Assembly: GCA_049969295.1 (NCBI GenBank) | Contig: JBMFPD010000001.1 | Location: 332 to 64,331 of the forward strand | DNA length: 64,000 bases | Source of the DNA: Anaerolineae bacterium | Lineage (GTDB): Bacteria > Chloroflexota > Anaerolineae > DTPP01 | Reading direction: 5' to 3' | Shown: positions 1 to 64,000 of the stretch, piece after piece | Layout: the number at the start of each line of letters is the position of its first letter | How positions within the stretch are numbered: position 1 is the first letter of the stretch | Notes under the pieces: model-generated | Told to the model about the DNA's origin: nothing | What the model saw: only the letters and a program-made list of their open reading frames with translations | The model's database searches: none | Translations under genes and position numbers: made by a program

Positions 1-324
<324 letters not shown>

Positions 325-396
325 CCCTCCGGGGAATTTATGCTAAAGTATGTGTTCGTGGGTCGCTTTTGCCGGTCCTATACCTTTGGCTGTGCA

Positions 397-431
397 GAAG
401 GCCCTCGCTGTGGTGTGCAACGAGGGCCTTC
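397..431 (+). promoter_or_regulatory. Perfect 11-bp GC hairpin (GAAGGCCCTCG/CGAGGGCCTTC) in the rpoC-rpsL spacer; possible partial terminator or leader structure
   Basis: Inverted repeat read directly from the sequence. No clear U-tract follows it. Confidence 0.3.
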
Positions 432-481
432 TTGAGCCCAGCGGGAAGCCCTTGTCTTGTGAGGAAAGCGGGAGGTTCATC

Positions 482-913
482 TTGCCGACCATCAACCAAC
501 TGATTCGGAAAGGCCGGAAACCGGTCCAGAAGAAAGAAAAGGCGCCCGCTCTGCGGTTCACCTTCAACGCCCTCAAGAACCGCATGCGGAAGATGCCGCG
601 CGGCAACCCGCAGAAGCGGGGGGTCTGTACCCAGGTCAGGACGATGACCCCCAAGAAGCCGAACTCCGCCCTGCGGAAGATCGCCAGGGTCCGCCTGACC
701 AACGGCATTGAGGTCACCGCCTACATCCCGGGCGAGGGCCACTCCCTGCAGGAGCACTCGGTGGTCCTGGTCCGTGGAGGCCGCGTCAAGGACCTGCCGG
801 GCGTGCGCTACCACATTGTGCGCGGCGCGCTGGATGCCGGGGGCGTGGAAGGGCGCAAGCGGGGCCGGTCCAAGTACGGCACGCGCCGGCCGAAGCAGAA
901 GGCTGTCGCGTAG
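482..913 (+). CDS. rpsL: 30S ribosomal protein S12
   Basis: The motif [11 protein letters not shown]... begins at a TTG preceded by GGAGG. The track ORF 350..913 was trimmed at its 5' end. Confidence 0.9.
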
Positions 914-978
914 GCGGGGAGTTCTGCAGGGGCTGGGGCGCAGTGCCGCCCTTTCAAGCCGGGTTGGAGAAGGGAAGC

Positions 979-1449
979 ATGCCAAGACGGTACCGTCCAG
1001 AACGACGAGAGGTCCCACCAGATATCAAGTACCAGAGCGTGCTGGTGGCGAAGTTCATCAACCACCTGATGCGCAACGGCAAGAAGAGCCTCGCGGAGCG
1101 CATCATGTACGAAGCCATGGACATCATCCGCGAGCGGACCAAGCAGTCTCCGCTGGAGGTGTTTGAGCGGGCCGTGGCCAACGCCACGCCGGTCCTGGAA
1201 GTCAAGCCCCGCCGGGTGGGTGGGGCAACCTACCAGGTGCCGGTGGAGATCCGGCCCGAGCGCCGCACCAGCCTGGCCATGCGGTGGCTGGTCCAGTCGG
1301 CCCGCAGCCGGCACGGCAAGAGCATGGCCGAAAAACTGGCCGCCGAGTTGATGGATGCTGCCCAGGGCCAAGGGGCAACGATCAAGCGCAAAGAAGATAC
1401 CCACAAGATGGCGGAGGCGAACCGAGCATTTGCCCACTATCGCTGGTAG
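979..1449 (+). CDS. rpsG: 30S ribosomal protein S7
   Basis: N-terminus [15 protein letters not shown]...KY...; an internal ATG with an RBS is used as the start. Confidence 0.9.
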
Positions 1450-1633
1450 TCCCCTGGAGCGCATCCCCCTGCCTGGCCAGCCTGCTGGCGGCGTGGGAGG
1501 CCTGTCCTTTCCGTTGTTGTTGCGCCACAAGGCAACAATCACAGGCCTCCGGTAATTGAATGAGAGCAGTCCCTCGCGGACTGGATGTGGACAACTGGAG
1601 AGCGGTACACGATCGGGACGGTGGAGGAGCCCG

Positions 1634-3712
1634 ATGGCCCGGCCCTGTCCTCTGGAACGGGTTCGCAACATCGGCATGATCGCCCACATTGATGCGGGCA
1701 AGACGACCACGACGGAGCGGGTCCTGTTCTATGCCGGGCGGACCCACCGCATGGGCAATGTGGACGAAGGCACCACCGTCACCGACTGGATGGAGCAAGA
1801 GCGGGAACGGGGCATCACCATCACCGCCGCCGCGGTGACCTGCTTCTGGCGCGACCATCAGATCAACATCATTGACACGCCCGGGCACATTGACTTCACG
1901 GCAGAGGTCCAGCGCAGCCTGCGGGTGCTGGACGGCGGGGTGGTCATCTTTGACGCCGTGGCCGGCGTGGAGCCCCAGTCGGAGACGGTCTGGCGGCAGG
2001 CCGACCGCTATGGCGTGCCCCGCATCTGCTTCATTAACAAAATGGATCGGTTGGGGGCCGACTTCTGGCGGGCGGTGGAGACGATCCGCGAGCGCCTGAA
2101 CGCCAACCCGGTGGCGGTACAGGTCCCCATCGGGGTGGAGGCCTCCTTCCAGGGCCTGGTGGACCTCATCACGGGCAAGGCCCTCCTCTACGCCGATGAC
2201 CTGGGCACAGTCATCCGCTCCACGGAGGTCCCAGAGGACCTGCAGGAGGAAGTGGCCCTGCGCCGCGCCCAGATGCTGGAGCAGATCGTGGAGACGGACG
2301 ACGCCCTTCTGGAGCGGTACCTGGAAGGGGAGGAGATCGCCCCCGAGGCGCTCCGGCGGGCCCTGCGGCGGGCCACCATCCAGGGCAAACTGGTCCCGGT
2401 CCTCTGCGGTGCGGCGTTGCGGAACAAGGGGGTGCAGCCCCTCCTGGATGCGGTGGTGGACTACCTGCCCTCGCCCCTGGACGTGCCCCCGATCCGCGGG
2501 ACACACCCGAAGACGGGCGAAGTGCTGGAGCGGCCGCCGGAGGAGAACGGCCCCTTGACTGCGCTGGCCTTCAAGGTGGTCTCCGACCCCTACGTGGGGC
2601 GTCTGGTCTACTTCCGGGTCTATTCCGGCAAGGTCCGTTCGGGGCAGGCGGTGCTGAACGCCACCCGGGACTGCAAGGAGCGGATGGGGCGCATCCTGCG
2701 GATGTACGCCAACCACCGCGAGGAGGTGGAGGAGGTCCACACAGGGGACATCGGCGCGGCCCTGGGCCTGAAGATGACCTTCACCGGGGAGACGCTGTGC
2801 GACCTTTCCCACCCCATCGTCCTGGAGCCCATCACCTTCCCGGAGCCGGTCATCTCCGTGGCCATTGAGCCCAGGACGCAGGCCGACCAGGACAGGCTGA
2901 CGGAAGCCCTGGAGCGGCTGGCGGAGGAGGACCCCACCTTCCGGGTCCGGGTGGACGAGAACACCGGCCAGACCATCATCTCTGGCATGGGCGAACTGCA
3001 CCTGGAGGTGCTCCTGGACCGGATGGTGCGGGAGTTCCATGTGGCGGCCCACGTGGGCAAGCCGCAGGTCGCCTACCGGGAGACCATCACCCAGAAGGTG
3101 GAGGCCACGGCGCGGTTCGTGCGGCCGGGGACGGTCAAGCCGCAGTTCGCCGAGGTGACGCTGGAGGTGGAGCCCCTGCCCAAGGGAGGGGGGCTGGTCT
3201 TTGAGAACCGTCTGCCGGAGAAGGTCTGGCCGCCTTCGGTCATCGCCGCGGTGGAGGCTGGCGTGCGGGAGGCCATGGAGAGCGGCATGCTGGCCGGCTA
3301 CCCAATGGTGGACGTCAAGGCGGTGCTGGTCCACGCGGCGAGCGACGAAGAAGGGGCCTCCGAGCAGGCCTTCAAGGTGGCTGGGTCCATGGCCTTCCGC
3401 GAAGCGGCGCGCAAGGCAGGGCCGGTCCTGCTGGAACCGATCATGAAAGTGGAGGTGGTGACGCCGGATGCCTTCACCGGCGACGTGTTGAGCGACCTGA
3501 ACGCCCGCCGCGCCCAGATTGAGCGGATGGAACTCCGCTCCGACGGGATGCAGGTGGTCCGGGCCCTGGTGCCGCTGGCACGCATGTTCGGCTATGCCAC
3601 CGACCTGCGCTCCGCCACCCAGGGACGGGGGACCTTCACCCTGGAGTTTGACCACTACGCCCCGGTCTCCCAGGAGGTGCTGGAGAAGATGCTGGGCGGC
3701 TGGGTGGCCTGA
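1634..3712 (+). CDS. fusA: Elongation factor G
   Basis: G-domain motifs [17 protein letters not shown] and NKMD are present. The start MARP... was trimmed and is preceded by the RBS GGAGGAG. Confidence 0.92.
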
Positions 3713-3715
3713 GCG

Positions 3716-3807
3716 CTCTTCCCGGCGCAGAGGGCACGCCAGGAGGCGTGCCCTACGGTCTGTCGTGCCAGAAGGCCGTCAGAGTTCTATAAGCGGGTCA
3801 GCCCTGT
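3716..3807 (+). repeat. Conserved intergenic element, copy 1 (core CTCTTCCCGGCGCAGAGGGCACGCC-AGGA-GGCGTGCCCTACGGTCTG); ~95% identical to copy 2 across the full extent
   Basis: Begins 3 nt after the fusA stop. Contains the perfect 9-bp inverted repeat GGGCACGCC/GGCGTGCCC. Copies recur at 29205, 34153 and 60210 (the last in reverse orientation). Confidence 0.7.
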
Positions 3808-3826
3808 CCCAAAGAGGGGGTGGGAT

Positions 3827-3854
3827 TTGCCAAAGGGACCCCTCTGCGTATAAT
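3827..3854 (+). promoter_or_regulatory. Sigma-70-like promoter for tuf (-35 TTGCCA, 16-nt spacer, -10 TATAAT)
   Basis: Hexamers read directly from the sequence, downstream of a CCCCTCT hairpin. Confidence 0.5.
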
Positions 3855-3945
3855 ATGGGAGTTTGCGTGCCCCAGATAGGGGCCTTGCGATGTTTTCCGG
3901 CGGCTCCTGGGAGCCGCGCTGAGTACCAGGGAAAGGAGAGGAACC

Positions 3946-5145
<1,200 letters not shown>

Positions 5146-5236
5146 CCAAACGTGTTCTGGGGGGCGCACCGGCCCACGGTGCGCCCCCACCACGGAATCG
5201 GACCGACAAGACCGCAGACCGGGCTTTGGGGGAACC

Positions 5237-5545
5237 ATGGCGAAGCAGAGAATTCGGATTCGGCTGAAGGCATACGATCATCGGGTCCTGGACCAGTCGG
5301 TGCAGCAGATCGTGGAGACGGCAGAGCGGACCGGCGCGCTGGTGGTCGGGCCTGTGCCCCTGCCCACGCGCATTGAGCGGTTCACCGTGATGCGGTCTCC
5401 CTTCATTGACAAGGACTCGCGGGAGCAGTTTGAGATCCGCACCCACAAGCGCCTGATTGACGTGGTGGATCCTGGCTCCAAGACCATTGACCAGTTGATG
5501 CGGCTGCAGTTGCCGGCTGGCGTGGACATTGAGATCAAGCTCTAG
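5237..5545 (+). CDS. rpsJ: 30S ribosomal protein S10
   Basis: [15 protein letters not shown]... starts at an internal ATG. The 5' extension in the track ORF is spurious. Confidence 0.9.
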
Positions 5546-5697
5546 GCGTGGGTGCCTCCGGCCCCGAACGCTCTGGGCTTCGCGGCCCGTGTATGGGGTC
5601 CCCTCCGAAGGCCCGGAACACTTTTGGAGAAGGGAGGAGGGAGCCCAGGGATGATGCGGCCGTTCGGCCGGCAGTCCCTGCTCCCAGGAGACAGGCT

Positions 5698-6330
5698 ATG
5701 AAGGGAATCATCGGCAGGAAGATAGGGATGACCCAGATCTTTGACGAGAAGGGTGAGGTCATCCCGGTCACGGTCATCCAGGCGGGCCCCTGCTATGTGA
5801 CGCAGGTCAAGACAGAAGCGACCGATGGCTACAACGCGGTGCAGTTGGGGTTTGAGGAAGTGCCACCCCGCAAACTGAACCTGCCGCTGTTGGGCCATCT
5901 GAAGAGGGCTGGTGTGCCGGCCTTGCGCCACCTGCGGGAGTTCCGGGCCAAGGACGCGGCCAACTACCGCCCGGGCCAGAAGATCACCGTGGAGGTCTTC
6001 TCGCCTGGCGACCATGTGGACGTGGTGGGCACGTCCAAAGGGCGGGGCTTTGCCGGCGGGGTGAAGCGCTACGGTTTCGGGGGTGGGCCCAAGACCCACG
6101 GCCAGTCCGACCGCCACCGGGCACCGGGTTCGGTGAGTTCGGGGACCACCCCGGGCCGGGTCTGGAAGGGGAAGCGCATGGCTGGCCACATGGGCAACCG
6201 CCGGGTCACCGCGCAGAACCTGACCGTCGTCCGCGTGGACGCGGAGCGCAACTTGCTGGTGGTGAAGGGGCCGGTGCCCGGACCCCGCAATGGCCTCGTG
6301 GTTGTCAAAGAAGCCAGAAAGCAGGGGTAG
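5698..6330 (+). CDS. rplC: 50S ribosomal protein L3
   Basis: [15 protein letters not shown]... starts at an internal ATG. Confidence 0.9.
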
Positions 6331-6342
6331 AGGAGACGGGCG

Positions 6343-6969
6343 ATGCGACTTCCTGTGCACGATATGACGGGGCAAAAGGTGGGCGAGGTGGACTTGCCGG
6401 AGGAGATCTTCGGCATTGAGCCGAACGTGCCGGTCATGCACCAGGCCCTGGTGCGCCAACTGGCCAACGCCCGCCTGGGGACCCACGATACCAAGACCCG
6501 CGGTGAGGTGAGCGGTGGGGGCCGCAAGCCCTGGCGCCAGAAGGGGACCGGCCGGGCCCGCCAGGGGAGCACCCGGGCCCCGCACTGGCGCAAAGGGGGC
6601 ACCGTCTTCGGGCCGACCCCGCGCTCCTACGAGCAGCGGATGCCGAGGAAGATGCGTCGGCTGGCCCTCCGCTCCGCCCTCTCGGTGAAGGCGGCGGAGG
6701 CTGGGATCGTCCTCGTGGACCGGCTGGAGATGGAGGCCCCGCGCACCAAGGACATGGAGGAGGTGCTGGCCAACCTCTCCCTGGACGACAGCGTGCTGGT
6801 CCTCCTGCCGGAGCGGAACTGGGCCGTGGAGCGGTCTGCGCGCAATCTGCCCCATGTCAAGACCCTGCGGGCCCATTACCTGAACGTGCGGGACCTCCTG
6901 GAGTACCGTTACGTCCTCATGCCGCTGGGGGCCTTGGACGTCATCCGCGGGTTCCTGGGCCAGGACTGA
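6343..6969 (+). CDS. rplD: 50S ribosomal protein L4
   Basis: MRLPVHDMTGQKVGEVDLPE... Confidence 0.9.
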   Translation: MRLPVHDMTGQKVGEVDLPEEIFGIEPNVPVMHQALVRQLANARLGTHDTKTRGEVSGGGRKPWRQKGTGRARQGSTRAPHWRKGGTVFGPTPRSYEQRMPRKMRRLALRSALSVKAAEAGIVLVDRLEMEAPRTKDMEEVLANLSLDDSVLVLLPERNWAVERSARNLPHVKTLRAHYLNVRDLLEYRYVLMPLGALDVIRGFLGQD

Positions 6970-7012
6970 GGCGCACGGGGCTAGCCACGGCAGAGGGAAG
7001 AGGGGGTTGACG

Positions 7013-7300
7013 ATGCACGTCTACGAAGTGCTCAAGCGTCCGGTGATGACGGAAAAGAGCATGTTGCTGGCCGACGGAGGCAAGTACGTCTTTGAGGTGG
7101 ATCGCCGGGCCAACAAGCACCAGATCAAGCAGGCCGTGGAGACCGCTTTCAACGTGCACGTGGTCTCGGTGAACATCATCAAGATGCCGCCGAAACGGGC
7201 CCGGTACGGACGGCGCGTGGTGGTGAAGGAGCCGATGTGGAAGAAGGCCATCGTGACCCTGGCTCCCGGGGAGAGGCTCCCGGTGTTTGAAGGCGTCTAG
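7013..7300 (+). CDS. rplW: 50S ribosomal protein L23
   Basis: The L23 family fits. The ATG at 7013 has an RBS; a TTG at 7007 is an alternative start. Confidence 0.85.
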
Positions 7301-7371
7301 TCCCCCTGGGGCAGGAGGCTGCTGCTGACCTCAGGGTCGCCTGGGGGAACCGTGGAAGTGAGGTAGAGCGC

Positions 7372-8208
7372 ATGGGTATCAAGGTCTACAAACCGACTTC
7401 GCCGGGGCGGCGAGGGATGACCGTCTCCACCTTTGAGGAGATCACCCGCACCGAACCGGAAAAGTCCCTGGTGGTGCCGCTGAAGAAGCACGCCGGGCGC
7501 AACGTCCAGGGGCGCATTACCGTGCGACATCGGGGTGGTGGGCACAAGCGCCGCTACCGGATCATTGACTTCAAGCGGGACAAGTTCGGCATCCCAGGGC
7601 GGGTGGATTCCATAGAGTACGACCCGAACCGGTCGGCCCGCATCGCGCTGATCGTCTACCCGGATGGTGAGAAACGGTACATCCTGGCCCCTCTGGGGCT
7701 CAAAGTGGGGGACACGGTGGTCTCCGGCCCGGAGGCGGATATCCGGGTGGGCAACGCGCTCCCCATCCGGAACATCCCGGTGGGGACCATGATTCACAAC
7801 ATAGAACTGCACAAGGGCCGTGGTGGGCAGTTGGTGCGTTCGGCGGGCACGTCGGCCCAGTTGCTGGCCAAGGAGGGGAACTACGCCCACGTGCGCCTGC
7901 CGAGCGGTGAGGTGCGGCTGGTCCACGTGGATTGCATGGCCACCATCGGCCAGGTGGGGAACGTGGACCATCAGAACATCAGCCTGGGCAAGGCAGGGCG
8001 CAGCCGCTGGCTGGGCCGTCGCCCGGCGGTGCGCGGGTCGGCGATGACCCCCAGGGACCACCCCCACGGGGGTGGCGAGGGACGTTCGCCCATTGGCATG
8101 CCTTCGCCCAAGACCCCCTGGGGCAAGCCCACGCTGGGCTACAAGACGCGGCGCAACAAAGCCACGGATAAGTACATCGTGCGGCGTCGTGGGAAGCGCC
8201 GCGGGTAA
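7372..8208 (+). CDS. rplB: 50S ribosomal protein L2
   Basis: [15 protein letters not shown]... Confidence 0.92.
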
Positions 8209-8222
8209 GGAGAGGTTGAGCG

Positions 8223-8510
8223 ATGTCCAGGTCTCTGAAGAAAGGGCCGTACGTCGATCCCAAACTGCTGCGGCGCATTGAAGAGATGAACCGACGGGGC
8301 GAGAAGCGGGTCATCCGCACCTGGTCGCGGGATTCCACCATCTTCCCGCAGATGGTGGGCCACACCATTGCCGTGCACGATGGCCGGCGGCACGTGCCCA
8401 TCTACATCACCGAGAACATGGTGGGGCACAAGTTGGGCGAGTTCGCGCCCACCCGCTTCTTCCGTGGCCACATCGTCAAGGAAAAAGGGACCCGTCGGGG
8501 GCGAGGGTGA
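8223..8510 (+). CDS. rpsS: 30S ribosomal protein S19
   Basis: [12 protein letters not shown]... Confidence 0.92.
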
Positions 8511-8516
8511 GAGCCG

Positions 8517-8855
8517 ATGGAAGTGCGAGCCGTGACCAAGTACGTGGGCATTTCGCCCCAGAAGGTGCGCCGGGTCATTGACCAGGTGCGAGGGAAACCG
8601 GCCGAGGAGGCCCTGGCTCTGCTGCAGTTCATGCCTCAGGCCGCTGCCCGGCCGGTGGCCAAGACCATCCGGTCCGCTCTGGCCAACGCCGAGGAGAACT
8701 TCGGCCTGGCCCGGCAGGACCTCTACATCGCCAAGATCGTGGCCGACCAGGCTCCCACGCGGCGGTGGCGGCGCTTCGGCCCCCGCGGGCGGTTCAAGCC
8801 GATCCTGCGGCGGGCGTCGCACATCACCGTGGTCCTGGCCGAGCGGGAAGGATAA
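8517..8855 (+). CDS. rplV: 50S ribosomal protein L22
   Basis: L22 family; operon order matches. Confidence 0.9.
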   Translation: MEVRAVTKYVGISPQKVRRVIDQVRGKPAEEALALLQFMPQAAARPVAKTIRSALANAEENFGLARQDLYIAKIVADQAPTRRWRRFGPRGRFKPILRRASHITVVLAEREG

Positions 8856-8895
8856 CACAAGGACCTGGGCAGGAGTCTCGTAGAGGAGGGATTCG

Positions 8896-9570
8896 TTGGG
8901 GCGCAAAGTACATCCGATCGGCTTCCGGCTGGGCCTCATCAAGGATTGGCGGACCCGCTGGTATGCGGAGGGGAGCCAGTACACCAAGTTGCTGGAAGAA
9001 GACCGCCGCATCCGCCGCCGGATCCTGGAACTGAATCCGAACGCGGCCATCTCGTTCATTGAGATTGAACGGTATCCGAACGAGGTCACGGTGACCATCC
9101 ACTCGGCCCGGCCCGGCATCCTCATCGGGAGGCGCGGGCAGAACGTGAACGTGCTGCGGAACGAACTGCAGCAGTTGACGGACAAGCGGGTCAAGGTGGA
9201 TGTGAAAGAGGTGGAGAACCCGGACCTGGATGCCCGGCTGGTGGCCCAGAGCCTGGCGGAGCAGCTGGAGCGGCGTGTGGCCTACAAGCGGGCCATGAAG
9301 CGGGCCGTGGAGCGGGCCATCCAGGCTGGAGCGAAGGGGGCCATGGTCACCTGTGGCGGACGGCTGGCCGGCGCGGAGATGGCCCGGCGGGAGACGGTCC
9401 GGGAAGGCCGCGTGCCCCGGCACACCCTGCGGGCCGACATTGACTACGGCCAGGCGGAAGCCCTCACCACTTTCGGCCGCATCGGCATCAAGGTCTGGAT
9501 CTATAAGGGCGATGTGCTCCCCGAGAAGGCGGCCGAGGCGGCCGAGGCTGTGGCGGCTGTAGAGGGCTAG
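8896..9570 (+). CDS. rpsC: 30S ribosomal protein S3
   Basis: [13 protein letters not shown]... starts at a TTG preceded by the RBS GAGGAGG. Confidence 0.9.
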
Positions 9571-9626
9571 GCCGTAACGGGGGGCCTGGGCTCAGCGCGA
9601 ACTTGGGCAAAGGGAGTGGCATAACC

Positions 9627-10046
9627 ATGTTGATGCCGAAACGAGTCAAGTACCGCAAAGCGCAGCGAGGCCGCATGAAAGGACGGGCCCTCCGGGGCTC
9701 CGAGGTCGTCTTCGGGGAGTACGGCCTGCAGGCGCTGGAGCCTTGCTGGATGACCAGCCGGCAGATTGAAGCAGCGCGGCGCGCCATCGTGCGCTACGTG
9801 AAGCGCAGCGGCCGCCTCTGGATCCGCATCTTCCCCGACAAGCCAGTGACGGCCAAGCCGGCCGAGACCCGCATGGGCGGTGGCAAGGGGAACGTGGACC
9901 ACTGGGTGGCCGTGGTCAAGCCGGGCCGGATCCTCTTTGAACTGGCGGGTGTCCGGGAGGAAGTGGCACGGGAGGCCCTGCGGCTGGCGGCCCACAAACT
10001 CCCCATCCGCACCCAGTTCGTGAAGCGGACGGAGGAGACCCTATGA
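9627..10046 (+). CDS. rplP: 50S ribosomal protein L16
   Basis: [11 protein letters not shown]... starts at an internal ATG. Confidence 0.9.
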
Positions 10047-10255
10047 AGGCACGGGAACTCCGGGAACTGAGCAACGAAGAGCTCCGGCGGCGGCTGGACG
10101 ATGCCTACCAGGAGCTGTTCAACCTGCGCTTCCAGTGGGCTACGGGGCAACTGAAGAACCACGCCCGCATGACGCAGGTGAAGAGGGATATCGCCCGCCT
10201 GAAGACCGTCCTGCGCGAGCGGGAACTGCAGGCTGAGGTGGGCCAGGAGGCGTAG
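10043..10255 (+). CDS. rpmC: 50S ribosomal protein L29
   Basis: L29 family. The start overlaps the rplP stop in ATGA. Confidence 0.9.
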
Positions 10256-10257
10256 CG

Positions 10258-10533
10258 ATGAGGGAACGGCGAAAGCGCCTGGTGGGCCGCGTGACCAGCG
10301 ACAAGATGGACAAGACGGTGGTCGTGCGCGTGGAGCGTCTGAAGCGCCACCCACTGTACGGCAAGGTGATCCGGGTCTTCAAGAAGTACAAGGCCCACGA
10401 CGAGGGGAACCAGTGCCGGGTGGGGGACCTGGTGCGCATTGTGGAGTCGCGCCCCCTCAGCAGGGAGAAGCGCTGGGTGGTGGAGACGATCCTGGAACGG
10501 GCCCAGGAAACCCCGGAGGTCCCCCAGGCCTGA
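10258..10533 (+). CDS. rpsQ: 30S ribosomal protein S17
   Basis: S17 family. Confidence 0.9.
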
Positions 10534-10597
10534 GAACCCGTGGGCCTCAAGCCCTGGACGGCAGGGGGCCAGGGCACGGGTGTGAGGGGGTGTCATC

Positions 10598-10966
10598 ATG
10601 ATCCAACAGGAAACCAGGTTGGTGGTGGCAGATAACACGGGAGCCAAAGAGATCCTGTGCATCCACATCATGGGCGGCTCCAAGCGGAAGTACGCCACCG
10701 TGGGCGACATCATCATCGCCAGCGTCAAGGAGGCCACCCCGACGGCGGCGGTCAAGAAGGGCGATGTGGTGCGGGCGGTGGTGGTCCGCACGGCCAAGGA
10801 GTACCGCCGGCCGGACGGCTCCTACATCAAGTTTGACGACAACGCGGCGGTCATCCTGGACGACAGGGGGAACCCCAAGGGGACGCGCGTCTTCGGCCCT
10901 GTGGCCCGCGAACTGCGGGAGAAGGGGTTCATGCGCATCGTCTCCCTGGCCCCAGAGGTCCTGTGA
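10598..10966 (+). CDS. rplN: 50S ribosomal protein L14
   Basis: [18 protein letters not shown]... Confidence 0.92.
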
Positions 10967-11009
10967 GCGGGAGCCGCGCGGCGGAGAGGTTCCGCGAGGA
11001 AGGTGGGCG

Positions 11010-11363
11010 ATGAGGAAGATCAGGAAGGGCGATACGGTTGAGGTGATCAGCGGGGACGAGAAGGGCCGGCGGGGGACCGTGCGGGAGGTCCTGCCGGGCC
11101 GCTGGTCCGGGCGCCGTACGGGGCCCAACCCGAACCAGGACCGGGTGATCGTCTCCGGGGTCAACCTGGTGAAGAAGCACCAGCGGCGGACGGGAGACGT
11201 GCGGACCCAGTTCGGCATCATTGAGCGGGAGGCCCCTATCCACATCTCCAACGTGGCGCTGGTGTGCAAGCACTGCGACCGCCCGACGCGGGTGGGCTTC
11301 CGAGTCTTTGAGGATGGTTCCAAGGCGCGCTACTGCAAGCGCTGCGGGGAACTGATTGACTGA
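11010..11363 (+). CDS. rplX: 50S ribosomal protein L24 with a C-terminal CxxC...CxxC zinc-ribbon extension
   Basis: MRKIRKGDTVEVISG... from an internal ATG. The C-terminus reads CKHCDRPTRVGFRVFEDGSKARYCKRCG. Confidence 0.85.
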   Translation: MRKIRKGDTVEVISGDEKGRRGTVREVLPGRWSGRRTGPNPNQDRVIVSGVNLVKKHQRRTGDVRTQFGIIEREAPIHISNVALVCKHCDRPTRVGFRVFEDGSKARYCKRCGELID

Positions 11364-11429
11364 CAGGCGTGGAGAGCCAGAGGCTGGGGCTCGCCTTCTC
11401 CGGGTCCGCAGCCTTGAGGAGTTTGGGGA

Positions 11430-11972
11430 ATGTCCAGGTTGAAGGAACGGTACCGAAACGAAGTGGTCCCGCAGATGATCCGGGAGTTCGGGTATCGCAA
11501 CCCGATGGAAGTGCCGCGGGTGGTCAAGGTGGTGGTCAACATCGGCCTGGGCGAGGCGCTGGAGAACGTCAAGGCGCTGGATGCGGCCAGCCGGGACCTG
11601 GCCACCATCACCGGCCAGAAGCCCATCATCACCCGGGCCAAGAAGTCCATCGCCGGCTTCAAACTGCGGGCAGGGAACCCCATTGGGGCGAAGGTGACCC
11701 TCCGTGGGAAGCGGATGTACGACTTCCTGGACCGGCTGTTCAACGTGGCCCTGCCTCGCCAGCGGGACTTCCGCGGGGTCTCGCCCGACGCCTTTGACGG
11801 CCGGGGGAACTACACCCTGGGGCTGCGGGAACAGTTGGTCTGGCCGGAGATTGACTACGACTCCATTGACAAGGTGCGCGGCATGGAGATCACCATTGTC
11901 ACCACAGCGCGGACCGACGAAGAGGCCAGACACCTGCTGCGGCTGATGGGGATGCCGTTCCGGCGGCAGTGA
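11430..11972 (+). CDS. rplE: 50S ribosomal protein L5
   Basis: L5 family. Confidence 0.92.
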
Positions 11973-12003
11973 GGCAAGGGCCTGTACCACCAGGAGGGAT
12001 TCC

Positions 12004-12186
12004 GTGGCGAGAAAATGCATGTTCTACCGGGAGCAGCGTCGGAAGTACAAGGTGCGGGTGCGGAACCGGTGCAAGATCTGCGGGCGGCCCCGCGGCTACA
12101 TGCGGCGCTTCGGCCTGTGCCGCATCTGCTTCCGCCGGGAGGCCCTGGAGGGCCACATCCCTGGCGTGGTCAAGTCCAGCTGGTAG
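12004..12186 (+). CDS. rpsN: 30S ribosomal protein S14 type Z (zinc-binding, 60 aa)
   Basis: Carries CKICGR...CRIC; starts at a GTG. Confidence 0.88.
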
Positions 12187-12247
12187 GACGGGCCGCGCCG
12201 GCCCGGGGAAGAGGCCGACGGGAACTCTGCGTGAGGAGAGTGGGGTG

Positions 12248-12643
12248 ATGATGACGGACCCGATTGCCGATATGTTGACCCGCATCCGGAACGCGGCCAT
12301 GGCCCGGCATGGCTATGTGGTCATGCCCAGTTCCAAACTGAAGGTGGCCATCGCCCGCATCCTGCGGGAAGAGGGATTCATCCAGGATTATGACGTGACC
12401 CAGGACCGTCCCCAGCCCCGGTTGCGCATCTGGCTCAAGTACACGCCGGACCGCCGGCCGGTCATCACGGGCCTGGAGCGGGTGAGCAAGCCCGGACGCC
12501 GGGTCTATGCCAAGCGGCGGGAGGTCCCCTGGGTGCGCAGCGGGGTGGGGATCGCCATCCTGTCCACGCCGAAGGGCGTGATGACGGACCGGCAGGCCCG
12601 CCGCCTGGGCGTCGGTGGCGAGGTCATCTGCTACGTCTGGTAG
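12248..12643 (+). CDS. rpsH: 30S ribosomal protein S8
   Basis: [16 protein letters not shown]... with an RBS upstream; the track ORF was trimmed. Confidence 0.9.
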
Positions 12644-12684
12644 GCCGGACGGGGCCTTGGGGATCTGGAAGCAGGAGGTGAGCG

Positions 12685-13233
12685 GTGTCTCGGATAGGGC
12701 GGATGCCCATCGCCCTGCCCAAGGGCGTGGAAGTCAAGGTGGAACCGGGCAACCTGGTGACGGTGAAGGGGCCGAAGGGCACCCTGACCCGGGCCTTGCA
12801 CCCGGACATGCAGATTGAGGTGGCGGAAGGACAAGTGGTGGTGCGCCGGCCCAGCGAGGCCCGGCACCACCGGGCCCTCCACGGGCTGACAAGGGCCCTT
12901 CTGGCCAACATGGTCACCGGGGTTTCGCAGGGGTTCCGCAAAGACCTGGAGATCGTGGGGGAGGGGTACCGTGCGGAACTCCAGGGCCGGAAACTGGTCC
13001 TCTCCCTGGGGTTCTCCCACCCGGTAGAGGTGGAGCCGCCCGAGGGGATCTCCTTTGAGGTGGACCGGTCGGGGCGCAAGTTCAGCGTCCTGGGCATTGA
13101 CAAGGAACTGGTCGGCGAAGTGGCGGCCAAGATCCGCGCCAAGCGCCCGCCCGAGCCCTACAAGGGGAAGGGGATCCGCTACGAGGGCGAGTACGTGCGG
13201 ATGAAGGCCGGCAAGGGCGGCAAGGGCAAGTAG
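12685..13233 (+). CDS. rplF: 50S ribosomal protein L6
   Basis: [15 protein letters not shown]...; GTG start. Confidence 0.9.
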
Positions 13234-13299
13234 CAGGAATCTAGGGTGGGCCGGAAACCTCTCCGGCCCGGCTCAAGAACAAGCGAGGGCAGGTGGTCT

Positions 13300-13668
13300 A
13301 TGACGGCAGAGGTGGATAAGCGACGGGCCCGTGAGCGGCGGCACCTGCGGGTGCGGAAGAAAGTCTTCGGCACGCCGGAGCGCCCGCGCCTGAACGTGTA
13401 CCGGAGCCTGAGCCACATCTATGCTCAGGTGATAGACGATACCCGGGGCGTGACCCTGGTCTCCGCGTCCACCATTGACCCGGAAGTGCGGCCCCAGGTG
13501 CAGGGGCTCCCCAAGACGGAGCAGGCGCGCCTGGTGGGCAAGAAGGTGGCCGAGCGGGCGCTGGCCAAGGGGATCACCAAGGTGGTCTTTGACCGCGGCG
13601 GCTACAAGTACCACGGCCGGGTGAAGGCCCTGGCGGAAGCCAGCCGCGAGGCCGGGCTGGAATTCTAG
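13300..13668 (+). CDS. rplR: 50S ribosomal protein L18
   Basis: ...[15 protein letters not shown]... from an internal ATG with an RBS. Confidence 0.85.
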
Positions 13669-13723
13669 GCGAGGGGAGGCTGGAAGGTCGGCACGCCGAC
13701 CTTGTGGAGGAGGCAAACCACGC

Positions 13724-14266
13724 ATGGATACGAGAGGATACGGAGCCGCCTCGTTTGAGGAGATGGAGTACGACGAACGGGTAGTCCACATCGCCCGGAC
13801 AGCCAAGGTGGTCAAGGGCGGACGTCGGTTCAGTTTCCGCGCCGTGGTGGTGGTGGGCGATGGCAAGGGCCGCGTGGGCGTTGGCATCGGCAAGGCGGGC
13901 GAGGTCCCCGATGCCATCCGCAAGGGGTCCGAGAAGGCCAGGCGGAACATGGTGCGGGTCCCCATGGTGGGGAGCACCATTCCCCACGAGGTGCTGGCCA
14001 AGTTCGGGGCGGCTGAGGTCCTGCTGAAGCCCGCGTCCCCGGGCACGGGGGTCATCGCTGGCGGTGCAGTGCGCGCCGTGGTGGAGGCGGCGGGCATCCG
14101 GGACATCCTCACCAAGTCCCTGGGCAGCGAGAACATCATGAACGTCGCCATGGCCACCTGGGAGGCCCTCAAGCAACTGAAGGATGTGGAGGAACAGGCC
14201 CGGTTGCGGGGCCTGCCTTTGGAACGGGTGGCTCCGTTCTGGAGGAGGTCCGGAGATGCCTCGTGA
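13724..14266 (+). CDS. rpsE: 30S ribosomal protein S5
   Basis: ...[11 protein letters not shown]... Confidence 0.9.
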
Positions 14267-14471
14267 GGACGAGAAGAAGGTGGCTCCGCCCAGGCTGCGC
14301 ATCACCTGGGTGAAGAGCGACATCGGCTACGACAAGCGGCAGAAGGGGACCATCCGGGCCCTGGGCCTGCACCACCTGGGGGACACGGTGGAGCACGAGG
14401 CCACGCCGGCCATCCGCGGGATGGTGGCGAAGGTCATCCACCTGGTGAAGGTGGAAGAGGTCCAGGGGTGA
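14256..14471 (+). CDS. rpmD: 50S ribosomal protein L30
   Basis: [21 protein letters not shown]... from an internal ATG. The start overlaps the rpsE 3' end by 11 nt. Confidence 0.85.
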
Positions 14472-14493
14472 AGGTGTGAGGAGCGGAGAAGCG

Positions 14494-14952
14494 ATGAAGT
14501 TGCACGAGTTGCGGCCTGCCGAGGGGGCCAAGAAGAAGCGGAAGCGCGTGGGACGCGGCATCGCGGCCGGCCAGGGCAAGACCGCAGGGCGCGGCACCAA
14601 GGGCCAGAACGCCCGGACGGGCGGAGGGGTTCGCCCTTACTTCGAAGGCGGCCAGCTGCCCCTGGTGCGGCGGCTGCCCTTCAAACGGGGCTTCACCAAC
14701 ATCTGGCGCATTGAGTACACGCCGGTCAACCTGGAGCGCCTGGACCGCTTCCCGGCCGGGAGCGAGGTGACCCCCGAGACGTTGGCCGAGGCCGGCATCA
14801 TCAAGTCGCCCCGGGAGGCGGTGGTCATCCTGGGCCAGGGCGACCTGGACCGCCCCCTGACGGTCAAGGCGCACCGGTTCTCCGCCTCGGCCCGGGAGAA
14901 GATCCTCAAGGCCGGGGGCACGGTGGAGGTCCTGGAGTACCAGAGGGCGTAG
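14494..14952 (+). CDS. rplO: 50S ribosomal protein L15
   Basis: [22 protein letters not shown]... Confidence 0.9.
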
Positions 14953-14993
14953 GAGTTGGGCCGGACAAGGCCTGACCGAGGAGAGGCGAGGAC

Positions 14994-16316
14994 ATGTTAC
15001 AAGCAGTGCGCAATGCCTTCCGACTGCCTGACCTGCGGCGGAAGATCCTCTTCACCTTCTTCATCCTGGTGATCTTCCGCCTGGGCGCGCACGTGCCGGT
15101 GCCGGGCGTGGATGCGGAGCGGCTGCGGGCCCTGTTCCAGAGCAACGAACTCCTGGGGCTTCTGGACCTGTTCTCGGGCGGCGCGATGTCCACCTTCTCG
15201 GTCATGGCCATGGGGGTCTACCCCTACATCACGGCGAGCATCGTCATGCAGTTGCTCCAGCCCCTGATCCCGCAGTTGGAGCAGCTGGCCAAGGAGGGGG
15301 AGCAGGGCCGCCACAAACTGAACCAGTACACCCACTGGCTCACGGTGCCCCTGGCGGCGATGCAGGCCTTCGGCTCGGCGAGCCTGATGGCCCAGCAGGG
15401 GATCCTGGTGAACTTCGGTCTCAAGCCCGAGACCCTGATCCCCACCCTCTCCACGGTCCTGACCATGACCGCGGGGACCATGTTCGCCGTGTGGCTGGGC
15501 GAACTGATTGACGAGCAGGGGGTTGGGAACGGCGTCTCCCTCATCATCTTCGGAGGCATTGTCGCCCGGGTGCCGCAGACGGTGGGGGCCTACCTCATCG
15601 CCCAGGAATGGGGCCGCCTCATCGTCCTGCTGGTCATCATGGTGATCACTGTGGCCGCCATCGTGGTGGTCCAAGAGGGGCAGCGGCGCATCCCGGTCCA
15701 GTACGGGCGGCGGGTGCTGGCCATGCGGGGCAACCGGCTGCGGGTGGCTGGCGGCCAGAGCAGTTGGATCCCCCTGCGGGTCAACTCGGCGGGGATGATC
15801 CCGCTCATCTTCGCCCAGAGCATCATGCTGCTCCCTGGGACCATTGCCGGCTACTTCGTCTATTCCAACGTGGGGTGGCTGGCCAGCGTGGCCCAGACGG
15901 TCTCGCGGATCTTCGACCCCAACGGGTGGGTCTACGGCATCTTGTACTTTCTGATGGTCATCGGGTTCACGTACTTTTACACGGACGTGATCTTCCGTCA
16001 GCAGAACCTGCCGGATACCCTGCAGAAGCAGGGCGGGTTCATCCCGGGGATCCGGCCTGGCAAGCGCACGGAGGAGTACCTGAACGGGGTCCTGCAGCGT
16101 ATCACCCTGGTGGGGGCGATCTTCCTGGGCGCGGTGGCGATCCTGCCCTGGTTGAGCAGCCTCATCACCGGCGAGTCGGTCGGCCGGGGCGGGATGATCA
16201 TCACCAGCGCTGGGCTCCTCATCGTGGTCGGTGTCGTGCTGGACACCATGAAGCAACTGGAGGCCCAGCTCCTGATGCGGCACTACGAGGGCTTCATCCG
16301 CAGGGCAGCCTCCTGA
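14994..16316 (+). CDS. secY: Preprotein translocase subunit SecY
   Basis: 440 aa multi-pass membrane protein of the SecY family, at the SecY position in the spc operon. Confidence 0.92.
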   Translation: MLQAVRNAFRLPDLRRKILFTFFILVIFRLGAHVPVPGVDAERLRALFQSNELLGLLDLFSGGAMSTFSVMAMGVYPYITASIVMQLLQPLIPQLEQLAKEGEQGRHKLNQYTHWLTVPLAAMQAFGSASLMAQQGILVNFGLKPETLIPTLSTVLTMTAGTMFAVWLGELIDEQGVGNGVSLIIFGGIVARVPQTVGAYLIAQEWGRLIVLLVIMVITVAAIVVVQEGQRRIPVQYGRRVLAMRGNRLRVAGGQSSWIPLRVNSAGMIPLIFAQSIMLLPGTIAGYFVYSNVGWLASVAQTVSRIFDPNGWVYGILYFLMVIGFTYFYTDVIFRQQNLPDTLQKQGGFIPGIRPGKRTEEYLNGVLQRITLVGAIFLGAVAILPWLSSLITGESVGRGGMIITSAGLLIVVGVVLDTMKQLEAQLLMRHYEGFIRRAAS

Positions 16317-16330
16317 GGGGTCGGTGGGCG

Positions 16331-17011
16331 ATGCCGAAGGACGGTCGCACCTTCATCGTGCTCCTGGGCGCGCCAGGCGCGGGCAAGGGGACGCAGGCGG
16401 AACTCCTGCAGAAAGACTACGGGCTGGCGCACATCTCCAGTGGCGACCTCTTCCGCGAGCATCTGGAGAAGGGGACACCGCTGGGCAAGTTGGCCCAGGC
16501 CTACATGGACCGTGGCGAGTTGGTCCCCGACGACGTGACCATCGCCATGGTGCGGGAGCGGCTGCAGGAGCCAGATTGCCAGAGAGGAGCCATCCTGGAC
16601 GGGTTCCCCCGCACGGTGGCCCAGGCAGAGGCGCTGGACGCCCTTCTGAGGGAGATGGGGGAACGGATCTGCGTGGTCCCGTACGTGAAGGTGTCGCCGG
16701 AGGTGCTGCTGGAGCGGCTGAGCGGGCGGTGGACCTGTCGCCAGTGCGGTGCGGTGTACCATGTGCTCTACAATCCGCCCAAGGTCGCCGGGGTGTGCGA
16801 CGAGTGCGGTGGGCCCCTGTACCAGCGCCCGGACGACACGCCGGAGACACAGCGGCGGCGGATTGCTGTGTATCTGGAGCAGACCGCTCCGCTCATCGCT
16901 CGCTACCAGGCCCAGGGCCTGCTGGTGGAGGTGGACGGGGAACGGCCGATTGAAGAGGTGCACGCGCTCTTACGGAAGGCGATAGAAGACTCATGCGGCC
17001 GTCCATCGTGA
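16331..17011 (+). CDS. adk: Adenylate kinase with a four-Cys zinc lid
   Basis: P-loop GAPGAGKGTQ; lid cysteines CRQCG...CDECGG. The track ORF 15608..17011 has a spurious 5' extension. Confidence 0.9.
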   Translation: MPKDGRTFIVLLGAPGAGKGTQAELLQKDYGLAHISSGDLFREHLEKGTPLGKLAQAYMDRGELVPDDVTIAMVRERLQEPDCQRGAILDGFPRTVAQAEALDALLREMGERICVVPYVKVSPEVLLERLSGRWTCRQCGAVYHVLYNPPKVAGVCDECGGPLYQRPDDTPETQRRRIAVYLEQTAPLIARYQAQGLLVEVDGERPIEEVHALLRKAIEDSCGRPS

Positions 17012-17781
17012 TCGTTAAGAAAACGGCGGCAGAACTGGCGCTGATGCGGGAGGCGGGCCGGATCGTGGCCCTGGCCCTGCAGGCCATCCGCGAGGCAGCG
17101 GAGCCTGGCGTCAGCACGGCGGACCTGGACCGCCTGGCGGAGGAGGTCATCCGCAGCCACGGGGCCATCCCCTCGTTCCTGGGGGTCCCCGGGGGGCCAG
17201 GCCGGCCGGACTTCCCGGCCACCATCTGCACCAGCCTGAACGAGCAACTGGTCCACGGCATCCCCCGGCCGGATGTGGTGCTGAAGCCGGGGGACATCCT
17301 GAGCGTGGACGTGGGGGCGATCTACGAAGGCTGGCACGGCGATGCGGCCATCACCCTGGGGATCGGCCGCATCTCGGACGAGGCCAGGCGGCTGATCGCC
17401 GTGACGGAAGGGGCCCTCCGGGCGGGGATTGCGGCGGCCCGGGCGGGCCGGCGGGTGGCCCACATCTCCAGGGCCATCCAGCGCTACGTGGAGCGCCACG
17501 GTTTCAACGTGGTGCGGGAGTACACGGGGCATGGCATCGGCCGGGAGATGCACGAGCCGCCGCAGGTGTTGAACTACCACACCCCCAGCATGCCAGAGGG
17601 GCCGGTCCTGGAGCCAGGCATGACCCTGGCCCTGGAACCCATGGTGAACGCGGGGACCTACCGCACCAAAGTCCTGGCGGACGGGTGGACGGTGGTCACG
17701 GCGGACGGACGGCTTTCGGCCCACTTTGAGCACACCATTGCCATTACAGAAGGCGAGGCGGAGATCCTGACTCGCCTGTGA
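16993..17781 (+). CDS. map: Methionine aminopeptidase type I
   Basis: MAP family; overlaps the adk 3' end by 19 nt. Confidence 0.9.
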
Positions 17782-17801
17782 AGGAAGAGGAGGAAGGTGA
17801 C

Positions 17802-17915
17802 ATGAAAGTCCGACCCTCGGTGAAGCGGCGTTGTGAGAACTGCAAGATCATCAGGCGGCGCGGCGTGGTGCGGGTCATCTGCAAGAACCCGCGGCACAAG
17901 CAGCGCCAGGGCTAG
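17802..17915 (+). CDS. rpmJ: 50S ribosomal protein L36 (37 aa, shorter than the track's 60-aa cutoff)
   Basis: Translated by hand: [37 protein letters not shown], with the RBS AGGAGGAAGG upstream. Confidence 0.9.
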
Positions 17916-17976
17916 ACCGTTGGGAGGAGGTGCCCTGTCCACAGGGCAGGGGGCAAGTTTCTGAGGAGGTTGCTGG

Positions 17977-18360
17977 ATGGCACGTATCGCTGGGCGGGAC
18001 CTGCCGCGGGACAAGCGGGTGGAAGTGGCCCTGACGTACATCTACGGCATCGGGCCGTCGCTGAGCCGCGAGATTCTGGCCAAGACGCAGATCAACCCTG
18101 ACACCCGGGTGCGCGACCTGACGGAGGCCGAGGTCAGCCGGTTGCGGGAGGTGATTGACCGCGAGTACCGGGTGGAAGGCGACCTGCGCCGCGAGGTGGC
18201 CATGAACATCAAGCGGCTCATGGAGATCGGTTGTTACCGGGGGATCCGGCACCGGAAGAACCTGCCCGTGCGTGGGCAGCGGACCCGCACCAACGCCCGG
18301 ACCAAGCGCGGGCCGCGCAAGACGGTGCCCGGGAAGCGGCGGTCTCGGGCCAAGAAGTAA
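17977..18360 (+). CDS. rpsM: 30S ribosomal protein S13
   Basis: [26 protein letters not shown]... Confidence 0.92.
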
Positions 18361-18421
18361 GAAGGACGGGGGGCTTCTGGATGGCCCCCGGTGGCAAGGT
18401 TTTCTGCAAGCAGGAGGAACC

Positions 18422-18820
18422 ATGGGACGCGCAAGGCGTGGTACGAGCAGGGCTTCGCGGCGGGAGCGGCGGGTGGTGCCGCTGGCGCAGGCACACATCC
18501 AGTCCACGTTCAATAACACGATCATCACCATCACGGACCCCCAGGGGAACACCCTGACCTGGGCCAGCGCGGGCTCGGCCGGCTTCAAGGGGTCCCGGAA
18601 GAGCACGCCCTACGCCGCGCAGGTGGCTGCGCAGCAAGCGGTGCGGCAGGCCCAGGACCTGGGCGTGCGGGAAGTGGATATCTTCGTCAAAGGCCTGGGG
18701 CCGGGCCGGGAGGCAGCCATCCGCTCGCTCCAGAGCGCGGGGCTGCGCATTCGGTCCATCACCGATGTGACGCCAGTGCCCCACAACGGGTGCCGGCCGA
18801 AGAAGAAACGGCGCGTCTAG
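18422..18820 (+). CDS. rpsK: 30S ribosomal protein S11
   Basis: The S11 family fits. The start is an internal ATG after the RBS AGGAGGAACC. Confidence 0.9.
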
Positions 18821-18902
18821 GGCGAGGCATGCGGGGAGCCAGGGCGCGGGAGGCCCGCGCCTGGCGGGCAGATGAGCAGTGCGGAACACATGCGGAGGAA
18901 CC

Positions 18903-19538
18903 ATGGGCAGGTATACAGGTCCCGTTTGTAGGCTTTGCAGGCGCGAGGGCATGAAGCTGTTCCTCAAAGGGGAACGGTGCTATACGGACAAGTGCGCGGT
19001 GGAGCGCCGGCCGTATCCCCCAGGGATGCATGGGCAGAAGGCGCGCTTCCGGCGCAAGGAATCGGACTACGCGCTCCAGTTGCGGGAGAAGCAGCGCGCC
19101 AAGCGCATCTACGGGGTGTTGGAACGGCAGTTCCGTCGCTACTACCAGGAAGCATTGCGGCGGCCGGGACCCACGGGGGCCAACCTCTTGACCATCCTGG
19201 AGACCCGGCTGGACAACGTGGTCTACCGCCTGGGGTTCGCCGACTCCCGCGCCCAGGCGCGGCAACTGGTGCGGCATGGGCACTTCTTGCTCAATGGACG
19301 GAAGACCGACATCCCCTCGGCCCTGGTGAAGCCGGGGGACGTGGTGAGCGTGCGGCCCGAGAGCCGGCGCCTCACCTACTTCAAGGAACGGGCGGAGGTC
19401 CTGGAGTCCAAGCCCTTGGTGAACTGGCTCAGCCGTGATGCCATGAGCCTCTCGGGGAGGGTCCTGAGCCTGCCAGAGCGCAGGGATATTGACGTGGACC
19501 TCAAAGAGCAGCTGATCGTAGAGTACTACTCACGGTAG
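18903..19538 (+). CDS. rpsD: 30S ribosomal protein S4
   Basis: [16 protein letters not shown]... Confidence 0.9.
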
Positions 19539-19590
19539 CGCGACGGCATCCGGGCGGGCCGCCTGGGACACGGGGCCTGGGCCCTGCAGT

Positions 19591-20583
19591 GTGGAGGAGG
19601 AGACCTTGGTATCCAATCTGGTGCTCCCAAGAATAGAAACCGTTGCCAGTTCGCGCAACTACGGTCGCTTCAGCATCGGTCCGTTGGAGAGCGGGTATGG
19701 CGTCACGCTGGGCAACGCCCTGCGGCGTGTGCTCCTCTCGTCCCTGCCGGGCGCGGCGGTGACCTATATCCGCGTGAGCGGGGTGCCGCACGAATTCACC
19801 ACCATCCCCCATGTCAAAGAGGACATGATGGCCTTCATCCTGAACGTGAAGCAACTGCGGCTGAAACTGGACGGGGACGAGGAGGTGCGCCTGCGCCTGG
19901 CCGTGCGGGGCCAGGGCGTGATCACGGCGGCGGACTTGGAGTGTCCGCCCAATGTGGAGATCGCCAACCCGGACCTGTACCTCCTCACGGCCGATTCGGA
20001 TGAGGCCGACCTGGACATTGAACTGGTGGTCGCGCCGGGGCGAGGGTACTCGCCGGCCGAGGAGCGGGTGCGCGGCGGCAGCATCGGTGAGATCGCTGTG
20101 GACGCCATCTTCAGCCCGGTGCGCAAGGTCAACTACGAGGTGGAACGGGCCCGCATCGGCCATGCCACCAACTACGACAGGCTGCTGATGGAGATCTGGA
20201 CGGACGGGACCATCTCGCCGGAAGAGGCTCTCTCCAGCGCGGCCAAGATCCTGGTGGACCACTTCCTCCTGGTGGCCAACCTGGGGCGGGAAGCCGCCCC
20301 CGAGGAGGAGAGGCGCGCCTTGGGCGGGCCGGAGGTGACGATCCCGCCGGAGGTGGCGGAGACGCCGGTGGAGGAGTTGGGGCTCAGCGTGCGGGCCTAC
20401 AATTGCCTCAAGCGGGCCGGCATCACCAAGGTGGGGCAGGTCCTGCAGCGCCTCCAGAAGGGCAAGGGCGAACTCCTGAGCATCCGGAACTTCGGCGAGA
20501 AGTCACTGGAGGAATTGCTGGCGAAACTGGAAGAAAAAGGCTTCCTGGAGGGCGTGGAGATCCCGGAGGACAACGCGGAATAG
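19591..20583 (+). CDS. rpoA: DNA-directed RNA polymerase subunit alpha
   Basis: RpoA N-terminal and C-terminal domains are recognisable. GTG start; a TTG at 19606 is an alternative. Confidence 0.88.
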   Translation: MEEETLVSNLVLPRIETVASSRNYGRFSIGPLESGYGVTLGNALRRVLLSSLPGAAVTYIRVSGVPHEFTTIPHVKEDMMAFILNVKQLRLKLDGDEEVRLRLAVRGQGVITAADLECPPNVEIANPDLYLLTADSDEADLDIELVVAPGRGYSPAEERVRGGSIGEIAVDAIFSPVRKVNYEVERARIGHATNYDRLLMEIWTDGTISPEEALSSAAKILVDHFLLVANLGREAAPEEERRALGGPEVTIPPEVAETPVEELGLSVRAYNCLKRAGITKVGQVLQRLQKGKGELLSIRNFGEKSLEELLAKLEEKGFLEGVEIPEDNAE

Positions 20584-20623
20584 GGACGCCCTCCGGGGGT
20601 TGGTGTGGGGGAGTTGAGCGGCC

Positions 20624-20992
20624 ATGCGACATAGAGTGGCAGGCAAGAAACTGAGTCGCTCCACAGGGCACCGAAAAGCCCTGCGGAAGAATCTCATGAA
20701 GGCACTTTTCATCCACGGGCGCATCAGGACGACGGAGGCGAAGGCGCGGGCTATCCGGCCCGAGGCGGAGAAGCTGATCACGTTGGCCAAGCGGGGACTT
20801 GCCGACGCGTCGTACGGCGTCCACGCGCGGCGACTGGCGGCCGCCCGCCTGAGCGACAAGGAGGCGGCCAAGGTCCTCTTTGACCAGGTGGCCCCCAAGT
20901 ACGCCGAGCGCCCGGGGGGCTACACCCGCATGCTGAAGTTGGGGCAGCGCCAGGGCGACGGCGCGGAGATGGTCATCCTGGAGTTGGTCTAG
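20624..20992 (+). CDS. rplQ: 50S ribosomal protein L17
   Basis: L17 family. Confidence 0.9.
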   Translation: MRHRVAGKKLSRSTGHRKALRKNLMKALFIHGRIRTTEAKARAIRPEAEKLITLAKRGLADASYGVHARRLAAARLSDKEAAKVLFDQVAPKYAERPGGYTRMLKLGQRQGDGAEMVILELV

Positions 20993-21009
20993 GTCCCTGC
21001 GGGAGAAGG

Positions 21010-21816
21010 ATGGGCATGGCCGCCTGCACGGGCCCGGACACCGGGCCGGCCGGGGCAGGTCCTCGGGAAGGGAGGGGACCTATCCGCCGGGTGAAGGCGG
21101 TGATCGCCTACGAAGGCACGGACTTCCTGGGGTTCCAGAGGCAGGCCCAGGGGCCGACGGTCCAGGGGGTGCTGGAGGAGGTTCTGGCGAGGATCGCGGG
21201 CCACGGTGTGCGCGTGCTGGGGGCTGGCCGGACGGACGCCGGCGTCCATGCCGAAGGGCAGGTGGTGGCCTTTGACCTGGCCTGGCGCCACCCCCTGGAC
21301 AACCTGCGGAACGCGCTGAATGCCCTCCTGCCGCGGAGCATCGCCGTGCTGGAGGTGGCCTGGGCACCGGAGGGGTTCCACCCCCGGTTTGACGCCGTGA
21401 GCCGGACCTACCGCTACCGGGTCTTCAACCGGCCGGTGCGCAGCCCCTTCGAGGAGCGGTTCGCGTGGCATGTGCCGGAGCCGCTGGACGTGGAGCCGAT
21501 GAACGCGGCGGCGGCCTTGCTGGTGGGCGTGCACGATTTCGCTTCCTTTGGCCAGCCGACCCAGGGCGAGGCCACGGTGCGGGAGGTCTACCGGGCGCAC
21601 TGGGAGCGCCGGGGAGACCTGGTCGTCTTTGAGGTGGAGGCCAACGGGTTCCTGCGGGGAATGGTGCGCAGCCTGGTGGGGACGCTGGTGGAGGTGGGCC
21701 GGGGACGGCTCTCGCCGTCCGAGGTGGGGCGGATCCTCCAGGCCCGCGACCGGAGTGCGGCGAGCCCGACGGCCCCGCCCCAGGGGTTGTTCCTGGTCCA
21801 CGTGCGGTATCCGTGA
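21010..21816 (+). CDS. truA: tRNA pseudouridine(38-40) synthase
   Basis: ...AYEGTDFLGFQRQ...GRTDAGVHA... The start is uncertain: 21010, 21016, or a GTG at 21091. Confidence 0.8.
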   Translation: MGMAACTGPDTGPAGAGPREGRGPIRRVKAVIAYEGTDFLGFQRQAQGPTVQGVLEEVLARIAGHGVRVLGAGRTDAGVHAEGQVVAFDLAWRHPLDNLRNALNALLPRSIAVLEVAWAPEGFHPRFDAVSRTYRYRVFNRPVRSPFEERFAWHVPEPLDVEPMNAAAALLVGVHDFASFGQPTQGEATVREVYRAHWERRGDLVVFEVEANGFLRGMVRSLVGTLVEVGRGRLSPSEVGRILQARDRSAASPTAPPQGLFLVHVRYP

Positions 21817-21870
21817 GGGCGGTTCGGGGCTGGCCAGGGGGCGAGAGTTTTGAGAAGGAGTTGAGCGGCT

Positions 21871-22299
21871 GTGAGAACGTATGCGGTCAAGGCTTCGGAG
21901 ATTGAGCGGCGGTGGTACGTGGTGGATGCCCGGGGCAAGACCCTGGGGCGTCTCGCCTCGGAGATCGCCAAGATCCTGATGGGGAAGCACAAGCCCTACT
22001 ACTCCCCGCACCTGGATTGTGGGGATTACGTGGTGGTGGTCAACGCGGCCCAGGTCCGGGTGACGGGGCGCAAGTTGCGGGAGAAGATGTACTACCGCCA
22101 CTCCCTGTACCCTGGCGGGCTGAAGGAGATCCCCCTCTACCGGATGCTGGAGAAGCATCCGACGCGGGTGCTGGAACTGGCGGTGCGCCGGATGCTGCCC
22201 CAGAACCGCCTGGGTCGGCGGATGTTCAAGAAACTCAAGGTCTACGCAGGGAGCGAGCACCCTCACCAGGCGCAGAAACCTGAGCCTCTGGACCTGTAG
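21871..22299 (+). CDS. rplM: 50S ribosomal protein L13
   Basis: [20 protein letters not shown]...; GTG start. Confidence 0.9.
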
Positions 22300-22316
22300 G
22301 AGGAGAGGAAGGGGTT

Positions 22317-22712
22317 ATGGAAGGCCAATACTACGAGGCGGTCGGCAGACGGAAGACGTCCACAGCGCGCGTGCGCATCTACCCTGGCGGGCAGGGGCGC
22401 ATCCTGGTGAACGAGAAGCCCCTGGAGGAGTACTTCCCCCGGCCCCGGGATGTGCACCACCTTCTGGAGCCGCTGAAGGTGACGGGGTACCAGAGCGCGC
22501 TGGACGTGACGGTGCTGGTCAAAGGAGGGGGCATCTCCGGACAGGCGGGAGCGGTGCGCCACGGGCTGGCGCGCGCCCTTCTGCTCCTCAACCCCGAACT
22601 GCGCCCGGTGCTCCGGAAGTACGGCTTGCTCACCCGGGACCCCCGCATGAAGGAGCGGAAGAAGCCTGGCCTCAAGCGGGCGCGGAAGGCACCGCAGTAC
22701 ACCAAGCGCTAG
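22317..22712 (+). CDS. rpsI: 30S ribosomal protein S9
   Basis: S9 family, ending ...KAPQYTKR. Confidence 0.9.
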   Translation: MEGQYYEAVGRRKTSTARVRIYPGGQGRILVNEKPLEEYFPRPRDVHHLLEPLKVTGYQSALDVTVLVKGGGISGQAGAVRHGLARALLLLNPELRPVLRKYGLLTRDPRMKERKKPGLKRARKAPQYTKR

Positions 22713-22756
22713 GCTGTGGCTGGCGGGCTTGTCCCGCTGGCGAAGGGAAGACGCGA

Positions 22757-22793
22757 AAGGGGTGGCCTCCCTGGGGGGAAGGCCACCCCTTTT
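22757..22793. terminator. Rho-independent terminator (stem GGGGTGGCC/GGCCACCCC followed by TTTT) between the convergent genes rpsI and the ABC permease
   Basis: Hairpin and T-tract read directly from the sequence. Confidence 0.7.
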
Positions 22794-22851
22794 CGCGCCG
22801 GTGGGCTGGCTGGTGAGCCAGGAGCCCCCGTCCCGGGATGGGAAAGGTTCT

Positions 22852-23748
22852 CTACCCCTTCAGCGCCCCGGCCAGGAGGCCGCGGGTGACGTACCGCTGG
22901 AGCAAGAGGGCCAGGACCACCGAGGGCAGGAGCCCCATGAGGATGCTGGCGCAGACCAGGGAATAGTAGACGTGGTAGTCGGTGACCAGGGTGGCGATGA
23001 GCACCGGCACGGGGTAGACTTCCGACTTCGTGTTGACGATGAAGGGGATGAGGAACTCGTTCCAGGAGAGGATGAAGACGATCACCCCGGCCGCGCCCAT
23101 CCCGGGGGCTGAGAGGGGCAGCACCACCCGCAGGAAGGAGCCGAACCGGGTGCATCCGTCAATGCGGGCCGCATCCTCCAGTTCCTCCGGCAGGGAGGCG
23201 AAGAAGGACTGCAGGATCCAGATGGTGTACGGAAGGAGGAAGCCCGTCAGGGTGAGGATGACCCCGATGAGGGTGTTCAGGAGTTTGAGGGTCCGCAGGG
23301 TGACGAAGAGGGGGATCATCAGCACCATGAGGGGGACCATGCGGCTGGCCAGGTTGGTGTACATGAAGCCCTGCGTCCACCGCTGGCGGAGCCGGGCGAT
23401 GGCATACGCGGCCATGGACCCGATGACCAGGTTCAACAGGGTCGTCGTGGTGGCGATGATCAGGCTGTTCAGGAAGACGCGCTTGAACTCAAAGACGATC
23501 CTCGGCAGGTGGTAGAAGCCGGTGTCGTGGAGGATGTCCTCCCGGCCGAAGAGGATCACCTGGAAGTTCTGGGCTGTCACCTCTGTGGGGATGAGGCGCA
23601 TGTAATCCTCCACCAGGGACTTCTCCGTCTGGATGGCTCCCAGGAAGAGGAAGAAGACCGGGCCGAGGATGAACAGGGTCACCAGGATGTTGGCCAGGCT
23701 GATGCCCACCGCATCCAACCGAAGCCATCGGCGCAGCGTTCGGGCCAT
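22852..23748 (-). CDS. Carbohydrate ABC transporter permease (MalG-like)
   Basis: Six transmembrane segments and the EAA motif ...ASLPEELEDAARIDG... Confidence 0.85.
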   Translation of the reverse strand: MARTLRRWLRLDAVGISLANILVTLFILGPVFFLFLGAIQTEKSLVEDYMRLIPTEVTAQNFQVILFGREDILHDTGFYHLPRIVFEFKRVFLNSLIIATTTTLLNLVIGSMAAYAIARLRQRWTQGFMYTNLASRMVPLMVLMIPLFVTLRTLKLLNTLIGVILTLTGFLLPYTIWILQSFFASLPEELEDAARIDGCTRFGSFLRVVLPLSAPGMGAAGVIVFILSWNEFLIPFIVNTKSEVYPVPVLIATLVTDYHVYYSLVCASILMGLLPSVVLALLLQRYVTRGLLAGALKG

Positions 23749-23760
23749 GCTCGTTCCTCC

Positions 23761-24717
23761 CTACGCGTACTCCACCCGGCGGTAGACCACCAGGATATAG
23801 GTGACGGTGATGATGGCGATGACCAGGGCCATCACGTAGGCCGCGGCCGCCCCCACGCCGATCTCCAGGTAACTGAAGGCGTGCTGGTAGGTGTACCAGG
23901 AGGCCACCCAGGTCCTGTCGCCCGGCCCCCCAGCCGTGATGGCGAAGATCTCGTCGAAGACCATGAAGGCGAAGGCCGTGCGCAGCACCAGGATGATGGC
24001 CAGGGTGGAGCGGATGAGAGGGAAGGTGATGAAGCGGAACCGCGCCAGGGCCCCGGCTCCATCCACCTTGGCCGCATCGTACAGGTCCTCGGGGATGCCC
24101 TGGAGCGCGGCGTGGAAGAGGAGCACGGAGAAAGGCGTCACCCGCCACATGAAGGCCACCACCACCGAGAAGAGGGCGAGTTTGGGGTTCCCGGCGAACT
24201 GCATGAACTGGTCAATGAGGCCCAGTTTATAGAGGATGACGTTGAGGTAACCGAAGGAAGGGTTGTAGATGTAGAACCACATCAGCCCGTTGGCGATGGG
24301 AGGGACGGCCCAGGGGAGGAGCATCAGGGCCTTGTTGATGGTGCCAAAGACGCGGGCCCGGGTGTCGTTGATGATCAGGGCGATGCTGAGCCCCAGCGTC
24401 ACCTCCAGGGCCACCGTGGACCCCACGAACTCGGCGGAGTGCAGCATGGACCGCCAGAAGACGGGGTCCCGGAAGATGGTCCCGTAGTTCTTGAGACCCA
24501 CGAAGGGCAAGTTCCCCTTGGCCAGGCCCTTGAGGGTCACCTCGTGGAGGGAGAGCCACAGGGCGTAGAGGATGGGGTAGGCGATGATGGCCAGGAGGAA
24601 GAGGACGGCTGGCAGGACCAGGAGGAAGGCCAGGAGGCCTGGCCTGAGTTCGCCCTTGCCCACCCAGGTCCGGAGCCGCGCCCAGAGGGAAGGCCGAAGG
24701 GCCTCGGTCCGCTCCAT
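23761..24717 (-). CDS. Carbohydrate ABC transporter permease (MalF-like)
   Basis: CUT1-type permease with the EAA-like motif ...GIPEDLYDAAKVDGA... Confidence 0.85.
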   Translation of the reverse strand: MERTEALRPSLWARLRTWVGKGELRPGLLAFLLVLPAVLFLLAIIAYPILYALWLSLHEVTLKGLAKGNLPFVGLKNYGTIFRDPVFWRSMLHSAEFVGSTVALEVTLGLSIALIINDTRARVFGTINKALMLLPWAVPPIANGLMWFYIYNPSFGYLNVILYKLGLIDQFMQFAGNPKLALFSVVVAFMWRVTPFSVLLFHAALQGIPEDLYDAAKVDGAGALARFRFITFPLIRSTLAIILVLRTAFAFMVFDEIFAITAGGPGDRTWVASWYTYQHAFSYLEIGVGAAAAYVMALVIAIITVTYILVVYRRVEYA

Positions 24718-24803
24718 GGGAGAACCTCCTCGGTTCGGGAAAGGGGGTGGCCCTGACCTGTTTGCAGGGCCACCCCGCGCGCAGCCTGGGGCCGGTCCGC
24801 GTG

Positions 24804-26225
24804 CTAGCCGGCCACTTCCTTGTGCTTGGCGATCATCTCATCGCAGGCCTGGTCCGCGGTGATCTTGCCGGCCAGGCAGTTGGCGATGGAGACCTGGGCC
24901 GCGTCCTGCCACTTCTGGTGCCAGGGCTTCATCATGGCCGGGACGACGATGAACTTGACCGTGGCCTTCTCCCACTGCTTGAGGTTCAGGTCCACGTCGG
25001 TCCACTTCTTCCAGGCCTCGCGGATGGCCGGGTGGCGGTTCACGCTGTTGAACCCGCTGCCCAGCATGGCCCCGATGCCGTACTTCATGGCCGCGGTGTA
25101 GTTCCCGTCCTTGGTCTTGCCGCCCGCGGCCTGCAGGAGCATCCAGGCCCACTCCTTGCTCTTGGCCGTGGAACCAAGGGTGAAGACCTCTGTCCAGCCC
25201 ATGGTGCGGCCATCGCCGAAGCACATCATCTGCTTGACCCGCCCCTTGATGGGCGATTCAGCCTCGCTGTTCAGGAGGCTCATGTAATAGTGGTGGGGGA
25301 AGAAGTGGAAGGTGTACTTCCCGGTCCAGAAGGCCTTGCAGGCCGGGATGTAGCGCAGTTCCAGCGATTCGGGGGCGGTGATCTTCCATTCCTGGAAGGT
25401 CTTCGCCCACCAGGCCAGGGCTTCGCGGGCCTTGGAGCCAGGGCCGAGGGTGGGGTTGGCGTCCTTGTCAAAGACCGTGCCGCCCCAGTTCCAGACCAAC
25501 TGGTAGAACTGGAAGGTCAGGTGCTCGGCTCCCTGCCCAGCCATCCAGAGGATGGGGTACTCGGCGACGCCATCCTTCTTGAGTTTGAGGCACACATCCA
25601 CCAGTTCTTCGTAGGTCTTGGGGGGCTCGGTGATGCCAGCCTTCTCAAAGTGGTCCTGGAAGTAGGCCCCGATGTGGAACGACTGGTAATAGGGGAGACC
25701 CCAGATCTTGCCGTCCAACTTCACCGTCTGGCGGCAGAGTTCGTTCATGTCGTTCCAGTACTCTTCCACGCCCGGGAGCCCGTCCAGAGGCTGGATGACC
25801 TCGTTGTCAATCCACTCGCCGAGCCAGGGCGTGAGGGTCTTGATGACGTCCATCTGTTCGCCGGCCGCGTAGAGGGTGTTGACCTTGGCGTAGACCTGCT
25901 CCACGTTGGGCTCGGCCACTTTCTCCACCGGGAGCCCCCAGTCCGCCTCAAACTGGGCGGCCACTTCGTCCTCCGTCTTCCCCCAGGGCCAGTAGACCCA
26001 GAAGACCTTGTCGGGCTTGGCAACTGCCGGGGCGGTGGCCCAGGCAGGACCGGCCGGGACTGGGGTGGGCGTGGGAGCAGCAGGAGCCGGCGTGGGGGTG
26101 GGGGGCACAGGTGTGGGCGTGGCCTGGGGGCCACAGGACGCAAGGAGGCCGCTTGCTGCCAGGCCTCCGGCGGTGACGCCCGCCATCTTCAGGAACTGCC
26201 GACGGGTGACCTTCGGACCAGCCAT
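24804..26225 (-). CDS. ABC transporter extracellular sugar-binding lipoprotein with a Tat-type signal
   Basis: MAGPKVTRRQFLKMAG...LLASC combines a twin-arginine motif with a lipobox, followed by a Pro/Thr linker. The start at 26225 follows an AGGAGG, whereas the track start at 26273 does not. SBP_bac_1-like fold. Confidence 0.8.
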   Translation of the reverse strand: MAGPKVTRRQFLKMAGVTAGGLAASGLLASCGPQATPTPVPPTPTPAPAAPTPTPVPAGPAWATAPAVAKPDKVFWVYWPWGKTEDEVAAQFEADWGLPVEKVAEPNVEQVYAKVNTLYAAGEQMDVIKTLTPWLGEWIDNEVIQPLDGLPGVEEYWNDMNELCRQTVKLDGKIWGLPYYQSFHIGAYFQDHFEKAGITEPPKTYEELVDVCLKLKKDGVAEYPILWMAGQGAEHLTFQFYQLVWNWGGTVFDKDANPTLGPGSKAREALAWWAKTFQEWKITAPESLELRYIPACKAFWTGKYTFHFFPHHYYMSLLNSEAESPIKGRVKQMMCFGDGRTMGWTEVFTLGSTAKSKEWAWMLLQAAGGKTKDGNYTAAMKYGIGAMLGSGFNSVNRHPAIREAWKKWTDVDLNLKQWEKATVKFIVVPAMMKPWHQKWQDAAQVSIANCLAGKITADQACDEMIAKHKEVAG

Positions 26226-26490
26226 CTTTTCCCTCCTTTCTGGATGCTTTTGGGGGTGTTGGGTGCAGCCCATTTACAGGCAGCGACTTCGGACTGAAGT
26301 GCCCAAAGGCACCTTCCAAAGGGGTTGTTCCTCCTGGCCTCACCTCCTTTCCTGGCTTCGGCGGAAGAGCGATGGCCTCACGCGCCCCAGGGGCAGGGAA
26401 AGGGCACCTTTGCCCTTGGGTTGTGGGCGGCCAAGGGCGCCGTCTGGGGTATCTGGATCTGCCGCAAGCAAGGGGGATAGTTCCTGAGAC

Positions 26491-26519
26491 GTTATATCAC
26501 AAACCGGTACATCTGTCAA
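26491..26519 (-). promoter_or_regulatory. Sigma-70-like promoter for the ABC operon (-35 TTGACA, 17-nt spacer, -10 TATAAC), giving a ~260-nt leader
   Basis: Read from the reverse complement. The leader contains the palindrome AAGGGCAccttTGCCCTT (~26400). Confidence 0.45.
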
Positions 26520-26622
26520 ATCGCCCGGGCAGGCCTTGCGGCTGCGTTTCGTGGTGGGCCGCCCGAGCGACCCCGCCGCTCGCCCGGCGCTGGCGCAGGA
26601 CGGTGTCCGATGGCCTTCTGAC

Positions 26623-26651
26623 TTGACGCTGCGGGCCTCGCGCCCGTATAA
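26623..26651 (+). promoter_or_regulatory. Sigma-70-like promoter for the NUDIX gene (-35 TTGACG, 17-nt spacer, -10 TATAAT)
   Basis: The -10 hexamer overlaps the first ATG of track ORF 26651, which argues for the downstream start. Confidence 0.5.
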
Positions 26652-26710
26652 TGCCCGCAGCCGCCACAGGGCGGAGCGAGAGGACCCGTCTTCCCCCCGC
26701 AGGAGGGCGC

Positions 26711-27349
26711 ATGCCGAGACCCGAACGCTCCATCTGGACCGTGGAGGATTTCCGCCGGGCGCTTCAGGAACCTCTCCCGGGGCTGGGAGCACAACTGCGG
26801 ATGTCGCCACGGCCCCGCCCCACGCGCCCCTGGCCCCCGGGGCATTCCTCCCGGCGCGCCGGCGTCCTGCTCCTCCTCTACCCGAACGCAGGGGAGTGGT
26901 GGTTCCCCCTGACCCTGCGCACGGAGGGTCTGGCCACCCATCAGGGGCAGGTCTCCCTGCCAGGCGGGGCCTGGGAGCCAGAGGACCCCAACCTCCAGCA
27001 CACCGCCCTGCGGGAAACCGAGGAAGAACTGGGGGTGCCCTCGGAGACGCTCCAGGTGCTGGGCAAACTGACCCCCCTCTACATCCCGCCCAGCGATTTC
27101 TGCATCCACCCCTTTGTGGCCGTGGCAGACGCGCTGCCCCGCCTCCACCCCGACCCCACGGAGGTCGCCCAGGTCATCCAAACGCCCCTCCGGGTCCTCC
27201 TGGACCCAGGGGCGCGTCAGTGGGAAGAGCGGCCGGTGCGCGGCGTGCTGGCCCGTGTCCCCTACTTCGCCATTGAGGGGCACAAGGTCTGGGGGGCCAC
27301 GGCCATGGTCCTTTCGGAGTTCGCCGCCTGCCTGGAACGCCTTGGGTAG
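26711..27349 (+). CDS. NUDIX hydrolase (CoA pyrophosphatase-like)
   Basis: Nudix box GQVSLPGGAWEPEDPNLQHTALRETEEELG. The start at 26711 follows AGGAGGG. Confidence 0.8.
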   Translation: MPRPERSIWTVEDFRRALQEPLPGLGAQLRMSPRPRPTRPWPPGHSSRRAGVLLLLYPNAGEWWFPLTLRTEGLATHQGQVSLPGGAWEPEDPNLQHTALRETEEELGVPSETLQVLGKLTPLYIPPSDFCIHPFVAVADALPRLHPDPTEVAQVIQTPLRVLLDPGARQWEERPVRGVLARVPYFAIEGHKVWGATAMVLSEFAACLERLG

Positions 27350-27398
27350 AGGCGCTGCCTCCTGCGCCCTGGGGCTTGCCGGGCCCCCCGACCCTGGT

Positions 27399-29072
27399 TC
27401 AGGGCACCCGCAGCACCGCCCCCTGCGCCGCCGAGGTCACCAGGGCGGCGTAGCGGGCCAGGTAGCCCGTGGTCACTTTGGGCGGGATGGGCGTCCAGCG
27501 GGCCCGTCGCTCCGCCAGCACCTCCTCGGAGACCAGGAGTTCCAGCTTCCGCGCCGGGATGTCAATGCGGATGCGGTCGCCATCCTCCACCAGGCCGATG
27601 GGCCCACCGGCCATGGCTTCTGGCGAGACATGCCCGACGGCCGCGCCCCGCGTCGCCCCGGAGAAGCGGCCATCCGTCAGAAGGGCCACCCGCCCGTCCA
27701 GGCCCATCCCTGCCAGAGCCGAAGTGGGGGCCAGCATCTCCCGCATCCCCGGGCCGCCCCTGGGCCCTTCGTACCGCACGACCGCCACGTCGCCCGGCTG
27801 GATGCGCCCGCTCAGGATGGCCTCCATGGCCTCCTCTTCGCTGTTGAAGACCCGGGCCGGGCCCTCGTGCACCCGCATCTGCTCCACCACCGCCGACTGC
27901 TTGACCACCGCCCCCTCCGGTGCCAGGTTGCCCCACAGGATGGCGATGCCGCCGTCCGGCGCGTGGGGGTTGTCCACCGTGCGGATGACCTCCGGCCGCC
28001 GGATGCCGGCGCCCTGCAGGTTCTCCCCCACCGTCTGCCCGGTGACGGTCAGGGCGTCCGTCTCCACAAGGCCGTGGCGGGCCAGTTCGGCCATCACCGC
28101 GGGGACCCCGCCCGCACGGTCGAAGTCCTCCAGGTGCCATGGTCCAGCAGGGCTCAGGCGCACCAGGTTGGGCGTGCGCGCGCTGATGGCGTCGAAGAGG
28201 CTCAGGGGCAGGTCCACCCCGGCCTCGTAAGCGATGGCCGGCAGGTGCAGCACCGTGTTGGTGGAGCCACCGATGGCCATGTCCACGGCGATGGCGTTGC
28301 GGAAGGCGGCAGGGGTCAGGATGTCCCGCGGGCGCACACCCTGCTTCAGGAGGTGCATCAGATGCCGGCCGGCTTCCTTCGCCAGCCGCACCCGCGCCGA
28401 GAGGACCGCCGGGATGGTCCCGTTGCCCGGCAGGCCCATGCCCAGGGCCTCCGTCAGGCAGTTCATGGAGTTGGCGGTGAAGAGGCCGCTGCACGACCCA
28501 CAACTGGGGCAGCAGGTCCGTTCCAGTTCGGCCAGTTCCTCGGCCGTGATCTCGCCGGCCTGGAAACGGCCCACGGCCTCCGAGATGGTGGCGTAGTCGG
28601 TGGCCCGGCCCTGGAACTCGCCAGCCAGCATCGGCCCCCCGCTCACGACCACAGCCGGGATGTTCAACCGGGCCGCCGCCATGAGCATCCCCGGCACCAC
28701 CTTGTCGCAGTTGGGGATGAGGACCAGGCCGTCCAGTTCGTGGGCCATGGCCATGGCCTCCACGCTGTCGGCGATGAGTTCCCGGCTGGGGAGAGGGTAG
28801 CGCATCCCCTGGTGCCCCATGGCCATGCCATCGCAGATGGCGATGGCCGGGAACTCCAGGGGCACGCCCCCTTCCATCCGCACCCCTGCCGCGGCGGCCC
28901 GGGCAATGGTATCCAGATGGAGGTGGCCGGGGACCAGGTCGTTCTGGGAATTGACGATGCCGATGAGGGGGCGGCCGATTTCCTCGTCAATGAGGCCGTC
29001 GGCGTAAAGGATGCTCCGGTAAGGTGCACGACGCGGGCTGCGCTGGCGGAACTGGATGCGTTCCTCGTACAT
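27399..29072 (-). CDS. ilvD: Dihydroxy-acid dehydratase
   Basis: 557 aa from [13 protein letters not shown]..., with the motifs CDGMAMG and CPSCGSCSG. The track ORF has an 84-aa spurious N-terminal extension. Confidence 0.9.
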
Positions 29073-29114
29073 GGCTGGACCTCCTGTGCGAGAATCTCTG
29101 GGACGGATGGGCGG

Positions 29115-29144
29115 ATTATAAACCCCAGCGCGGGCAACCGTCAA
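29115..29144 (-). promoter_or_regulatory. Sigma-70-like promoter for ilvD (-35 TTGACG, 18-nt spacer, -10 TATAAT)
   Basis: Read from the reverse complement. Confidence 0.4.
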
Positions 29145-29204
29145 CCACCAGAGGGGAGTCGGCAGGGCTGTCCCCGTTTTTACAAAAGGGGAAGGCCATG
29201 ACCG

Positions 29205-29298
29205 CTCTTCCCGGCGCAGAGGGCACGCCAGGGAGGCGTACCCTACGGTCTGCTGTGCCAGAAGACGGTCAGAGTTCTGTAAGAATGGGTCAGCCCTG
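29205..29298 (+). repeat. Conserved intergenic element, copy 2
   Basis: ~95% identical to 3716..3807; the palindrome is GGGCACGCC-AGGGA-GGCGTACCC. Confidence 0.7.
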
Positions 29299-29317
29299 CC
29301 CGCGGCCTCCGCGGCAA

Positions 29318-29346
29318 TTGACATTCGGCTGGAGTTCTTTTACAAT
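29318..29346 (+). promoter_or_regulatory. Sigma-70-like promoter for the EF-G paralogue (-35 TTGACA, 17-nt spacer, -10 TACAAT)
   Basis: Consensus hexamers read directly from the sequence. Confidence 0.55.
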
Positions 29347-29473
29347 ATTGATTGGCCCCTCGTCGGTGCTCTTTACTATAGGGCGGGGTTGCATTTCCTC
29401 AGTTCTGCACCGGCCTGGGGTGCCGGGGCGTCCCGGCAAGGCACGATTCAGGAACCGCTTTGAGGAGGGTTGG

Positions 29474-31552
29474 ATGGCGCAGTACGCGTTGGATAAGATC
29501 CGCAACATCGCCCTGCTGGGGCACCTGAGTGCCGGCAAAACGTCGCTGGCCGAGGCCATGCTCTACGACAGCGGGGCGACCACCCGTCTGGGGCGTGTGG
29601 AGGACGGCAACACCGTCACCGACTACGACGCCGAGGAGATCCGCCGCAAGATCTCCGTCAGCATGGCCATGGCCCCCTGCGAGTGGAAGGGGGGCAAGAT
29701 CAACGTCATTGACACGCCCGGCTACGTGGACTTCATCGGCGAGGTGAAGAGCGCGGTCTGGGCCGCCGATGCCGCGGTCATCGTGCTGGATGCCGTCTCC
29801 GGCGTGGAAGTGGGGACCGAACAGGTCTGGTCAGTGGCCGACGAACGGCACCTGCCCCGGCTGGCTTTCATTAATAAGATGGATCGCGAGAACGTCAATC
29901 CCGAAGCGGTCCTCGGGCAGTTGCAGGAGGTCTTCGGGGCCCGCATTGCCCGGGTCCAGATCCCTGTGGGCAAGGAGGCCGGTTTCCGTGGGGTGGTGGA
30001 CCTTCTGACCATGAAGGCGTACCTGGGGCCAGAAGGGAAGCCTCAGGAGATCCCTGCTGAATTGCAGGCTGAGGCCGAGGAGGCCCGCTTTGCCCTGGTG
30101 GAACTGGCGGCAGAAGGCGAGGATGCCCTGCTGGAGAAGTACCTGGAGGAAGGGGCCCTGACGGAAGAGGAGATCGCCCGGGGCCTGCGCACTGCCATCC
30201 TGCGGGGCCAGGTCCTGCCGGTCGTCTACGGGGCAGCCACCGCCAACCTGGGCATCCAGGCCTTCATGGACGCTGTCTTCGCCCTCCTCCCCCACCCCGG
30301 TGAGGTGCCCGTGCGGGCCAGGGACCTGGGCACGGGCGAAGAGGTGGAACTTCGCTCCGAGGAAGATGGGCCCCTGGCCGCCATGGTCTTCAAGACCATG
30401 GCCGACCCCTACGTGGGCAAGATCTCCTACCTGCGCATCTTCTCCGGCGTCCTGGAGTCGGACTCCCGCGTCTTCAACCCCCGGACCGGCCAGGAGGAAC
30501 GGATCGGCCAGCTGGCCATGATGCGGGGCAAGGAGCAGATCCCCGTGCCGGCCCTGCGGGCTGGCGACATCGGCGCGGTGACCAAACTGGCGGAGACGGC
30601 CACGGGCGATACCCTGTGCGACCGGGGGCGGCCCCTGGAACTGCCCCGGCCGACCTTCCCCTACCGGCCCTTCTGGGTGGCGGTGAAGCCGGAGACGAAG
30701 GCCGATGCGGCCAAGATCACCACAGCCCTCACCCGCCTGTGCGAGGAAGACCCCAGCCTGGAGTGGCACCAGGAGCCCAGCACCAAAGAGATGATCCTGA
30801 CGGGCATGGGGGACGTGCACATTGACGTGGCGGCGCGCCGGCTCAAGGAGCGCCTGGGGGTGGGTATCGTGCTGGCCGTGCCCAAGGTCCCCTACCGGGA
30901 AACCATCACCAAGACCGTGAGCACCCAGTACCGCCACAAGAAGCAGACCGGCGGCGCGGGCCAGTTCGCCGAGGTGCACCTGCGGGTGGAACCCCTGGAG
31001 CGGGGGGCTGGGTACGAGTTCGTCTGGGAGGTCTTCGGCGGGCACATCTCCAGTTCCTTCCAGCCCTCCATTGAAAAGGGGATCAAGCAGGTGATGGAAC
31101 AGGGCGTCATCGCCGGGTACCCGGTGGTGGACGTCAAGTGCGCGGTCTATGACGGCAAGGAGCACCCGGTGGACTCCAAGGACATCGCCTTCCAGATCGC
31201 CGGGCGGGAGGTGTTCAAGAAGGCGGTGCTGGAGGCGTCCCCCGTCCTCCTGGAGCCCATCATGAACATCACGGTCACCGTCCCGGAGCAGTTCATGGGC
31301 GATGTCATCAGCGACCTGACCAGCGTGCGCCGGGGCCGCGTGCAGGACACGCAGTTGGAGCACGGCAAGGCCATCATCCGGGGGCAGGCGCCCCTGGCAG
31401 AACTCCTGCGCTACGGGCCGGACCTGCGCTCCATGACCCAGGGGCGGGGCTACTACACCATTGAACTGTCCCACTACGAGGTGGTGCCGCCGCACGTGGC
31501 GGAGCCGGTCATCGCGGCGGCCCGGCGAGAGCGGGAAGAAAAAGAGAGCTGA
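29474..31552 (+). CDS. EF-G-like GTPase paralogue (EF-G2-type) with an atypical G-domain: P-loop GHLSAGKTS, switch II DTPGYVDF (catalytic His replaced by Tyr)
   Basis: 692 aa from MAQYALDKIRNIALLG..., after the RBS GAGGAGGG. All five EF-G domains are recognisable. The track ORF has a 150-aa spurious extension. Confidence 0.85.
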   Translation: MAQYALDKIRNIALLGHLSAGKTSLAEAMLYDSGATTRLGRVEDGNTVTDYDAEEIRRKISVSMAMAPCEWKGGKINVIDTPGYVDFIGEVKSAVWAADAAVIVLDAVSGVEVGTEQVWSVADERHLPRLAFINKMDRENVNPEAVLGQLQEVFGARIARVQIPVGKEAGFRGVVDLLTMKAYLGPEGKPQEIPAELQAEAEEARFALVELAAEGEDALLEKYLEEGALTEEEIARGLRTAILRGQVLPVVYGAATANLGIQAFMDAVFALLPHPGEVPVRARDLGTGEEVELRSEEDGPLAAMVFKTMADPYVGKISYLRIFSGVLESDSRVFNPRTGQEERIGQLAMMRGKEQIPVPALRAGDIGAVTKLAETATGDTLCDRGRPLELPRPTFPYRPFWVAVKPETKADAAKITTALTRLCEEDPSLEWHQEPSTKEMILTGMGDVHIDVAARRLKERLGVGIVLAVPKVPYRETITKTVSTQYRHKKQTGGAGQFAEVHLRVEPLERGAGYEFVWEVFGGHISSSFQPSIEKGIKQVMEQGVIAGYPVVDVKCAVYDGKEHPVDSKDIAFQIAGREVFKKAVLEASPVLLEPIMNITVTVPEQFMGDVISDLTSVRRGRVQDTQLEHGKAIIRGQAPLAELLRYGPDLRSMTQGRGYYTIELSHYEVVPPHVAEPVIAAARREREEKES

Positions 31553-31565
31553 TTCCACACCCCAA

Positions 31566-31602
31566 GGAGGGCAGGGCCGCAGCCCTGCCCTCCTTTTCTT
31601 TT
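31566..31602. terminator. Rho-independent terminator (12-bp stem GGAGGGCAGGGC/GCCCTGCCCTCC followed by TTTTCTTTT) after the EF-G paralogue
   Basis: Read directly from the sequence. Confidence 0.7.
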
Positions 31603-33265
31603 ACAAGCCCGAGGCGCGCCGTGGGGCGGGAGCCCCGTGGCGCAGGGGCACGCGCAGGGTGACCTGGGTGCCGCGGTCCGGGCCGCTGGTCGCGGACTCA
31701 ATGGTCAGGGTGCCGTCAATCAGGGCGCTCCGCTCCTTCATGTTGAGGAGGCCGAAGGAGCGCCGCTTGTCGTAGTCCTTTTCCACGGCCGCGACGTTGA
31801 ACCCCACGCCGTCGTCCCGCACCGTGACCACCAGTTCCTCGCCCTGGGCCTCCAGGCGCAGCCAGACGTGCTGGGCCTTGGCGTGCCGCTTGATGTTGTT
31901 CACCGCCTCCTGGATGATGGAGAAGACGGTCCCTTCCACCTGTAGGGGCAGCCGCTCGTGGAAGTTGACCACCTCTAAAGAGACCTCAAACTCCTCGCTC
32001 CCCTGCAACTGCTCCACATAGGACTGCAGCGCGGCGACCAGGCCCTGGGTCTCCAGGATGACCGGGCGCAGTTCAAAGAGGAGGAGCCGGGTTTCCTTGG
32101 TGGCCTGGCGCACCAGGCGGCGCAGGGCGTCCAGTTCGGCGTAGACGGCATCGGGTTTCACCTCCAGGAGCCGCTCCACGTGGTCCAGGCCCATGCCGAT
32201 GGCCGCCAGCAACTGCACCGTGCCGTCGTGGAGGTTGCGGGCCAGTTCGCGCCGCACGTCTTCCTGGGCCTTGATGATCTTGTCCCGCTCCTCCCGCAGG
32301 GATTGGTAGAGGCGGGCGTTGTCAATGGCGATGGCGGCCTGGGCGGCAATGCTCTGGAGCATGCTCAGGTCTTCCGTGTCAAACCCGGACGCATCCAGTT
32401 TGTTGAGCACTTCCAGCACGCCGATGGTGCGGCCCCGGATCTCCAGAGGCACAGCGGCGATGGAGCGGGTGGTGAAGCCGGATTGCTTGTCCACCCGGTC
32501 CAGGAAACGGGGGTCCTTCTGCACGTCGTTGACGATGACTGGCTGGCCGTGGGTGGCCACCCAGCCGGCGATCCCCTCGTTCAGGCCGATGCGGAGTTTG
32601 CGCACTTCGGCGCTCTTCTCGCCGATGGCGTACTCAAAGACCAGTTCGTTGGTCTCGGTATCAATGAGCATGAGGGAGGCAGCCGCGGCGTTGACGATGG
32701 TGGTGGCCACCTCCGTGGTTTCGTCCAGGAGTTGCCCCAGGTCAAAGGTGGAGACCATGCTCTGGCCCACCTGGAGGAAGAGTTCCATCTGGGTGAGGCG
32801 GTGCTCCGTCATCTGCACACGCCAGAGGAGCGCGGCCCACTCCCCCAGGAAGGTCAGAAGGGCGCGCAGGTCTGCCTCCCGGTCCTCGGGGAACCCCACG
32901 TTGGGGGGGACCTGCACCGAGAGGGAGCCCATCAACGCGCCGTTGCCCAGGATGGGCGCGCTGAGGAGCAGGGGCAGCCCCTCGCCCAGAGGGTGGCGGG
33001 CGATGGCCAGGCGCGGCACGGGAGCCTGCCTCCCGCGGGCGCTCTCCAGGCGGGCCTGGACACCCCTTTCCCAGCGGTCCACCTGCTCCGCCGCCTTGGG
33101 GTGGAAGGTGCCGAACTGGACGCGGAGGGGAGGTGTCCCCACGAAGAGCAGGGAACCAGCAGGGGCATCGGCCACGCGACAGGCGGTGCGGAGGGAGGCC
33201 TCCAGGAACGAAGGCAGGTCCTTGCTCTCGGTCAGGTGCAGAAGCGTCTCCACCGACAGGCTCAT
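31601..33265 (-). CDS. Sensor histidine kinase with tandem GAF domains, a HisKA_3 H-box and a HATPase_c domain
   Basis: H-box ...ARNLHDGTVQLLAAIGMGLD...; C-terminal kinase signature region ...IQEAVNNIKRHAKAQ...DDGVGF... Confidence 0.8.
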   Translation of the reverse strand: MSLSVETLLHLTESKDLPSFLEASLRTACRVADAPAGSLLFVGTPPLRVQFGTFHPKAAEQVDRWERGVQARLESARGRQAPVPRLAIARHPLGEGLPLLLSAPILGNGALMGSLSVQVPPNVGFPEDREADLRALLTFLGEWAALLWRVQMTEHRLTQMELFLQVGQSMVSTFDLGQLLDETTEVATTIVNAAAASLMLIDTETNELVFEYAIGEKSAEVRKLRIGLNEGIAGWVATHGQPVIVNDVQKDPRFLDRVDKQSGFTTRSIAAVPLEIRGRTIGVLEVLNKLDASGFDTEDLSMLQSIAAQAAIAIDNARLYQSLREERDKIIKAQEDVRRELARNLHDGTVQLLAAIGMGLDHVERLLEVKPDAVYAELDALRRLVRQATKETRLLLFELRPVILETQGLVAALQSYVEQLQGSEEFEVSLEVVNFHERLPLQVEGTVFSIIQEAVNNIKRHAKAQHVWLRLEAQGEELVVTVRDDGVGFNVAAVEKDYDKRRSFGLLNMKERSALIDGTLTIESATSGPDRGTQVTLRVPLRHGAPAPRRASGL

Positions 33266-33283
33266 GGGCAGTTCAACTTGGGT

Positions 33284-33949
33284 TCACAAGGTGATATCCA
33301 GAAGCCCCTCGCCGATCTTGCGCAGCGTCTCCGCGGACAGCTGGCTCAGGAGCATGGCCACCCGGATGTAAAGCACGTTGGAGGGCTGCGCGATGAACGC
33401 CCGGACGTCCTCCGGCATCTGGGCCAGGCTGGAGAGGGGGGCCTCCCCCTGCTCCTCCTGGGGGAGGAGGTCCGGGTCCACGAAATGAGAGAGGGAAAGG
33501 CCGATGGCCTCGGCCAGGCGTTCCAGGTCCGGGAGGGGGAGGTCCTCCTCGCCGAACTCCACGGCAGCCAGGCGCTCTGGGGGGTAGCCGACGACCTCCG
33601 CGCACTCCCTGAGGGTCTTCCCCCGGGCGAGCCTGGCCTGGCGCAAGAGGACGCCGATCATCTTGCGGCGGATGGCCAGGTACTCCCGGACGTCGGCGGG
33701 GATGGAGGCTTGGGGGACGGGCTTGTCGTCCAGGAGGCTGGCGATGGGCACGCCGTAGATGCGGCTCAGGAGCTCCAACTGGGGCAGGGAGGGGGAGGCG
33801 TCGCCCCGCTCGCAGCGGGCGAGGAGGGAAGGGGAAAGGCCAGCGCGTGCGGCGGCTTCCTTGTGGGAGAGGTTGGCGGCCAGCCGGGCCCTCCGCAGGA
33901 GCCGGCCCAGGAGTTCACGGCGGGTTGGCGGAACACACGGCTCAGTCAT
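33284..33949 (-). CDS. Transcriptional regulator with two tandem XRE-type helix-turn-helix domains
   Basis: Two HTH_XRE-like segments (LRRARLAANLSHKEAAARAGLSPSLLARCERG and LRQARLARGKTLRECAEVVGY...). Lies 18 nt upstream of the kinase. Confidence 0.7.
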   Translation of the reverse strand: MTEPCVPPTRRELLGRLLRRARLAANLSHKEAAARAGLSPSLLARCERGDASPSLPQLELLSRIYGVPIASLLDDKPVPQASIPADVREYLAIRRKMIGVLLRQARLARGKTLRECAEVVGYPPERLAAVEFGEEDLPLPDLERLAEAIGLSLSHFVDPDLLPQEEQGEAPLSSLAQMPEDVRAFIAQPSNVLYIRVAMLLSQLSAETLRKIGEGLLDITL

Positions 33950-34152
33950 GGCGGCCCTCCCTCTGCGCCTCCCAGCCTTCGGAACAATCGTGCATTGTCA
34001 TTCTATCTGCTTTTATACGCCGTGTCAAGCAAGGGGGTTGTTGGTTGCGGTTGCACCTTGTGTTGGTGAGTCGGGGACACGGGAAGACCGACCTCTCCCA
34101 TCCCCCCATCCCCTTCCCTCCGCATCGGGGAGGGAAGGGGGTGCCGCAACTG

Positions 34153-34200
34153 CTCTTCCCGGCGCAGGGGGCACGCCAGAAGGCGTGCTCTACGGTCCTG
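34153..34200 (+). repeat. Conserved intergenic element, copy 3 (core only)
   Basis: CTCTTCCCGGCGCAGGGGGCACGCCAGAAGGCGTGCTCTACGGTCCTG. Confidence 0.65.
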
Positions 34201-34233
34201 CGGTCCGAGGGTGGCTTGCCCGCGCTCCGCAAT

Positions 34234-34262
34234 TTGACATTCTGCGGGAATGATGCTATCCT
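34234..34262 (+). promoter_or_regulatory. Sigma-70-like promoter of the aromatic operon (-35 TTGACA, 17-nt spacer, -10 TATCCT)
   Basis: Read directly from the sequence; lies 34 nt downstream of element copy 3. Confidence 0.5.
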
Positions 34263-34293
34263 TGGGGCGAAACCGCCCTGGAGCGAGGACCGG

Positions 34294-34458
34294 ATGTCCC
34301 GTACGATCGGAGTTGAGGTGCATACAGCAGGTCCTGTTCCGGCAGGCTGCTCCGGCCGGCAGGGCGGTGATGCGCGCCGCGCGGTGCTGCAGGGCTACTA
34401 CTATTATTTTGCCTTCCTCCCCTCCTGCCCGGGCTCCGCGCAGCGTGCAGGGCCGTAG
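34294..34458 (+). CDS. Putative attenuator leader peptide (54 aa), MSRTIGVEVHTAGPVPAGCSGRQGGDARRAVLQGYYYYFAFLPSCPGSAQRAGP, with a Tyr-Tyr-Tyr-Tyr-Phe-Ala-Phe run
   Basis: ATG preceded by GAGG. The run uses the codons tac tac tat tat ttt, which are rare in this GC-rich genome. The ORF lies between the promoter and the terminator hairpin. Confidence 0.6.
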   Translation: MSRTIGVEVHTAGPVPAGCSGRQGGDARRAVLQGYYYYFAFLPSCPGSAQRAGP

Positions 34459-34494
34459 GCCCGCCCAGCGTACAGCGGTTAGCAGACTCAGGAA

Positions 34495-34530
34495 GCGTGG
34501 AGCCCAAAGGGGCCCCACGCTTCTTCTTTT
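34495..34530 (+). terminator. Attenuator terminator hairpin (GCGTGGAGCCC...GGGGCCCCACGC followed by TTCTTCTTTT) directly upstream of the aroH RBS
   Basis: GC stem plus U-tract. Its 5' arm is complementary (10 Watson-Crick pairs plus one G-U) to GGGCTCCGCGC at 34431..34441, which would act as an antiterminator. Confidence 0.6.
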
Positions 34531-34545
34531 GTGTGGAGGTCCACT

Positions 34546-34935
34546 ATGGCATGTCGGGGTGTGCGCGGCGCCACCACTGTGGAAGCGGACGAGCGAGAGG
34601 CCATCCTCGCCGCCACCGGGGAACTCCTGCAGGCCATGGCTCAGGCCAACGGCATCCAGCCGGAGGACCTGGCGGCGGTCCTCTTCACCTGCACGCCGGA
34701 CCTGACGGCGGCCTTCCCCGCCGAAGCAGCGCGGGGCCTGGGCTGGACCCACGTCCCCCTTTTGGACGCGCAGGAGGTCCCCGTGCCCAGGTCTCTCCCG
34801 CGCTGCATCCGCATCCTCATGCTCTGGAACACCGAGCGCCCCCAGCAGGAAATCCGCCACGTCTACCTGCGCGGGGCCCGGTCTTTGCGCCCCGACCTGG
34901 CCCAACACCCGGACAAGACGCCCCCAGGGCGTTGA
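34546..34935 (+). CDS. aroH: Chorismate mutase, AroH class
   Basis: [15 protein letters not shown]... matches B. subtilis-type AroH. The RBS is GGAGG. Confidence 0.85.
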
Positions 34936-34957
34936 ATTCTGAAAGAAGGAGGAAGAG

Positions 34958-35977
34958 ATGATCATCGTCATGAAGCGAGGAGCCACCCCAGAGGAACTCC
35001 AGGCCGTCGTCCGCCAGGTGGAGGAACTGGGCTTCCGCACCCACGTCTCCCAGGGGGAGGAGCGCACCATCGTCGGCCTTATCGGCGATGAACGCCCCCT
35101 GATGGAGAACCTCCACCGCTTTGAACTGATGGAAGGTGTGGAGCGGGTCCTGCCCATCCTCCGCCCCTACAAACTGGCCTCGCGGGAGTTCCACCCTGAG
35201 GACACCCAGATCCAGGTGAACGGCCAGACCATCGGAGGCCGCCGCGTGGTGGTCATCGCCGGGCCCTGTGCCGTGGAAAGCCGGGAACAGATCCTGGAGG
35301 CGGCCTGGGCGGTGCGGGAGGCCGGTGCGTCCTTCCTGCGGGGCGGGGCCTTCAAGCCCCGCACCTCCCCCTACTCCTTCCAGGGGCTGGGCGAGGAGGG
35401 CCTGGAACTCCTGGCCGAGGCGCGGGAAGCGACGGGCCTGGGCATTGTCACCGAGGTGATGGCACCGGAGCAAGTCCCATTGGTGGCGCGCTACGCGGAT
35501 ATCCTCCAGGTGGGCACCCGCAACATGCAGAACTACAGCCTTCTCCACGCCGTGGGCGAGGCGAAGAAGCCCGTCCTCCTCAAGCGCGGCTGGATGTCCA
35601 CCCTGGAGGAGTGGCTGATGGCCGCCGAGTACATCCTCTCTCACAGCAACCATCAGGTCATCCTCTGCGAACGGGGCATCCGCACTTTTGAGACCTACAC
35701 CCGCAACACCCTGGACATCAACGCCGTCCCTGCCCTGAAGCAACTGACCCACCTGCCGGTCATGGTGGACCCTAGCCACGGGACCGGCCGCTGGGAACTG
35801 GTGACCCCCGTGGCCCGCGCCGCGGTGGCGGCCGGGGCCGATGGCCTCCTGGTGGAGGTCCACCCGCACCCGGAGGCGGCCTTCTCCGATGGGGCCCAGT
35901 CCCTCAAGCCCTGTCGCTTCAAGGCCCTGATGGAGGAAGTACGGCGGGTGGCCGAGGCTGTGGGGCGGGAGGTCTAG
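34958..35977 (+). CDS. aroF: 3-deoxy-7-phosphoheptulonate (DAHP) synthase, type I-beta, with an N-terminal regulatory domain
   Basis: KDO8P/DAHP synthase family core (..[18 protein letters not shown]..) preceded by an ~70-aa N-terminal extension. Confidence 0.85.
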
Positions 35978-35990
35978 GAGGAAGGGCTCC

Positions 35991-36854
35991 ATGTCGCTTT
36001 CCTCTGCAAGGGTCGCCGTGGTGGGCCTGGGCCTTATGGGGGGCTCCCTGGCCGCCGCCCTCACACGGCGCAGGGCCTGCGCCGAGGTGGTGGGCGTCGC
36101 CCGCCGCCCCGAGACCTGCCAGCAGGCGGAAGCCGAAGGCTTCGTCCACCGGGCCACCACCGACCTCCAGACCGGGGTCGCCGGGGCCGACCTGGTGGTC
36201 CTGGCCACGCCGGTGCGGACCATCCTGCGCCTGCTGCCGCGGCTGGGCACGCTCCTCGCGCCTGGGACCGTGGTCCTGGACCTGGGGAGCACCAAAGCCG
36301 CCATCTACAGGGCGATGGAGGACCTGCCGGCCGGCCTCCAGCCGGTCGGCGGCCACCCTATGTGCGGAAAGGAAGTCCACGGCCTGGAGGCGGCGACGCC
36401 GGACCTGTACGAGGGTGCTTCCTTCGTCCTCACCCCGCTCCCGCGCACCAGCGCCGAAGCCCTGGCCCTGGCGCGCGGCCTGGCGCGGGCCGTGGGGGCG
36501 TGGCCCCTGGAGATGTGCCCCGACCGGCACGACCGACTGGTGGCCGCCGTGAGCCACCTCCCGTACATCCTGGCGGTGGTCCTCACCCGGCTGGTGGCCC
36601 GCGCCGGCCAGGAGGATGCCGAGGTGTGGGACCTGGCGGCCTCTGGCTTCCGCGATACGTCCCGCCTGGCCGCAAGCGACGTCACCATGATGCTGGACAT
36701 CCTCCTCACCAACCAGGCCCCCCTCCGCGCGCTCCTGGGGAGCGCGGTGGCGGAACTGGAGCGGATCGCTGCCCTTCTGGAGCAAGGGGACGAGGAGCGG
36801 TTGCGCGAGGTGCTGGCCGCGGCCCAGGCGGCCCGGAAGGAGTGGAAAGGATGA
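35991..36854 (+). CDS. tyrA: Prephenate/arogenate dehydrogenase
   Basis: Rossmann motif VAVVGLGLMGGSLA and a PDH domain. Confidence 0.85.
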   Translation: MSLSSARVAVVGLGLMGGSLAAALTRRRACAEVVGVARRPETCQQAEAEGFVHRATTDLQTGVAGADLVVLATPVRTILRLLPRLGTLLAPGTVVLDLGSTKAAIYRAMEDLPAGLQPVGGHPMCGKEVHGLEAATPDLYEGASFVLTPLPRTSAEALALARGLARAVGAWPLEMCPDRHDRLVAAVSHLPYILAVVLTRLVARAGQEDAEVWDLAASGFRDTSRLAASDVTMMLDILLTNQAPLRALLGSAVAELERIAALLEQGDEERLREVLAAAQAARKEWKG

Positions 36855-38158
36855 CTGCGCCGTTGCACATCCATCAGGCCGAGAGGGGATTGCGGGGTGC
36901 GGCCCGCGTCCCGGCCGACAAGTCCATCACCCACCGCGGCCTCCTCCTGGGGGCCGTGGCCACGGGGGAGAGCCGCCTGGCCAACCCCTCCCCTGCCGGC
37001 GACTGCGCCGCGACGCTGGCTTGCCTCCAGGCCTTGGGGGTGCGGGTGGAGCAAACGCCTGGCGAGTGGCGCATCCGGGGCGTGGGGCTGCGGGGCCTCC
37101 AGGAGCCGGCGGATGCCCTGGACTGCTGCCGCTCCGGGACCACCATGCGCCTCCTGGCCGGGCTCCTAGCCGGCCAGGAGGGGCTCTTCGTCCTGCGGGG
37201 CGACCCCCAACTGCACCGCCGCCCCATGGGGCGCATCGTGGAGCCCCTGCGGGCCATGGGCGCGCAGGTCACGGGCCGGGCCGGTGGAAGATTTCCACCC
37301 CTGGTCGTCCAGGGAGGCCCCCTGCAGGGGACGGCCCACCACCTCGCCGTGGCCAGCGCCCAGGTCAAGTCCTGCCTCCTCCTGGCAGGCCTCCTGGCCG
37401 AGGGGACGACGACCGTGCACTCGCCGGCCCCCAGCCGGGATCACACCGAGCGCCTCCTCCGGGCCGCGGGCGTGCCCCTTTGCGAGGACGGGGCGACGGT
37501 GGCCGTGGAAGGCCCCGTGGAGGCCCTCGCCCCCCTGGACCTCGCCGTGCCCGGCGACTTCTCCTCGGCGGCTTTCCTCCTGGTGGCGGCCTGCCTCGTG
37601 CCGGGGAGCGAGGTCGTCCTCCAAGGGGTGGGCCTGAACCCCACCCGCACCGGGCTCCTCCACGTCCTGCACCAGATGGGGGCCTCGGTGGAGGTGCGGA
37701 TGGACGAAGCCTCCAACGCGGGCGAACCTGCCGGCGACCTCCTCGTGCGGTGGAGCCCCCTGCGCGGGGCTGAAGTGGGCGGCGAGACCATCCCGGCCCT
37801 CATAGACGAGGTCCCCATCCTGGCTGTGGCCGCCACCCAGGCCGAGGGGGTGACGGTGGTCCGGGACGCGGAGGACCTCCGCCACAAGGAAAGCGACCGC
37901 ATCGCCGCCACGGTCCAGGAACTGCGGAAACTCGGGGCCCGTATAGAGGAGCGGCCCGATGGCTTCGTCGTGGAGGGGCCGGCGCACCTGCGTGGGGCGC
38001 GGGTGGACAGCCACGGCGACCACCGCCTGGCCCTGGCCCTGGCCGTGGCCGGCCTGGTGGCCGAAGGCGAGACGGTGGTGGAGGGGTTTGACCGCGCCGC
38101 GGACTCTTTCCCCGGCTTCCCGGAGGTGCTGGCTGGTCTGCTGGGGAAAGCGAGGTAA
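36851..38158 (+). CDS. aroA: 3-phosphoshikimate 1-carboxyvinyltransferase (EPSP synthase)
   Basis: MTAPLHIHQAE...KSITHRGLLLGA...; the start overlaps the tyrA stop in ATGA. The track ORF has a spurious 5' extension. Confidence 0.9.
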   Translation: MTAPLHIHQAERGLRGAARVPADKSITHRGLLLGAVATGESRLANPSPAGDCAATLACLQALGVRVEQTPGEWRIRGVGLRGLQEPADALDCCRSGTTMRLLAGLLAGQEGLFVLRGDPQLHRRPMGRIVEPLRAMGAQVTGRAGGRFPPLVVQGGPLQGTAHHLAVASAQVKSCLLLAGLLAEGTTTVHSPAPSRDHTERLLRAAGVPLCEDGATVAVEGPVEALAPLDLAVPGDFSSAAFLLVAACLVPGSEVVLQGVGLNPTRTGLLHVLHQMGASVEVRMDEASNAGEPAGDLLVRWSPLRGAEVGGETIPALIDEVPILAVAATQAEGVTVVRDAEDLRHKESDRIAATVQELRKLGARIEERPDGFVVEGPAHLRGARVDSHGDHRLALALAVAGLVAEGETVVEGFDRAADSFPGFPEVLAGLLGKAR

Positions 38159-38162
38159 TGCT

Positions 38163-39026
38163 ATGGAGATCAAAGGCACCACCCAGGTGGTGGGCCTCCT
38201 GGGGTGGCCCGTGGCCCACAGCGTCTCGCCCCAGATGCACAACGCAGCCTTCGCCGCCCTGGGGCTGGACTGGTGCTACATCCCCCTGCCCGTGCCCCCG
38301 GACGCGCTCGGGGATGCGGTGCGGGGCCTGCGGGCCCTGGGCCTGCGGGGAGCCAACGTCACCGTGCCCCACAAGGAGGCCGTGATCCCCTTCCTGGATG
38401 GCCTGGGTCCCGAGGCCCGGGCGGTCGGGGCGACGAACACGCTGGTGGTGCGGGAGGATAGCCGCCTGGAGGGGCATAACACCGACGTGGAGGGCGTGCG
38501 GGCCGCCCTGGAGGAGGCTGGCTGCCCGATCCCGGGGATCCGCGCCCTGGTCCTGGGGGCAGGCGGGGCGGCCCGGGCCGCGGCCTACGCCCTGCTCCAG
38601 GGCGGCGCGGAGGTGCAGGTTCTGGCCCGCCGGCCGGCCCAGGCCGAGGCCCTGGCGCGGGACATGGAACGGGTGCTCCCCGGAAGCCGCATCGTCCCGG
38701 GGCCCCTTGCGCCGGAGAATCTGGTCCGGGCGGCCGGGGAGGTGGACCTCCTCGTCCAGAGCACACCGGTCGGCATGTGGCCCCACGGCGACGGCTCCCT
38801 CTGGCCAGAGGAGGAACCCATCCCCCCGCACCTGTGGGTCTTTGACCTGGTCTACCGGCCGAGGGAGACGCGCCTCCTCCGCCAGGCCAGGGCAGGCGGG
38901 GCGCGGACCATTGAGGGGGCCCGGATGCTCATCCATCAGGCGGCGGCCAGTTTCCGGCTTTGGACTGGGGCCGAACCGCCCCTGGACGTGATGGCCAGAG
39001 CGTGCTGGGCCGCCCTGGGGACGTAG
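38163..39026 (+). CDS. aroE: Shikimate dehydrogenase
   Basis: MEIKGTTQVVGLLGWPVAHSVSPQMHNAAF... Confidence 0.88.
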   Translation: MEIKGTTQVVGLLGWPVAHSVSPQMHNAAFAALGLDWCYIPLPVPPDALGDAVRGLRALGLRGANVTVPHKEAVIPFLDGLGPEARAVGATNTLVVREDSRLEGHNTDVEGVRAALEEAGCPIPGIRALVLGAGGAARAAAYALLQGGAEVQVLARRPAQAEALARDMERVLPGSRIVPGPLAPENLVRAAGEVDLLVQSTPVGMWPHGDGSLWPEEEPIPPHLWVFDLVYRPRETRLLRQARAGGARTIEGARMLIHQAAASFRLWTGAEPPLDVMARACWAALGT

Positions 39027-39093
39027 GAAGACCTCATCCCGGCCCCCTTCCCCTTCTCCGGTTCGGAGAGAGGAAGGGGGCTGGTGCTTGACC

Positions 39094-39208
39094 CCAGAGG
39101 ATTCTGATCATATCTGATCATACGGACTCCTGAGCACCCCTCCCCCAGCCCCCGCATGCGGGGAGGGGGCCCAGGGGGTGGGGTTGGGGGGCGCACAGCC
39201 GTGCGTCC
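39094..39208. repeat. GC-rich hairpin repeat, family copy A (GAGGATTCTGA...CTGAGCACCCCTCCCCC...GGGGAGGGGG...GCGCACAGCCGTGCG)
   Basis: Nested poly-C/poly-G inverted repeats plus a GCGCACGGCCGTGCGC-type palindrome. Paralogous copies lie at 43898 and 58296. A separate hairpin CCCTTCCCCTTCTCC/GGAGAGAGGAAGGGGG lies at 39043..39080. Confidence 0.7.
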
Positions 39209-39226
39209 TATTTGCAGGAGGCGACC

Positions 39227-40342
39227 ATGTTGCGCATGTTGACGGCAGGCGAATCCCACGGACCCTGCCTGGTGGCCATCGTGGACGGCCTCCCGGCGGG
39301 CATCCCTCTGGACGAAGAGGCCCTCAACCGGGACCTGGCCCGCCGGCAGGTGGGCTATGGCCGCGGGGGGCGCATGCAGATAGAGCGCGACCGGGCGGAG
39401 ATCCTCTCCGGCGTGGCCGGCGGCCGGACCACTGGCGCGCCCCTGGCTCTCCAGATCCGCAACCGGGACTGGGAGAACTGGCGCGGCCGGGAGGTCCCCC
39501 CCTGGACCGTGCCCAGGCCCGGCCACGTGGACTGGGCCGGGGCCCGCAAGTACGGCCTGGAGGACCTGCGCTGGGTGGCGGAACGGGCCAGCGCCCGGGA
39601 GACGGCGGCGCGGGTGGCCGCGGGCGCGGTGGCCCGGGCACTCCTTTCCGCCGTGGGTCTCGTCGTCGGGAGTTACGTGGAAGCCATCGGCCCGGTGCGG
39701 GCAGACCTCCCGCCGGGGGACTGGCTGGAACGGGCCCAGGCCGCGGAGGCTTCCGACGTGCGCTGCCCGGACCCCGAGGCCGCCGGGAGGATGCGCCAGG
39801 CCATTGACGAGGCCCGGGCCGCGGGCGAGAGCCTGGGGGGTCTCTTCGTGGTCTTCGCCGTGGGGGTGCCAGTGGGCCTGGGCTCCTACATCCAGTGGGA
39901 CCGCCGCCTGGACGCCCGCCTGGCCCACGCTCTCATGAGCATCCCGGCCATCAAAGGGGTGGAGATCGGCGACGCCTTCGCCAATGCGGCACGGCCGGGG
40001 ACGGAGGTCCACGATGCCTTCGTCCGGGATGCCGGTGGCCGGTGGCGCCGGGCCACGAACCGCGCCGGCGGCCTGGAAGGGGGCGTGAGCAACGGGGAGC
40101 CCATCTGGGCGCGGGCGGCCATGAAGCCCATCCCCACCACGGGTAGGCCCCTGCCCAGTTACGACGTGCGCACAGGGGAGCCAGCTCCTGCGCCCTACCA
40201 CCGCGCCGATGTCTGCGCCGTGCCCGCCGCCAGCGTGGTGGGCGAGGCCATGTGCTGCTGGGTCCTGGCCGACGCCCTCCTGGAACGGTACGGTGGCGAT
40301 ACGTTGGCGCGCATCCAGGAGGGGGTGGAACGTGATCGCTGA
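39227..40342 (+). CDS. aroC: Chorismate synthase
   Basis: MLRMLTAGESHGP... with the RBS AGGAGG; the track ORF was trimmed by 5 codons. Confidence 0.9.
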   Translation: MLRMLTAGESHGPCLVAIVDGLPAGIPLDEEALNRDLARRQVGYGRGGRMQIERDRAEILSGVAGGRTTGAPLALQIRNRDWENWRGREVPPWTVPRPGHVDWAGARKYGLEDLRWVAERASARETAARVAAGAVARALLSAVGLVVGSYVEAIGPVRADLPPGDWLERAQAAEASDVRCPDPEAAGRMRQAIDEARAAGESLGGLFVVFAVGVPVGLGSYIQWDRRLDARLAHALMSIPAIKGVEIGDAFANAARPGTEVHDAFVRDAGGRWRRATNRAGGLEGGVSNGEPIWARAAMKPIPTTGRPLPSYDVRTGEPAPAPYHRADVCAVPAASVVGEAMCCWVLADALLERYGGDTLARIQEGVERDR

Positions 40343-41924
40343 AGGGCGCAACCTCGTCCTGACCGGCCTCATGGGGACGGGCAAGAGCCGCGTTGGGCGG
40401 CTGCTGGCCGCCGCGCTGGGCCGGGAGTTCGCCGATACCGACGCCCTCATCGTCCAGCGGGAGGGACGCTCCATCGCCGAGATCTTCGCCCACTCCGGCG
40501 AGCCTTACTTCCGCCAGGTGGAACTCCAGGTATGCCGGGAACTGGGAGCGCGGCGCGACCTGGTCATCGCCACGGGAGGCGGCGCGCTGGTGCACGAGGC
40601 CGGGCGGCAGGCCCTGGGGCGGAACGGCCTCGTCGTCTGCCTGCGGGGAGCCCCCAGGACCCTTGCCCAGCGCGTGGTGCAGGACGAAGAGACCCGCCCC
40701 CTCCTCCTGGGGAAGGACCCGGAGGCGGCTCTGGAGGCCCTCTGGCGGGCGCGGCGCAACGCCTACGCCCTGGCCCCTCTCCAGGTGGCCACCGACGGCC
40801 GCACTCCCGAGGAGGTGTGCCAGGCCATCCTGGATGCCCTCCAGCCCCGCCTGGACCGCCTGGAGCAGGTGCCCGTCTCGGTGCCCGGCGAGAAGGGATA
40901 CGCCGTCTGGCTGGGGGCCGGGGCGCTACGCCTCACGCCCCAGATGGTCCCCCTGCCGAAGGGCCGCCTCGCGGCTCTGGTGTGGGATGCCCACATCCCG
41001 GAGAGCCTGCCGGAGGATGTCCGCCGGGCCTGGGAGGAGGCCGGGTGCCGCGTGGCCTCCATCCCCCTGGAGGTGACGGAGGAGACCAAGACCCTGGCGA
41101 CGGCCGCCGCGCTGTACGACCGGTTCCTGGAGGCGCGCCTGGATCGGGGGACCCCGGTCCTCATCCTGGGGGGCGGGGTGACGACGGACCTGGTGGGGTT
41201 TGCCGCGGCCACCTTCATGCGGGGTCTCCCCACCTTCACCCTGCCCACCACCCTCCTGGGCGCAGTGGACGCCAGCGTGGGCGGCAAGACTGGCGTCAAC
41301 CTGCCCCAGGGGAAGAACCTGGTGGGCGTCGTCTGGCCGCCCAGGGCCGTGGCCGTGGACCCGGTGGCCCTCTACACCCTGCCTGACGAGGAAATCCGCG
41401 CCGGCCTGGCCGAGACAGTCAAGGCGGGGGTGATCGGCTCGCCCGCGCTCTTCACCCACCTGGAAACGAACGGCCTGGAGGACCTCCCCTGGATCGTGGC
41501 CGAGGCGGTGCGGGTCAAGGCCCGCGTCGTGAGCGAAGACCCCTACGAGCGGGGACCCCGTGCCTATCTGAACCTGGGGCACACCTTCGGCCACGCACTG
41601 GAGGTCCTCTCGGGGTACCGCCTCCCCCACGGACGGGCGGTGGCGATGGGGATGGTCGTGGCGGCGCGCCTGGGCGAGGTCCTGGGCCTGGTGGATGCGG
41701 CTTTCACGGCGCGCCTTGTGGCCCTCATGGAGGCCCTGGGCCTTCCCACCCGTCCTCCCGACCTCCCCTTTGACGAGGTGTGGCAGGCCATGCACGCCGA
41801 CAAGAAGAAGCAGGCCGGCCGGCTGCGTTTCGTGGTGCCGGCCGGCATCGGGAAGGTCGTCCTGCGGGACGACGTGACGGACGCCCAGGTGCGGGAAGCC
41901 TGGGAAAGGAGCATGACGCCATGA
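40332..41924 (+). CDS. aroKB: Bifunctional shikimate kinase / 3-dehydroquinate synthase (AroK-AroB fusion)
   Basis: The N-terminus has the P-loop GLMGTGKS (shikimate kinase); the C-terminal ~360 aa are the DHQ synthase fold (..[15 protein letters not shown]..). GTG start overlapping the aroC stop. Confidence 0.85.
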
Positions 41925-42352
41925 CCCATCGCATCCTGGTCCTGCAAGGCCCGAACCTGAACCTCCTGGGGACCCGGGAGCCGGAGATCTACGGCACCAT
42001 GACGCTGGAGGACATCCACCGGGCCATGGAAGAGTGGGCGCGGCCGCGCGGGGTGGAGTTGCGCTTCGTGCAGTCCAACCACGAGGGCGACCTGGTGGAC
42101 GCCCTGCACGAGGCCCGGGGATGGGCCACGGGGGTCATCTGCAACCCCGGGGCCTACGCCCACTACGGCCTTGCCCTGCGGGATGCCATCGCTGCCGTGG
42201 GCCTGCCCACGGTGGAGGTGCACCTCTCCAACGTCTACGCTCGGGAACCGTTCCGGCGGCGGTCGGTCCTCGCGCCGGTCTGCCGGGGGGTTATCGCCGG
42301 GCTGGGCTGGCGGGGGTACCTCCTGGCCCTGGAGGCCCTGGCTGGGGGCTGA
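41921..42352 (+). CDS. aroQ: 3-dehydroquinate dehydratase type II
   Basis: [25 protein letters not shown]...; the start overlaps the aroKB stop in ATGA. Confidence 0.9.
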
Positions 42353-42384
42353 GCCCGCCAGCCCTCCCGCGCCCTCCAGGGGAG

Positions 42385-42412
42385 TTGTCCCCCCTGCTGG
42401 GGATGGTATAAT
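42385..42412 (+). promoter_or_regulatory. Sigma-70-like promoter (-35 TTGTCC, 16-nt spacer, extended -10 TGGTATAAT) upstream of the small ORF and prs
   Basis: Read directly from the sequence. Confidence 0.45.
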
Positions 42413-42544
42413 ACCGACGCGACCAGGCCTGGGCCACGACGGGGCATAGAGGCAGGCCCTGCGCTGGGGCGGCGCAGGCATCGCCTCTACCGGGCGGCAC
42501 CAGGCGCGAAAGGGTCCCCAGACGACCTCAGCAGGAGGGACAGC

Positions 42545-42859
42545 GTGAGCCTTCTCAAGAAACTCTCCGGCCTCTTCGCCGGGGGTGGCGAGGCCGGCGT
42601 GCTCTGGATCTACGTCCGCTGCGATGCCTGTGGCGAGGTCATCGCCAGCCGCATCAACCTGGCCAACGACCCCAGCCCCACCTACGAGGGCGGCGACCGG
42701 GCGTTCTACCTGCACAAGACGCTCATCGGTTCTCGCCGGGGATGCTACCGCCCCATTGAGGTGGACCTGACCTTTGACGCCAACCGACGCCTCACCTCCA
42801 GGGAGGCCCGGGGAGGGACCTTCGTCACCCGGGAGGAGTTCCTGGCTCAAGAACCGTAG
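42545..42859 (+). CDS. Hypothetical small protein (104 aa) with a CDACGE motif
   Basis: GTG start after AGGAGGG; high GC3 coding bias; no family recognised. Confidence 0.55.
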   Translation: MSLLKKLSGLFAGGGEAGVLWIYVRCDACGEVIASRINLANDPSPTYEGGDRAFYLHKTLIGSRRGCYRPIEVDLTFDANRRLTSREARGGTFVTREEFLAQEP

Positions 42860-42873
42860 CAGGAGGACAAGCC

Positions 42874-43845
42874 TTGGCTCCCGAAGACCGCGCCTCCGAC
42901 CCTTTCGCCAGGGTCCGCATCTTCAGCGGCCAGTCGCACCCCGACCTGGCGCGGGAGATCTGCACCTATCTGGGCGTCCCCCTCAGCCCTTCGGAGACCC
43001 GCCGCTTCCACAACGACAACCTCTTCGTCCAACTCCAGGCGAGCGTGCGGGAGAAGGAGGTCTTCATCATCCAGTCCCTGTCGCCCCCGGTGAGCGACCA
43101 CATCCTGGAACTCCTGCTCCTTCTGGATGCGGCGCGCAGCGCCTCGGCCCGGCGCATCACCGCGGTGATCCCTTATTTCTCCTACGCCCGCTCCGACAAG
43201 AAGGACGAGCCGCGCATCTCCATCGCCGCGCGCCTCATCGCCGACCTCCTGGTCACAGCAGGGGCCAGCCACGTCCTCACCATGGCCCTCCACTCGCCCC
43301 AGGTGCACGGCTTCTTCTCCGTGCCCACGGACCACCTGAGTTCGCTCTCCATCTTTGCGGAATACTTCCGCAAGAAGGACCTTTCGGACACGGTGGTGGT
43401 CTCGCCCGACATCGGCCATGCCAAGCGTGCCCGGGACCTGGCCCGCTCCCTGGGGCTCCACATGGTAGCGGCCAACAAGCAACGTGTGGAGGACGAACGG
43501 GTGGAGGTGTTGGAGATCATCGGTGAGGTGAAGAACCGGCGGGCCATCATCTTTGACGATGAGATTGCCACCGGCGGCACGGTGATAGAGACCATCCAGG
43601 CGCTGAAGGCGCGGGGGGTGGAACGGTTCTACGTGGCTGCCACCCACGGGGTATTCTGCGGGCCGGCCAGGGAGCGCTTCGCCGCCCTTCCAGAAGTAGA
43701 AGAGATCGTCCTGACCAACACCGTCTACATGCCGCCAGAGAGGAGGCTGCCCAACATGGTCGTCCTCTCGGCAGCCCCCATCCTGGCCGAGGCCATCCGC
43801 CGCAACCTGATGGGCGAGTCGCTGCAGCCCCTTTTCGCCTACTGA
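42874..43845 (+). CDS. prs: Ribose-phosphate pyrophosphokinase
   Basis: PRPP synthetase family (..DLHSPQ..; PRPP-binding loop ..IIFDDEIATGGT..). TTG start after AGGAGGA. Confidence 0.88.
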   Translation: MAPEDRASDPFARVRIFSGQSHPDLAREICTYLGVPLSPSETRRFHNDNLFVQLQASVREKEVFIIQSLSPPVSDHILELLLLLDAARSASARRITAVIPYFSYARSDKKDEPRISIAARLIADLLVTAGASHVLTMALHSPQVHGFFSVPTDHLSSLSIFAEYFRKKDLSDTVVVSPDIGHAKRARDLARSLGLHMVAANKQRVEDERVEVLEIIGEVKNRRAIIFDDEIATGGTVIETIQALKARGVERFYVAATHGVFCGPARERFAALPEVEEIVLTNTVYMPPERRLPNMVVLSAAPILAEAIRRNLMGESLQPLFAY

Positions 43846-43897
43846 AGCCCCTTCCGCGGGATCGGAGGGCACGCGGTGGCGGGCTGCACACGTGTCC

Positions 43898-43984
43898 ATC
43901 TTCTGAGCACCCCTCCCCCCGCCTCCTCCCCGCGTGCGGGGAGAGGGCCGGGGGAGGGGTTGGAAGGCGCACGGCCGTGCGCCG
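43898..43984. repeat. GC-rich hairpin repeat, family copy B, between the convergent genes prs and the M1 peptidase
   Basis: CTTCTGAGCACCCCTCCCCCC...GCGGGGAGAGGG...GGCGCACGGCCGTGCGCC (perfect 18-nt palindrome). Confidence 0.7.
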
Positions 43985-45559
43985 CTACTCGCCAGCCCTG
44001 CGGACGCCGTACAGCCATTCGTGGTAGAGGGGGGCCAGGTCCCGGCCCGCGAGGCCCTCAGCCACCCGCAGGAAGTCCTGTCCCCGGGCGATGCGGTAGC
44101 GGTACTGGGCCGCGTAGTGCCGCAGGACCGCCAGGAACGCCTCGTCGCCCACCGCGGTGCGCAGGGCGTCCAGGAAGAGCGCACCCTTCTGGTAGACGAT
44201 GACCCCGTAGTCCGCCCGGGGGAAGGCCCCTGAAGGCTGGGCCACGGCCGCATCCCGTCCCTCCCGCACCAGGTTCTCGTACCGCTGGCGGAAGGCTTCC
44301 AGGATGCCTTTCGCCTCCTCCGGGCCGTGCACGTGCTCGTAGTACAGGACGGTGCTGTAGTTGGCCAGGGCCTCGTCCAGCCAGGGCTCATCCACCTGGT
44401 CGTTGCCCACCAGGTTGTACCACCACTGGTGGGCCATCTCGTGGGCCACTACGAACTCGGTGAAGGGGTCCTCCCGCGCGTACAGGGCCTCGGCCGCCAG
44501 GATCAGGCCCGGGTACTCAATCCCTGCCGCGCCGATCTCCGCCTCCGCCAGGTCCAGTTCGCGGTAGGGGTAGGGGCCGAAGAGGTCCCCGTAGAGGCGG
44601 AAAGCCTGCCGCGCGTAGTCCAGCACCGCCTGTCCCATCGCCGCGTGTCCGGGGAAGTAGAAGGAGCGGAGGCGCGTCCCGGAGGGATCGTCCTCCGTGA
44701 CGATCTGGTAGTCCCGGCTCAGGGCCAGGTTGAACTCCCGCGCCGGGCCGCTCACCAGGGTCCAGACGTGCCGGCCCTCCCTCCCGGCCTCGTCCACCAC
44801 GCTCCCCGTGGACGCCAGGATGTACCCCTCCGGGGCCTCCCAGACCACGCGGTAGAAGGCCATGTCGCTGTAGACCATGTCCCCGTGCTCCGGAGGGATC
44901 TCCTCGTTCCAGCCCGTCTCGTCGTAGACGGCCACCAGGGGGTAGAAGCCAGCCAGGGTCCAGGTGCCCTGGTGGACCCCGAACGCGCCGTACCCGCGGC
45001 TGGGCTCGCTGGAGACCTCTGTGCGGAAGGAGAAGGTCAGGGCGAGGCCCTGGCCCGGCGACAGGGGCGAGGGGAGGGGCAGGCGGGCCACGCTCCCCTC
45101 CTGGCGCAACTCGGGCTGGACGGCGTGGCCATCCACCTCCACGGAGGCAAGGTGCAGGCCAGCGCCAGGGCCCATCAGGTTGGGGTAGAGGCGCAGGACC
45201 AGCATGTCCAGCGGCACCGACTCGGTGTTGGTGTACCAGATGGACGCTTGCCCGAGGATGACACGCTCATCTTCCACCAGGGTGGCCGTGATGGCGTATC
45301 GGGTGGCCTGGCCCAGGAGGTCCAGGTCTCCCTGGAAGGAGGGAAGGAGAGCGGCGGCCTGGTCCTCCCCCTGCACCGGAGGCGGAGCGCTGGGGATGGG
45401 CATCGGGGCAGAGGCCGTGGGGGTTGCCCGGGGCGTGGGCTCTGCCGGTCCCGTGCTCTGGCAGGCGGCTGTGGCAACGAGCAGCACCGCCCCCGCCAGG
45501 GCAAGGAGGGAGCGCGAAAGGATGATGGAGGAAGGTGGGTGCTGGCGGGCCTCCCTCAT
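43985..45559 (-). CDS. M1-family zinc aminopeptidase, secreted lipoprotein
   Basis: HEMAHQWW...E zinc-binding motif. The N-terminus MREARQHPPSSIILSRSLLALAGAVLLVATAAC is a signal peptide plus lipobox. The start overlaps the upstream stop in ATGA. Confidence 0.8.
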   Translation of the reverse strand: MREARQHPPSSIILSRSLLALAGAVLLVATAACQSTGPAEPTPRATPTASAPMPIPSAPPPVQGEDQAAALLPSFQGDLDLLGQATRYAITATLVEDERVILGQASIWYTNTESVPLDMLVLRLYPNLMGPGAGLHLASVEVDGHAVQPELRQEGSVARLPLPSPLSPGQGLALTFSFRTEVSSEPSRGYGAFGVHQGTWTLAGFYPLVAVYDETGWNEEIPPEHGDMVYSDMAFYRVVWEAPEGYILASTGSVVDEAGREGRHVWTLVSGPAREFNLALSRDYQIVTEDDPSGTRLRSFYFPGHAAMGQAVLDYARQAFRLYGDLFGPYPYRELDLAEAEIGAAGIEYPGLILAAEALYAREDPFTEFVVAHEMAHQWWYNLVGNDQVDEPWLDEALANYSTVLYYEHVHGPEEAKGILEAFRQRYENLVREGRDAAVAQPSGAFPRADYGVIVYQKGALFLDALRTAVGDEAFLAVLRHYAAQYRYRIARGQDFLRVAEGLAGRDLAPLYHEWLYGVRRAGE

Positions 45560-47649
45560 CGTCCGAAGGCCAACCCTTCTACCTGGACCCGCCACCGGAG
45601 GTCCAGCGCCAGGCTTTCCGTTGCCGCGCTTCCCCCTAGAGGCTCCACGCGGTAGGTGTAGTAGCCCCACTCCGTGGTGATGGGGGTCACGGCCGAGATG
45701 GCCAGCACGGCCTGGGTCACTTCCCGGCCCAGGCCCAGGAGGTCCAGGGAACCGCGGTTTTCGGCATCCAGGGGCATCTCTCGGACGCGGAGGTCGCCCC
45801 CGGCCCATTCCACCAGTTGCACGGCGAAGCCCTGAGGCACGAAGTTGGTGGAGCGCACGAAGCCCCGCGCCTCCCATGTGGGGTCTTCCTCCTCGGCGCC
45901 GTCGTGGAAGCCGATCTCCGGGATGGCGATGTCGTCCAGGGCCCAGCCCGTGGCGTGGTAGGCGTCGTCGGTCACGTACTCAAAGCGCAGGAGGATTTCC
46001 CTCCCGGCGTAGGGGGTGAGGTCCATGCGTTCGTCCACCCAGCGGGGCTCGTCCCCCTTGCGGCCGCCGCTCACGCCGGTGTAGCCCCAGCCGTAGTTGT
46101 TGCCCATGGGGTTCTTGTCGCTCATGTGGGCCCCTCGGAGAAGGGTCCAGGTTGCCCCGCCGTCGGTGGAGACGGCCACGTAGCCGAAGTCCCATCCGTC
46201 CTCAATCTGGTACCAGGTGCGGAAGGAGAGGGTGGCCTGGGAGACGCCCCGCAGGTCCACGGGCCGCGTGAGGGTGATGTCGCGCTGGTTCGCCCGCCCG
46301 GAATACCAGAAAGCCCGGCCCTCCGCGGGGAACGTCGGCACGAGCCTGGTGCGGGACGAGCCGTCAAAGCGGATCGTGAGGTCCACGGCTCCATCCCTGG
46401 GTGGGGCGAGGAGGAGGTAGTCGGTGCCGTACTGGTGGACGGTCCCTTCGCCGTGGGCCGGGTAGCGGGTGATGCGCCGGCCCACCCGGACCGTCCCGTG
46501 GCGGCGGGCATAGGAGACGCTGCCGAAGGGGAGCCTCCTCTGGTCTTCGCGCGGGACGATGTTGGCCATGGCCCACTGGCGGAAGAAGGTGTCGAAGTCC
46601 ACCCCCAGGCGCGAGAGCACGGCGTCGTACCCGGCGATGCCGGTGCGCGGGTCGGTGGCCAGGGCGCGCAGCGCCTCCTCGCCGAAGCGGTCGTAGAAGT
46701 AGGCTGCGAAGAGGTACGAGGCCCCGTAGTGCACGGGCGAGCGGCCCATCTCGTCGGTCCAGGCGTTCAGTTGGGTGTCGGGGAAGAGGTCAAAGACGAC
46801 CTCGGACCCATCGGTGGTGTAGCCGTTCAGGGTCATGGCCAGTTCCGAAAGGCCCTCCTCCACCCAGCCATCCTCGCCGCGGTTCTGGTTCCACTGGATC
46901 ATGTGCTGGAACTCGTGGGCCAGCACCGCGCTGTAGAGGTCCGTGCCTGGCGTCAGGGTGTCCAGGTTGACGTAGAAGATCTCCTTCTCGTTGGATTGGG
47001 GGTGGACGGCCCTGGGGACCTCGTCCACGCTGGAGAAGTACCCACCCACGCCCGGGACCCGGCCGTTGAAGATGTGCACCCGCGCCTCGCCATCTATGCC
47101 TGGCGACCACTCCGAGCCGAAGTAGCGCCGGTTCGTCTCGTAGATGGCGTCAAAGGCCATCCCCTGCCGCCGCAACTGGTCCTCGTCGGGGGGATCTCGC
47201 AGGTCCACCTGGACCCAGAAGTAGGCGTGCTGGGAGATGTAGCGCAGTTCGGCCTCGGCCTGGAAGAAGCGGGGCTGCTCGGGGCGGCTGTGGTCCACCA
47301 CCCAGAACGCCTCTCGGTCGCCGAGGGAGCGCTCCGGCGGTTCGGTGTGGGCTGGCCTGAGGGCCTCAGGGGGCACCCCCTTCAGGCGGCGGGCCAGGTC
47401 CCCCAGGTCGCGCACGGGCAGGTCCGCCGCCAGGGCCTGGGCCAGAGCCGCTTCGTCCTCAGGGGAGGGGGGCAGGTGCAGGTCGGGGATGGCCTTGGGG
47501 ACCCGTTCTGGGAGCAGGAAGGTGGCTTGCTCCCGCACGAGCCTGTACCCCGCGTACCCGCCGAGCCCCAGGCAGGCCACGAGGCACCCGCAGCAGGCGA
47601 GGATTGCCAGGGCGACAATGGTGAGCCAGCGTGGAGCAGGTTTTCGCAT
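45556..47649 (-). CDS. M6-family (immune inhibitor A-like) metalloprotease with an N-terminal membrane anchor
   Basis: HEFQHMIQW motif and an N-terminal hydrophobic segment. Confidence 0.75.
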   Translation of the reverse strand: MRKPAPRWLTIVALAILACCGCLVACLGLGGYAGYRLVREQATFLLPERVPKAIPDLHLPPSPEDEAALAQALAADLPVRDLGDLARRLKGVPPEALRPAHTEPPERSLGDREAFWVVDHSRPEQPRFFQAEAELRYISQHAYFWVQVDLRDPPDEDQLRRQGMAFDAIYETNRRYFGSEWSPGIDGEARVHIFNGRVPGVGGYFSSVDEVPRAVHPQSNEKEIFYVNLDTLTPGTDLYSAVLAHEFQHMIQWNQNRGEDGWVEEGLSELAMTLNGYTTDGSEVVFDLFPDTQLNAWTDEMGRSPVHYGASYLFAAYFYDRFGEEALRALATDPRTGIAGYDAVLSRLGVDFDTFFRQWAMANIVPREDQRRLPFGSVSYARRHGTVRVGRRITRYPAHGEGTVHQYGTDYLLLAPPRDGAVDLTIRFDGSSRTRLVPTFPAEGRAFWYSGRANQRDITLTRPVDLRGVSQATLSFRTWYQIEDGWDFGYVAVSTDGGATWTLLRGAHMSDKNPMGNNYGWGYTGVSGGRKGDEPRWVDERMDLTPYAGREILLRFEYVTDDAYHATGWALDDIAIPEIGFHDGAEEEDPTWEARGFVRSTNFVPQGFAVQLVEWAGGDLRVREMPLDAENRGSLDLLGLGREVTQAVLAISAVTPITTEWGYYTYRVEPLGGSAATESLALDLRWRVQVEGLAFGR

Positions 47650-47665
47650 GGCCGGTCTCCGCCCG

Positions 47666-48949
47666 TCAACTTTCCCGCCGGATGCGGGCCCCCAGGGCCT
47701 GCAACTTGAGGTCCACCCGCTCGTAGCCGCGGTCTATCTGGCCGATGTTGCGGATGACGCTCTCGCCCTCGGCGCACAGGCTGGCGATGAGGAGGGCCAT
47801 GCCGGCGCGGATGTCGGGGCTCTCCAGGCGCTCCCCGTGCAGGCGGGCTGGCCCCACCACCACCGCCCGGTGGGGGTCGCAGAGGATGATGCGCGCCCCC
47901 ATGGCGATCAGTTTGTCCACGAAGTAGAGGCGGCTCTCAAACATCTTCTCGTGGATGAGGACGGTCCCCCGCGCCTGCGTCGCCACCACCAGGGCGATGC
48001 TCATCATGTCGGCTGGGAAGGCGGGCCACGGGCCGTCGTCTATCTTGGGGATGGCCTGGAGCGCGTCGTCCACCACCCGCAGGTCCTGGCCGTCGGGCAC
48101 CACCACGTCGTCGCCGCGGACCTCCACACGGACCCCCAGGCGGCCCATCACCAGGTTGATCATGCGCAGGTTCTCCACCCCGGCGTCCTTGATGACGATC
48201 TCCCCGGGCGTGACGGCCCCCAGCCCGATGAAGGAGCCCACCTCAATGTGGTCCGGGGCGATGCGCCAGCGGGTCCCGTGGAGGCGGGGGACCCCGTGCA
48301 CCACCAGGGTGTTGGAGCCGATCCCCTCAATGCGCGCGCCCATCTGGTTGAGGACGCGGGCCAGGTCCTGGACGTGGGGCTCCGAGGCCGCGTTGCGGAG
48401 GACGGTGGTCCCCTCGGCCAGGACGGCCGCCATGAGCGCGTTCTCCGTCCCTGTGACGCTGGCCTCGTCCAGGAGGATGTCTGTCCCCCTGAGCCGTTCG
48501 GCGCGCATGGTGAGGGTGGAGCCGCCGTTCTCCTCCACTGTAGCGCCCAGGGCGCTCAGGGCCAGAAGGTGGGTGTCCAGCCGCCGCCGTCCGATGACAT
48601 CGCCTCCCGGCAGGGGCACCTGGACCTCCCCCTGCCGCGCCAGGAGGGGCCCCGCCAGGAGGATGGAGCCCCGGATCTGGCGGCACAGTTCCGGATCCAA
48701 CGGAGCCTGGCGCAGGCGGCGGGCCTGCAGGGTCAGCTGGTGGTCGCCCGTCTCCTCTACCTCCACGCCGAGCGCGCGCAGGAGCGCGCACATGGTCTCC
48801 ACGTCGCGGATCCTGGGGACGTTGTCCAGGACGAGGGGTTCGTCCGTCAGGAGCGAGGCGGCGAGCATCGGCAGGGCCGCGTTCTTGTTGCCGCTGGGGT
48901 ACACTGTTCCCTGGAGGGGATATCCTCCCTCAATGACAAAGCGTTCCAT
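47666..48949 (-). CDS. murA: UDP-N-acetylglucosamine 1-carboxyvinyltransferase
   Basis: 427 aa from [27 protein letters not shown]...; the track ORF has a 100-aa spurious extension. Confidence 0.9.
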
Positions 48950-48974
48950 GGCGCTAACCTTTCCACAACGCAGA

Positions 48975-49763
48975 TTACAGGACGGTCCGCCGGGCCACGA
49001 GGCGCGCCCCTCGTCCCAGGCCCAGCGTGCGGGCGGCGTGGCCGTTGCGCTGGGCCACCTCCACCCGACCGCTGGACCCCACGAGGGCCAGGAGCGCGCC
49101 CTCCGGCACCGCTCCGTAGGCCGGCTGGAGGCCCCGGAGCAGGTGCCCCGCCACCTCAAAGGTCCAGGCCTCCGGCGGGCCATCCAAGTCTTCCGCCCTG
49201 AGGTTCGTGATGCAGTTGCCGAACCGGTCCACGTGGAGCACCTCCGCAAGCCAGGTGCCAGGGCCCGCCGCCACAGGCTTCGGGAGGTCCAGGCGCACCG
49301 GATCGGAGATGCGGGGGCCCAGGGCTTCCAGGGGCACGCCCCGTGCCAGGTGTGCGGCCACGGGCGCGAAGAGATCCCGGCCGTGGAAGGTCCGGCTCAC
49401 CGGCTGGCGGAAGAACCGGCTCTCCGTCAGGTGGACGACGGCCTTCTCCCCCGGCAGGTCCAGGGCGGGGGTCAGCACGCCGTTGTCCGGGCCGACGAAG
49501 AGGGCCTGCTCCGTACGGACGGCGATGGGCCGGCGCTCCGTGCCGACGCCAGGGTCCACCACGACGAGGTGGATGGTCTGGGGTGGGAAGCAGGGCAGGA
49601 TGCCCTCCAGCAGGAGGGCTGCGTACAGCACGTCCTGGGGCGGCACCTGGTGCGAGACGTCCACGAGCACGGCATCGGGCGCCAGGCCCAGGATCACCCC
49701 CTTCATGGCCGCCACATAGGTGTCTTCCAGGCCGAAGTCAGTGGTGAGCGTCACGATCCGCAC
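48975..49763 (-). CDS. S-adenosyl-L-methionine hydrolase (adenosine-forming; DUF62 / fluorinase-chlorinase-like family)
   Basis: ..[27 protein letters not shown].. The GTG at 49763 follows GGGGGA; in-frame alternatives are at 49784 and 49811. Confidence 0.75.
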
Positions 49764-49859
49764 AGATGTTCCCCCCGGGGGCATTGTACCGCAGGCGGTG
49801 AGGGGCGTCAACCGGGCCGCGGCCCACCGCCCCCGGTTCCGCGCGCCCCTCCTGCCCCC

Positions 49860-52697
49860 TCACCTTTCACGCACTTCCACTGGCCCCAGAAGGGCACGGT
49901 CGCCCAGGGTCTGGCCGTCCTCGTCCACGGCGGGCAGCCGGGGCATCCCCGGGCGCTCGGCATCGTACCACCCCATTTCCAGGGAATAGACCCCGGCCTC
50001 GTCCGGGATCTGCAGGGCGTACTCCTCCGCCACCACCTCTGGCGGAAACCAGGTGTTGGTGGGCCTTGCTCCGCCCCCGGGGACGCGGTCCACACCCGCC
50101 CGGACCCGTCCGTCGGGGCCCAGGAGGTGCACGAAGGCGGTGTAGGAGCGGTCCATCTCCCCCACCGCCTGCCAGTAGAGGGTGACCGTCAGCACCCCGC
50201 CCGGCCGGGCCGGCCCCTGGTGCAAGTCCGCCCCCAGGAGGAGGATGCCCTCCCCGAACCGCACGCGCAGGGGCACCTGGGGCGAGGGGGGCGCGAACAC
50301 GCGCGCCGTGGGCAGGACCCGCACCGCGCCCAGGTCCAGAGGGGCAGGGGTGAGGGGCTGGCCCCCTTGTTCCACCCAAGCCTGCAGCCGGACCTCCCCT
50401 TCCTGGGCCTGCAGGGGGACCCGCACCCGGTGCCGCGTGCGGAAGGCGTGCCCCGGAGGCCAATCTCCAACCTCCCGGCCCGGGCCGGCCAGGGGCCGCG
50501 TCTCCTCAGCCAGCACCCTGCCTCCCTGCTCCCAGGCCAGGCGCAGGGCAAGGCCGGGCTCTGGCCGCCCCTGCACCTGCCAGAAGAGGGACGCCTCCAC
50601 GAAGGCCCCACCTTGTGCGGACGCGGGCTCCAGCCCTGCCCCCAGGAAGCGCAGGCCCCCCACGTCCGCCCGTGCGGGTGTGGGGATGGGGAGGCGTTCG
50701 GGCGCGAGGGCCCCCGCTTCTGGCCCTACCTCCATCGGGCCCACGCAGGCCTCCTTCCCCGCGGGCGCGCCGGCTGCATCCAGGACGTCCAGGCCGTCGG
50801 GGGCCTCGTCTGCGTAGACCTTGAGGCAGAGGGAGTAGGGGCCCGGTGGCGTGCCGGGCTCCGCCGGGAGCGCGTACTGGGCCAGGACCACCCTCCCCAC
50901 CTCCCAGCGGAAAGCGGGGTAGGTGAAGGCTGTGGGCCGGCGGTCCTCCCGCCCCCAGGCGAGGCCCTCCGCGTCCCGCAGCGTGAGCGCGACCGTCCAA
51001 TCGGCGGAGAGGGCTTCCTTCGCCCGCCAGTAGGCTGCCACGTGGCCTGGCCTCTCCTGGTCCCACCCCAGGAACTCCAGCCGCCCGCCGAAGTCCACCG
51101 CCACGGGGTGCTGGATGGCCGGCTCCAGGGGCACGGCGAACCCCTCTGGCAGGGCGTAGTGCCGCAGTCCTACGTGCCAGAAAGTCCGCCCCACAGGGAG
51201 GGGCTCGCCCCACCGCTCCAGCATGTAGGCCACCACGCCCGTGGGGTCCACCACCTCATCCTGCCAGAGGACCAGCCACGCACCCCGCTTGCCCGCGGTG
51301 GCCCGGTTCACGCTCTCCGCGGCCTCCCACCCCAGGGGGTGCCGGGCGTCCAAGATGCGCAGGGGTGGGATCGGCACGCGCCTGGAGCCCGGCCAGTAGA
51401 CATCCCACACGGGGGCCATGTGGCCCGACACGAGGAGGATGGCTTCGTCGGGGGCGGCGTGCTCCCGCACGAACTGAGCCACGCCCCGGAAGTCCGGCTT
51501 GGTGAAGGCCGGGTCGGCGTAGAGGTTCCGGTCGGCGTAGCCCGCAACCCCCAGGACGAAGGCCAGGCCGGCGGCGGCGACGGCCCTCGCCCAACCTTCT
51601 CCCGGCGCCCGCCCCTTCCCAGCGGCGGCTCCAGCGAGGAGGAGCAGCGCGCCCGGCGAGGCGACCATGGCGTAGCGGGGGTTGAACTTGGGCACACGGT
51701 AGGCCAGACCCAGGAGGAGGGCGACCGGCACGGCCCCGTAGAGGAGGGAGAACCCAAGGCCCCAGGCGTCTCCACGCCCCCTGGCGGCGCGCCAGGCCCA
51801 GATTCCCGCCGCCAGGGCCAGGACAGCCAGGTACGGGGTCAGGAGGCGCATCCCCTCCGCCTCCAGGATGGACTCGCCTCCCAGGAAGGCCAGGGCCACC
51901 TTGCGGGCCGCCTCGTCCAGTTTGAGGGTGCCGGGCCAGTAACTCGTATCCTCATGCCAGCGCTGCACCAGGAAGGGCAGCCAGGGGAGGTAGATCGCGA
52001 CCACCGCGGCCACCGCGCCCAGCGCCTGCCAGAGTTGCCCCGCGCGGGCAAACGTCGCAGGGACGACGCGTGCGTCGCCCCTCCTGCCCGCCAGGCCCCA
52101 GGCCAGGGCGAAGCAGGCGTGGAAGGCCAGGACGAAGAAGGCGAAGTAGTGGGTGTAGACGGCCGCCCCCATCAGGGCCACATAGGGGAGCCAGGCGCGC
52201 CAGGCCCTGGCCCTGCCTTCCCGAAGGCAGGCCCAGAAGAGGCCGCTTGCCGCCAGGCAGAGGAGGGTGACCCAGGTGTAGTTGCGCGCCTCCTGCGCGT
52301 ACCACAAGTGCAGGGGGGAGACCGCCCCCAGGAGGGCCGCCAGGAGGCCCGCCCCGCGGGAGCCAGCCACGCGCCGGCCGACCCAGGCCAGGCAGGGCAC
52401 GAGGAGCACCCCGGCGAAGGCCGAGGGGAAACGCAGCGCGAACTCCCCCGCGCCGGCCAGGCGGACCCAGCCCCACACGGCGTAGTAGTAGAGGGGCGGC
52501 TGGATGTCGTCGGCGGTCCAGGCGGTGAGGTCTGGCAGGGAAAGAGTGGCGAGGTAGGCGGTCACGCCCTCGTCGTACCAGAGGCTCTGCGCCTCCAGGC
52601 GGTACATACGCAGGGCGAAGGCCAGAAGGCACAGGGCCAGGAGGGCCGCCGTCCAGAACCGGCCGTGCGCCCGCGAGGCCCCATCTTGCCGGGTCAT
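49860..52697 (-). CDS. GT-C fold glycosyltransferase (GT39/GT83 PMT/ArnT-like) with a large C-terminal tandem-repeat domain
   Basis: Multi-pass N-terminus with the DE motif (LWYDEGV). 945 aa from MTRQDGASRAHGRFW.... The start overlaps the upstream stop in ATGA. Confidence 0.75.
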   Translation of the reverse strand: MTRQDGASRAHGRFWTAALLALCLLAFALRMYRLEAQSLWYDEGVTAYLATLSLPDLTAWTADDIQPPLYYYAVWGWVRLAGAGEFALRFPSAFAGVLLVPCLAWVGRRVAGSRGAGLLAALLGAVSPLHLWYAQEARNYTWVTLLCLAASGLFWACLREGRARAWRAWLPYVALMGAAVYTHYFAFFVLAFHACFALAWGLAGRRGDARVVPATFARAGQLWQALGAVAAVVAIYLPWLPFLVQRWHEDTSYWPGTLKLDEAARKVALAFLGGESILEAEGMRLLTPYLAVLALAAGIWAWRAARGRGDAWGLGFSLLYGAVPVALLLGLAYRVPKFNPRYAMVASPGALLLLAGAAAGKGRAPGEGWARAVAAAGLAFVLGVAGYADRNLYADPAFTKPDFRGVAQFVREHAAPDEAILLVSGHMAPVWDVYWPGSRRVPIPPLRILDARHPLGWEAAESVNRATAGKRGAWLVLWQDEVVDPTGVVAYMLERWGEPLPVGRTFWHVGLRHYALPEGFAVPLEPAIQHPVAVDFGGRLEFLGWDQERPGHVAAYWRAKEALSADWTVALTLRDAEGLAWGREDRRPTAFTYPAFRWEVGRVVLAQYALPAEPGTPPGPYSLCLKVYADEAPDGLDVLDAAGAPAGKEACVGPMEVGPEAGALAPERLPIPTPARADVGGLRFLGAGLEPASAQGGAFVEASLFWQVQGRPEPGLALRLAWEQGGRVLAEETRPLAGPGREVGDWPPGHAFRTRHRVRVPLQAQEGEVRLQAWVEQGGQPLTPAPLDLGAVRVLPTARVFAPPSPQVPLRVRFGEGILLLGADLHQGPARPGGVLTVTLYWQAVGEMDRSYTAFVHLLGPDGRVRAGVDRVPGGGARPTNTWFPPEVVAEEYALQIPDEAGVYSLEMGWYDAERPGMPRLPAVDEDGQTLGDRALLGPVEVRER

Positions 52698-55141
52698 CGT
52701 CCGCCCCCTCCAGGGGATGCAAGGTCCAGTTCCCACTCCAGGTGGTCCGAGGGCCCCTCCTGCCCCGGCTCCTGGGCCGGGAGCCGCTCGCCCGTCTCCC
52801 ACCAGTACCAGCCGACCCACACCCGGTAGGGTGGCCGGTCCAGGGCATCCGGCAGAGGCAGCCGGCGCACGTCCTTGACCACCTCGCCTGGCCGCCAGGT
52901 GCTGGTGGGCACCGGTCCATCCCAGTTCGGCTGGGCATCGCTCTGAGAGACCCGCTCGCCCTCCCCGTCCAGGAGGTGGACGAAGGCCGTGTAGTCCCGG
53001 TCCGGCGCCGCCAGGGCCTGCCAGTAGAGGGTGAGGAGGAGCGTCCGGCCCTTGCCCTCCCGGACCACCCCAAGGTCGTACCCCAGAAGCCGGACCAGCC
53101 CCCCGAACTCCCCCCGCAGGGGGTGGTCCGGTGTCAACTTCGTGTCGGGCGGCACCAGGTGCAGGCGTCCCCCCGTCCGTGCAAACCGATGCAGGCGTAT
53201 CCAGGTGCCGCCGTCATAAAGACGCCAGGGGTAGTCCGCCTGTTCCACTTCCACAGGCAGGCGGCGCCATCCCGCAGCCCAATCTCCCTCCTCCACGACA
53301 CCCACCGCCACCGTGAACCAGTCCCCCAGGTCCCAGGGGACCGTGTCCACCATGACCACTTCGCCGAGCCGCCAGCGGCTGGTAGGGTACCAGAGGAGGG
53401 CCGCCAGGGGACGCTGGGTGGTATCCTCCACCACATCCCCCTCCCGGTTGAGGAAGAAGGGATAGAGGCGCAGGTCCTCCTCCAGGGGTTCCAGGGCCTG
53501 CCAGTACATGCGCAAGGACGTGAGGCGCCACCTGGGCTGGTCCACCAGGTCGAACCCCAGGAGGCGCAGGCGGCCGCCGAAGGTGATGGAAAGGGGGTAC
53601 TGGGGCGCGGGGTTGGGCGCTCGCAGGAAGTCGTAGAAGGCGTCCGGGAGGGTGTGGCGGCAGTCGGCCTGGCCCGCAGCCCGGGCAAGCAGAAGGTACC
53701 CGTCCGCGGCGTCCTGCACGCAGAAATCCTTCCTCAGAAGGCCCATCACGGCCTGGTGGAAGTCGTTGGGGTGCATGTCGGTGGTGGAGGCCGCATCCAC
53801 CAGGACGTAGTCGGCGTCCAGGACCACCGGGAAGTCGTAGATAACCTCCCGGTGGCTCAGGTGCGGGTTGAGGGGCGGCGTGGTGGAAAGGCGTGCCTCC
53901 GGGGGGATCTGCGCCGCGAAGCGGGCGAGGAGGCGGTGGTGCGGCGTCACCTCCGGCCAGGCCACCTCAGGGTTCAGGGGGGTGAAGCCCCACATCCGCT
54001 GCGCCAGGAGGCACCAAGCCAGGAGCCACGCGCACACACCCCCGAGGACCCGGGAGCGCGGCCAAGAGGTCCAGGCTGCCACCCTCCGCACGCACCAGGC
54101 CGCGCCGGTGATGGCCCCGGCCACGGCGAAGGGGACGACGAGGGCCGAGTAGTGGTACTCGCCGGAGTACATGGCCGGGTAGTCGGCCAGGAGGTTGGCC
54201 GCCAGGATCGGTGCGGCCAGGGCCAGTTCCAGAGGGCCGAGGACCGGGAAGAAGCCCACCGGGGCCAGGATGCGCGCCCAGTAGGCCAGCCGGTCTTCTG
54301 TGACGAGGAGCGCGAGCACCTCCCCTGGCTTCGTCGCCAGGGCCTGGAGGATGCCCCCGAGCCCGCCGCCCAGGTGCGCGTAGCGCTTGAAGTAAATGGA
54401 CCCTTCCGCCGCCACAGGGCCGTAGAACTGGCGACTGGAGTGGGCGATGATGCCGAAGGTGGCCACGGCAAACCAGGCAAGGCCGGCCGCGGCCACCGCG
54501 GCCCCGGCCTTCCGGTCCCGCACGACGAAGAAGAGGTACAGCCCCAGCATGAAGACCACCAGGGCCACCTCTTCCTTGACCGTGAGGCTCAGGAAGGTGA
54601 AGAGGGCGAGCCACCCGTGCCGCCGCCCCTCGCCGAAGTATAGGGCCGCGAGGAGCAGGGGCACCGCCAGGGGGCTGGCGTGGAACTCCGTCAGGTTGGC
54701 AGCCTGGAGCGCGGGGAAAAGCAGGTACGATACGGCGAAGGCGAGCCCCGCCCTCCGGCTCCCGAGGCGCTTCCGGGCCCAGGCGTAGACCGGCACCGCC
54801 CCCAGCGCCAGGACGACCGTCTGCAGCCAGAGGAGGCTCGTCACGTCGTCGTGGAGGAGGAAGACCAGGGATATCAGGAGGAAGATGGGCTCAAAGTGGT
54901 CCGTGAGGCGGGAACTCTGGCGGCCGTCGTGGCGCGTCTCCTGGACGAACCGTCCGTGCAGCGTGTTCCAGATGGGCTGGTCCATGTTGCCCAGGTCCGA
55001 GGTGTGGGTCTGGAAGGCCTCGTGCTTGCGCACCGAGAAGGCCCCGAAGTAACCCACGTACAGGGCCATGCACAGGAGGAGGACCAGGGAGGCCCAGAGG
55101 TCCCGGGAGGGCCTCCAGGCTGACTGGGGACGGGGGGTCAT
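52694..55141 (-). CDS. DUF2079-like polytopic membrane protein with a C-terminal repeat domain homologous to that of the adjacent GT-C protein
   Basis: 815 aa from MTPRPQSAWRPSRDLWASLVLLL...; the C-terminal repeats read ..FGGxLRLLGxDL..LYWQAL..DYTAFVHLL... Overlaps both neighbours in ATGA. Confidence 0.65.
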   Translation of the reverse strand: MTPRPQSAWRPSRDLWASLVLLLCMALYVGYFGAFSVRKHEAFQTHTSDLGNMDQPIWNTLHGRFVQETRHDGRQSSRLTDHFEPIFLLISLVFLLHDDVTSLLWLQTVVLALGAVPVYAWARKRLGSRRAGLAFAVSYLLFPALQAANLTEFHASPLAVPLLLAALYFGEGRRHGWLALFTFLSLTVKEEVALVVFMLGLYLFFVVRDRKAGAAVAAAGLAWFAVATFGIIAHSSRQFYGPVAAEGSIYFKRYAHLGGGLGGILQALATKPGEVLALLVTEDRLAYWARILAPVGFFPVLGPLELALAAPILAANLLADYPAMYSGEYHYSALVVPFAVAGAITGAAWCVRRVAAWTSWPRSRVLGGVCAWLLAWCLLAQRMWGFTPLNPEVAWPEVTPHHRLLARFAAQIPPEARLSTTPPLNPHLSHREVIYDFPVVLDADYVLVDAASTTDMHPNDFHQAVMGLLRKDFCVQDAADGYLLLARAAGQADCRHTLPDAFYDFLRAPNPAPQYPLSITFGGRLRLLGFDLVDQPRWRLTSLRMYWQALEPLEEDLRLYPFFLNREGDVVEDTTQRPLAALLWYPTSRWRLGEVVMVDTVPWDLGDWFTVAVGVVEEGDWAAGWRRLPVEVEQADYPWRLYDGGTWIRLHRFARTGGRLHLVPPDTKLTPDHPLRGEFGGLVRLLGYDLGVVREGKGRTLLLTLYWQALAAPDRDYTAFVHLLDGEGERVSQSDAQPNWDGPVPTSTWRPGEVVKDVRRLPLPDALDRPPYRVWVGWYWWETGERLPAQEPGQEGPSDHLEWELDLASPGGGGR

Positions 55142-56106
55142 TCGTCCGACCGCCTCTTGGCCAGGTCCCGCACAGCGCGCTCCAGTTCCTCCAGGCGGTC
55201 CTGCTGGCTCACCACCAGTTCCGCCAGGAACCCGATGAGGAAGAGGAGGAGCCCGGCCAGGACCAGGACGCCAGCGAAGATGAAGATGGGCCTCTGCTGC
55301 TTGCCCAGGGAGAGCCACAGCCCCAGCAGGTACAGGTACAGCGCGCCCCCTACCAGGAAGCACAGGAGCCCCAGGGAGCCGAAGAAGAGCATCGGTTTGC
55401 GGCTGAAGGTCAGCAAAAACTTCACGACCAGCACGTCCAGGAAGGAGACAGGGATGCGCAGGACCCCGAACTTGGACTTCCCCCGGCGGCGCGGGTAGTA
55501 GTTGACCTGCACCTCGCCCACCCGGTACCCTTTGGAAGCGGCGATCATCAGGACGAAGCGGTGCCAGTCGGAGCGCAGGGGAAGGAGGTCCTCCACCACC
55601 TCGCGGCGGAAGGCCTTGATCCAGTTCATGTCGTGGGCCTGCACCTGGAAGAGCCAGCGGGAGACGGCGTTGTAGATGCGGGAGGCGAGGACCTTGCCGT
55701 CCCGACGGCCCTGCCGCCAGCCAGCCACCACGTCGTACCCTTCCTCCAACTTGGCCAGGAGTTTGGGGATGTCCTCGCGGGGGTCCGACTCCATGTCCGC
55801 CGGGAGGAGCATCACCACCTCGCCCCGGGCCGCCCGGAAGCCGGTCTCCAGCGCCTCCGTCAGGCCCAGGTTGCGCCGGTGGGTCAGGACCCGTACGAAG
55901 GGATGGCGCTGGGCGGCAGCCGCGGCTTCCTCAGCCGTGCCGTCGGTGGAGCCGTCGTCCACCAGGACCAGTTCCCCTTCCACCCCCAGGGCGGCGAAGG
56001 CCTGGGCCACGGCCTCCACCACCTCTCCCACGTTCCCGGCCTCGTTGTAGGCTGGGACCACCACGCTCACCCGCGGCCGCTCCTTCAGCGAAGGCTTCCC
56101 GTCCAT
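55138..56106 (-). CDS. GT2 polyprenyl-phosphate glycosyltransferase (ArnC/DPM1-like) with a C-terminal membrane anchor
   Basis: ..VSVVVPAYNEAGN..VLVDDGSTDGT.. with two C-terminal TM helices. Confidence 0.8.
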   Translation of the reverse strand: MDGKPSLKERPRVSVVVPAYNEAGNVGEVVEAVAQAFAALGVEGELVLVDDGSTDGTAEEAAAAAQRHPFVRVLTHRRNLGLTEALETGFRAARGEVVMLLPADMESDPREDIPKLLAKLEEGYDVVAGWRQGRRDGKVLASRIYNAVSRWLFQVQAHDMNWIKAFRREVVEDLLPLRSDWHRFVLMIAASKGYRVGEVQVNYYPRRRGKSKFGVLRIPVSFLDVLVVKFLLTFSRKPMLFFGSLGLLCFLVGGALYLYLLGLWLSLGKQQRPIFIFAGVLVLAGLLLFLIGFLAELVVSQQDRLEELERAVRDLAKRRSDE

Positions 56107-56110
56107 CTCC

Positions 56111-57238
56111 CTACCGACCTCCTCCCCCGACCGCCTCCAGCGCCTCGGCCAGGACCGCGACCACCCGCTCCATCTGAGCCTGCGTCAGTTCCGGGTACAT
56201 GGGCAGGGAGAGGACCTCCCGCGCCGCTCGCTCCGCCTCGGGGAAGTCCCCTTCCCGGTAGCCCAGGTCCCTGTAGACTGGCTGCAGGTGCAGGGGGATG
56301 GGGTAGTGGATGCCCACGCCGATGCCCCGCTCCCGCATGTAAGCGAAGACCCGGTCCCGCGCTGGCACCCGCACCATGTAGAGGTGGTAGACAGAACGCG
56401 CGCCCGGCAACTCCTGGGGCAGGCCCACGCCCAGGGGCCGCAGGAGCCGGGCGTAGTCCGCCGCGTGGGCCCGCCGCTCCTCGTTCCAGGCGTGCAGGTG
56501 GGGGAGTTTCGCCCGCAGGATCGCCGCCTGGAGCGCATCCAGGCGGTAGCCGTAGCCAATGACGAGGTGCTCGTACTTGCTGCGGCGGCCGTGGTCCCGC
56601 AGGAGGCGCGCCTGGTCGGCGTAGTCGTCCCGGTCCGTGGCCAGCGCGCCCCCGTCCCCGTAGCAGCCCAGGTTCTTGCCAGGGTAGAAACTGAAGCAGG
56701 CCAGGTCGCCGAAGGTTCCCACCGGCCGCCCTTTGTACGCGGCACCGTGGGCCTGGGCGGCGTCCTCAATGACCGGGAGGCCGTGCCGCCGCGCGATCTC
56801 CAGGATGGGGTCCATGTCGGCGGGCTGGCCTGCCAGGTGCACGGCGATGACCGCCCGGGTGCGGGGGGTAATGGCCGCTTCCAGTTTCGCCGGGTCCATG
56901 TTGTAGGTGCGGGGGTCCACGTCCACGAAGACCGGTCTTGCCCCCACCAGGGAGACGGCCTCCGCCGTGGCGATAAAGGTGTAGGTGGTGGTGACCACTT
57001 CATCGCCCGGGCCCACGCCGAGGATGCGCAGGGCCAGGTGCAACGCCGCCGTCCCCGAATCCACGCCGACGACGTGCCGCACGCCGCAGAAGGCAGCGAA
57101 CTCCTCCTCAAAGGCCGCCACCTCCGGCCCCAGGATGAAGTTCGCCCCATCAATGCACCGCTGGATGGCGGCGTCAATTTCGTCTTTGATGCGCAGATAC
57201 TGCGCCTTCAGGTCTACCAGAGGGATGGAATCTGCCAT
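56111..57238 (-). CDS. DegT/DnrJ/EryC1/ArnB-family PLP-dependent sugar aminotransferase
   Basis: 375 aa of the DegT family (..ILGPEVAAFEEEFAAF..; PLP-lysine region ..FSFYPGKNLG..). Confidence 0.85.
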   Translation of the reverse strand: MADSIPLVDLKAQYLRIKDEIDAAIQRCIDGANFILGPEVAAFEEEFAAFCGVRHVVGVDSGTAALHLALRILGVGPGDEVVTTTYTFIATAEAVSLVGARPVFVDVDPRTYNMDPAKLEAAITPRTRAVIAVHLAGQPADMDPILEIARRHGLPVIEDAAQAHGAAYKGRPVGTFGDLACFSFYPGKNLGCYGDGGALATDRDDYADQARLLRDHGRRSKYEHLVIGYGYRLDALQAAILRAKLPHLHAWNEERRAHAADYARLLRPLGVGLPQELPGARSVYHLYMVRVPARDRVFAYMRERGIGVGIHYPIPLHLQPVYRDLGYREGDFPEAERAAREVLSLPMYPELTQAQMERVVAVLAEALEAVGGGGR

Positions 57239-57254
57239 GTCGTGCTCCTTGACA

Positions 57255-57336
57255 GACCTCCCCCCTACCCCCTATGGGGGATGGGGAGAGGTCATGCTCC
57301 AACCTCACCCCTACCCCCGTGGGGGATAGGGTGAGG
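57255..57336. repeat. Two tandem near-perfect GC hairpins (GACCTCCCCCCTACCCCC...GGGGGATGGGGAGAGGTC and ACCTCACCCCTACCCCC...GGGGATAGGGTGAGGT) between the CinA-like ORF and the DegT gene
   Basis: Read directly from the sequence. Likely a terminator or processing structure on the minus-strand transcript. Confidence 0.6.
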
Positions 57337-57744
57337 TCACTTCTCCACAACCGACTGGTACAGGGATGCCATCTCGTCGGCGATGCGCTCCCAGGCGAAC
57401 TTCTGAGCCACGTGCTGGAACCCATCCTCGCCCAACCGCCGGGCCAGGGCTGGGTCGTCCAGCACCCGCTCCAGGGCCTGGGCCAGGGCCTGGAGGGTCA
57501 TATCGTCTGCCGTGGGCCCCAGGCCCCCCGTGGTGAAGACCACCCGCGCCTTGCGCTGGATGGCCCCCAAGACCTCCCGGCCGATGGCCTCTATGTCATC
57601 GCGGACCATCACCGCCCGCTGCACCACGCCCCCCAGCCCCGTCACCCGGCGGCAGAGCCAGTGGGTGTTGGTGTCCAGGACGTCGCCGATCAAGAGTTCG
57701 TTGCCGATGGCTACGATCTCCACTGGGGTCCCCTGCGGGTCCAC
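57337..57744 (-). CDS. Chimeric 135-aa ORF: CinA-like molybdopterin-binding N-terminal domain (truncated, ~93 aa) fused in frame to a GT4-glycosyltransferase C-terminal tail
   Basis: N-terminal ..EIVAIGNELLIGDVLDTNTHWL..FTTGGLGPTADDMT..; C-terminal ..LDDPALARRLGEDGFQHVAQKFAWERIADEMASLYQ.. GTG start with the RBS GGAAGGAGG. Confidence 0.5.
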   Translation of the reverse strand: MDPQGTPVEIVAIGNELLIGDVLDTNTHWLCRRVTGLGGVVQRAVMVRDDIEAIGREVLGAIQRKARVVFTTGGLGPTADDMTLQALAQALERVLDDPALARRLGEDGFQHVAQKFAWERIADEMASLYQSVVEK

Positions 57745-57837
57745 CGTGCACCTCCTTCCCTCCGGTCCTGGGCGCGCTTCCTGCCAAAGAAACAGCCCTG
57801 CCAGGGGCAGGGCTGCCGGAAGGCGCGCAGGATGTCC

Positions 57838-58260
57838 TCACGAGTCCACGGGCCGCACGCCGTGGTAGACGCGAGGCCCGCCGATGGTCTGCAGGATGAG
57901 TTCAGGCGTCCGCCGTCCCAGGATCTGGTGGAGTTCCCGTGGCGAAAGAGGTGTGTTGCCGTTGGCCAGGAAGATGCGGAAGACCGCCGTGGCCAGAGGG
58001 GTGTGCTCGGTGATGTAGTCGGGCTTCCCGCGGCAGCAGGTCATCAGGGACTGCCACAGGGCATCCACCTGCCGTACCTCCGCCGTCTCCGGGTCCACCC
58101 AGTCTACCAACTGGGCCTCTCTGTGGTCGGGGTACTTCGCCCGGCACTCCTCGCACAACTGGCCGTGCAGTTCCAGGCGGAAGTCCCGCTTCTGCTTCTC
58201 CCACCAGCCAAAGTCAATATGGAACTTGGTATCCAGAGTGGGCTTGATCCACTTTGCCAT
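57838..58260 (-). CDS. Hypothetical protein (140 aa)
   Basis: MAKWIKPTLDTKFHIDFGWWEK... The 62 N-terminal codons of track ORF 57838..58446 are a translation of repeat C and were removed. Confidence 0.5.
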   Translation of the reverse strand: MAKWIKPTLDTKFHIDFGWWEKQKRDFRLELHGQLCEECRAKYPDHREAQLVDWVDPETAEVRQVDALWQSLMTCCRGKPDYITEHTPLATAVFRIFLANGNTPLSPRELHQILGRRTPELILQTIGGPRVYHGVRPVDS

Positions 58261-58295
58261 CAATCTTCGCCTCGCTCGGACTATTGCTCGACCAC

Positions 58296-58405
58296 GGAGG
58301 ATTCTGACAATACGCTCTTCTGAGCACCCCTCCCCCAGCCCCCTCCCCGCACGCGGGGAGGGGGCCCAGGGGGTGGGGTTGGAAGGCGCACGGCCGTGCG
58401 CCCCT
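58296..58405. repeat. GC-rich hairpin repeat, family copy C
   Basis: GAGGATTCTGACAATA...CTGAGCACCCCTCCCCCAGCCCCCTCCCCGCACGCGGGGAGGGGGCCCAGGGGGTGGGGTTGGAAGGCGCACGGCCGTGCGCC; closely matches copy A. Confidence 0.7.
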
Positions 58406-58462
58406 ACCTCTCCGTCGCCTTGGCCAGAACGACGTATCGTCAACAACCAGTGTGGCGTAGTA

Positions 58463-60049
58463 CTAGCGTTCCAGGGTCCAGAAGCCGGAGCCCACGGACC
58501 GGAAGGCGTTGTTGGTCGCCAGTTCCACGAACAACGGCCCAGGGGGGCACCTGCGCACCAGGTTCACCGCCGAGTACAGCGTCTTGGCATGGACCGTCCC
58601 CTCGGGGCTGAGCCCAGCCAGTTCAATGAAGACCTCCCGCACGATCTCGGAGAGGGGGGTACCGCGCTCCTGGTGCAGGGCCCACAGGGCATCCACCGCG
58701 TCGGGATCGTCGGCCCAGATGCACATCAGGTCGTCAAACTCGCAGGAGATGGGCTGCTTCAGCATGGAGAAGGTGAGGCGCTCGCCCTCCACCTTCGCCG
58801 TGCGCACCCACAGGCGCTTCATCCGACGGGGTTTGTAGCCCAGGACCAGGACGTGAGGGTTGGCCGTGCGTTCCACCGTCACCAGCCCCCCCACCGGGAT
58901 CTGCTTCTGGGTGTACCACTCCTTCAGGCCGTAGACGTACTTGTGCTCGTGGACCACCCAGCCTTCCCACTCGGCACCGGTCTGGGCATCTACGAAGCGG
59001 ATCTGGGTCCGCTGCTTCGCCGTACCCCTGGGGAAGAGAGGACGGGTCTTCTTGGTGAGAGGCAGGGTGCCGGCCCGCCAGTGGGGGTAGTTCAGGGTCA
59101 GGGTCACCTCGTCCAGAGAGCCCAGGTCCACCGCGCCGAGCATCTCCGCCAGGCCGTTCTCGTCGTCTATCTCCAGTTCCAGGGCCAGGAGTTCCCCGGA
59201 GAGGACGGAACGGTCGCAGGAAGGGACCTCGGCCAGGAACCAGGGGAGGGGCTCCACGGCTGGCCTGGGCATCAGGCGACGCAGGTACCATTTCCGCTCC
59301 TTCTCGGTCCCTACGTCCACGAACCGTTCATCCGTCTCCAGAGCGTAATCCAAGGAGAGGACCTGGATCTCCCGCGGGACCCCGGCCGGCAGGTCCAGTT
59401 CGGGAAGGATCTCCTCTGTCCTCACCGGGCGCCCCTTGACCTCAATGAACGCCTCGGCGATGTTGAGGTGGCCGATGTGGATATCGGCCAACATGGAGCG
59501 CGCGATCCACCGGTCCCCCAGGCGCACGAACCCCGAATCCGCGCGCCCCAGCCACGCTTCCAGTCGCTCCTGCACGCGGCCCCCGAACTCCGCAAAGAGG
59601 TCCGAGGCGGGCCTGAGGGCCAGGGGGAGAGCCCCTTTTTCGTCGTCCCAGTTCAGTTTGTGGGGGGCCTGGAGCCCCGCGGCGAACTCCCGCAGGCCTC
59701 CTTGGCCGGGGAACTCCACCTGGATGACCTCAAAGGGACCGTACTCGGGGTTGAAGCCTTCCCGCACCCCCTTCACGGTGCCCGTGGCGAAGTCCAGCGC
59801 CGGGAACACGATCTGCTGGCCCACCTGGTAGCGGTTCCGGGGCTGGTAGACCGTGCCGCGCGCCAGTTCAGCACGGATGGCCTCCTCTTCCTGGCGGCAG
59901 CGCCAGGCCATCAGGGCCGCAGCCAGGTCCTCCGTGGAGAGGGGACGGCCGGCATCCAGCAGGAGATCGCGCAGATATTCCGCATCCTCAGAGTTGACCT
60001 GGAACCTCTCCAGCCAGAACTCTGGGGTCTGGGTCTTCAGCCGCAACAC
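58463..60049 (-). CDS. Hypothetical protein (528 aa), no recognisable family
   Basis: The GTG at 60049 follows AGGAGGG; the track start at 60085 lacks an RBS. High GC3 bias throughout. Confidence 0.55.
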   Translation of the reverse strand: MLRLKTQTPEFWLERFQVNSEDAEYLRDLLLDAGRPLSTEDLAAALMAWRCRQEEEAIRAELARGTVYQPRNRYQVGQQIVFPALDFATGTVKGVREGFNPEYGPFEVIQVEFPGQGGLREFAAGLQAPHKLNWDDEKGALPLALRPASDLFAEFGGRVQERLEAWLGRADSGFVRLGDRWIARSMLADIHIGHLNIAEAFIEVKGRPVRTEEILPELDLPAGVPREIQVLSLDYALETDERFVDVGTEKERKWYLRRLMPRPAVEPLPWFLAEVPSCDRSVLSGELLALELEIDDENGLAEMLGAVDLGSLDEVTLTLNYPHWRAGTLPLTKKTRPLFPRGTAKQRTQIRFVDAQTGAEWEGWVVHEHKYVYGLKEWYTQKQIPVGGLVTVERTANPHVLVLGYKPRRMKRLWVRTAKVEGERLTFSMLKQPISCEFDDLMCIWADDPDAVDALWALHQERGTPLSEIVREVFIELAGLSPEGTVHAKTLYSAVNLVRRCPPGPLFVELATNNAFRSVGSGFWTLER

Positions 60050-60093
60050 GCTCGGGAACCCTCCTGATCTCTCTTCCGCATGCACACGGGGGG

Positions 60094-60122
60094 ATTATAC
60101 CAAGATGAGGAAGGGTTGACAA
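60094..60122 (-). promoter_or_regulatory. Sigma-70-like promoter (-35 TTGTCA, 17-nt spacer, extended -10 TGGTATAAT) for the 528-aa gene
   Basis: Read from the reverse complement; the predicted TSS is ~38 nt upstream of the GTG. Confidence 0.5.
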
Positions 60123-60209
60123 ATAGTCTCTGCGACCGGGCAGGGTCTCCCTTGCGGTTGCCTTTCGTGCTGGTCGTCTGGGCAAATCCATCTGCTCAGT
60201 TGCGAGGAT

Positions 60210-60254
60210 CAGACCGTAGGGCACGCCTCCTGGCGTGCCTCTGCGCCGGGAAGC
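60210..60254 (-). repeat. Conserved intergenic element, copy 4 (reverse orientation)
   Basis: CAGACCGTAGGGCACGCCTCCTGGCGTGCCTCTGCGCCGGGAAG is the reverse complement of the core at 3716/29205. It lies ~88 nt upstream of the minus-strand promoter. Confidence 0.65.
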
Positions 60255-60330
60255 CCCTTGTAGCATGCCCCCTGGCGTGCCAAAGATGCTGTAAAAAACG
60301 AGACAACCCCAAGCCACGGGCCCTGTGCAG

Positions 60331-60359
60331 TTGCCTTTCGGAACAAGCCGTGATACAAT
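60331..60359 (+). promoter_or_regulatory. Sigma-70-like promoter (-35 TTGCCT, 17-nt spacer, -10 TACAAT) starting a ~320-nt untranslated or unannotated stretch before the next gene
   Basis: Read directly from the sequence. Confidence 0.4.
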
Positions 60360-60686
60360 GGTCCCGATAGGCGTGAGGGCCGTCTTCCGCACCATCTGGC
60401 ATCTCTACAACCCATCGGGGGAGTTGGTTCCGTCCCGGCGCTGCCATCAGAGTTGCACCGGTCCCGAGGACCCTGCCTCGCGGTTGGCCCTGGCCACCCG
60501 GAAAGGGCTCGTCATCCTCCACAGCGTCCAGACCTTCCCCCCGCGCTGGACCCCGTCAGAAGGTACGCCATATGTGAGCCTCCGCCTTGGTAGACCTCGC
60601 TTCTGGCTCTGGGCGCCAGAGGGCAGTGGGCTTTTGACGCGAGGGGCAGCCCGTCCCCCCGTCCCAGACCCTGATGGAGGAAGAAC

Positions 60687-61511
60687 GTGAGCAGCACCTC
60701 AACCCTGTTGCAAGACGCGCTGGACAAGGCCAATCTCCACTACATGCAGGTGGAAGACGAGTTTGGACTCCTCTTCCGGGGAGACTACCGCGACGACATG
60801 CTGGTGGTGGTCAAGGAGGTGGGCGACTACGCCGTGGTCAGCGCAACCCTCCCGAAGTTCCCGCCCGCGCAGGAGGAGACAGTGGCCCACAATTACCTGC
60901 AGCTCACCTTTGACGCCGACATGTTCAAACTGGCCCGCCGCTCCAACGGCGAGTACACCATCGCTGCGGAACTTCCCCTCTCCCTGGTGACACCCCGCAC
61001 CCTGGAAGCGGCCATCCGGGGGGCAGTCCACCTGGTGGACCTGCGCCCTGAGGACCTGTTCTCCCTGGAGGAGATGTCCCAGGCCAACCTCTCCCTGAGC
61101 CTGCGCACCGCCACACTCCTGGGGCCGGAGATTGAGACCGTGGAGAAGAACCTCCCCCGCCAGTTGCGGGAGGCCGGGGTCCAGCCCCAGCCAGTCCAGG
61201 GAGGGAGGGCCTACCTCTTCACCCTCAACCTCGGGGAACTGAAGATCACCATCCTCGCCGTGAGCCAGAGGGCCGTGGTGAGCCTGGTGGCCTTCTTCGC
61301 CGACCTGCAGCCCCACGGCAACCGCCTGGCCTACTACCGCAAGATGGCTGACAGCAACCTGCACATGGACGTCTGCAAGGTGGCCCTGAGCCAGGAAGAC
61401 ACCGTGGCCTTCATGTACCAGCTCCCGGTGCCAGATACAGCGGCCCTGAAACAGGCTCTGGAGCGCCTGCAGGCCTACATCCTCCTCATCGGGCTGGACC
61501 TGGCCGCCTGA
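60687..61511 (+). CDS. Hypothetical protein with two tandem YbjN-like (T3SS-chaperone-like) domains
   Basis: Internal duplication of ~125 aa; GTG start after GGAGGA. Confidence 0.55.
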   Translation: MSSTSTLLQDALDKANLHYMQVEDEFGLLFRGDYRDDMLVVVKEVGDYAVVSATLPKFPPAQEETVAHNYLQLTFDADMFKLARRSNGEYTIAAELPLSLVTPRTLEAAIRGAVHLVDLRPEDLFSLEEMSQANLSLSLRTATLLGPEIETVEKNLPRQLREAGVQPQPVQGGRAYLFTLNLGELKITILAVSQRAVVSLVAFFADLQPHGNRLAYYRKMADSNLHMDVCKVALSQEDTVAFMYQLPVPDTAALKQALERLQAYILLIGLDLAA

Positions 61512-61746
61512 GGGGGGAAAGGCCGCTGCACCTTGCGTCAGCCGTTCGGGCGACCTCACCGCTCGCCCGGTGTCGGCACAGGCCGACGCGCCCGACCTCT
61601 CCCCCGAACCCTCTCCTCACCTGCGGGGAGAGGGCTGGGGGAGGGGTCGTCGCTTCCCGCAGGGGGACGGCCTGACCACCGGACGCGGCATCCGCAAAGC
61701 CATCCGCACAAGCACAAGATGGAACCGGGCCGAACCGCAACCCAAC

Positions 61747-61774
61747 TTGTGCCCCCTTGCGCCTGTGCTATAAT
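61747..61774 (+). promoter_or_regulatory. Sigma-70-like promoter (-35 TTGTGC, 16-nt spacer, extended -10 TGCTATAAT) 8 nt upstream of the ATG, suggesting a leaderless mRNA
   Basis: Read directly from the sequence. Confidence 0.4.
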
Positions 61775-61781
61775 CCCGCCC

Positions 61782-63365
61782 ATGAAGGACGAACCCGGCA
61801 AGATCATCACCAGCCTCAAGCACCGCCGCAGCATAGAGGCAGCCATGCGCGAGATGCTGGAAGCCGCTTCCAGCGAGGAGTTTGAAGCCATGGCTGCCCG
61901 TATCGCCCGGCAGGGTTCCCAGGTCATCCCGGTCATCCTCGCCAACCTGGGCACCACGGACGCGCGCTTCCGAAACGTGCTGGGGACCGTGGCCCGCTAT
62001 CTGGACCGCGACGAGATGGCCTACGCCTTGCGGGAGGTGGTGATGCAGCCCGGGCGCTCGGACCAGGAGCGGACCGCGGCCCTGATGATCTTGGAACGGT
62101 ACCTGGGCGAGGAGATCGGCGATTCCCTGTACGTGGAACTCTCCGACCCCCTGGAAGTGGCCCGGCAGTCCCTGCGGGAAGCGGCCGCAGAGGCGGCGAG
62201 GAGTGCTGAGGCGTACGAGGAGTACCTGCGCAGCCTGGAAGACGAGCCTATGGAGGTGGCCCTCCTGGTCCTCAGGGCAGCCGAGACGCTGGAGCCTCCC
62301 CTCATCGTGGAGCCGCTGCGCCTCCTGGCCCAGGACCCCCGGGAAGCCGTCGCTCAGGAAGCCATCCGCCTGCTGGGCACGCTGCGGGTCCCCGAGGCAG
62401 CTCTCGCCCTGCGGACCCTGCCCCCTTGCCTAGCCCCCGGCCGGCGCAAGGAAGCCGAACGGGCCCTCCGAAAACTGACCCTGGCCGGCGTCTCCACGCC
62501 GCCCCCTCTCCCCGTGGAAGAGTGCTGTCGCCTCCTGGTCAGCCCCGTGGAGGGCCAGGGGGTCCGCTCTGTCTGGGTCCTGGAGCGGACCGGGACGGAG
62601 AACCGTCTGAACCTCCTCGCGGTGATGCTCCAGGACGAGGCGGGCATCGTGGACTGCTTCGGCACAGAAGGGCTCACAGAGAGACCCTTTACTTGGTCCC
62701 CAGACCCCGGCGCCGTCCACCGGCTGAGCCTCCCCCAGCGGGGCTACAGCCTGGACCTCCTGGAAGCAGACCCGGGCTACGCAGTGCGCCTCCTGATGGA
62801 GGGCACTCAGCAGGCCCTGGAACGGCAGGGAAGCCTGCCCCTGGAGTACCGGGTGTGGGGGAAGATGCTCTGGAAATACGATCTGCCGGACCCCAGGCCC
62901 GTCCAACTGCCCGCGGTGTCCCCATCCCAGCGGGACGCGCTGCGCCCGACCCTCAGGCGCTTGCTGGCCCACCCCACCTTTGACTCGTGGACCCCCTGGA
63001 CTCCGGACGTGGAGGCCTGGATCGCGGCCTGGGGGGACCCGTCCCCTCCCAGCCTCAAGACCGACCAGGGGGCCTCCCTGGCGCGCCGTCTGGTCGCCCT
63101 GTACTATCAGGAGGAGGCCCTGGAAGCCTGTCGACGGTGGCTCCTGGCCAACAGTGAGTGGTTCCTGATGGCCGGTGAAGAGGAAATGGCTGCGCTGGCT
63201 CTGGTGGCCGCGGAAGACCTGGACGTAGACACCCGCACCGAGCACCCCTTCCTGTTGGCCCTGGCGGAGAGGGCCCTCCTCCTGGCCTGGGAGGCGGTTC
63301 AGCGAGGAGAATCCCAACCCGCAGCGAGGCGAAAACGACGTGCTCCCCGTCCCGCGAGGGGATAG
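61782..63365 (+). CDS. HEAT/ARM-repeat protein (527 aa), function unknown
   Basis: MKDEPGKIITSLKHRR... with alpha-helical repeats (..EAVAQEAIRLLGTL..). The track ORF has an 83-aa spurious extension covering a degenerate GC hairpin. Confidence 0.6.
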   Translation: MKDEPGKIITSLKHRRSIEAAMREMLEAASSEEFEAMAARIARQGSQVIPVILANLGTTDARFRNVLGTVARYLDRDEMAYALREVVMQPGRSDQERTAALMILERYLGEEIGDSLYVELSDPLEVARQSLREAAAEAARSAEAYEEYLRSLEDEPMEVALLVLRAAETLEPPLIVEPLRLLAQDPREAVAQEAIRLLGTLRVPEAALALRTLPPCLAPGRRKEAERALRKLTLAGVSTPPPLPVEECCRLLVSPVEGQGVRSVWVLERTGTENRLNLLAVMLQDEAGIVDCFGTEGLTERPFTWSPDPGAVHRLSLPQRGYSLDLLEADPGYAVRLLMEGTQQALERQGSLPLEYRVWGKMLWKYDLPDPRPVQLPAVSPSQRDALRPTLRRLLAHPTFDSWTPWTPDVEAWIAAWGDPSPPSLKTDQGASLARRLVALYYQEEALEACRRWLLANSEWFLMAGEEEMAALALVAAEDLDVDTRTEHPFLLALAERALLLAWEAVQRGESQPAARRKRRAPRPARG

Positions 63366-63401
63366 GGAGCCCGCAAAACTCTTCTGGAGGATGGAGAGGA
63401 G

Positions 63402-63599
63402 ATGTTGCCACATCTCGGCGTTCCTGAACTGATCATCATCTTGGTGATCATCATCATCATCTTCGGCGTGGGCAGGCTGCCGGAGATCGGTGGGGCCATC
63501 GGCAAGGGCATTCGGGAGTTCCGCAAGGCCCAGGAGGAGCCGGAAAAACTGCCCCCCGCCCCGTCCGAAGGGAAGAAAGAAGAGACCGAGGCCAAGTAG
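63402..63599 (+). CDS. tatA: Twin-arginine translocase subunit TatA/E
   Basis: MLPHLGVPELIIILVIIIIIFGVGRLPEIGGAIGKGIREFRKAQ... Confidence 0.85.
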   Translation: MLPHLGVPELIIILVIIIIIFGVGRLPEIGGAIGKGIREFRKAQEEPEKLPPAPSEGKKEETEAK

Positions 63600-63723
63600 T
63601 CAGAAGGGCCCCAACACAACGGCGTGCTTCAGCCCTCTGCTCGTTGGGGGGCCTTGACGCTCGGCGGAGTCGCTTCGGCGGGCAAGGCTGGCTGTCCTAC
63701 GCCCTGGCCAAGGAGAGGGCAGC

Positions 63724-64000
63724 ATGGTGGACTTCGGCCCAGAGGAGAGGGCGGAGTACCTCCGCCTTTTCTGCGAGGAGGCGGAAGAGCAACTCCGCGC
63801 CATCGGAGAGGGGCTCCTGGCCCTTCGCAGGGACCCGGGGCGGTTGGAATGGGCCCGGGAACCGCACCGCGCCGCCCACACCCTGAAGGGGTCGGCGGGG
63901 TACCTGGGCCTGGAAGGGATCGGCGCGCTGGCTCGGGCCGTGGAAAGGACGCTGAAGGGGATCGCGGAGGGCCGCACCTCCCTCACCCCGGAACGGGAAG
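63724..64000 (+). CDS. Hpt (histidine phosphotransfer) domain protein, probably a CheA N-terminus; runs off the window end
   Basis: Translated by hand: MVDFGPEERAEYLRLFCEEAEEQLRAIGEGLLAL...AHTLKGSAGYLGLEGIG... with the RBS AAGGAGAGG. Absent from the track because there is no in-window stop. Confidence 0.6.
   Translation, partial: MVDFGPEERAEYLRLFCEEAEEQLRAIGEGLLALRRDPGRLEWAREPHRAAHTLKGSAGYLGLEGIGALARAVERTLKGIAEGRTSLTPERE

Follow-up and report, generated by a model that had tools for sequence, protein, structure and literature searches.

A MITE-like repeat with ISAs1-type ends lies at a near-constant distance upstream of promoter-like sites in Anaerolineae

The window (the whole 64-kb stretch of Anaerolineae DNA that was analysed) contains four copies of a repeat that its sequence features identify as a predicted non-autonomous DNA transposon (MITE) with ISAs1-type ends. 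What matters is its placement: this MITE, which generates 10-bp duplications, probably inserts non-randomly at about -50 of pre-existing promoters through target-site selection. The element is otherwise an ordinary MITE, a new ISAs1-type member in Anaerolineae, and its proposed targeting behaviour, not the MITE as such, would be what is new. The regulon supposed in an initial annotation of this DNA dissolves.

All four copies of the palindromic core described in the initial annotation were found where it had placed them. The sequence CTCTTCCCGGCGCAG is exact at 3716, 29205 and 34153 on the plus strand; the minus-strand site, 60255-60241, differs from it at two positions. Alignment of the copies indicated that this core of ~47 nt is only the centre of an element of ~136 nt (about 133-145 nt across copies), which is non-coding and too short for a transposase gene. 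Full-length copies carry 21-nt terminal inverted repeats at both ends (CAGGGCTGACTCRTTYTTACA ... TGTAAGAATGAGTCAGCCCTG), and the two ends pair with each other in the predicted fold. The hairpin and its CTAC, located at 3733, 29222 and 34170 on the plus strand and at 60239 on the minus strand, have no other site in the 64-kb window, and the exact palindrome appeared in 0 of 100 shuffles. The central hairpin of copy 1 has a predicted energy of -14.3 kcal/mol as DNA (z=-3.4). As RNA, the whole truncated copy 1 reaches -50.1 kcal/mol, and copy 2 gives a rod-like foldback with the GC hairpin at its tip (-71.9 kcal/mol, z=-6.0).

The copies differ in their state of preservation (Table 1). Copies 1 and 2 had been described as ~95% identical; we obtained 89.5% (85 of 95 aligned positions). 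In copy 3, the left arm is broken by a hairpin from another repeat family and the right arm is deleted down to GGTGGCTTG. Copy 4 reads as a degenerate left repeat remnant (GGGGTTGTCTCGTTTTTTACA, 60310-60290), an extra partial hairpin, and then the core and hairpin; its candidate right terminus, GGGAGACCCTG, ends at 60141, a boundary read by eye only. The short repeat 'D20' (26529, 41810 and 60145) was rejected as an alternative element end and is probably a chance match, because the copy at 41810 lies inside the aroB coding sequence. No match to Rfam at the gathering threshold was found anywhere in the window, and a tRNA scan of the window detected nothing.

Table 1 Positions of the element copies and of the predicted promoter-like pairs next to them in the window
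Feature	Position	Strand	Description
Copy 1	3715..3806	+	5'-truncated MITE, consensus ~40-136, left ~40 nt missing; nhmmer E=3e-22
Copy 1 right terminal repeat	end at 3806	+	copy lies between the fusA stop (3710-3712) and the tuf promoter
Copy 1 central hairpin	3731..3754	+	GTAG-tagged, AGGGCACGCC-AGGA-GGCGTGCCCT, CTAC at 3' end
Copy 1 left side			no promoter-like pair; fusA coding sequence there
tuf promoter-like pair	3827..3854	+	TTGCCA-16-TATAAT, 20 nt past copy 1; host sequence, also in relative L208
Copy 2	29163..29298	+	full-length 136-nt MITE; nhmmer E=2e-33, HMM positions 1-133
Copy 2 left repeat	29163-29184	+	CAGGGCTGTCCCCGTTTTTACA
Copy 2 right repeat	29278-29298	+	TGTAAGAATGGGTCAGCCCTG
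ilvD divergent promoter-like pair	29115..29144	-	TTGACG-18-TATAAT, 18 nt outside copy 2 left terminus
EF-G paralogue promoter-like pair	29318..29346	+	TTGACA-17-TACAAT, 19 nt outside copy 2 right terminus
Copy 3	34124..34218	+	decayed MITE, centre intact; nhmmer E=9e-10, envelope 34124-34217
XRE-type HTH gene (33949<-) promoter-like pair	34000..34028	-	TTGACA-17-TAGAAT, left of copy 3
DAHP synthase (aro) promoter-like pair	34234..34262	+	TTGACA-17-TATCCT, ~15 nt past copy 3 right remnant
Copy 4	60208..60311	-	decayed MITE; nhmmer E=3e-10, HMM positions 3-89
540-aa ORF (60085<-) promoter-like pair	60094..60122	-	TTGTCA-17-TATAAT, 18 nt past copy 4 candidate right terminus
Divergent promoter-like pair	60331..60359	+	TTGCCT-17-TACAAT, 19 nt outside copy 4 left terminus

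A search for further copies, with the hairpin plus CTAC as probe and each species represented by one genome, returned many unrelated matches and seven loci of the Anaerolineae MAG H25_343 (DAOTYM01); the latter align with the window copies well past the initially annotated core. A metagenome scan with the right-arm 16-mer yielded about a dozen further copies from three samples. About 20 independent copies are thus known outside the window (H25_343 and metagenomes), and four lie within its 64 kb. Many of the outside copies border a contig end, which a multi-copy repeat would be expected to do. Target-site duplications of 10 bp abut the termini in 7 of about 11 complete copies: three are perfect (TATCCTTCCA, AGTAGGGGTG and GTAGGGCCGG) and four more are perfect or one base off (GCAACCCCC, TTCCCTCGT(G/A)T, GGTCCGT(A/G)GA and GGAGGGAGATG). 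The initial annotation had listed a MITE-like mobile repeat as its alternative reading, and the terminal repeats and 10-bp duplications bear that alternative out; flanking target-site duplications, which it had named as evidence against an operator, were looked for and are present.

Transposition probably does not account for every copy. Window copy 2 has no matching duplication at its flanks, and copies 2 and 3 have in common ten left-flank bases as well as the right flank through the -35 box and ~12 nt further, so some copies probably spread via recombination or segmental duplication. Flank exchange of an ancestral spacer between the 1880-aa gene and the EF-G paralogue (EF-G2) was considered as the origin of copies 4 and 2 and rejected, the window having no homologue of that gene.

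ISAs1-family elements have CAGGG termini and 8-10-bp duplications. The termini of the E. coli H-repeat around yhhI are CAGGG/CCCTG, and seven autonomous plasmid ISAs1 elements (from Ralstonia, Hydrogenophilus, Azospirillum, Streptomyces, Acaryochloris, Sinorhizobium and Aeromonas) all have CAGGG(C/G/T) ends, five of the seven with perfect 10-bp duplications. ISArsp11, of the same family, has the IRL CAGGGCTGATGC / CAGGGCTGATGCAAAGTCG and a 10-bp duplication (PMC6305408), and the first nine bases of our element end, CAGGGCTGA, equal the start of this IRL. The element therefore resembles the family (ISAs1, IS1358, E. coli H-repeat/ISEc1, ISArsp11 and ISRm21) in its CAGGG(C) ends and 10-bp duplication, and differs from it in being 136 nt long, lacking a transposase gene and having a foldback interior with a REP-like hairpin. 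A tblastn search with an ISAs1 transposase against the window and the loci fetched by then matched E. coli itself only, and the terminal repeat had 0 matches in viral contigs. The transposase that moves the element is presumably an ISAs1-like DDE enzyme encoded elsewhere in the genome.

Promoters were identified as consensus -35/-10 matches in an independent scan and are predicted only. The genes flanking the window copies were assigned by Pfam as fusA, ilvD, the EF-G paralogue, the XRE-type HTH gene and DAHP synthase. A total of 13 promoter-like sites in the window passed the criteria and seven of them flank the four copies, as do five of the six best sites (11/12 matches). The sigma-70-type pairs that the initial annotation had placed beside all four copies were thus recovered independently, and the link is tighter than it had claimed. 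Its statement that each copy shares the orientation of its promoter describes no meaningful property: copies 2, 3 and 4 are each flanked by a second, divergent pair on their opposite side. The constant distance of 65-66 nt from core to promoter holds for copies 1 and 2; it merely reflects the right half of the element that they share and the 19-20-nt gap to the -35 box. In the four copies, hairpin and -35 box are about 35, 65, 65 and 87 nt apart, a spacing that is not fixed. The fixed quantity is the distance from the element terminus to the -35 box, not the position of the hairpin.

To quantify this distance, flanks were pooled with one per distinct sequence, giving 17 right and 14 left flanks (31 in total; mutually unrelated by BLAST) that represent about 20 insertion events in two lineages, and each was scanned outward for -35/-10 pairs. 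A -35 box started 17-20 nt (mode 19) beyond the terminus in 15 of the 31 flanks with strict matching, 19 with loose matching and 20 by best score. The strict-match offsets were 17 nt (1), 18 nt (3), 19 nt (7) and 20 nt (5), and only four other strict matches occurred elsewhere within 150 nt. These loci have a background of 0.0006 per flank (strict) or 0.0018 (loose), for a binomial P of ~1e-40. Counted by element, about 75% lie at the 17-20 nt offset; a rough estimate that assumes ~1500 promoters and a ~4 Mb genome places well under 1% of random insertions in such a 4-nt window. No promoter was found at the expected place in about a quarter of the elements (L142, L005/L048 and L160).

The pattern does not depend on which end of the element is considered. 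Promoters face the right end only at L013, L106 and L111, the left end only at L186, L194 and L100, and both ends at window copy 2, L091, L125 and L196; the last group indicates insertion midway between back-to-back promoters whose -35 boxes are ~27 bp apart. The element shows no orientation bias toward the promoter despite its asymmetric interior. The first 10 of the ~19 nt between terminus and -35 box are the duplication, so the cut spans about -54 to -45 of the promoter, and no base preference was seen within the 19 nt. The left flank of L100 has a poor -35 box and an extended -10 at the expected place, a hint that the relevant feature is a promoter and not just the hexamer TTGACA. The offset pattern is present in insertions with perfect or near-perfect duplications, whose copies are 92-100% identical to the reference L013.

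Promoter placement is not a trait of the ISAs1 family. None of the 14 flanks of the seven autonomous ISAs1 elements has a promoter at the 17-20 nt offset, and a large survey found ISAs1 enriched between convergent genes (PMC9208149). Promoter adjacency as a general ISAs1 trait was rejected on the basis of those flanks, and the targeting would accordingly have to be special to the element or to its transposase clade.

Relatives that lack the element show what its insertion sites look like when empty. Orthologous loci were reached through an exact match to the window S10 protein, and the relatives compared have 87-93% DNA identity; exact-protein searches for tuf, EF-G2 and the HTH proteins returned no matches. 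The EF-G paralogue protein is 100% identical to the database entry 'MAG: elongation factor G [Anaerolineae bacterium]'. In the relative L208 (92-93% DNA identity), 5 nt (CGGCA) replace window positions 3715-3806, and the fusA-tuf spacer reads ...CCTGAGC-CGGCA-TCCCAAAGAGGGGGCGGGA-TTTGCC...TATAAT, with the fusA stop codon and the tuf promoter unchanged. Similarity seems to start at 3706, and we considered whether the element supplies the fusA stop codon; this was rejected because the element-free L208 has the same ...GCCTGAGC.

The other loci agree. The region upstream of EF-G2 is element-free in L213 and L214 (96%-identical EF-G2) and in L216 (81%-identical). In L213 and L214, the EF-G2 promoter is identical over 29 nt (TTGACATTCGGCTGGAGTTCTTTTACAAT), and homology of the window to L213 starts at 29305, six bases past the end of copy 2. 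The HTH promoter left of copy 3 is kept in element-free relatives, with homology ending at 34035, seven bases beyond the -35 box; copies 2 and 3 are both missing in L213, L214 and L216. No copy of the element was found in about 150 kb of the relatives' DNA. The orthologous intergenic comparison, suggested in the initial annotation as a check on a regulatory role, therefore went against that role, the element being missing at the tuf, EF-G2 and HTH promoters of relatives. Given that relatives without the element keep the same promoters, the predicted promoters came before the element insertions.

We propose the following mechanism. The element, with its 21-nt ISAs1-type repeats (CAGGGCTGACTC...), end-to-end foldback and GTAG-tagged GC hairpin at the tip, would enter through a staggered cut that places the 10-bp duplication at about -54 to -45, 9 nt before the -35 box, and either of its ends could face the sigma-70-type promoter. 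Between divergent promoters with -35 boxes ~27 bp apart, it would come to lie in the middle, and the duplication would provide both promoters with 18-19 bp of separate upstream DNA. Target-site selection by the transposition machinery is the most likely source of the bias. The position -50 falls in the alpha-CTD/UP-element zone, and the machinery could, as a matter of speculation, read promoter DNA held or bent by RNA polymerase. An alternative cue, equally speculative, would be a -35-like sequence resembling the inner part of the element's own terminal repeats, in which the -35-like motifs CTGAC (positions 6-10) and TTTACA/CTTACA (positions 16-21) occur. We infer that the bias arises at insertion, because the observed share of promoter-adjacent elements so far exceeds the rough expectation, copies with perfect or near-perfect duplications included, and because the offsets form a spike rather than a threshold with a tail and show no orientation bias.

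It is possible, though we hold this only tentatively, that the machinery recognises promoters as such, e.g., DNA wrapped or bent by the holoenzyme (alpha-CTD/sigma region 4), and integrates at about -50. If true, the element would parallel, as a bacterial DNA transposon, the way in which Ty3, Ty1 and TRE5-A target polymerase III genes; its 'safe-harbour' strategy would spare both coding sequence and promoter, and active promoters could be mapped or tagged with it.

The main competitor of target-site selection is random insertion followed by selection, in which only copies exactly upstream of promoters persist because the element helps the promoter there; it might supply an AT-rich upstream module, space or insulate divergent promoters from each other, or offer a host protein a binding site on the hairpin. 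We regard this as rather unlikely, and less likely than target-site selection at insertion; it stays in consideration mainly because the placement is not an ISAs1 family trait, the autonomous elements showing no promoter bias. The central ~47 nt also speak for it: they are the best conserved part of the element, identical between two lineages that are otherwise 81% identical overall, and they persist in the decayed window copies 3 and 4, so this segment may have a role of its own. In addition, the duplication leaves divergent promoters their full 18-19 bp of upstream DNA, so such insertions are at least harmless. However, tolerance or benefit predicts something other than a spike at 17-20 nt with almost nothing at 21-150 nt. 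The pattern is already present in the insertions with perfect or near-perfect duplications, in copies 92-100% identical to L013, an asymmetric interior would be at odds with the lack of orientation bias, and neutral sites, e.g., convergent intergenic regions, are nearly empty.

The other readings place the function in the hairpin or in a transcript. The initial annotation had favoured a transcription-factor operator, i.e., a 9-bp inverted repeat bound by a dimeric regulator of tuf, the EF-G paralogue, the aro operon and a hypothetical gene, with a growth-rate or stringent-type regulon in view. The inverted repeat is indeed perfect (9-10 bp, 4-5 nt spacer) and upstream of promoter-like sites in all four copies, but it lies within a mobile element that has terminal repeats and duplications, is missing from the same promoters in relatives at 87-93% identity, sits at a variable 35-87 nt upstream of the -35 box, and flanks unrelated genes in the other Anaerolineae lineage. 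The same GTAG-tagged hairpin is, moreover, a generic REP-type repeat in other phyla (PMC3733652). The terminal repeats, the duplications and the orthologous sites found empty leave operator and regulon unsupported and make this reading most improbable; the window's elongation-factor genes have strong promoters and do not form part of a regulon. A REP/RAYT origin, with incidental arms around a GTAG-tagged hairpin that is itself mobile or functional and is mobilised by a tyrosine HUH transposase (RAYT), is scarcely more probable. GTAG-tagged REPs likewise combine a GC palindrome with GTAG and are reported in several phyla including Chloroflexi (PMC3733652), and the window hairpin reads GTAG-GGCACGCC-loop-GGCGTGCC on the minus strand. 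The tag that defines such repeats thus adjoins the GC palindrome, CTAC following GGCGTGCC in all four copies, identical stems are multi-copy in Acidobacteriota, Oscillospiraceae and Armatimonadota MAGs, and window copy 4 has a second partial hairpin. Unlike in REPs, though, the hairpin caps a larger element that carries terminal inverted repeats and 10-bp duplications, neither of which results from HUH single-strand transposition, and within the window it never stands alone outside the MITE. The hairpin repeats of Acidobacteriota, Oscillospiraceae, Clostridia and Armatimonadota have no MITE arms, and were rejected as copies of the same element and assigned to a REP-type family.

An RNA-level role would have the transcribed foldback, e.g., after fusA-tuf read-through, serve as an RNase III/RNase E processing site or mRNA stabiliser, which would explain its retention. 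The predicted RNA folds of copies 1 and 2 are very stable, and Correia and ERIC MITEs act in this way (review PMC10969869), as is also general knowledge. We nevertheless judge it improbable as an explanation of the element, in that most copies occupy divergent spacers that are not transcribed, ahead of promoters, none is followed by a U-tract terminator and Rfam gives no match; covariation over the foldback is compensatory in 2 of 49 pairs, with two lineages too sparse a basis for judging selection on the fold. At copy 1, such a role could be a side effect at most; from its predicted fold, this copy is a possible RNA hairpin or processing site between fusA and tuf, as the initial annotation had proposed. 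An intrinsic terminator after fusA was rejected, as no T-run lies behind the hairpin, and terminator-like sites were found neither at copies 1-3 nor at the copy 4 hairpin. A second GC-rich hairpin repeat family lies just past several ORF stops in the window.

Returning to insertion targeted to promoters, its relation to known systems can be considered at the level of the element and of its target. The bacterial MITEs Correia/NEMIS (Neisseria), ERIC (enterobacterial), RUP (pneumococcal) and Nezha (cyanobacterial) are likewise small, non-coding and multi-copy, and share with the window element the terminal inverted repeats, target duplications, long-hairpin fold, intergenic position beside genes and a presence that varies between related strains. 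Correia elements carry promoter parts of their own and duplicate TA, whereas the window element has no promoter and a 10-bp duplication. It lies at a fixed 17-20 nt from a host -35 box, and the literature searched describes no bacterial MITE with a nucleotide-precise position relative to promoters.

Known targets of bacterial transposons include specific sequences, REPs, replication forks, tRNA or glmS ends, and the transposons' own ends. Strong site preference is likewise found in IS30 and IS911, whose targets resemble their own inverted repeats, and in IS1397/ISKpn1 and the IS110 family, which target REPs. A shared cause is possible, namely (speculatively) a transposase that binds targets resembling its own ends. 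The target of the window element is, however, a functional class of sites, i.e., promoters with -35 and -10 boxes, and that of the target-specific IS is one repeated sequence. The yeast elements Ty3 and Ty1, Dictyostelium TRE5-A and S. pombe Tf1 integrate a fixed short distance upstream of transcription units and so spare coding sequence. They are alike in outcome, but are retrotransposons guided by RNA polymerase III or II transcription factors, whereas the window element is a bacterial DDE-type DNA element beside sigma-70-type promoters. We know of no bacterial element that sits at a fixed, nucleotide-precise distance upstream of the -35 boxes of many unrelated promoters. The literature on ISAs1 target preference, promoter-linked MITEs, IS near -35 boxes and MITEs in review, covered incompletely, contained no fixed -35 offset of a bacterial element; the promoter-targeted transposition that the placement suggests is not described there.

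If the bias is mechanistic, the element would represent a new way of target choice, reading promoter architecture or bound RNA polymerase. A small genome's tolerance of it would be explained, with the 10-bp duplication leaving back-to-back promoters their own upstream DNA, and the element would provide a sequence-only marker for real promoters in uncultured Chloroflexota.

The copies also bear on gene order. A 4.7-kb block at 29305-34035 that encodes EF-G2, a GAF histidine kinase and the HTH protein is syntenic with the relatives, while the genes on either side of it differ, and the edges of this block coincide with copies 2 and 3. Window copies thus coincide with synteny breakpoints, which makes the element a probable agent of gene-order change around strong promoters.

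The genomic context of the EF-G paralogue (EF-G2) in the window was compared with that in relatives without the miniature element (MITE). The block of EF-G2, a GAF histidine kinase and an HTH regulator was syntenic with these relatives (87% identity), whereas its bordering genes differed on both sides, i.e., ilvD and the aro operon in the window, versus the gene for a 1880-aa protein and Ham1 in the relatives. Synteny breaks off, on either side of the block, at MITE copies 2 and 3, which argues that the MITE marks or mediates rearrangements. EF-G2 itself is full-length (692 aa), the second EF-G in the window, and lies 26 kb away from the canonical fusA, with its own promoter, strongly conserved.

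MITE copies 2 and 3 also have flanking sequences in common, i.e., ~10 nt on the left (GGKGAGTCGG) and a longer stretch on the right that reaches through the -35 box and ~12 nt beyond (..CGC..CAATTGACATTCnGCnGGAnT). The two flanks of copy 2 do not show a target duplication that matches. Copy 3 may have arisen from copy 2 by segmental duplication, which would have brought the EF-G2 -35 region before the aro operon. The left arm of copy 3 has been invaded by one repeat of another interspersed family that is present in the window, the majority of whose copies lie a few bases 3' of the stop codon of a plus-strand ORF. The unit of this second family is a C/G-run hairpin (CCCCTCCCC..GCGGGGAGGGG); another hairpin, GGCGCACGGCCGTGCGCC, often comes after it.

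Locations of the features discussed (window coordinates unless a locus is named; L numbers designate loci fetched from other genomes or metagenomes).
Feature	Location	Source or context
EF-G2 block	29305-34035	
Counterpart of EF-G2 block	L213 9829-14570; also L214	element-free relatives
EF-G paralogue	29474-31552	
Left flank, copies 2 and 3	29153-29162; 34063-34072	
Right flank, copies 2 and 3	29299-29336; 34219-34252	
Second repeat family	39137-39208; 43913-43984; 58332-58403; 61602-61647	
Second repeat family, further copy	~34088-34140	within MITE copy 3
Partial hairpin GGCACGCCAGGGGGCATGCTAC	60263-60284 (minus strand)	MITE copy 4
MITE right end only	L141 4783-4829; L160 1681-1722	
Stem GGCACGCC/GGCGTGCC	L006, L024, L040	Acidobacteriota MAG CBDBGQ01
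Same stem	L016, L019, L064, L067	Oscillospiraceae MAG CAZKSR01
Same stem	L020, L021, L041	Armatimonadota
Same stem	L008, L044, L078	Clostridia
Hairpin string in tuf	L001, L009, L010, L012, L023, L028, L034, L051, L069, L072	
Motif GAAAG(G/C)CAACCGCAAGG	60145-60172; 26529-26556; L213 ~9640-9660	intergenic
Same motif, further match	41810	within aroB

Some MITE copies carry small internal duplications, namely an additional partial hairpin in copy 4, 7 nt (CTACGGT) in L106 and 14 nt in L125. Two loci, L141 and L160, retained only the right end, to the left of which both have the same unrelated sequence of ~45 nt (..CTCGCCCATGCCAAAT), while their right flanks differ; this arrangement may represent a chimeric MITE sub-family.

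The hairpin stem with its CTAC (GTAG) tag was identical in several unrelated phyla, with different loops. There it forms a multi-copy REP-type repeat without the MITE arms, often accompanied by other GTAG hairpins. This recurrence of an identical tagged stem suggests a hairpin specificity that is widely common across phyla, possibly owned by a RAYT. The hairpin pattern by itself is not diagnostic and should be read with caution, because tuf codons yield the same 24-25-nt string by coincidence (..LARQVGVPY..), mostly in betaproteobacterial genomes and in one Solirubrobacterales MAG.

A short motif, GAAAG(G/C)CAACCGCAAGG, recurs near promoters in the intergenic DNA of the window and one relative; its match within aroB is probably due to chance.

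Follow-up and report, generated by a model that had tools for sequence, protein, structure and literature searches.

Two EF-G genes in the window

The window analysed here, a 64,000-nucleotide stretch of DNA from an Anaerolineae bacterium, carries two genes for elongation factor G. The str-operon gene, fusA (1634..3712, + strand), lies between rpsG and tuf and encodes the protein referred to below as EFG I. Its GTPase motifs are intact, including the canonical DTPGHIDF reported in the initial annotation, and the tip of its domain IV is degenerate. The second gene (29474..31552, + strand) starts with ATG and encodes a paralogue of 692 amino acids. Pfam detected all five EF-G domains in its translation (GTP_EFTU, EF-G_D2, EFG_III, EFG_IV and EFG_C), in line with the full-length, five-domain protein first described. 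The top NCBIfam model for this protein was NF009381 (896.5 bits). The paralogue is 40% identical to the fusA product over the full length, and 100% identical to a protein annotated as 'MAG: elongation factor G [Anaerolineae bacterium]'. Anticipating its assignment below, we call it EFG II.

The paralogue gene is located outside the str operon, flanked by ilvD and a GAF histidine kinase gene. Downstream, the genes for the GAF histidine kinase and for XRE recur in the closest relatives only, and more distant EFG II genes have unrelated neighbours. Therefore, the neighbourhood gives no functional hint. Codon adaptation indices, calculated against the ribosomal-protein genes of the window, were 0.756 for EFG I, 0.749 for EFG II, 0.652 for tuf and 0.749 for ilvD. 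This measure did not separate the two EF-G genes and is uninformative, because GC-driven bias swamps the expression signal.

GTPase centre and predicted fold of the paralogue

The nucleotide-binding motifs G1 (GxxxxGKT), G3 (DxPG) and G4 (NKMD) are present in the paralogue. The two altered motifs pointed out in the initial annotation were located where it had placed them: the P-loop reads GHLSAGKT (residues 16-23; 29519..29542, +) and the G2/switch I motif RRKISV (residues 57-62; 29642..29659, +). In the latter, Ser61 takes the place of the Thr that coordinates Mg; Arg and Ile are retained. Switch II reads DTPGYVDF (residues 80-87; 29711..29734, +), with Tyr84 (codon TAC, 29723-29725) replacing the catalytic His.

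In pairwise alignments free of gaps, Tyr84 falls on His87 of T. thermophilus EF-G and on the catalytic residue of the fusA product, a His. A His one residue away would have meant that the position had been misread. No His adjoining Tyr84 was found in these gap-free alignments, indicating that switch II was read correctly. Among the 120 closest Chloroflexota homologues, the position is occupied by Tyr in 115, by Phe in 3 and by Thr in 2. Since these homologues come from independent assemblies and show the same pattern, an assembly artefact is ruled out. More generally, the G domain is relaxed across the 120 EFG II homologues.

The AlphaFold (AF2) model of the paralogue displays an EF-G fold (pLDDT 87.9). 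Superposed on B. thetaiotaomicron EF-G2 in its ribosome-bound form (8DMF) and on T. thermophilus EF-G-2 (1WDT), it gives TM-scores of 0.91 and 0.84, respectively. The protein also carries the G' insertion and a complete EF-G domain IV. A Tet-like ribosomal-protection protein or a LepA/BipA-like accessory GTPase would belong to the same EF-G superfamily, and weak profile matches to such proteins were indeed obtained. However, these remained far under the cut-offs of the models for tet_protect (341.7 vs 775), LepA (141.6 vs 533.9), TypA (152.2 vs 757.3) and RF3 (191.9 vs 473), and the complete domain IV and G' insertion also argue against such proteins. We consider this reading extremely improbable, and a Tet, LepA, TypA or RF3 identity is effectively refuted by the profile scores. 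With the LepA, RF3 and Tet models so far from their cut-offs, the roles of back-translocase, rescue factor or Tet-type protection factor proposed at the outset are unsupported.

Transcription unit and upstream repeat

The paralogue gene is preceded by a sigma-70-type promoter, TTGACA-17-TACAAT (29318..29346, +), which matches at 11/12 positions; 0.2 such sites were expected in shuffles. The gene thus has a strong promoter of its own, as initially proposed. The promoter is the same in a 96% relative (L007) and conserved in an 81% relative (L001), and its architecture was also found in two further relatives (L002 and L004). A Shine-Dalgarno sequence, GAGGAGG (29462..29468, +), stands 5 nt 5' of the ATG and is conserved in 4/4 aligned relatives. 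Twelve nucleotides past the stop codon lies an intrinsic terminator (31564..31605, +), composed of a 14-bp stem followed by TTCTTTT. With its own consensus promoter and its own terminator, the paralogue gene is monocistronic.

An upstream element shared with tuf had also been described, and it corresponds to a real repeat. One copy, of about 105 nt, lies upstream of the paralogue promoter (29201..29306, +), another in the fusA-tuf spacer (3712..3815, +), and a core-only copy (34149-34200) precedes an aromatic amino-acid operon. Three copies of the 27-nt core are present in the window, where 0 were expected. The regulatory link to tuf that the shared element might suggest is rejected. The repeat is missing at the orthologous paralogue locus in the 96% and 81% relatives (L007 and L001), and the copy in the fusA-tuf spacer is an insertion relative to 98%, 95% and 82% relatives, the tuf promoter itself being conserved. 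The repeat gave no matches in JGI metagenome contigs. From these alignments it is a recent, strain-specific insertion, not a conserved part of the paralogue gene. Neither the window as a whole nor the leaders of EFG II and aro had a credible match in Rfam.

The paralogue belongs to the EFG II subfamily

The paralogue was compared with the diagnostic residues of EFG II, of types I and II, defined by Margus et al. 2011 (PMC3150367, Tables 1 and 2), in T. thermophilus EF-G-1 numbering. The type I residues are 19 Gly, 28 Leu, 64 Ser, 316 Thr, 360 Gly and 379 Lys/Arg (PMC3150367). The paralogue has 6/6 of these (G16, L25, S61, T308, G352 and K371). The window fusA product has the EFG I residue at 5/6 of the type I positions (A, T, T, A and G) and Val at the Ile position, which is counted as equivalent (PMC3150367, Table 1). 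The type II residues (224 D, 258 V, 272 L, 498 K, 499 K, 543 E and 633 G) are statistical signatures, found in 84-96% of EFG II (PMC3150367). Four of the seven are exact in the paralogue (V250, K489, K490 and E534) and three differ (E216, F264 and D625); the consensus of the 120 closest homologues has 7/7.

The G2 motif of EFG II is relaxed to xxxSx, not RGITI, with r/kxxSI as the Chloroflexi variant (PMC3150367). RKISV of the paralogue agrees with the relaxed form, and its Ser is 100% conserved in the 120 homologues. Phylogenetic placement, one of the checks proposed in the initial annotation, was carried out by neighbour joining. The split between EFG I and a group formed by the Chloroflexi EFG II, including the paralogue, and T. 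thermophilus EF-G-2 (1WDT) was recovered in 200/200 bootstraps, in a distance tree of 625 ungapped columns without outgroup, where long-branch attraction is possible. EFG II genes lie outside the str operon and always have another EF-G alongside, usually the str-operon EFG I (PMC3150367). Beyond the window, at least seven genomes or assemblies have EFG I and EFG II paired in the same MAG; for two of these the pairing was deduced from accession distances alone (about 1,600-2,100).

Other EF-G classes describe the paralogue less well. GHLSAGKT, RKISV and DTPGY, together with its location outside the str operon, set it apart from canonical EFG I, and its score with TIGR00484 (663.9) is just over the cut-off of 659.4, vs 896.5 with NF009381. 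It remained below the cut-offs of the actinobacterial EF-G2 model NF009377 (602.8 vs 890) and of the Bacteroidetes EF-G2 model NF058620 (596 vs 1000). The three-residue KDG insertion in switch I of spdEFG1/mtEFG1 is absent, the paralogue aligning gap-free with T. thermophilus EF-G.

Judged from its sequence, the paralogue is a member of the described EFG II subfamily and no new kind of factor. A His-to-Tyr change, a Gly-type P-loop and a relaxed G2 are defining or typical EFG II traits (PMC3150367), and Tyr in switch II is the norm of the subfamily. The initial annotation was therefore justified in seeing a specialised EF-G paralogue with an altered GTPase centre; the paralogue is not unusual, its traits being typical of EFG II. 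The switch II residue itself is not an oddity either, as a known EF-G2 clade has the same Tyr, which the initial annotation had itself named as counting against its reading. One member is described as GTPase-active in the passages of PMC3150367 cited below (T. thermophilus) and another as GTPase-deficient (M. smegmatis).

Reciprocal changes in the two domain IV tips

In domain IV, loop 1 of the paralogue, HKKQTGGAGQFAEV (30935..30976, +), keeps the Gly-Gly tip and has an added Lys-Lys. Conservation in the 120 homologues is 93-99% per column, all but one column reaching at least 98%, and in alignment A4 the loop is invariant except for A495, which is nearly invariant. Loop 2, VYDGKEHPVDSKD (31145..31183, +), keeps the tip His564 and is 95-99% conserved in the same homologues, the Tyr column excepted (77%). 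The Pfam EFG_IV score is higher for the paralogue than for the str-operon copy (136.8 vs 106.7).

EFG I of the window is a str-operon EF-G (TIGR00484, 959 bits; DTPGHIDF), nested in the Anaerolineae EFG I clade. Its loop 1 (3122..3157, +) is altered and does not read RQTGGRGQYGHV, both tip glycines being lost; loop 2 (3326..3361, +) is likewise altered, not LYDGSYHEVDSS, and the tip His is lost. The altered loop 1 is common to the 12 closest homologues (76-100% identity), in which the whole tip, loop-1 Gly-Gly and loop-2 His, is gone. The nearest EFG I with an intact tip (P0133) is encoded in the str operon of another organism. A 15-base identity between the two EF-G genes at the QFAEV segment was considered as a trace of gene conversion; it is explained by codon bias.

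The tip is relaxed more widely in the class. Among 120 Anaerolineae EFG I, in which the G-motifs are 99-100% conserved while the tip is relaxed, 49 lack a strict TGG/YH tip, and about 35 of these have the loop-2 His replaced. Milder relaxation (His to Asp, altered Gly-Gly) affects about a third of the sampled Anaerolineae EFG I. Searched for in GTDB, the degenerate motif of EFG I turned up only in the species group of the window and in a convergent Planctomycetota EF-G; thus the extreme form is rare.

Substitution rates follow the same pattern. For domain IV of EFG II, dN is 0 in the comparison with the 96% relative and 0.05 in that with the 81% relative, a genome pair for which EFG I gives 0.26. 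Both proteins are under purifying selection (dN/dS 0.05-0.15). Degenerate-tip EFG I and EFG II co-occur in 4/4 genomes of the clade. Intact-tip EFG I also coexists with EFG II, in other Anaerolineae and in Caldilineae MAGs, so that the presence of EFG II alone implies no exchange of roles.

The loop-1 glycines have been described as conserved universally and as required for insertion into the decoding centre; EF-G2mt and Borrelia EF-G2, which act in recycling only, have them altered, and loop-1 mutations impair elongation while sparing ribosome disassembly (PMC8203779). The recycling-only pattern, with the His kept and the loop-1 glycines altered, is that of EFG I of the window. This bears on a further reading, in which the paralogue would be dedicated to recycling or splitting ribosomes, in the way of EF-G2mt, Borrelia EF-G2 or spdEFG2. 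The paralogue is indeed the second EF-G of the window and lies outside the str operon, and among PDB sequences the top match to the G domain at its N-terminus is mitochondrial RRF2. However, recycling-only factors keep the catalytic His and the GTPase pocket and alter the loop-1 glycines (PMC8203779; bioRxiv 10.64898/2026.05.25.727771). The paralogue has the opposite pattern, Tyr84 with an intact QTGGAGQ, the recycling type being EFG I, and it groups with EFG II and not with EFG I or spdEFG2-like sequences. The splitting factor suggested in the initial annotation is also unlikely because recycling normally needs GTP hydrolysis. Altogether, we regard a recycling paralogue as very improbable.

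The reciprocal pattern of tip and GTPase centre in EFG I and EFG II is, at the level of the two sequences, the new result of this analysis.

A possible division of labour

The explanation we favour, and hold to be moderately probable as a whole, is that EFG II binds GTP and the ribosome and translocates with slow or uncoupled hydrolysis, while EFG I recycles ribosomes. The paralogue would bind GTP and the ribosomal factor site in the manner of EF-G. Its conserved, extra-basic domain IV tip (KKQTGGAGQ; DGKEHPVDS) would then insert into the decoding centre, where it could promote or stabilise tRNA-mRNA translocation. Because the catalytic His is missing, GTP hydrolysis would be slow or uncoupled. 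The following steps are less certain. Work may be divided between the two proteins, with much or all of translocation falling to EFG II and EFG I keeping the GTP-hydrolysis-dependent recycling of ribosomes with RRF. Such a division is proposed because the changes are reciprocal: EFG I has lost the tip and kept the GTPase centre, and EFG II the converse. The pattern suggests this division for the EF-G copies of the 64-kb window; a third, intact EF-G may be encoded elsewhere in the genome. EFG I, which is under purifying selection, might still translocate with its altered tip.

In its strongest form, the proposal is that the roles have been swapped in this clade, the His-less EFG II being the principal and probably essential translocase and EFG I serving in recycling only. 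We put this forward tentatively, as a possibility that is doubtful at present. If true, the split between translocation and recycling would have arisen here recently and independently, and this would be the first case of routine elongation on an EF-G lacking the catalytic histidine. The relaxed tip in about a third of the sampled Anaerolineae EFG I suggests that the shift is perhaps ongoing class-wide. According to the prevailing view, translocation is unlikely to be what EFGII mainly does (PMC4342817).

The feature first flagged is thus ordinary: paralogues of the EFG II type with a switch II Tyr have been on record since 2011, and structures have been solved. The interest lies in the partner gene. 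The general assumption is that the str-operon EFG I is a stable translocase that the cell cannot do without; here it has lost the very residues that translocation is held to require universally, and the His-less paralogue guards the corresponding tip residues more tightly than the rest of its sequence. If the division of labour is true, it would bear on the purpose of EFG II proteins and on whether a translocase without the GTPase histidine can sustain elongation. It would also offer a natural, evolutionarily recent protein pair for telling apart what translocation and recycling each require.

Comparison with known systems

The activity of EFG II members has been reported differently in Thermus, Mycobacterium and Bacteroides. 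T. thermophilus EF-G-2 (PDB 1WDT/2DY1) is an EFG II with five domains, like the paralogue (39% identity, TM-score 0.84). The two share the Gly-His start of the P-loop (GHAGSGKTTL vs GHLSAGKTSL), the Tyr at the position of the catalytic His (DAPGYGDF vs DTPGYVDF), a loop 1 of the form KKQTGG.GQ and the loop-2 His, and they cluster together in the tree. The Thermus protein differs by TKLD instead of NKMD, Thr instead of Ser in G2 and several deletions (665 vs 692 aa). Moreover, the domain IV tip of its partner, Thermus EF-G-1, is intact, unlike that of EFG I in the window. GTP hydrolysis and poly(Phe) synthesis are reported for T. thermophilus EF-G-2, with the same Tyr, in the passages of PMC3150367 that cite Connell 2007.

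M. smegmatis EF-G2 (PDB 9K0Z/9K10) is likewise an EFG II with Tyr for His (LIDTPGYADF) and has a str-operon EF-G1 alongside. It is described as lacking ribosome-dependent GTPase activity, trapping ribosomes, non-translocating and dispensable (bioRxiv 10.64898/2026.05.25.727771). By analogy, the paralogue could be a stress-specific, GTPase-dead trap that binds post-translocation, non-rotated 70S ribosomes and slows translation under stress, the str-operon EF-G performing all translocation and recycling. The shared subfamily and His-to-Tyr change, the relaxed G domain of EFG II homologues and the near absence of GTPase activity in MsmEF-G1 H88Y (bioRxiv 10.64898/2026.05.25.727771) are consistent with such a trap. 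However, the G domain of the paralogue is far less degraded. MsmEF-G2, with GPSGGGKT, QQRSV and TKLD, has lost the His-Ile-Asp of the P-loop, the Arg and Ile of switch I and NKMD (bioRxiv 10.64898/2026.05.25.727771), and the paralogue retains the His of its P-loop, Arg, Ile and Ser in switch I, and NKMD in canonical form. Its score under the actinobacterial model cut-off and a promoter of consensus housekeeping type, at which no stress-regulator site was seen, also argue against a trap, which furthermore leaves the loss of the EFG I tip in this clade unexplained. We therefore judge the trap unlikely.

For B. thetaiotaomicron EF-G2 (PDB 8DMF/7UVP), an alternative EF-G, slow translocation that does without GTP hydrolysis has been reported. 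This protein is 35% identical to the paralogue and gives the best superposition. A protein of this kind would be a slow, hydrolysis-independent back-up translocase in energy or carbon limitation, EFG I remaining the main translocase during growth. The ribosome-bound structure is the top TM-score match (8DMF, 0.91), B. thetaiotaomicron EF-G2 reportedly enables GTP-independent translation and is strongly induced by carbon limitation (PMC10294740), and the domain IV tip of the paralogue is conserved. On the other hand, the paralogue scores under the Bacteroidetes model cut-off, and the Bacteroidetes G2 variant is YGYSV (PMC3150367) vs RKISV. The Bacteroides gene is starvation-induced via a dedicated regulator (PMC10294740); such a context was not seen at the paralogue, whose neighbouring genes are not conserved. 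Finally, the tip of EFG I should be intact if EFG I were the main translocase. A back-up role is rather unlikely in our view.

The division of labour proposed here is closest to systems in which translocation and recycling are split between paralogues: EF-G1mt/EF-G2mt, Borrelia EF-G1/EF-G2 (spdEFG1/2) and P. aeruginosa EF-G1A/EF-G1B. The recycling-only member of split systems keeps the GTPase His and has an altered loop 1 (PMC8203779), a description that fits EFG I of the window. In P. aeruginosa, it is the copy in the str operon that translocates poorly, EF-G1A being 75-fold below the non-str EF-G1B in poly(Phe) synthesis (PMC3832671), and EFG I of the window would fit this arrangement as well. 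The translocases of the split systems are of the EFG I/spdEFG1 type and have the His, whereas the candidate translocase here is a His-less EFG II.

Identification of the second EF-G as an EFG II protein

The second EF-G gene (29474..31552, + strand) starts with ATG, preceded by GAGGAGG at a spacing of 5 nt, and encodes a protein of 692 aa that is 100% identical to the GenBank entry "MAG: elongation factor G [Anaerolineae bacterium]". Pfam recognized the domains GTP_EFTU, EF-G_D2, EFG_III, EFG_IV and EFG_C. The three unusual motifs described in the initial annotation were found by reading the sequence: P-loop GHLSAGKT (residues 16-23), G2/switch I RRKISV (residues 57-62) and switch II DTPGYVDF (residues 80-87). 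Tyr84 (codon 29723-29725) aligned with His87 of T. thermophilus EF-G, without gaps over the entire N-terminal 180 residues, and likewise with the His of the str-operon fusA product, EFG I (1634..3712, + strand; 40% overall identity). Both alignments agree and no His adjoins Tyr84, excluding a misread position. The AlphaFold model, computed from 44 sequences (pLDDT 87.9, pTM 0.80), superposed on EF-G structures, the best match being ribosome-bound B. thetaiotaomicron EF-G2 (8DMF, TM 0.91); the TM score was 0.84 for T. thermophilus EF-G-2 (1WDT).

Margus et al. (PMC3150367) distinguish EFG II by Gly for Ala at the first P-loop position, Leu for Thr at the last, Ser for Thr in G2, and three domain II substitutions. 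The paralogue has all six of these type I residues (G16, L25, S61, T308, G352, K371). The window fusA product agrees with EFG I at five of these positions; at the sixth, Ile is replaced by Val, which is counted as equivalent (PMC3150367). Of the seven "type II" EFG II positions, four matched exactly; a consensus built from the 120 nearest homologues matched at all seven. The G2 variant described for Chloroflexi EFG II is r/kxxSI (PMC3150367); that of the paralogue is RKISV. In a neighbor-joining tree (625 ungapped columns), a method in which long-branch attraction is possible, Chloroflexota EFG II and T. thermophilus EF-G-2 (1WDT) were split from all EFG I in 200 of 200 bootstraps, and the window fusA product was placed inside Anaerolineae EFG I. 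The shared derived residues agree with the tree. In the NCBIfam search the top model was NF009381 (896.5 bits); neither the actinobacterial nor the Bacteroidetes EF-G2 model reached its cut-off, and the scores for Tet, LepA, TypA and RF3 fell far short of theirs. The features altered in the paralogue are the ones published as diagnostic of EFG II, the subfamily to which it belongs.

Tyr in place of the catalytic His is, from the sequences compared, the norm within this subfamily. Among the 120 closest EFG II homologues (Chloroflexota MAGs, 60-100% identity), the position is occupied by Tyr in 115, Phe in 3 and Thr in 2. Moreover, switch II reads LLDAPGYGDF in T. thermophilus EF-G-2 and LIDTPGYADF in M. 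smegmatis EF-G2. Since known EF-G2 proteins carry the same Tyr, the substitution cannot be considered unusual: the gene and motifs of the initial annotation stand, and its reading of them is supported in part, the highlighted feature being a known EFG II trait.

Expression signals and intergenic repeats

The EFG II gene is monocistronic, with a terminator (14-bp stem) 3' of its stop codon. The predicted promoter of its own was confirmed as TTGACA-17-TACAAT (29318..29346); it is identical in the relative whose EFG II is 96% identical, well conserved in the 81% relative, and of the same architecture in the 63-64% relatives. The neighbours, ilvD (divergent) and a GAF histidine kinase gene (convergent), are conserved among close relatives only. 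A TTGACG-18-TATAAT promoter-like site (29115-29144, - strand) faces ilvD, so that the 400-nt ilvD/EFG II spacer carries divergent promoters. The place of ilvD upstream of EFG II is taken in the 96% and 81% relatives by an ORF of ~1,880-1,890 aa with no Pfam match, indicating a rearrangement at this boundary.

The upstream element said to be shared with tuf exists. It is a ~105-nt repeat with a 10-bp GC hairpin (GGGCACGCC..GGCGTGCCC), found at 3712-3815 and 29201-29306 (+ strand), and as a core-only third copy at 34149-34200 (+ strand), preceding an aromatic amino-acid operon. Every copy is followed, 37-69 nt downstream, by a sigma-70-like -35 box. The repeat is missing between fusA and tuf in the 98%, 95% and 82% relatives, where the tuf promoter is conserved, and does not occur in front of EFG II in the 96% and 81% relatives. 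It matched neither Rfam nor the JGI metagenome contigs. By this comparison it is a strain-specific small repeat, inserted relative to close relatives, which may be MITE- or REP-like. It gives no evidence of tuf/EFG II co-regulation.

Two other intergenic features were noted. A leader of ~290 nt (34234-34545) separates a TTGACA promoter from a chorismate-mutase-like ORF (34546..34935) heading the aromatic amino-acid operon (DAHP synthase, prephenate dehydrogenase, EPSP synthase). It ends with a terminator-like hairpin and T-run (about 34491-34530), matches no Rfam family, and could represent an attenuator or a riboswitch not yet described. A second, G/C-rich repeat family of about 70-95 nt (…TCTGAGCACCCCTCCCCC…GCGGGGAGGGGGCC…; D1, D2, D7) is present in 3-4 copies (39113-39208, 43886-43984, 58303-58403, 61602-61647).

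Decay of the domain IV tip in the str-operon EF-G

The locus is of interest solely for its canonical EF-G, whose decay is reciprocal to the conservation in EFG II. In the window fusA, the GTPase motifs are intact, and three conserved domain IV tip motifs are decayed (loops 3122-3157, 3212-3253 and 3326-3361): RQTGGRGQYGHV, (I)VGGVIPKEYIPAV and LYDGSYHEVDSS are each replaced by other residues, with loss of both glycines of loop 1 and the His of loop 2. The decayed tip is common to the 12 closest EFG I homologues (76-100% identity; NCBI, ENA, JGI and Logan assemblies). When the 120 nearest EFG I from Anaerolineae were put to a strict TGG/YH tip test, 49 failed, these 12 included. Among the rest of the 49, the loop-2 His is replaced in ~35 (mostly DGSYDEE), often with a changed Gly-Gly, and a handful merely have Thr-to-Ser or Thr-to-Ala beside intact Gly-Gly and His. 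Milder changes occur in roughly a third of sampled Anaerolineae EFG I.

A GTDB scan for the extreme motif returned only the species group of the window and one Planctomycetota EF-G (MAG JAJDCQ010000245, locus positions 1778-3931), encoded directly upstream of an rplC (L3)-like ORF. This protein is 50% identical and has an intact catalytic His, but its domain IV tip closely resembles that of the window EFG I, with the sequences ELGGKPQFAEV and GGAFNPEESTS and no loop-2 His. It is an apparent case of convergence, in a phylum for which a split of EF-G functions has been suggested (PMC3150367).

Constraint is reversed between the two proteins. G motifs are 99-100% conserved in EFG I, and the G domain is relaxed in EFG II (mean column entropy 0.68 vs 1.06). 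In domain IV, mean entropy is 0.97 for EFG I vs 0.66 for EFG II, whose loops 1 (YRHKKQTGGAGQFAEV) and 2 (YDGKEHPVDSKDIAF) are 93-99% conserved per column (loop-2 Tyr, 77%). In comparison with the sister genome GCA_052744535.1, EFG I has a domain IV dN of 0.26 and EFG II one of 0.05; compared with the 96% relative, the EFG II value is 0. Overall dN/dS (0.05-0.15 in both genes) indicates purifying selection; thus neither is a pseudogene. Degenerate EFG I and EFG II occur together in all four checkable genomes of the clade (the window contig, GCA_052744535.1, ENA ERZ4756919, with contigs of equal coverage, and the NLE76... MAG). In other Anaerolineae and Caldilineae MAGs, EFG II is found together with an EFG I whose tip is intact; hence EFG II is old in the class, and the loss of the EFG I tip is secondary.

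Possible division of roles and comparison with known EF-G2 proteins

The loop-1 glycine pair has been called universally conserved and is required for insertion of domain IV at the decoding centre; EF-G2mt and Borrelia EF-G2, which act in recycling only, carry an altered pair, and loop-1 mutations impair elongation while hardly touching the disassembly of ribosomes (PMC8203779). Of the two P. aeruginosa proteins, EF-G1A from the str operon shows poly(Phe) synthesis activity 75-fold below that of EF-G1B, encoded outside it (PMC3832671). Translocation by EFGII is possible without EF-G (PMC4342817). From these data, together with the family membership and sequence patterns observed here, we infer the roles of the two proteins. 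EFG II would bind GTP and the ribosome as a translocase-type factor with a slow or uncoupled hydrolysis step, and would probably carry much or all of translocation in this clade. The str-operon EF-G, with its perfect GTPase centre and decayed tip, would keep hydrolysis-dependent recycling. We consider this division tentative and rather unlikely to be real; its main weakness is that a third EF-G with an intact tip may be encoded elsewhere in the genome, beyond the window. Such a split, if real, would mark a notable departure from the stability that EFG I is assumed to have, and would give EFG II a function in this lineage. One main rival is a Bacteroides-type translocase serving as back-up in starvation; it offers no explanation for the EFG I tip decay.

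The literature is divided on what the Tyr means for EF-G activity. For T. thermophilus EF-G-2, GTP binding, GTP hydrolysis and poly(Phe) synthesis are reported (PMC3150367, citing Connell 2007). In M. smegmatis EF-G2, ribosome-dependent GTPase activity is minimal and Tyr98 faces away from the gamma-phosphate; the H88Y mutation nearly abolished the GTPase of MsmEF-G1 (bioRxiv 10.64898/2026.05.25.727771). The other main rival is a stress-specific ribosome-trapping factor of this Mycobacterium type, which does not account for the EFG I tip decay either. The window EFG II is nearer the Thermus type: it has the P-loop His, the switch-I Arg, Ile and Ser, and a canonical NKMD, all of which MsmEF-G2 has lost.

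Follow-up and report, generated by a model that had tools for sequence, protein, structure and literature searches.

The operon under study lies at 34546..42352 of the 64-kb window, i.e., the whole stretch of DNA that was analysed, and, according to Pfam matches, comprises aroH, a DAHP synthase gene, tyrA, aroA, aroE, aroC, aroK-aroB and aroQ; like all other features described here, it is on the forward strand. Its first gene, aroH, encodes a chorismate mutase (CM_1) and begins with an ATG at 34546, preceded by the Shine-Dalgarno (SD) sequence GGAGG at 34535-34539. The operon products make the precursors of Tyr and Phe and include the pathway from DAHP synthase to chorismate, chorismate mutase and TyrA; no prephenate dehydratase was found anywhere in the 64-kb window, which bears out the preliminary description of an operon with tyrA and without pheA. 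The gene order is the same in relatives, and homologues served for comparison, the AroH of the window itself not being on record in an exact look-up. Upstream, a sigma-70-type promoter occupies 34234..34262, with TTGACA at 34234-34239, a 17-nt spacer and an extended -10 element, TGcTATCCT (-10 hexamer at 34257-34262). It matches the consensus at 10 of 12 positions in addition to the TG, against an expectation of 0.0 in shuffled sequences, both hexamers are kept in seven relatives, and transcription would start near 34269. No promoter-like site was found between the terminator described below and aroH, an interval that offers no space for a separate aroH promoter. A 15-bp palindrome upstream was considered as a member of a repeat family and rejected, having a single occurrence in the window.

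Between the -10 box and aroH lies the short ORF that had been pointed out before, consisting of 54 codons and a TAG stop (34294..34458; ATG at 34294, TAG at 34456-34458) and encoding MSRTIGVEVHTAGPVPAGCSGRQGGDARRAVLQGYYYYFAFLPSCPGSAQRAGP, a peptide that contains the stretch QGYYYYFAF and has no Pfam family match. Its own SD sequence, GGAG (34280-34283), sits 10 nt 5' of the ATG; far-upstream GTG or TTG starts, which were the automatic pick in the window, in locus L055 and in a few others, were rejected, the promoter positions marking the proximal ATG as the real start. The aromatic codons were also correctly recognised in the preliminary description: TAC TAC TAT TAT (34396-34407) is followed by TTT GCC TTC (34408-34416), which together spell YYYYFAF (34396..34416) in the loop of the 1:2 hairpin. 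A run of four Tyr codons occurs only here in the six-frame translation of the window, and the claimed rarity of TAT and TTT holds in nine neighbouring genes, where 4 of the 40 Tyr codons are TAT and 9 of the 59 Phe codons are TTT.

The leader RNA contains segments that can pair in mutually exclusive ways. Region 1 (34371..34395) pairs with region 2 (34427..34449) in a 1:2 duplex of -36 to -37 kcal/mol in the window. It extends up to the first Tyr codon and would therefore be covered by a ribosome stalled on the Tyr/Phe codons. Region 2, which begins 14 nt past the last Phe codon of the window leader, has the core GGGCUCCGCGC (34431-34441), whose alternative partner is the 5' arm of the terminator; the two form the 11-bp antiterminator that had been predicted, including one G.U pair, and the 2:3 duplex of the window (-25.2 kcal/mol) beats 200 of 200 dinucleotide shuffles. 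Regions 3 and 4 constitute the canonical intrinsic terminator that had been placed before the aroH SD sequence (34491..34533), with a stem of 34491-34505/34510-34524, the loop AAAG and a U-rich tail at 34525-34533; its core consists of GCGTGGAGCCC (34495-34505), AAA and GGGGCCCCACGC (34509-34520), and the tail reads UCUUUUGUG. ViennaRNA gave -25.9 kcal/mol for 34491-34524, with one A.C mismatch, and provided the full stem, an automated terminator scan having flagged only a sub-hairpin (34507-34525). The leader stop and GCGTGG are separated by 36 nt rather than the 37 nt originally given, while the distance to the aroH SD sequence is 10 nt from the end of the terminator stem and 1-2 nt from the end of the U-tail. 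Two further elements accompany these segments, namely a hairpin, GGGCC-GUA-GGCCC (34449..34461), which lies inside the antiterminator loop and carries two bases of the leader stop in its own loop, and a 5' domain closed by helix P0 (34272..34368 in the MFE fold; P0 pairs 34272-34280 with 34360-34368), which contains the leader SD sequence and start codon. The closing helix P0 shows compensatory A-U/G-C and C-G/U-A changes (RNAalifold, 7 relatives), and the domain, once fully transcribed, may restrict re-initiation.

The folding of both conformations, which had been proposed as a check, switched as predicted: the full-length leader, left free, adopts 1:2 together with 3:4, whereas nascent RNA up to 34506 forms 2:3 in constrained folds, with or without a masked stalled ribosome. 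The energy of the whole leader is unexceptional (z = -1.54, not significant) and is therefore not counted as evidence.

In seven relatives at 70-91% AroH identity, the promoter, the GGAG SD sequence, the ORF frame (open over 52-62 codons), the YYYY(Y)F run, region 2 and the terminator are all retained. Conservation of the leader peptide is limited to the aromatic run and the C-terminal part overlapping region 2; the N-terminal part is unconserved in these close relatives, yet the frame is kept in all of them. Within the run, changes are synonymous (TAC/TAT, TTT/TTC), and one relative (L082) has an extra TAT in frame. The region-2 core is invariant in the 8-sequence clade, and regions 2 and 3, being invariant within the window's clade, are uninformative on 2:3 covariation there. 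The altered sequences of relatives at the stop-codon hairpin are still hairpin-compatible, for example GGGAGG-CCCUAA-CCUCCC in L084, as judged by eye and unscored. An nhmmer comparison of the window leader with 83 loci recovered only the three closest relatives and two marginal matches, and distant members were detected through the combined peptide and terminator signature, not by sequence similarity.

On this basis, analogous Tyr/Phe-rich leaders with terminators were found at 36 more distant Chloroflexota loci. At 36 of 47 non-Planctomycetota loci, aroH is preceded at ~125-220 nt by a short ORF containing Tyr/Phe(/Trp) residues in a dense run, and at least six aromatic residues in a stop-free 10-codon window were found at 31 of these 47 aroH loci, compared with 0.49% of 4100 control windows, a difference that excludes chance; the same density of at least six per 10 codons was found upstream of aroH at none of 32 Planctomycetota loci. 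An in-frame start codon occurs in each of the 40 leaders examined, and in 38 of them the start/SD score of the leader frame tops that of both other frames; three leaders without an SD sequence have a perfect TTGACA-17-TAnAAT promoter with the ATG 10-11 nt past the -10 box and are therefore probably leaderless. A hairpin with a U-tail follows the leader stop at all 40 loci, with the terminator 18-59 nt past the stop; in relatives, its distance to aroH is 13-84 nt, and as much as 157 nt in L081. Median distances in the family are 1 nt from the end of region 1 to the run, 18 nt from the run to the start of region 2, 9 nt from the end of region 2 to the stop and 27 nt from the stop to the terminator, a geometry that fits ribosome-mediated attenuation. 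The runs contain 135 Tyr, 105 Phe and 11 Trp residues, encoded with both synonyms in use (TAT 73, TAC 62, TTT 85, TTC 20); the leader of a Roseiflexus sp. MAG (L062), for instance, reads MQSRSTYYFWFWYFASS. Across leaders, Y/(Y+F) is 0.60 where the operon lacks pheA versus 0.51 where it has this gene; the preliminary explanation of the Tyr bias by the presence of tyrA without pheA thus agrees with the direction of the trend, which is not significant (p = 0.16).

The alternative pairings were also assessed across the family. Taken individually, the 2:3 duplex is better than shuffles (p <= 0.05) in 18 of 40 loci and no better in 22; in a swap test, the pairing of each region 2 with its own terminator arm beats that with swapped arms (z = -4.05), and the corresponding test for 1:2 also favours the leader's own pairing (z = -5.3). 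In an unfitted MAFFT alignment of 30 leaders, the 1:2 and 3:4 helices together are 73.8% paired, compared with 67.4 +/- 1.0 in shuffles, and contain 73 doubly changed cells versus 40, a number reached by 0 of 500 shuffles. Compensatory changes affect all 11 pairs of the 1:2 columns and 7 of the 11 pairs of the 3:4 columns, the latter being 87% paired. The 2:3 helix is 74% paired in the unfitted alignment, as against 28-60% when slid, indicating conserved complementarity, whereas its covariation is weak, the 5 doubly changed cells being matched by 73 of 500 shuffles; the 2:3 register of the window's clade is 2 nt off the majority because of a (CG)n repeat. The alignment of relatives suggested in the preliminary description has thus shown that the aromatic run and the RNA segments are conserved and that 1:2 and 3:4 covary, the covariation of 2:3 being weak.

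We propose that these elements form a ribosome-mediated leader-peptide transcription attenuator of the aroH/DAHP synthase/tyrA/shikimate operon, which would sense charged tRNA-Tyr and, secondarily, tRNA-Phe, and to which we assign a probability of about 80%. All support is computational and comprises the sequence elements, the mutually exclusive pairings, their conservation and the geometry across relatives; every structural element that a ribosome-mediated attenuator requires was found in the window. The ORF would be translated, ribosomes would stall within it, folding would be kinetically coupled to their movement, and the operon would respond to amino-acid supply. Transcription would begin at ~34269, and a ribosome would load at the GGAG/AUG (34280/34294), after which two outcomes can be envisaged: (i) with ample Tyr/Phe-tRNA, the ribosome would pass YYYYFAF and region 2 and reach the stop at 34456, region 2 would be occupied or recaptured by region 1 (1:2, ~ -36 kcal/mol), and 3:4 would fold, stopping RNA polymerase at 34525-34533, just 5' of the aroH SD sequence; (ii) with scarce Tyr/Phe-tRNA, the ribosome would stall at 34396-34416 and mask region 1, leaving region 2 free to form 2:3 (11-bp core, ~ -25 to -27 kcal/mol) before region 4 has been transcribed, which would block the terminator and allow the operon to be transcribed.

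Several observations qualify this scheme. In full-length RNA carrying a stalled ribosome, the terminator still forms at equilibrium, which counts against attenuation and means that the switch has to be kinetic. The enclosure of the leader SD sequence and AUG within helix P0 also counts against it, as this could hinder translation. The preliminary description assigned the ribosome two roles, of which the release of region 2 by stalling fits the geometry, while the covering of region 2 from the stop codon applies to its edge only: although the leader has the attenuator geometry, the stop of the window leader is 14 nt downstream of the region-2 core, and with ribosome footprint sizes taken from general knowledge, a ribosome on the stop would mask no more than roughly the last 1-4 nt of the 11-nt core. 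It is more likely that termination under sufficiency rests on ribosome transit and the re-formed, stronger 1:2 hairpin than on stop-codon masking.

The same switch could in principle be set by something other than a ribosome, i.e., by tRNA in a T-box-like manner, by a small-molecule riboswitch or by a TRAP-like protein on U-A/U-Y triplet repeats, with the ORF incidental. This is very unlikely in our estimation, although the motif GCGUGGAGC in the terminator 5' arm is unusually conserved across distant loci and includes UGGA, the leader 5' domain is structured and covarying, and T-boxes are common in Chloroflexota. Rfam searches, both with gathering scores over the whole window and 17 relatives and at E <= 10 over 33940-34600, gave no T-box (RF00230), leader or riboswitch family and returned just chance miRNA-like matches and one tRNA; the covariance models of the leader families (Phe_leader, Trp_leader, Leu/phe leader and others) likewise did not recognise the leader as a member. 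A T-box is further contradicted by the UGGA, which is paired throughout in the 2:3 helix with no bulge, and recognition of repeats by a TRAP-like protein by the Ala, Gly and Trp codons that break up the aromatic runs of the family and leave no fixed RNA repeat. Nor would an incidental ORF stay in frame despite indels, possess a start codon in all 40 leaders, end a median of 9 nt beyond region 2 or show synonymous changes at third codon positions.

The close spacing in the window, where the U-tail stops just short of the aroH SD sequence and a weak GUGG/CCAC hairpin can take in part of it, would suit an action of the leader ORF and hairpins chiefly on aroH translation or mRNA stability, such as an SD-adjacent hairpin modulating initiation. 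The invariable U-tail after the hairpin and its position in relatives, often far from the SD sequence, fit a transcription terminator and not an SD-sequestering element, and leave such an action with very little likelihood. Extremely unlikely, finally, is the possibility that aroH is transcribed from another promoter and that the ORF either arose by chance or is a separate gene for a small protein, ending at its own terminator: while ORFs of 52-62 aa are called as genes in some metagenome contigs, and some relatives have a terminator-aroH gap of 80-157 nt with space for a promoter, the distance from the terminator to aroH is below 40 nt in the window and in many relatives. The peptide outside the aromatic run is unconserved even at 70-90% AroH identity and belongs to no Pfam family, and the leader is strictly linked to aroH in different Chloroflexota classes.

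Among known systems, the closest functional precedent for the proposed attenuator is aroR of Corynebacterium glutamicum, a Phe-Tyr-Phe leader attenuating the aroF DAHP synthase operon, which was predicted in PMC4046766 and is credited to Neshat et al. 2014 in PMC11802643; the claim that such attenuation is undescribed was therefore overstated. As in the window, an operon that starts the shikimate pathway is preceded by a short leader ORF in which Phe and Tyr codons are neighbours. Ribosome stalling raises read-through there, as it would in the window, the response reported in PMC11802643 being to Phe, not Tyr. C. glutamicum is an actinobacterium and its leader has Phe-Tyr-Phe only, in contrast to the four consecutive Tyr and two Phe codons of the window; its first gene is aroF rather than one for an AroH-type chorismate mutase, and the operon contents differ. 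No sequence relatedness between the two leaders is expected. The pheL-pheA (Rfam Phe_leader) and pheM-pheST systems of Escherichia coli share the four segments, with aromatic codons and 1:2/2:3/3:4 pairing, and pheL-pheA also has an intrinsic terminator before a chorismate mutase gene (general knowledge and PMC11802643). The pheL peptide has 15 codons and Phe only, whereas the window leader has 54 codons, is dominated by Tyr and has a long, structured N-terminal coding part. The textbook case of E. coli trpL works by the same mechanism, with regulatory codons by region 1, a 2:3 antiterminator and a 3:4 terminator, and differs in the amino acid sensed and in its stop, which is between regions 1 and 2 instead of past the region-2 core. 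E. coli regulates tyrA-aroF through the TyrR repressor and not by attenuation. T-boxes, which also read tRNA charging, and TRAP at Bacillus aroFBH-trp likewise exert terminator/antiterminator control over aromatic genes, in Gram-positive-type lineages; the window leader has no T-box features and no (G/U)AG repeats, and its sensor would be a translated ORF.

The kind of control is thus already known, while the Chloroflexota family, Tyr-dominated in the window, appears to be new; no published description of a Chloroflexota leader-peptide attenuator was found in the literature searched. The proposal provides a concrete regulatory mechanism for the principal aromatic amino-acid operon of a large phylum with few cultured members and would, through a Tyr-rich leader, add to the few amino acids that leader peptides are known to sense. 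The ~40 diverse examples could seed an RNA family and improve the annotation of leader ORFs of 25-60 codons, which are now missed or annotated as hypothetical proteins; the mechanism being a textbook one, the value lies in cataloguing and comparison, not in a new concept. A broader reading, which we put forward tentatively and regard as possible rather than probable, is that this is the first attenuator family with a Tyr-dominated leader, that it is old and spread over much of Chloroflexota, that its Y/F/W mix is tuned to the operon and that its extra parts are mechanistic; if true, it would offer a natural system for transcription-translation coupling in a deep-branching phylum. The lineages concerned are Anaerolineae, Chloroflexia including Roseiflexus, and Ardenticatenaceae, and the operons contain either tyrA only or pheA and tyrA. 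The extra parts are the P0 helix round the leader SD sequence, the stop-codon hairpin and the leaderless variants, whose roles would be ones unseen in the enterobacterial paradigms.

The aro operon of the window appears to be controlled by a tyrosine- and phenylalanine-sensing leader-peptide attenuator, a prediction from sequence to which we assign a probability of about 0.8. On the forward strand, a sigma-70-type promoter (34234-34262; TTGACA, 17 nt, TGcTATCCT) with 10 of 12 consensus matches and an extended -10 TG, where none was expected in shuffles, is followed by a Shine-Dalgarno (SD) sequence, GGAG (34280-34283), and a 54-codon ORF running from ATG at 34294 to TAG at 34456-34458 and encoding MSRTIGVEVHTAGPVPAGCSGRQGGDARRAVLQGYYYYFAFLPSCPGSAQRAGP. 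The aromatic codons TAC TAC TAT TAT TTT GCC TTC lie at 34396-34416; the run of four Tyr codons is unique to the leader in a six-frame translation of the whole window, and TAT and TTT are rare, as had been claimed: across nine neighbouring genes, Tyr is encoded by TAT at 4 of 40 positions and Phe by TTT at 9 of 59. The terminator hairpin (34491-34524; 14 bp with one A.C mismatch, loop AAAG, -25.9 kcal/mol by ViennaRNA) carries the tail UCUUUUGUG, directly 3' of which are the aroH SD sequence, GGAGG (34535-34539), and ATG (34546). The sequence of 33900-34800 and the ORF list thus bear out, with small coordinate corrections, the leader as set out in the preliminary description, and the run, terminator and alternative pairings that it reported are confirmed.

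The full-length free leader folds into three elements. A 5' domain occupies 34272-34368; next, 34371-34395 pairs with 34427-34449 to form a long 1:2 hairpin whose loop contains the Tyr/Phe codons; and the last element is the 3:4 terminator. Region 2, GGGCUCCGCGC (34431-34441), can also pair with the terminator 5' arm, GCGUGGAGCCC (34495-34505), over 11 bp including one G.U; this 2:3 duplex (-25.2 kcal/mol) beats 200 of 200 dinucleotide shuffles, and the helix energies are about -36 (1:2), -27 (2:3) and -27 (3:4) kcal/mol. RNA ending at 34506, from which region 4 is absent, adopts the 2:3 fold with or without a masked stalled ribosome. In full-length RNA, the terminator prevails at equilibrium even when the stalled ribosome is masked, so the switch must be kinetic, as in the classical model. 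If the footprint of a ribosome is taken to span about -12/-15 to +15 nt relative to its P site, one whose A site holds a Tyr or Phe codon would cover at least the 3' half of region 1 and would end at or before 34426, leaving region 2 free. The further proposal that a ribosome at the stop codon covers region 2 is only marginally true on the same footprint, its back edge extending no further than about 34438-34441, at the margin of region 2. The helix closing the 5' domain, P0 (34272-34280 with 34360-34368), is a long-range pairing around the leader SD sequence and start codon with compensatory changes among seven relatives, and it might allow only the first ribosome loaded as the RNA is being transcribed to translate the leader. 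A small hairpin, GGGCC-GUA-GGCCC (34449-34461), holds two stop-codon bases in its loop and lies within the antiterminator loop, which it would shorten; in relatives the sequence differs but is hairpin-compatible (e.g., GGGAGG-CCCUAA-CCUCCC in related locus L084).

For comparison, 80 aroH loci from species-representative genomes and 11 contigs with closer AroH homologues were used; the homologues placed the window in Chloroflexota/Anaerolineae. In the seven distinct relatives of the closest set, at 70-91% AroH identity, the promoter hexamers, GGAG SD sequence and terminator are all retained, the frame is open over 52-62 codons, and region 2, CCCGGGCUCCGCGC, is invariant; YYYYF(A/F)F is present too, so that the aromatic run is conserved, as the attenuator proposal demanded. 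The N-terminal 30-40 residues are essentially unrelated across sub-clades, and the frame is never broken: one relative (L082) has an additional in-frame TAT, giving YYYYY, and two others (L083 and L081) carry TAC-to-TAT and TTT-to-TTC substitutions, which are synonymous. Such a pattern is the signature of a putatively translated ORF whose regulatory codons and RNA segments alone would matter.

When the 450-500 nt preceding aroH were scanned at every locus, almost all loci of Anaerolineae, Chloroflexia (a Roseiflexus MAG among them) and Ardenticatenaceae proved to have short ORFs that contain dense aromatic runs, for example, VGYYYYYYATC, RPYYYYYFSS, FFFAYYFYAYFYG, STYYFWFWYFASS and MNTSYRFFFGYYFYYG. 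A stop-free 10-codon window with at least six aromatic residues is present upstream of aroH in 31 of 47 non-Planctomycetota versus 0 of 32 Planctomycetota loci; among 4100 control windows taken from these loci, the frequency is 0.49%. All 40 leaders taken forward have an in-frame start codon (ATG in 29) and a hairpin with U-tail 18-59 nt past the stop, and in 38 the start/SD score tops both other frames. The geometry is tight: the median distances are 1 nt from the end of region 1 to the first aromatic codon, 18 nt from the last aromatic codon to the start of region 2, 9 nt from the end of region 2 to the stop, 27 nt from the stop to the start of the terminator, and 37 nt from the stem to the start of aroH. 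The runs total 135 Y, 105 F and 11 W, interspersed mainly with Ala and Gly, and use both synonymous codons, with U-ending codons enriched relative to aroH (TTT, 81% versus 55%, p = 1e-4; TAT, 54% versus 37%, p = 0.06). Membership probably extends beyond these 40 loci.

Three leaders (L026, L074 and L080) are without an SD sequence, and in the roughly 60 nt preceding their ATG a perfect TTGACA-17-TA(A/G)AAT promoter ends 10-11 nt before that codon, which makes translation from leaderless or nearly leaderless mRNA probable. In a sub-family (L002, L007, L008 and L021; variants in L003 and L009), a small conserved hairpin, UAUGC(C)-NN(NN)-(G)GCAU, followed by CAGGC, lies in the 1:2 loop just past the aromatic run, with the recurring peptide ...YAYA(P/K/Q/S)ASG..., and could be a pause or nucleation hairpin. 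Two Chloroflexota loci (L061 and L065), with 4 of 10 residues aromatic, fall below the threshold and have a strong family-type terminator upstream of aroH (e.g., AGCGUAGAGAGG...); the L061 peptide is SSFSSYWFTSPHMAWSLRTV.

Across the family, regions 1 and 3 are alike (GGCGUGRRG, AGCGUGGAGC), as are regions 2 and 4 (GCUYCRCGCC, ...CCACGCU), which is expected because three pairings must coexist. The 2:3 duplex outperforms 95% of its dinucleotide shuffles at 18 of the 40 loci, against 2 expected (mean z, -1.46), and in swap tests each terminator arm pairs with its own post-run segment better than foreign arms do (z = -4.05), the corresponding value for 1:2 being z = -5.3. Partner tables contain U.G/U-A to C-G and G-C to A-U exchanges, with GCGUGGAGC versus GCGCAGAGC classes, the partners having been picked by energy minimisation and hence biased to pairing. 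In an unfitted MAFFT alignment of 30 leaders, 1:2 and 3:4 together, the terminator conformation, are 73.8% paired; shuffling gives 67.4 +/- 1.0 and sliding 36-56%. They have 73 doubly changed cells versus 40 in shuffles, a count reached in 0 of 500. In the same alignment 2:3 is 74.1% paired versus 28-60% when slid; both of its strands are highly conserved, and the register of the window clade is shifted by 2 nt. The covariation suggested as a check was found for 3:4, jointly with 1:2, and was not significant for 2:3. These comparisons support 1:2 and 3:4 as predicted helices by covariation and 2:3 by conserved and matched complementarity.

According to Pfam, the genes behind the leader encode an AroH-type chorismate mutase, DAHP synthase with a ferredoxin-like domain and prephenate dehydrogenase (tyrA), followed by the shikimate-pathway genes for EPSP synthase, shikimate dehydrogenase, chorismate synthase, a shikimate kinase/DHQ synthase fusion and type II dehydroquinase; PRPP synthetase comes after the operon, separated by a gap. 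A DAHP synthase gene follows aroH in all leader-bearing loci with enough sequence, tyrA and aroA being present in nearly all of these as well. A prephenate dehydratase gene (pheA, Pfam PDT) lies between aroH and the DAHP synthase gene in 13 loci (L002, L006, L007, L008, L012, L017, L027, L030, L047, L056, L063, L070 and L075), and PDT also occurs in short contigs L009 and L020; pheA is absent from the window clade operons, and no prephenate dehydratase is detectable across the whole 64-kb window. The argument that a Tyr bias is logical for an operon with tyrA and no pheA is plausible, Y/(Y+F) being 0.60 without pheA versus 0.51 with it, and is unproven, the difference not being significant (p = 0.16). 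The most Tyr-dominated leaders (window clade, L018, L059 and L064) are all without pheA. An additional APH-family phosphotransferase gene lies between aroH and the DAHP synthase gene in L047, and L056, L065 and L074 have a tandem pair of DAHP synthase genes after aroH.

Three other explanations of the leader are disfavoured: (i) a non-ribosomal sensor, whether T-box-like, riboswitch or protein, is at odds with the ORF signatures and with the lack of a matching model, Rfam 15 having given no match in the window at gathering scores, chance miRNA-like matches only at E <= 10 in 33940-34600 (no T-box, no Phe/Trp/Leu leader) and one unrelated tRNA only in 17 related loci; (ii) a purely translational role fits poorly with a constant U-tail and a variable distance to aroH; and (iii) an independent small-protein gene would have to combine an unconserved peptide with strict linkage to aroH. 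The favoured Tyr/Phe attenuator is mechanistically of the classical trp/phe/his type. Its closest functional precedent is C. glutamicum aroR, a Phe-Tyr-Phe leader peptide 5' of the aroF DAHP synthase operon predicted from RNA-seq (PMC4046766), which responds to Phe, not Tyr, as reported in the passage of PMC11802643 that cites Neshat et al. 2014. Given this precedent, the statement that aromatic-leader attenuation of a DAHP synthase operon is undescribed was incorrect. Full-text literature searches turned up no account of a leader of this kind from Chloroflexota, and the novelty is modest: a new attenuator family in a new phylum, with a known mechanism, Tyr-dominated in the window and placed ahead of an operon of aroH, DAHP synthase, tyrA and shikimate-pathway genes.

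Divergent from the leader, on the reverse strand, is a gene for a protein with two XRE-type HTH domains (33284-33949; Pfam HTH_31/HTH_3), which has a near-consensus promoter-like site, TTGACA-17-TAGAAT (34000-34028, reverse strand); L083 has a different upstream neighbour. Between the two promoters, about 90 nt 5' of the aro -35 box, lies a 15-bp GC-rich inverted repeat, CATCCCCTTCCCTCC / GGAGGGAAGGGGGTG (34107-34143, 7-nt loop), single copy in the window and without a U-tail, which might act as an operator or bidirectional hairpin or might be REP-like. In the closest relative, L081 (91% AroH identity), an insertion of about 130 nt (approximately 1560-1690), in which CCCCTCCCC / GGGGGAGG palindromes are abundant, separates the terminator from aroH; similar in style to the 34107-34143 repeat, it may be a mobile palindromic element of the lineage.

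Follow-up and report, generated by a model that had tools for sequence, protein, structure and literature searches.

The window, a stretch of 64,000 nt from an Anaerolineae bacterium, carries a run of eight genes on its minus strand between positions 43985 and 57238, and all eight open reading frames were found in the order given by the original prediction. They are listed here in the direction of transcription, the first four belonging to what we call block A and the last four to block B:

56111-57238, minus strand: block A gene 1, DegT-family PLP sugar aminotransferase, 375 aa (Pfam DegT_DnrJ_EryC1, 434 bits)
55138-56106, minus strand: block A gene 2, GT2 polyprenyl-phosphate glycosyltransferase with C-terminal TM helices, 322 aa (Pfam Glycos_transf_2, 107 bits)
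52694-55141, minus strand: block A gene 3, DUF2079 protein, 815 aa (Pfam DUF2079, 222.7 bits)
49860-52697, minus strand: block A gene 4, PMT_2/ArnT-like GT-C glycosyltransferase, 945 aa (Pfam PMT_2, 39.4 bits)
48975-49763 from the GTG codon (ORF 48975-49811), minus strand: block B gene 1, SAM hydroxide adenosyltransferase/(R)-SAM hydrolase (DUF62; Pfam SAM_HAT_N and SAM_HAT_C)
47666-48949, minus strand: block B gene 2, murA, 427 aa (Pfam EPSP_synthase; TIGR01072, 495.7 bits)
45556-47649, minus strand: block B gene 3, membrane-anchored HExxH metalloprotease with an InhA-like MAM domain, 697 aa (PF20773, 114 bits)
43985-45559, minus strand: block B gene 4, M1-family metallopeptidase with a lipoprotein-type signal, 524 aa (PF01433, 77.5 bits)

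GC3 is 0.89-0.92 across the eight frames. The three ATGA start/stop overlaps (GT2/DUF2079, DUF2079/GT-C and protease/M1) were read directly in the sequence; the short gaps measure 4, 48, 25 and 16 nt (4-48 nt overall). The 48-nt gap separates the GT-C and SAM hydrolase genes and widens to 96 nt if the latter begins at the GTG codon at 49763, its likely start because the Pfam profile begins only at residue 20 of the TTG-initiated frame.

Pfam and NCBIfam profile searches supported nearly all of the family assignments first proposed, with the exception of the M6 protease. No match to the Peptidase_M6 catalytic domain was obtained for this protein at E ≤ 0.01; its InhA-like MAM domain is what matches, together with weak matches to Peptidase_MA_2 and MXAN_6640 HExxH, and the M6 label is not supported. 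Among the other block B products, the SAM hydrolase scores 213 bits against the NCBIfam (R)-SAM hydrolase model (cut-off 350), MurA exceeds the TIGR01072 equivalog cut-off of 392.7 bits and is an Asp-type variant in which D replaces the catalytic Cys in the alignment to solved MurA, and the M1 peptidase, well above the PF01433 threshold of 27.7, shows directly readable HEMAHQWW and HExxH-x18-E motifs and a lipobox (..VATAAC).

The run had been predicted to be one functional 13-kb unit joining glycosylation to murA, SAM hydrolysis and proteases, a reading for which an internal promoter was itself named as contrary evidence. The features that bear on this are the following:

49819-49866, no strand assigned: synteny breakpoint between blocks A and B (block A colinearity stops at 49867, block B colinearity at 49818)
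49783-49811, minus strand: sigma-70-type promoter-like site TTGACG-17 nt-TACAAT, with the SAM hydrolase GTG codon 19 nt further downstream
57239-57336, minus strand: two GC-rich hairpins in tandem, followed at once by the ribosome-binding site AAGGAG of DegT (RNA fold -65 kcal/mol, z -4.8)
43909-43988, no strand assigned: double-hairpin repeat element in the interval that separates M1 from the convergent prs, close behind the M1 stop (fold -67.6 kcal/mol, z -5.3)

Block A (49867-57491, comprising a GT4 remnant and the DegT, GT2, DUF2079 and PMT_2 GT-C genes) is colinear at the DNA level with the relatives L001, L004 and L005 at 84-88% identity, and the genes downstream of it in these relatives all differ, being a histidine kinase, Fer4/ABC genes or CHU_C-GT2-GT2. 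Block B (43999-49818, comprising the SAM hydrolase, murA, metalloprotease and M1 peptidase genes) has colinear counterparts in L089, L090 and L091 (88-90% identity), where the genes upstream of it are unrelated and in many cases run the other way. Synteny breaks at the junction and each block occurs without the other in relatives at 84-90% DNA identity, which argues against the single functional unit. The neighbourhood comparison likewise did not bear out a conserved gene order, as the two blocks were never adjacent in L001-L007, in L089-L091 or in 80 DUF2079 loci, and murA, SAM_HAT, protease and M1 genes were found near DUF2079 in none of these 80 species-level loci. Since the four-gene core of block A has other flanks in each genome, even where DNA identity reaches 88%, it may behave as a portable cassette.

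A conserved promoter-like site also stands at the head of block B. It is the sole promoter-like match in the 16 kb scanned, and both hexamers and their spacing are identical in four genomes (the window, L089, L090 and L091), while the DNA upstream of ccggTTGACG is unrelated among the four, so that block B homology begins at the motif; in L089 and L091 the gene upstream of the site lies on the other strand. The call is computational and combines a consensus match with conservation; promoters of Chloroflexota are poorly characterised. Taken with the synteny, the site suggests that block B is a unit in its own right, whose conservation extends only to about genus level and which is putatively driven by its own promoter.

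We regard it as highly improbable that all eight genes form one co-regulated operon for cell-surface remodelling, in which glycosylation, murA, SAM hydrolysis and secreted proteases would act together. Such an operon would fit the single strand, the short gaps and the three ATGA overlaps; no terminator or significant RNA structure was found at 49819-49866 (fold z -0.96), and physical co-transcription through the GT-C/SAM_HAT junction is thus possible; and strong hairpin elements flank the whole run at 43909-43988 and 58326-58407. Against this stand the position of the junction at a synteny breakpoint, with near relatives carrying either half alone, the lack of block B genes in all 80 DUF2079 loci, the perfectly conserved promoter-like element, and the ATGA overlaps themselves, which all stay inside the blocks and never span the junction. 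We therefore consider it rather probable that two independent units have come to lie side by side in this lineage to give the 13-kb run, namely an extracytoplasmic amino-sugar glycosylation module and a block B with its own promoter. Read-through from block A into block B is possible and would be incidental.

The element at 58326-58407 is a second copy of the double hairpin found 3' of M1, a 23-nt core being identical in both (0 matches expected by chance). The double-hairpin element belongs to repeat families D5, I1 and I7. As for the tandem hairpins 5' of DegT, the equivalent position in relatives also holds a hairpin, though its sequence is another one, and the structure could act as a terminator or insulator, or as a 5' stabiliser.

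Directly upstream of these hairpins lies one further open reading frame:

57337-57744, minus strand: chimeric cinA'::'GT4 remnant ORF, 135 aa (Pfam MoCF_biosynth and a weak Glyco_trans_1_2 match)

Its first ~84 codons are cinA-like, with a GGLGPTADD motif and a match to positions 1-96 of 144 of MoCF_biosynth, and its last ~51 codons, joined in frame, are the C-terminal end of the cluster GT4. The Glyco_trans_1_2 match to this end is weak; by tblastn the C-terminus of the L004 GT4 is 72% identical to 57534-57340, and colinearity with L001 and L004 stops at 57491, inside the chimeric frame. Intact Hexapep-GT4 genes precede DegT in L001, L002, L004 and L006. The Pfam and tblastn matches and these intact GT4 genes confirm the earlier proposal that the chimera is the remnant of a further glycosyltransferase gene of the cluster. 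A deletion would have removed the hexapeptide N-acyltransferase and GT4 genes of the ancestral cluster and left the cinA'::'GT4 fusion behind. With these two genes, which most relatives have, missing here, the block A pathway may be altered or incomplete.

The same deletion, which took two genes of the cluster and perhaps its native promoter too, raises the question of whether block A has lost its function here and is decaying. The chimeric remnant, the loss of Hexapep and GT4 compared with L001, L002, L004 and L006, and the fact that flippase and dehydrogenase genes were not found nearby all agree with decay, which we nevertheless hold to be quite unlikely: the four frames are intact, their ATGA coupling is kept, and dN/dS is 0.04-0.27 over the four genes (0.12 for DegT, 0.04-0.13 for GT2), indicating purifying selection, this being an average over the whole divergence and not only over the time since the deletion. 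Moreover, L005 also carries DegT-GT2-DUF2079-GT-C without Hexapep-GT4, behind a different upstream gene, and this bare four-gene core therefore suggests that the core is viable alone.

Considering the block A proteins one by one, the closest solved relatives of DegT are the C3-aminotransferases DesV, QdtB and WbpE (344-385 bits, WbpE 344), compared with 115-257 bits for the C4 enzymes Per, ArnB, PglE and PseC (ArnB 235). DegT reaches no NCBIfam equivalog cut-off, the ArnB model NF008658 giving 259 against 631. These scores favour amination at C3 rather than C4, with the proviso that similarity alone is not a reliable guide to regiospecificity. In the distant cluster L087 a UDP-GlcNAc-3-dehydrogenase-like GFO_IDH_MocA gene is followed by Hexapep and then DegT, and L010, L013, L014 and L043 have this GFO gene too; no dehydrogenase that would make the keto sugar was found in the 64-kb window.

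Over its full length (residues 11-298) the GT2 enzyme matches ArnC (117 bits), GtrB sll0501 (78 bits) and Dol-P-Man synthase (DPMS). Its best NCBIfam matches are ArnC, PgfS and AglJ, all under their cut-offs (ArnC model NF007986, 121 against 529), and there is a weak PpgS match (48 bits). As judged from these matches, it is a predicted membrane-anchored polyprenyl-phosphate glycosyltransferase of the ArnC/GtrB type.

The two membrane proteins that follow form a pair. DUF2079 (PF09852; residues 39-451, gathering threshold 28.2) had been placed in the position of a flippase, a role that its fold does not support, as its N-terminal membrane domain has a GT-C fold, the rest of the protein comprising an alpha/beta domain and a pair of beta-sandwiches, with AftA, AftB, AftD and EmbA among the fold matches. 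Residues D49 and D54, a motif of catalytic type, are conserved in at least 90% of sequences; they come right behind TM1 (residues 13-41), in the first extracytoplasmic loop. DUF2079 is thus a member of the GT-C superfamily by its membrane fold and a predicted polyprenyl-P(P)-sugar transferase; a full-text literature search returned no characterised member of the family. Its partner exceeds the PMT_2 cut-off of 26.1 and carries an invariant W40-Y41-D42-E43 motif, with D42-E43, located in loop 1 and likewise of catalytic type, invariant in 32 sequences. Its AF2 model (pLDDT 88.1) gave Foldseek matches to STT3, ArnT and Pmt4, the best superposition being on ArnT (TM 0.57), and three beta-sandwich domains extend its C-terminus. 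The C-terminal repeats of the two proteins are 44% identical, and the structural matches of the beta-sandwiches include carbohydrate-binding domains of Wzt and sugar-binding domains of GH2 enzymes. A C-terminal CBM of a GT-C enzyme that binds the acceptor polysaccharide has precedent (PMC11127046).

Because both GT-Cs bear homologous tandem CBM-like beta-sandwiches, an envelope polysaccharide is the likeliest acceptor. We think it unlikely that block A instead glycosylates secreted or membrane proteins in Ser/Thr-rich regions, by PMT-like O-glycosylation or in the manner of PgfS/PgfM: PMT proper (PF02366) scores 19 in the PMT_2 protein, below its cut-off of 22.7, MIR domains are absent, and the tandem beta-sandwiches resemble carbohydrate-binding domains as they occur in the glycan-modifying EmbC, AftD and GT136 (PMC11127046).

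The association of these genes recurs in Anaerolineae. In 22 of 55 loci DUF2079 has a GT-C gene downstream, and a GT2 orthologue of at least 55% identity lies upstream in 15 of 47, with GT4 in 17 and DegT in 9 of the same number. Synteny and family assignments together uphold the claim that the first four genes are a conserved polyprenyl-phosphate-linked amino-sugar glycosylation module ending in GT-C transferases. In more distant relatives the cluster also includes a flippase-like gene, identified by Pfam as PF03706; it adjoins DUF2079 in 21 of 67 Anaerolineae loci, and DUF2079-PF03706 fusions exist. No PF03706 homologue or other flippase gene was found in the locus or in the whole 64-kb window, and there is no small GtrA-like gene among the eight.

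What the data show directly are gene families, folds, synteny breakpoints, the conserved promoter-like motif and purifying selection; from these we infer the transcript structure and, for block A, a route in four steps with its sugar, lipid carrier, flipping and acceptor. DegT would aminate a keto nucleotide-sugar, the likeliest substrate being a 3-keto sugar derived from UDP-GlcNAc, aminated at C3 and supplied by a Gfo/Idh/MocA dehydrogenase encoded elsewhere. The ArnC/GtrB-type GT2 would then load the sugar onto polyprenyl phosphate at the cytoplasmic face, and the lipid-linked sugar would be flipped, the candidate flippase in many relatives being the PF03706 protein beside or fused to DUF2079. 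Finally, the translationally coupled DUF2079 and ArnT/PMT-like GT-Cs would pass the sugar to the acceptor outside the membrane.

The first four genes had been likened to the ArnB-to-ArnT logic of a 4-amino sugar, and a stricter form of that idea would have block A attach a 4-amino-4-deoxy-pentose of the L-Ara4N type to undecaprenyl phosphate and move it to a membrane lipid or glycolipid, lowering surface charge. ArnC is the best solved relative and the best NCBIfam match of GT2, the PMT_2 protein superposes best on ArnT, and ArnB is among the DegT matches. We nonetheless judge this quite improbable, as DegT scores far higher against the C3-aminotransferases than the 235 bits of ArnB, DegT and GT2 fall far short of the equivalog cut-offs for ArnB and ArnC, ArnA, ArnD and ArnE/F-type genes are absent from the cluster here and in relatives, the relatives carry a hexapeptide acyltransferase, GT4 and in some cases a 3-dehydrogenase-like gene instead, and the large CBM-like extensions of both GT-Cs point to a polymer acceptor.

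In summary, block A is probably a polyprenyl-phosphate amino-sugar glycosylation module that decorates an envelope glycan, a variant of known multi-component systems. As a more tentative proposal, DUF2079 could be the founding GT-C family of a Chloroflexota-wide envelope-decoration system, in which a PF03706 flippase would feed polyprenyl-P-(3-amino)hexosamine to the DUF2079/ArnT-like pair and this pair would dock, through the shared tandem CBM-like domains, on an undescribed wall polysaccharide of Anaerolineae.

Among known systems, the Arn (Pmr) pathway to lipid A L-Ara4N shares with block A the order aminotransferase, polyprenyl-P GT2 and GT-C, and among solved structures its ArnC comes closest to GT2 and its ArnT to the PMT_2 protein. 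Block A differs from it by the additional GT-C (DUF2079) and the large beta-sandwich extensions, by a DegT nearer to C3-aminotransferases than to ArnB, by the missing ArnA, ArnD and ArnE/F, and by scores below the equivalog cut-offs. The Chloroflexota host lineage is not known to have lipid A, and the absence of a lipid A pathway, part of the original prediction, is plausible given the Anaerolineae affiliation. The WbpB/WbpE/WbpD (WlbA/C/B) and GnnA/GnnB routes to UDP-GlcNAc3N(Ac) resemble the Gfo/Idh/MocA, DegT and hexapeptide triad of L087, L010, L014 and L043; the window holds the aminotransferase alone of this triad, and its product would go onto polyprenyl phosphate via GT2, unlike in those routes, which use a Leloir GT or LpxA. 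A GT2-made polyprenyl-P-amino-sugar with which a GT-C decorates a wall polysaccharide is also found in the galactosamine decoration of mycobacterial arabinogalactan by PpgS (Rv3631) and Rv3779, and the Emb/Aft arabinosyltransferases, with their CBM-type periplasmic domains, are fold matches of DUF2079. Sequence similarity to these mycobacterial proteins is very low, sugar chemistry and phylum are different, and the arabinogalactan context is absent.

Multi-component transmembrane glycosylation has been described for GtrA/GtrB/GtrX (O-antigen glucosylation), CsbB/GtcA/YfhO (LTA/WTA), GacI/GacL and PPPRS/MATE/GT136 (PMC8035078, PMC7389260, PMC11127046). Unlike systems of the Gtr/CsbB-YfhO type, block A has two tandem, coupled GT-Cs, one of them DUF2079, rather than one, includes a dedicated sugar aminotransferase, and has as its candidate flippase PF03706, absent from this locus, rather than GtrA/GtcA or MATE. 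It shares with them a cytoplasmic GT2 with C-terminal TM helices, an extracytoplasmic GT-C and, in its relatives, a flippase-like partner (PF03706), while the CBM-like C-terminal domain of its GT-C is a likeness to GT136, EmbC and AftD.

Eight minus-strand genes with a strong coding signal (GC3 0.89-0.92) were modelled between 43985 and 57238:

56111-57238, minus strand, DegT aminotransferase
55138-56106, minus strand, GT2 glycosyltransferase
52694-55141, minus strand, DUF2079 protein
49860-52697, minus strand, PMT_2-type GT-C (membrane glycosyltransferase fold)
48975-49811 as an ORF, minus strand, SAM_HAT (DUF62)
47666-48949, minus strand, murA
45556-47649, minus strand, HExxH protease
43985-45559, minus strand, M1 peptidase

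ORF models and direct reading of the junctions confirmed the tightly packed run described in the original prediction: ATGA stop/start overlaps join GT2 to DUF2079, DUF2079 to the GT-C gene and the protease to M1, and the other junctions have gaps of 4, 48, 25 and 16 nt. Pfam and NCBIfam searches confirmed the predicted families of all eight genes but one, the protease called M6, which matched an InhA-like MAM domain (PF20773) and gave no match to an M6 catalytic domain in either database.

This run had been read as one functional 13-kb operon. We compared its DNA with the loci of close DUF2079 homologues and found that 49867-57491 (block A) forms a single colinear segment, with 84% identity to locus L001 and 88% to L004 and L005, which begins 5 nt past the GT-C stop codon and terminates within a chimeric ORF upstream of DegT. 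The genes 3' of the GT-C gene in these relatives are unlike those of the window: a histidine kinase followed by an M1 peptidase in L001, ferredoxin and ABC transporter genes in L004, and CHU_C-GT2-GT2-HNH in L002 and L006. Scanning with the protease gene recovered three contigs (L089-L091) colinear with 43999-49818 (block B) at 88-90% identity, which carry SAM_HAT-murA-protease(-M1) and no block A genes; upstream they have unrelated genes, which two of the three contigs carry on the opposite strand. One assembly contains both L005 and L090, as separate contigs, and the GT-C gene is absent from the 3.2 kb upstream of the L090 SAM hydrolase. The murA, SAM_HAT, protease and M1 genes were found in none of the 80 species-level genome loci with a DUF2079 homologue. 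Because the two blocks occur apart in relatives, the junction at 49819-49866 is a rearrangement breakpoint specific to the window's lineage, and the split falls exactly at the largest gap of the run.

The same junction holds TTGACG-17 nt-TACAAT at 49811-49783, the only sigma-70-like site within 16 kb. The site and the nominal TTG start of the SAM hydrolase ORF overlap. In this ORF the SAM_HAT Pfam profile starts at residue 20 and a GTG at 49763 is preceded by GGGGGGAA; with a start at this GTG, the true gap between the GT-C and SAM hydrolase genes would be 96 nt. The window, L089, L090 and L091 agree fully in the two hexamers and in the spacer length, and the similarity in this alignment sets in exactly at 'ccggTTGACG', with all sequence upstream being unrelated. 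Since the upstream gene is divergent in two of these contigs, block B must have its own promoter there, for which the conserved site is the obvious candidate. No terminator and no significant structure (fold z -0.96) was detected from the GT-C stop codon to this site, so read-through from block A is possible; a terminator scan of all gene junctions found no intrinsic terminator, its two hits both lying within genes. The original prediction named internal promoters splitting the unit as evidence against it, and a promoter-like site, found by computation only, now divides the run together with the synteny breakpoint. A single functional operon is thus not supported, and nothing evident ties the block B genes functionally to block A; tight same-strand packing and ATGA overlaps were in this case no indicator of one functional unit.

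The first block B gene encodes a SAM hydroxide adenosyltransferase/(R)-SAM hydrolase. The second is a bona fide murA, above its equivalog cut-off (496 vs 393 bits), and alignment of its product places Asp where the E. coli type has the catalytic, fosfomycin-targeted Cys (plpggDvig vs lpggCaig), which we take to be the naturally fosfomycin-insensitive type of Mycobacterium and Chlamydia. The HExxH protease is membrane-anchored, the M1 gene product is a lipoprotein, and the pair is probably co-translated through its ATGA overlap. The protease motif HEFQH...EGLSE looks gluzincin-like; the protein weakly matches Peptidase_MA_2 and the HExxH family MXAN_6640, and metagenomes contain many homologues at 33-48% identity. 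The other block B genes were not found beside the distant protease homologues (at most 48% identity); block B is kept only among near relatives.

Block A recurs more widely, and its reading as a glycosylation module is supported. Its core in the close relatives L001, L002, L004 and L006 is Hexapep-GT4-DegT-GT2-DUF2079-PMT_2, of which L005 has the last four genes only, with a different gene upstream; the class-wide order is [GFO_IDH_MocA]-[Hexapep]-DegT-GT2-GT4-[PF03706]-DUF2079-PMT_2. When only loci with sufficient flank were counted, a GT-C gene lay downstream of DUF2079 in 22 of 55 and PF03706 adjoined it in 21 of 67, while GT4 (17/47), a GT2 orthologue of at least 55% identity (15/47) and DegT (9/47) were found around it; these frequencies are partial because several genomes carry multiple DUF2079 paralogues. 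PF03706 (LPG_synthase_TM, flippase-like) is fused to some DUF2079 proteins. Such fusions of about 1200 aa and tandem DUF2079 arrays of up to three paralogues were seen in some Anaerolineae/Caldilineae genomes (loci L068, L081 and L082; proteins P0057, P0059, P0078, P0100, P0112 and P0117). Nearly all homologues of the DUF2079 and GT-C proteins belong to MAGs of Anaerolineae or other Chloroflexota, and a GT-C protein with 100% identity is labelled as from an Anaerolineae MAG. Purifying selection acts on all four block A genes, whose dN/dS lies at 0.04-0.27 in comparison with L004 and L005.

The window has lost Hexapep and most of GT4 by deletion, and what is left, the last ~51 GT4 codons, is joined in frame to ~84 cinA codons. 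The resulting ORF of 135 aa (57337-57744) has the GT4 C-terminal tail behind the N-terminal two-thirds of MoCF_biosynth (CinA); it had been correctly taken for a remnant of the cluster's own glycosyltransferase gene, which relatives keep intact. Two coding-like ORFs (58463-60085 and 57838-58446) lie directly upstream of this remnant on the same strand. Between the remnant and DegT, at 57239-57336, a tandem pair of GC-rich hairpins (-65 kcal/mol, z -4.8) directly precedes the DegT Shine-Dalgarno; relatives have a hairpin of other sequence at the same place, including L005 despite its different upstream gene. Scans found no Rfam families or tRNAs in the window, and no known riboswitch or RNA in Rfam accounts for these hairpins.

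A mobile element as explanation for the cassette-like behaviour of block A is not supported, as no transposase or integrase adjoins it in the listed loci. The sole flanking repeats are two direct copies of a double-hairpin element of about 80 nt (43909-43988 and 58326-58407), which enclose both blocks and not block A alone. They share an identical 23-nt core, TGGAAGGCGCACGGCCGTGCGCC, for which zero matches are expected by chance, and fold at -67.6 and -70.1 kcal/mol (z -5.3 and -4.5). Each is located immediately 3' of a minus-strand stop codon; as a pair they enclose the whole 14.4-kb run, and they look REP-like or (bidirectional) terminator-like.

Outside the run, the window is made up of core chromosome; features noted there are:

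1-23000, str/S10/spc/alpha ribosomal protein operons (EF-G, EF-Tu, SecY, RpoA, TruA)
28994-31552, second EF-G paralogue
34483-41924, aromatic amino-acid biosynthesis cluster (chorismate mutase, DAHP synthase, prephenate dehydrogenase, chorismate synthase)
40125-41924, shikimate kinase-dehydroquinate synthase fusion, in the aromatic cluster
58463-60085, 57838-58446, 60687-61511 and 37166-38275, coding-like ORFs without a Pfam family (GC3 0.83-0.89)

The ribosomal operons are the probable cause of the positive GC and AT skew that holds steadily over the first 23 kb. GC is unusually high at 36-42 kb (0.72-0.74), and prs is convergent with the M1 gene.

The original prediction likened the first genes of the run to the Arn pathway, with a 4-amino sugar as product. 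DegT scored higher against C3-aminotransferases (DesV 379 bits, QdtB 356, WbpE 344) than against C4 enzymes (perosamine synthase 257, ArnB 235, PglE 127, PseC 115), which places it nearer the former by sequence and does not support the analogy. A Gfo/Idh/MocA gene lies beside Hexapep-DegT in five fetched loci, among which L013 and L087 are the same contig, and its best NCBIfam match is UDP-GlcNAc 3-dehydrogenase. Because of the C3 similarity and this 3-dehydrogenase-like neighbour, we infer that a WbpB/E/D or GnnA/B type of route, leading to GlcNAc3N(Ac), is a better fit than ArnB. GT2 reached no NCBIfam equivalog cut-off and aligns end to end, C-terminal membrane helices included, with ArnC (117 bits), GtrB sll0501 (78) and Dol-P-Man synthase (69), in agreement with its predicted membership of the polyprenyl-phosphate class.

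PDB sequence searches returned nothing for DUF2079 and noise alone for the PMT_2 protein; structure prediction and fold search were therefore applied. The AlphaFold model of DUF2079 (pLDDT 89.8, pTM 0.83) has a GT-C membrane fold and Foldseek concurs. Two nearly invariant acidic residues, D49 and D54, lie just past TM1, the location of the catalytic carboxylates of GT-C enzymes. The fold rules out the flippase role suggested for DUF2079, and the model points instead to a probable GT-C glycosyltransferase. The PMT_2 protein, which matches STT3, ArnT (TM 0.57) and Pmt4 in Foldseek and has an invariant WYDE motif, is likewise predicted to be a GT-C. In both, the membrane domain is followed by an alpha/beta domain and then by beta-sandwiches in tandem, of which DUF2079 has two, at residues ~510-805, and the PMT_2 protein three, at ~505-945; the last repeats are 44% identical between the two. 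CBMs are found on the polysaccharide-decorating GT-Cs EmbC, AftD and GT136, and that of GT136 binds the acceptor polysaccharide (PMC11127046). As the CBM-like domains of block A resemble these, a glycan is favoured as its acceptor. In the literature collection covered, full-text searches found no paper mentioning the DUF2079 family and none on a Chloroflexi GT-C with undecaprenyl.

In the mechanism that we propose, a keto nucleotide-sugar made elsewhere in the genome would be aminated by DegT, probably at C3, and in relatives N-acylated by the hexapeptide transferase, a step that the window's genome may not perform. GT2 would load the sugar onto polyprenyl phosphate and the lipid-linked sugar would be flipped, PF03706 being the candidate flippase in relatives; no flippase gene was found in the 64-kb window. 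Outside the membrane, the products of the two translationally coupled genes, DUF2079 and the ArnT-like GT-C, would then pass the sugar on to an acceptor to which their CBM-like domains bind. Anaerolineae are filamentous bacteria, for the most part uncultured, that abound in sludge, sediments and hot springs, and to our knowledge their envelope chemistry is almost unknown. The conserved module (DegT, polyprenyl-P GT2, often GT4 and PF03706, DUF2079, ArnT-like GT-C) would supply testable candidates for envelope-glycan decoration as a defined Anaerolineae cassette, and DUF2079, a Pfam domain of unknown function, would gain a probable role as a GT-C glycosyltransferase.

Multi-component transmembrane glycosylation is a known scheme, represented by Gtr, CsbB/GtcA/YfhO and GT136 (PMC8035078, PMC7389260, PMC11127046), and block A overall would follow it. 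It differs from these systems in its Arn-like amino-sugar front end, in having two putative GT-Cs where the known systems have one, in drawing one of them from the uncharacterised family DUF2079, and in the candidate flippase of relatives, which belongs to a different family (PF03706).
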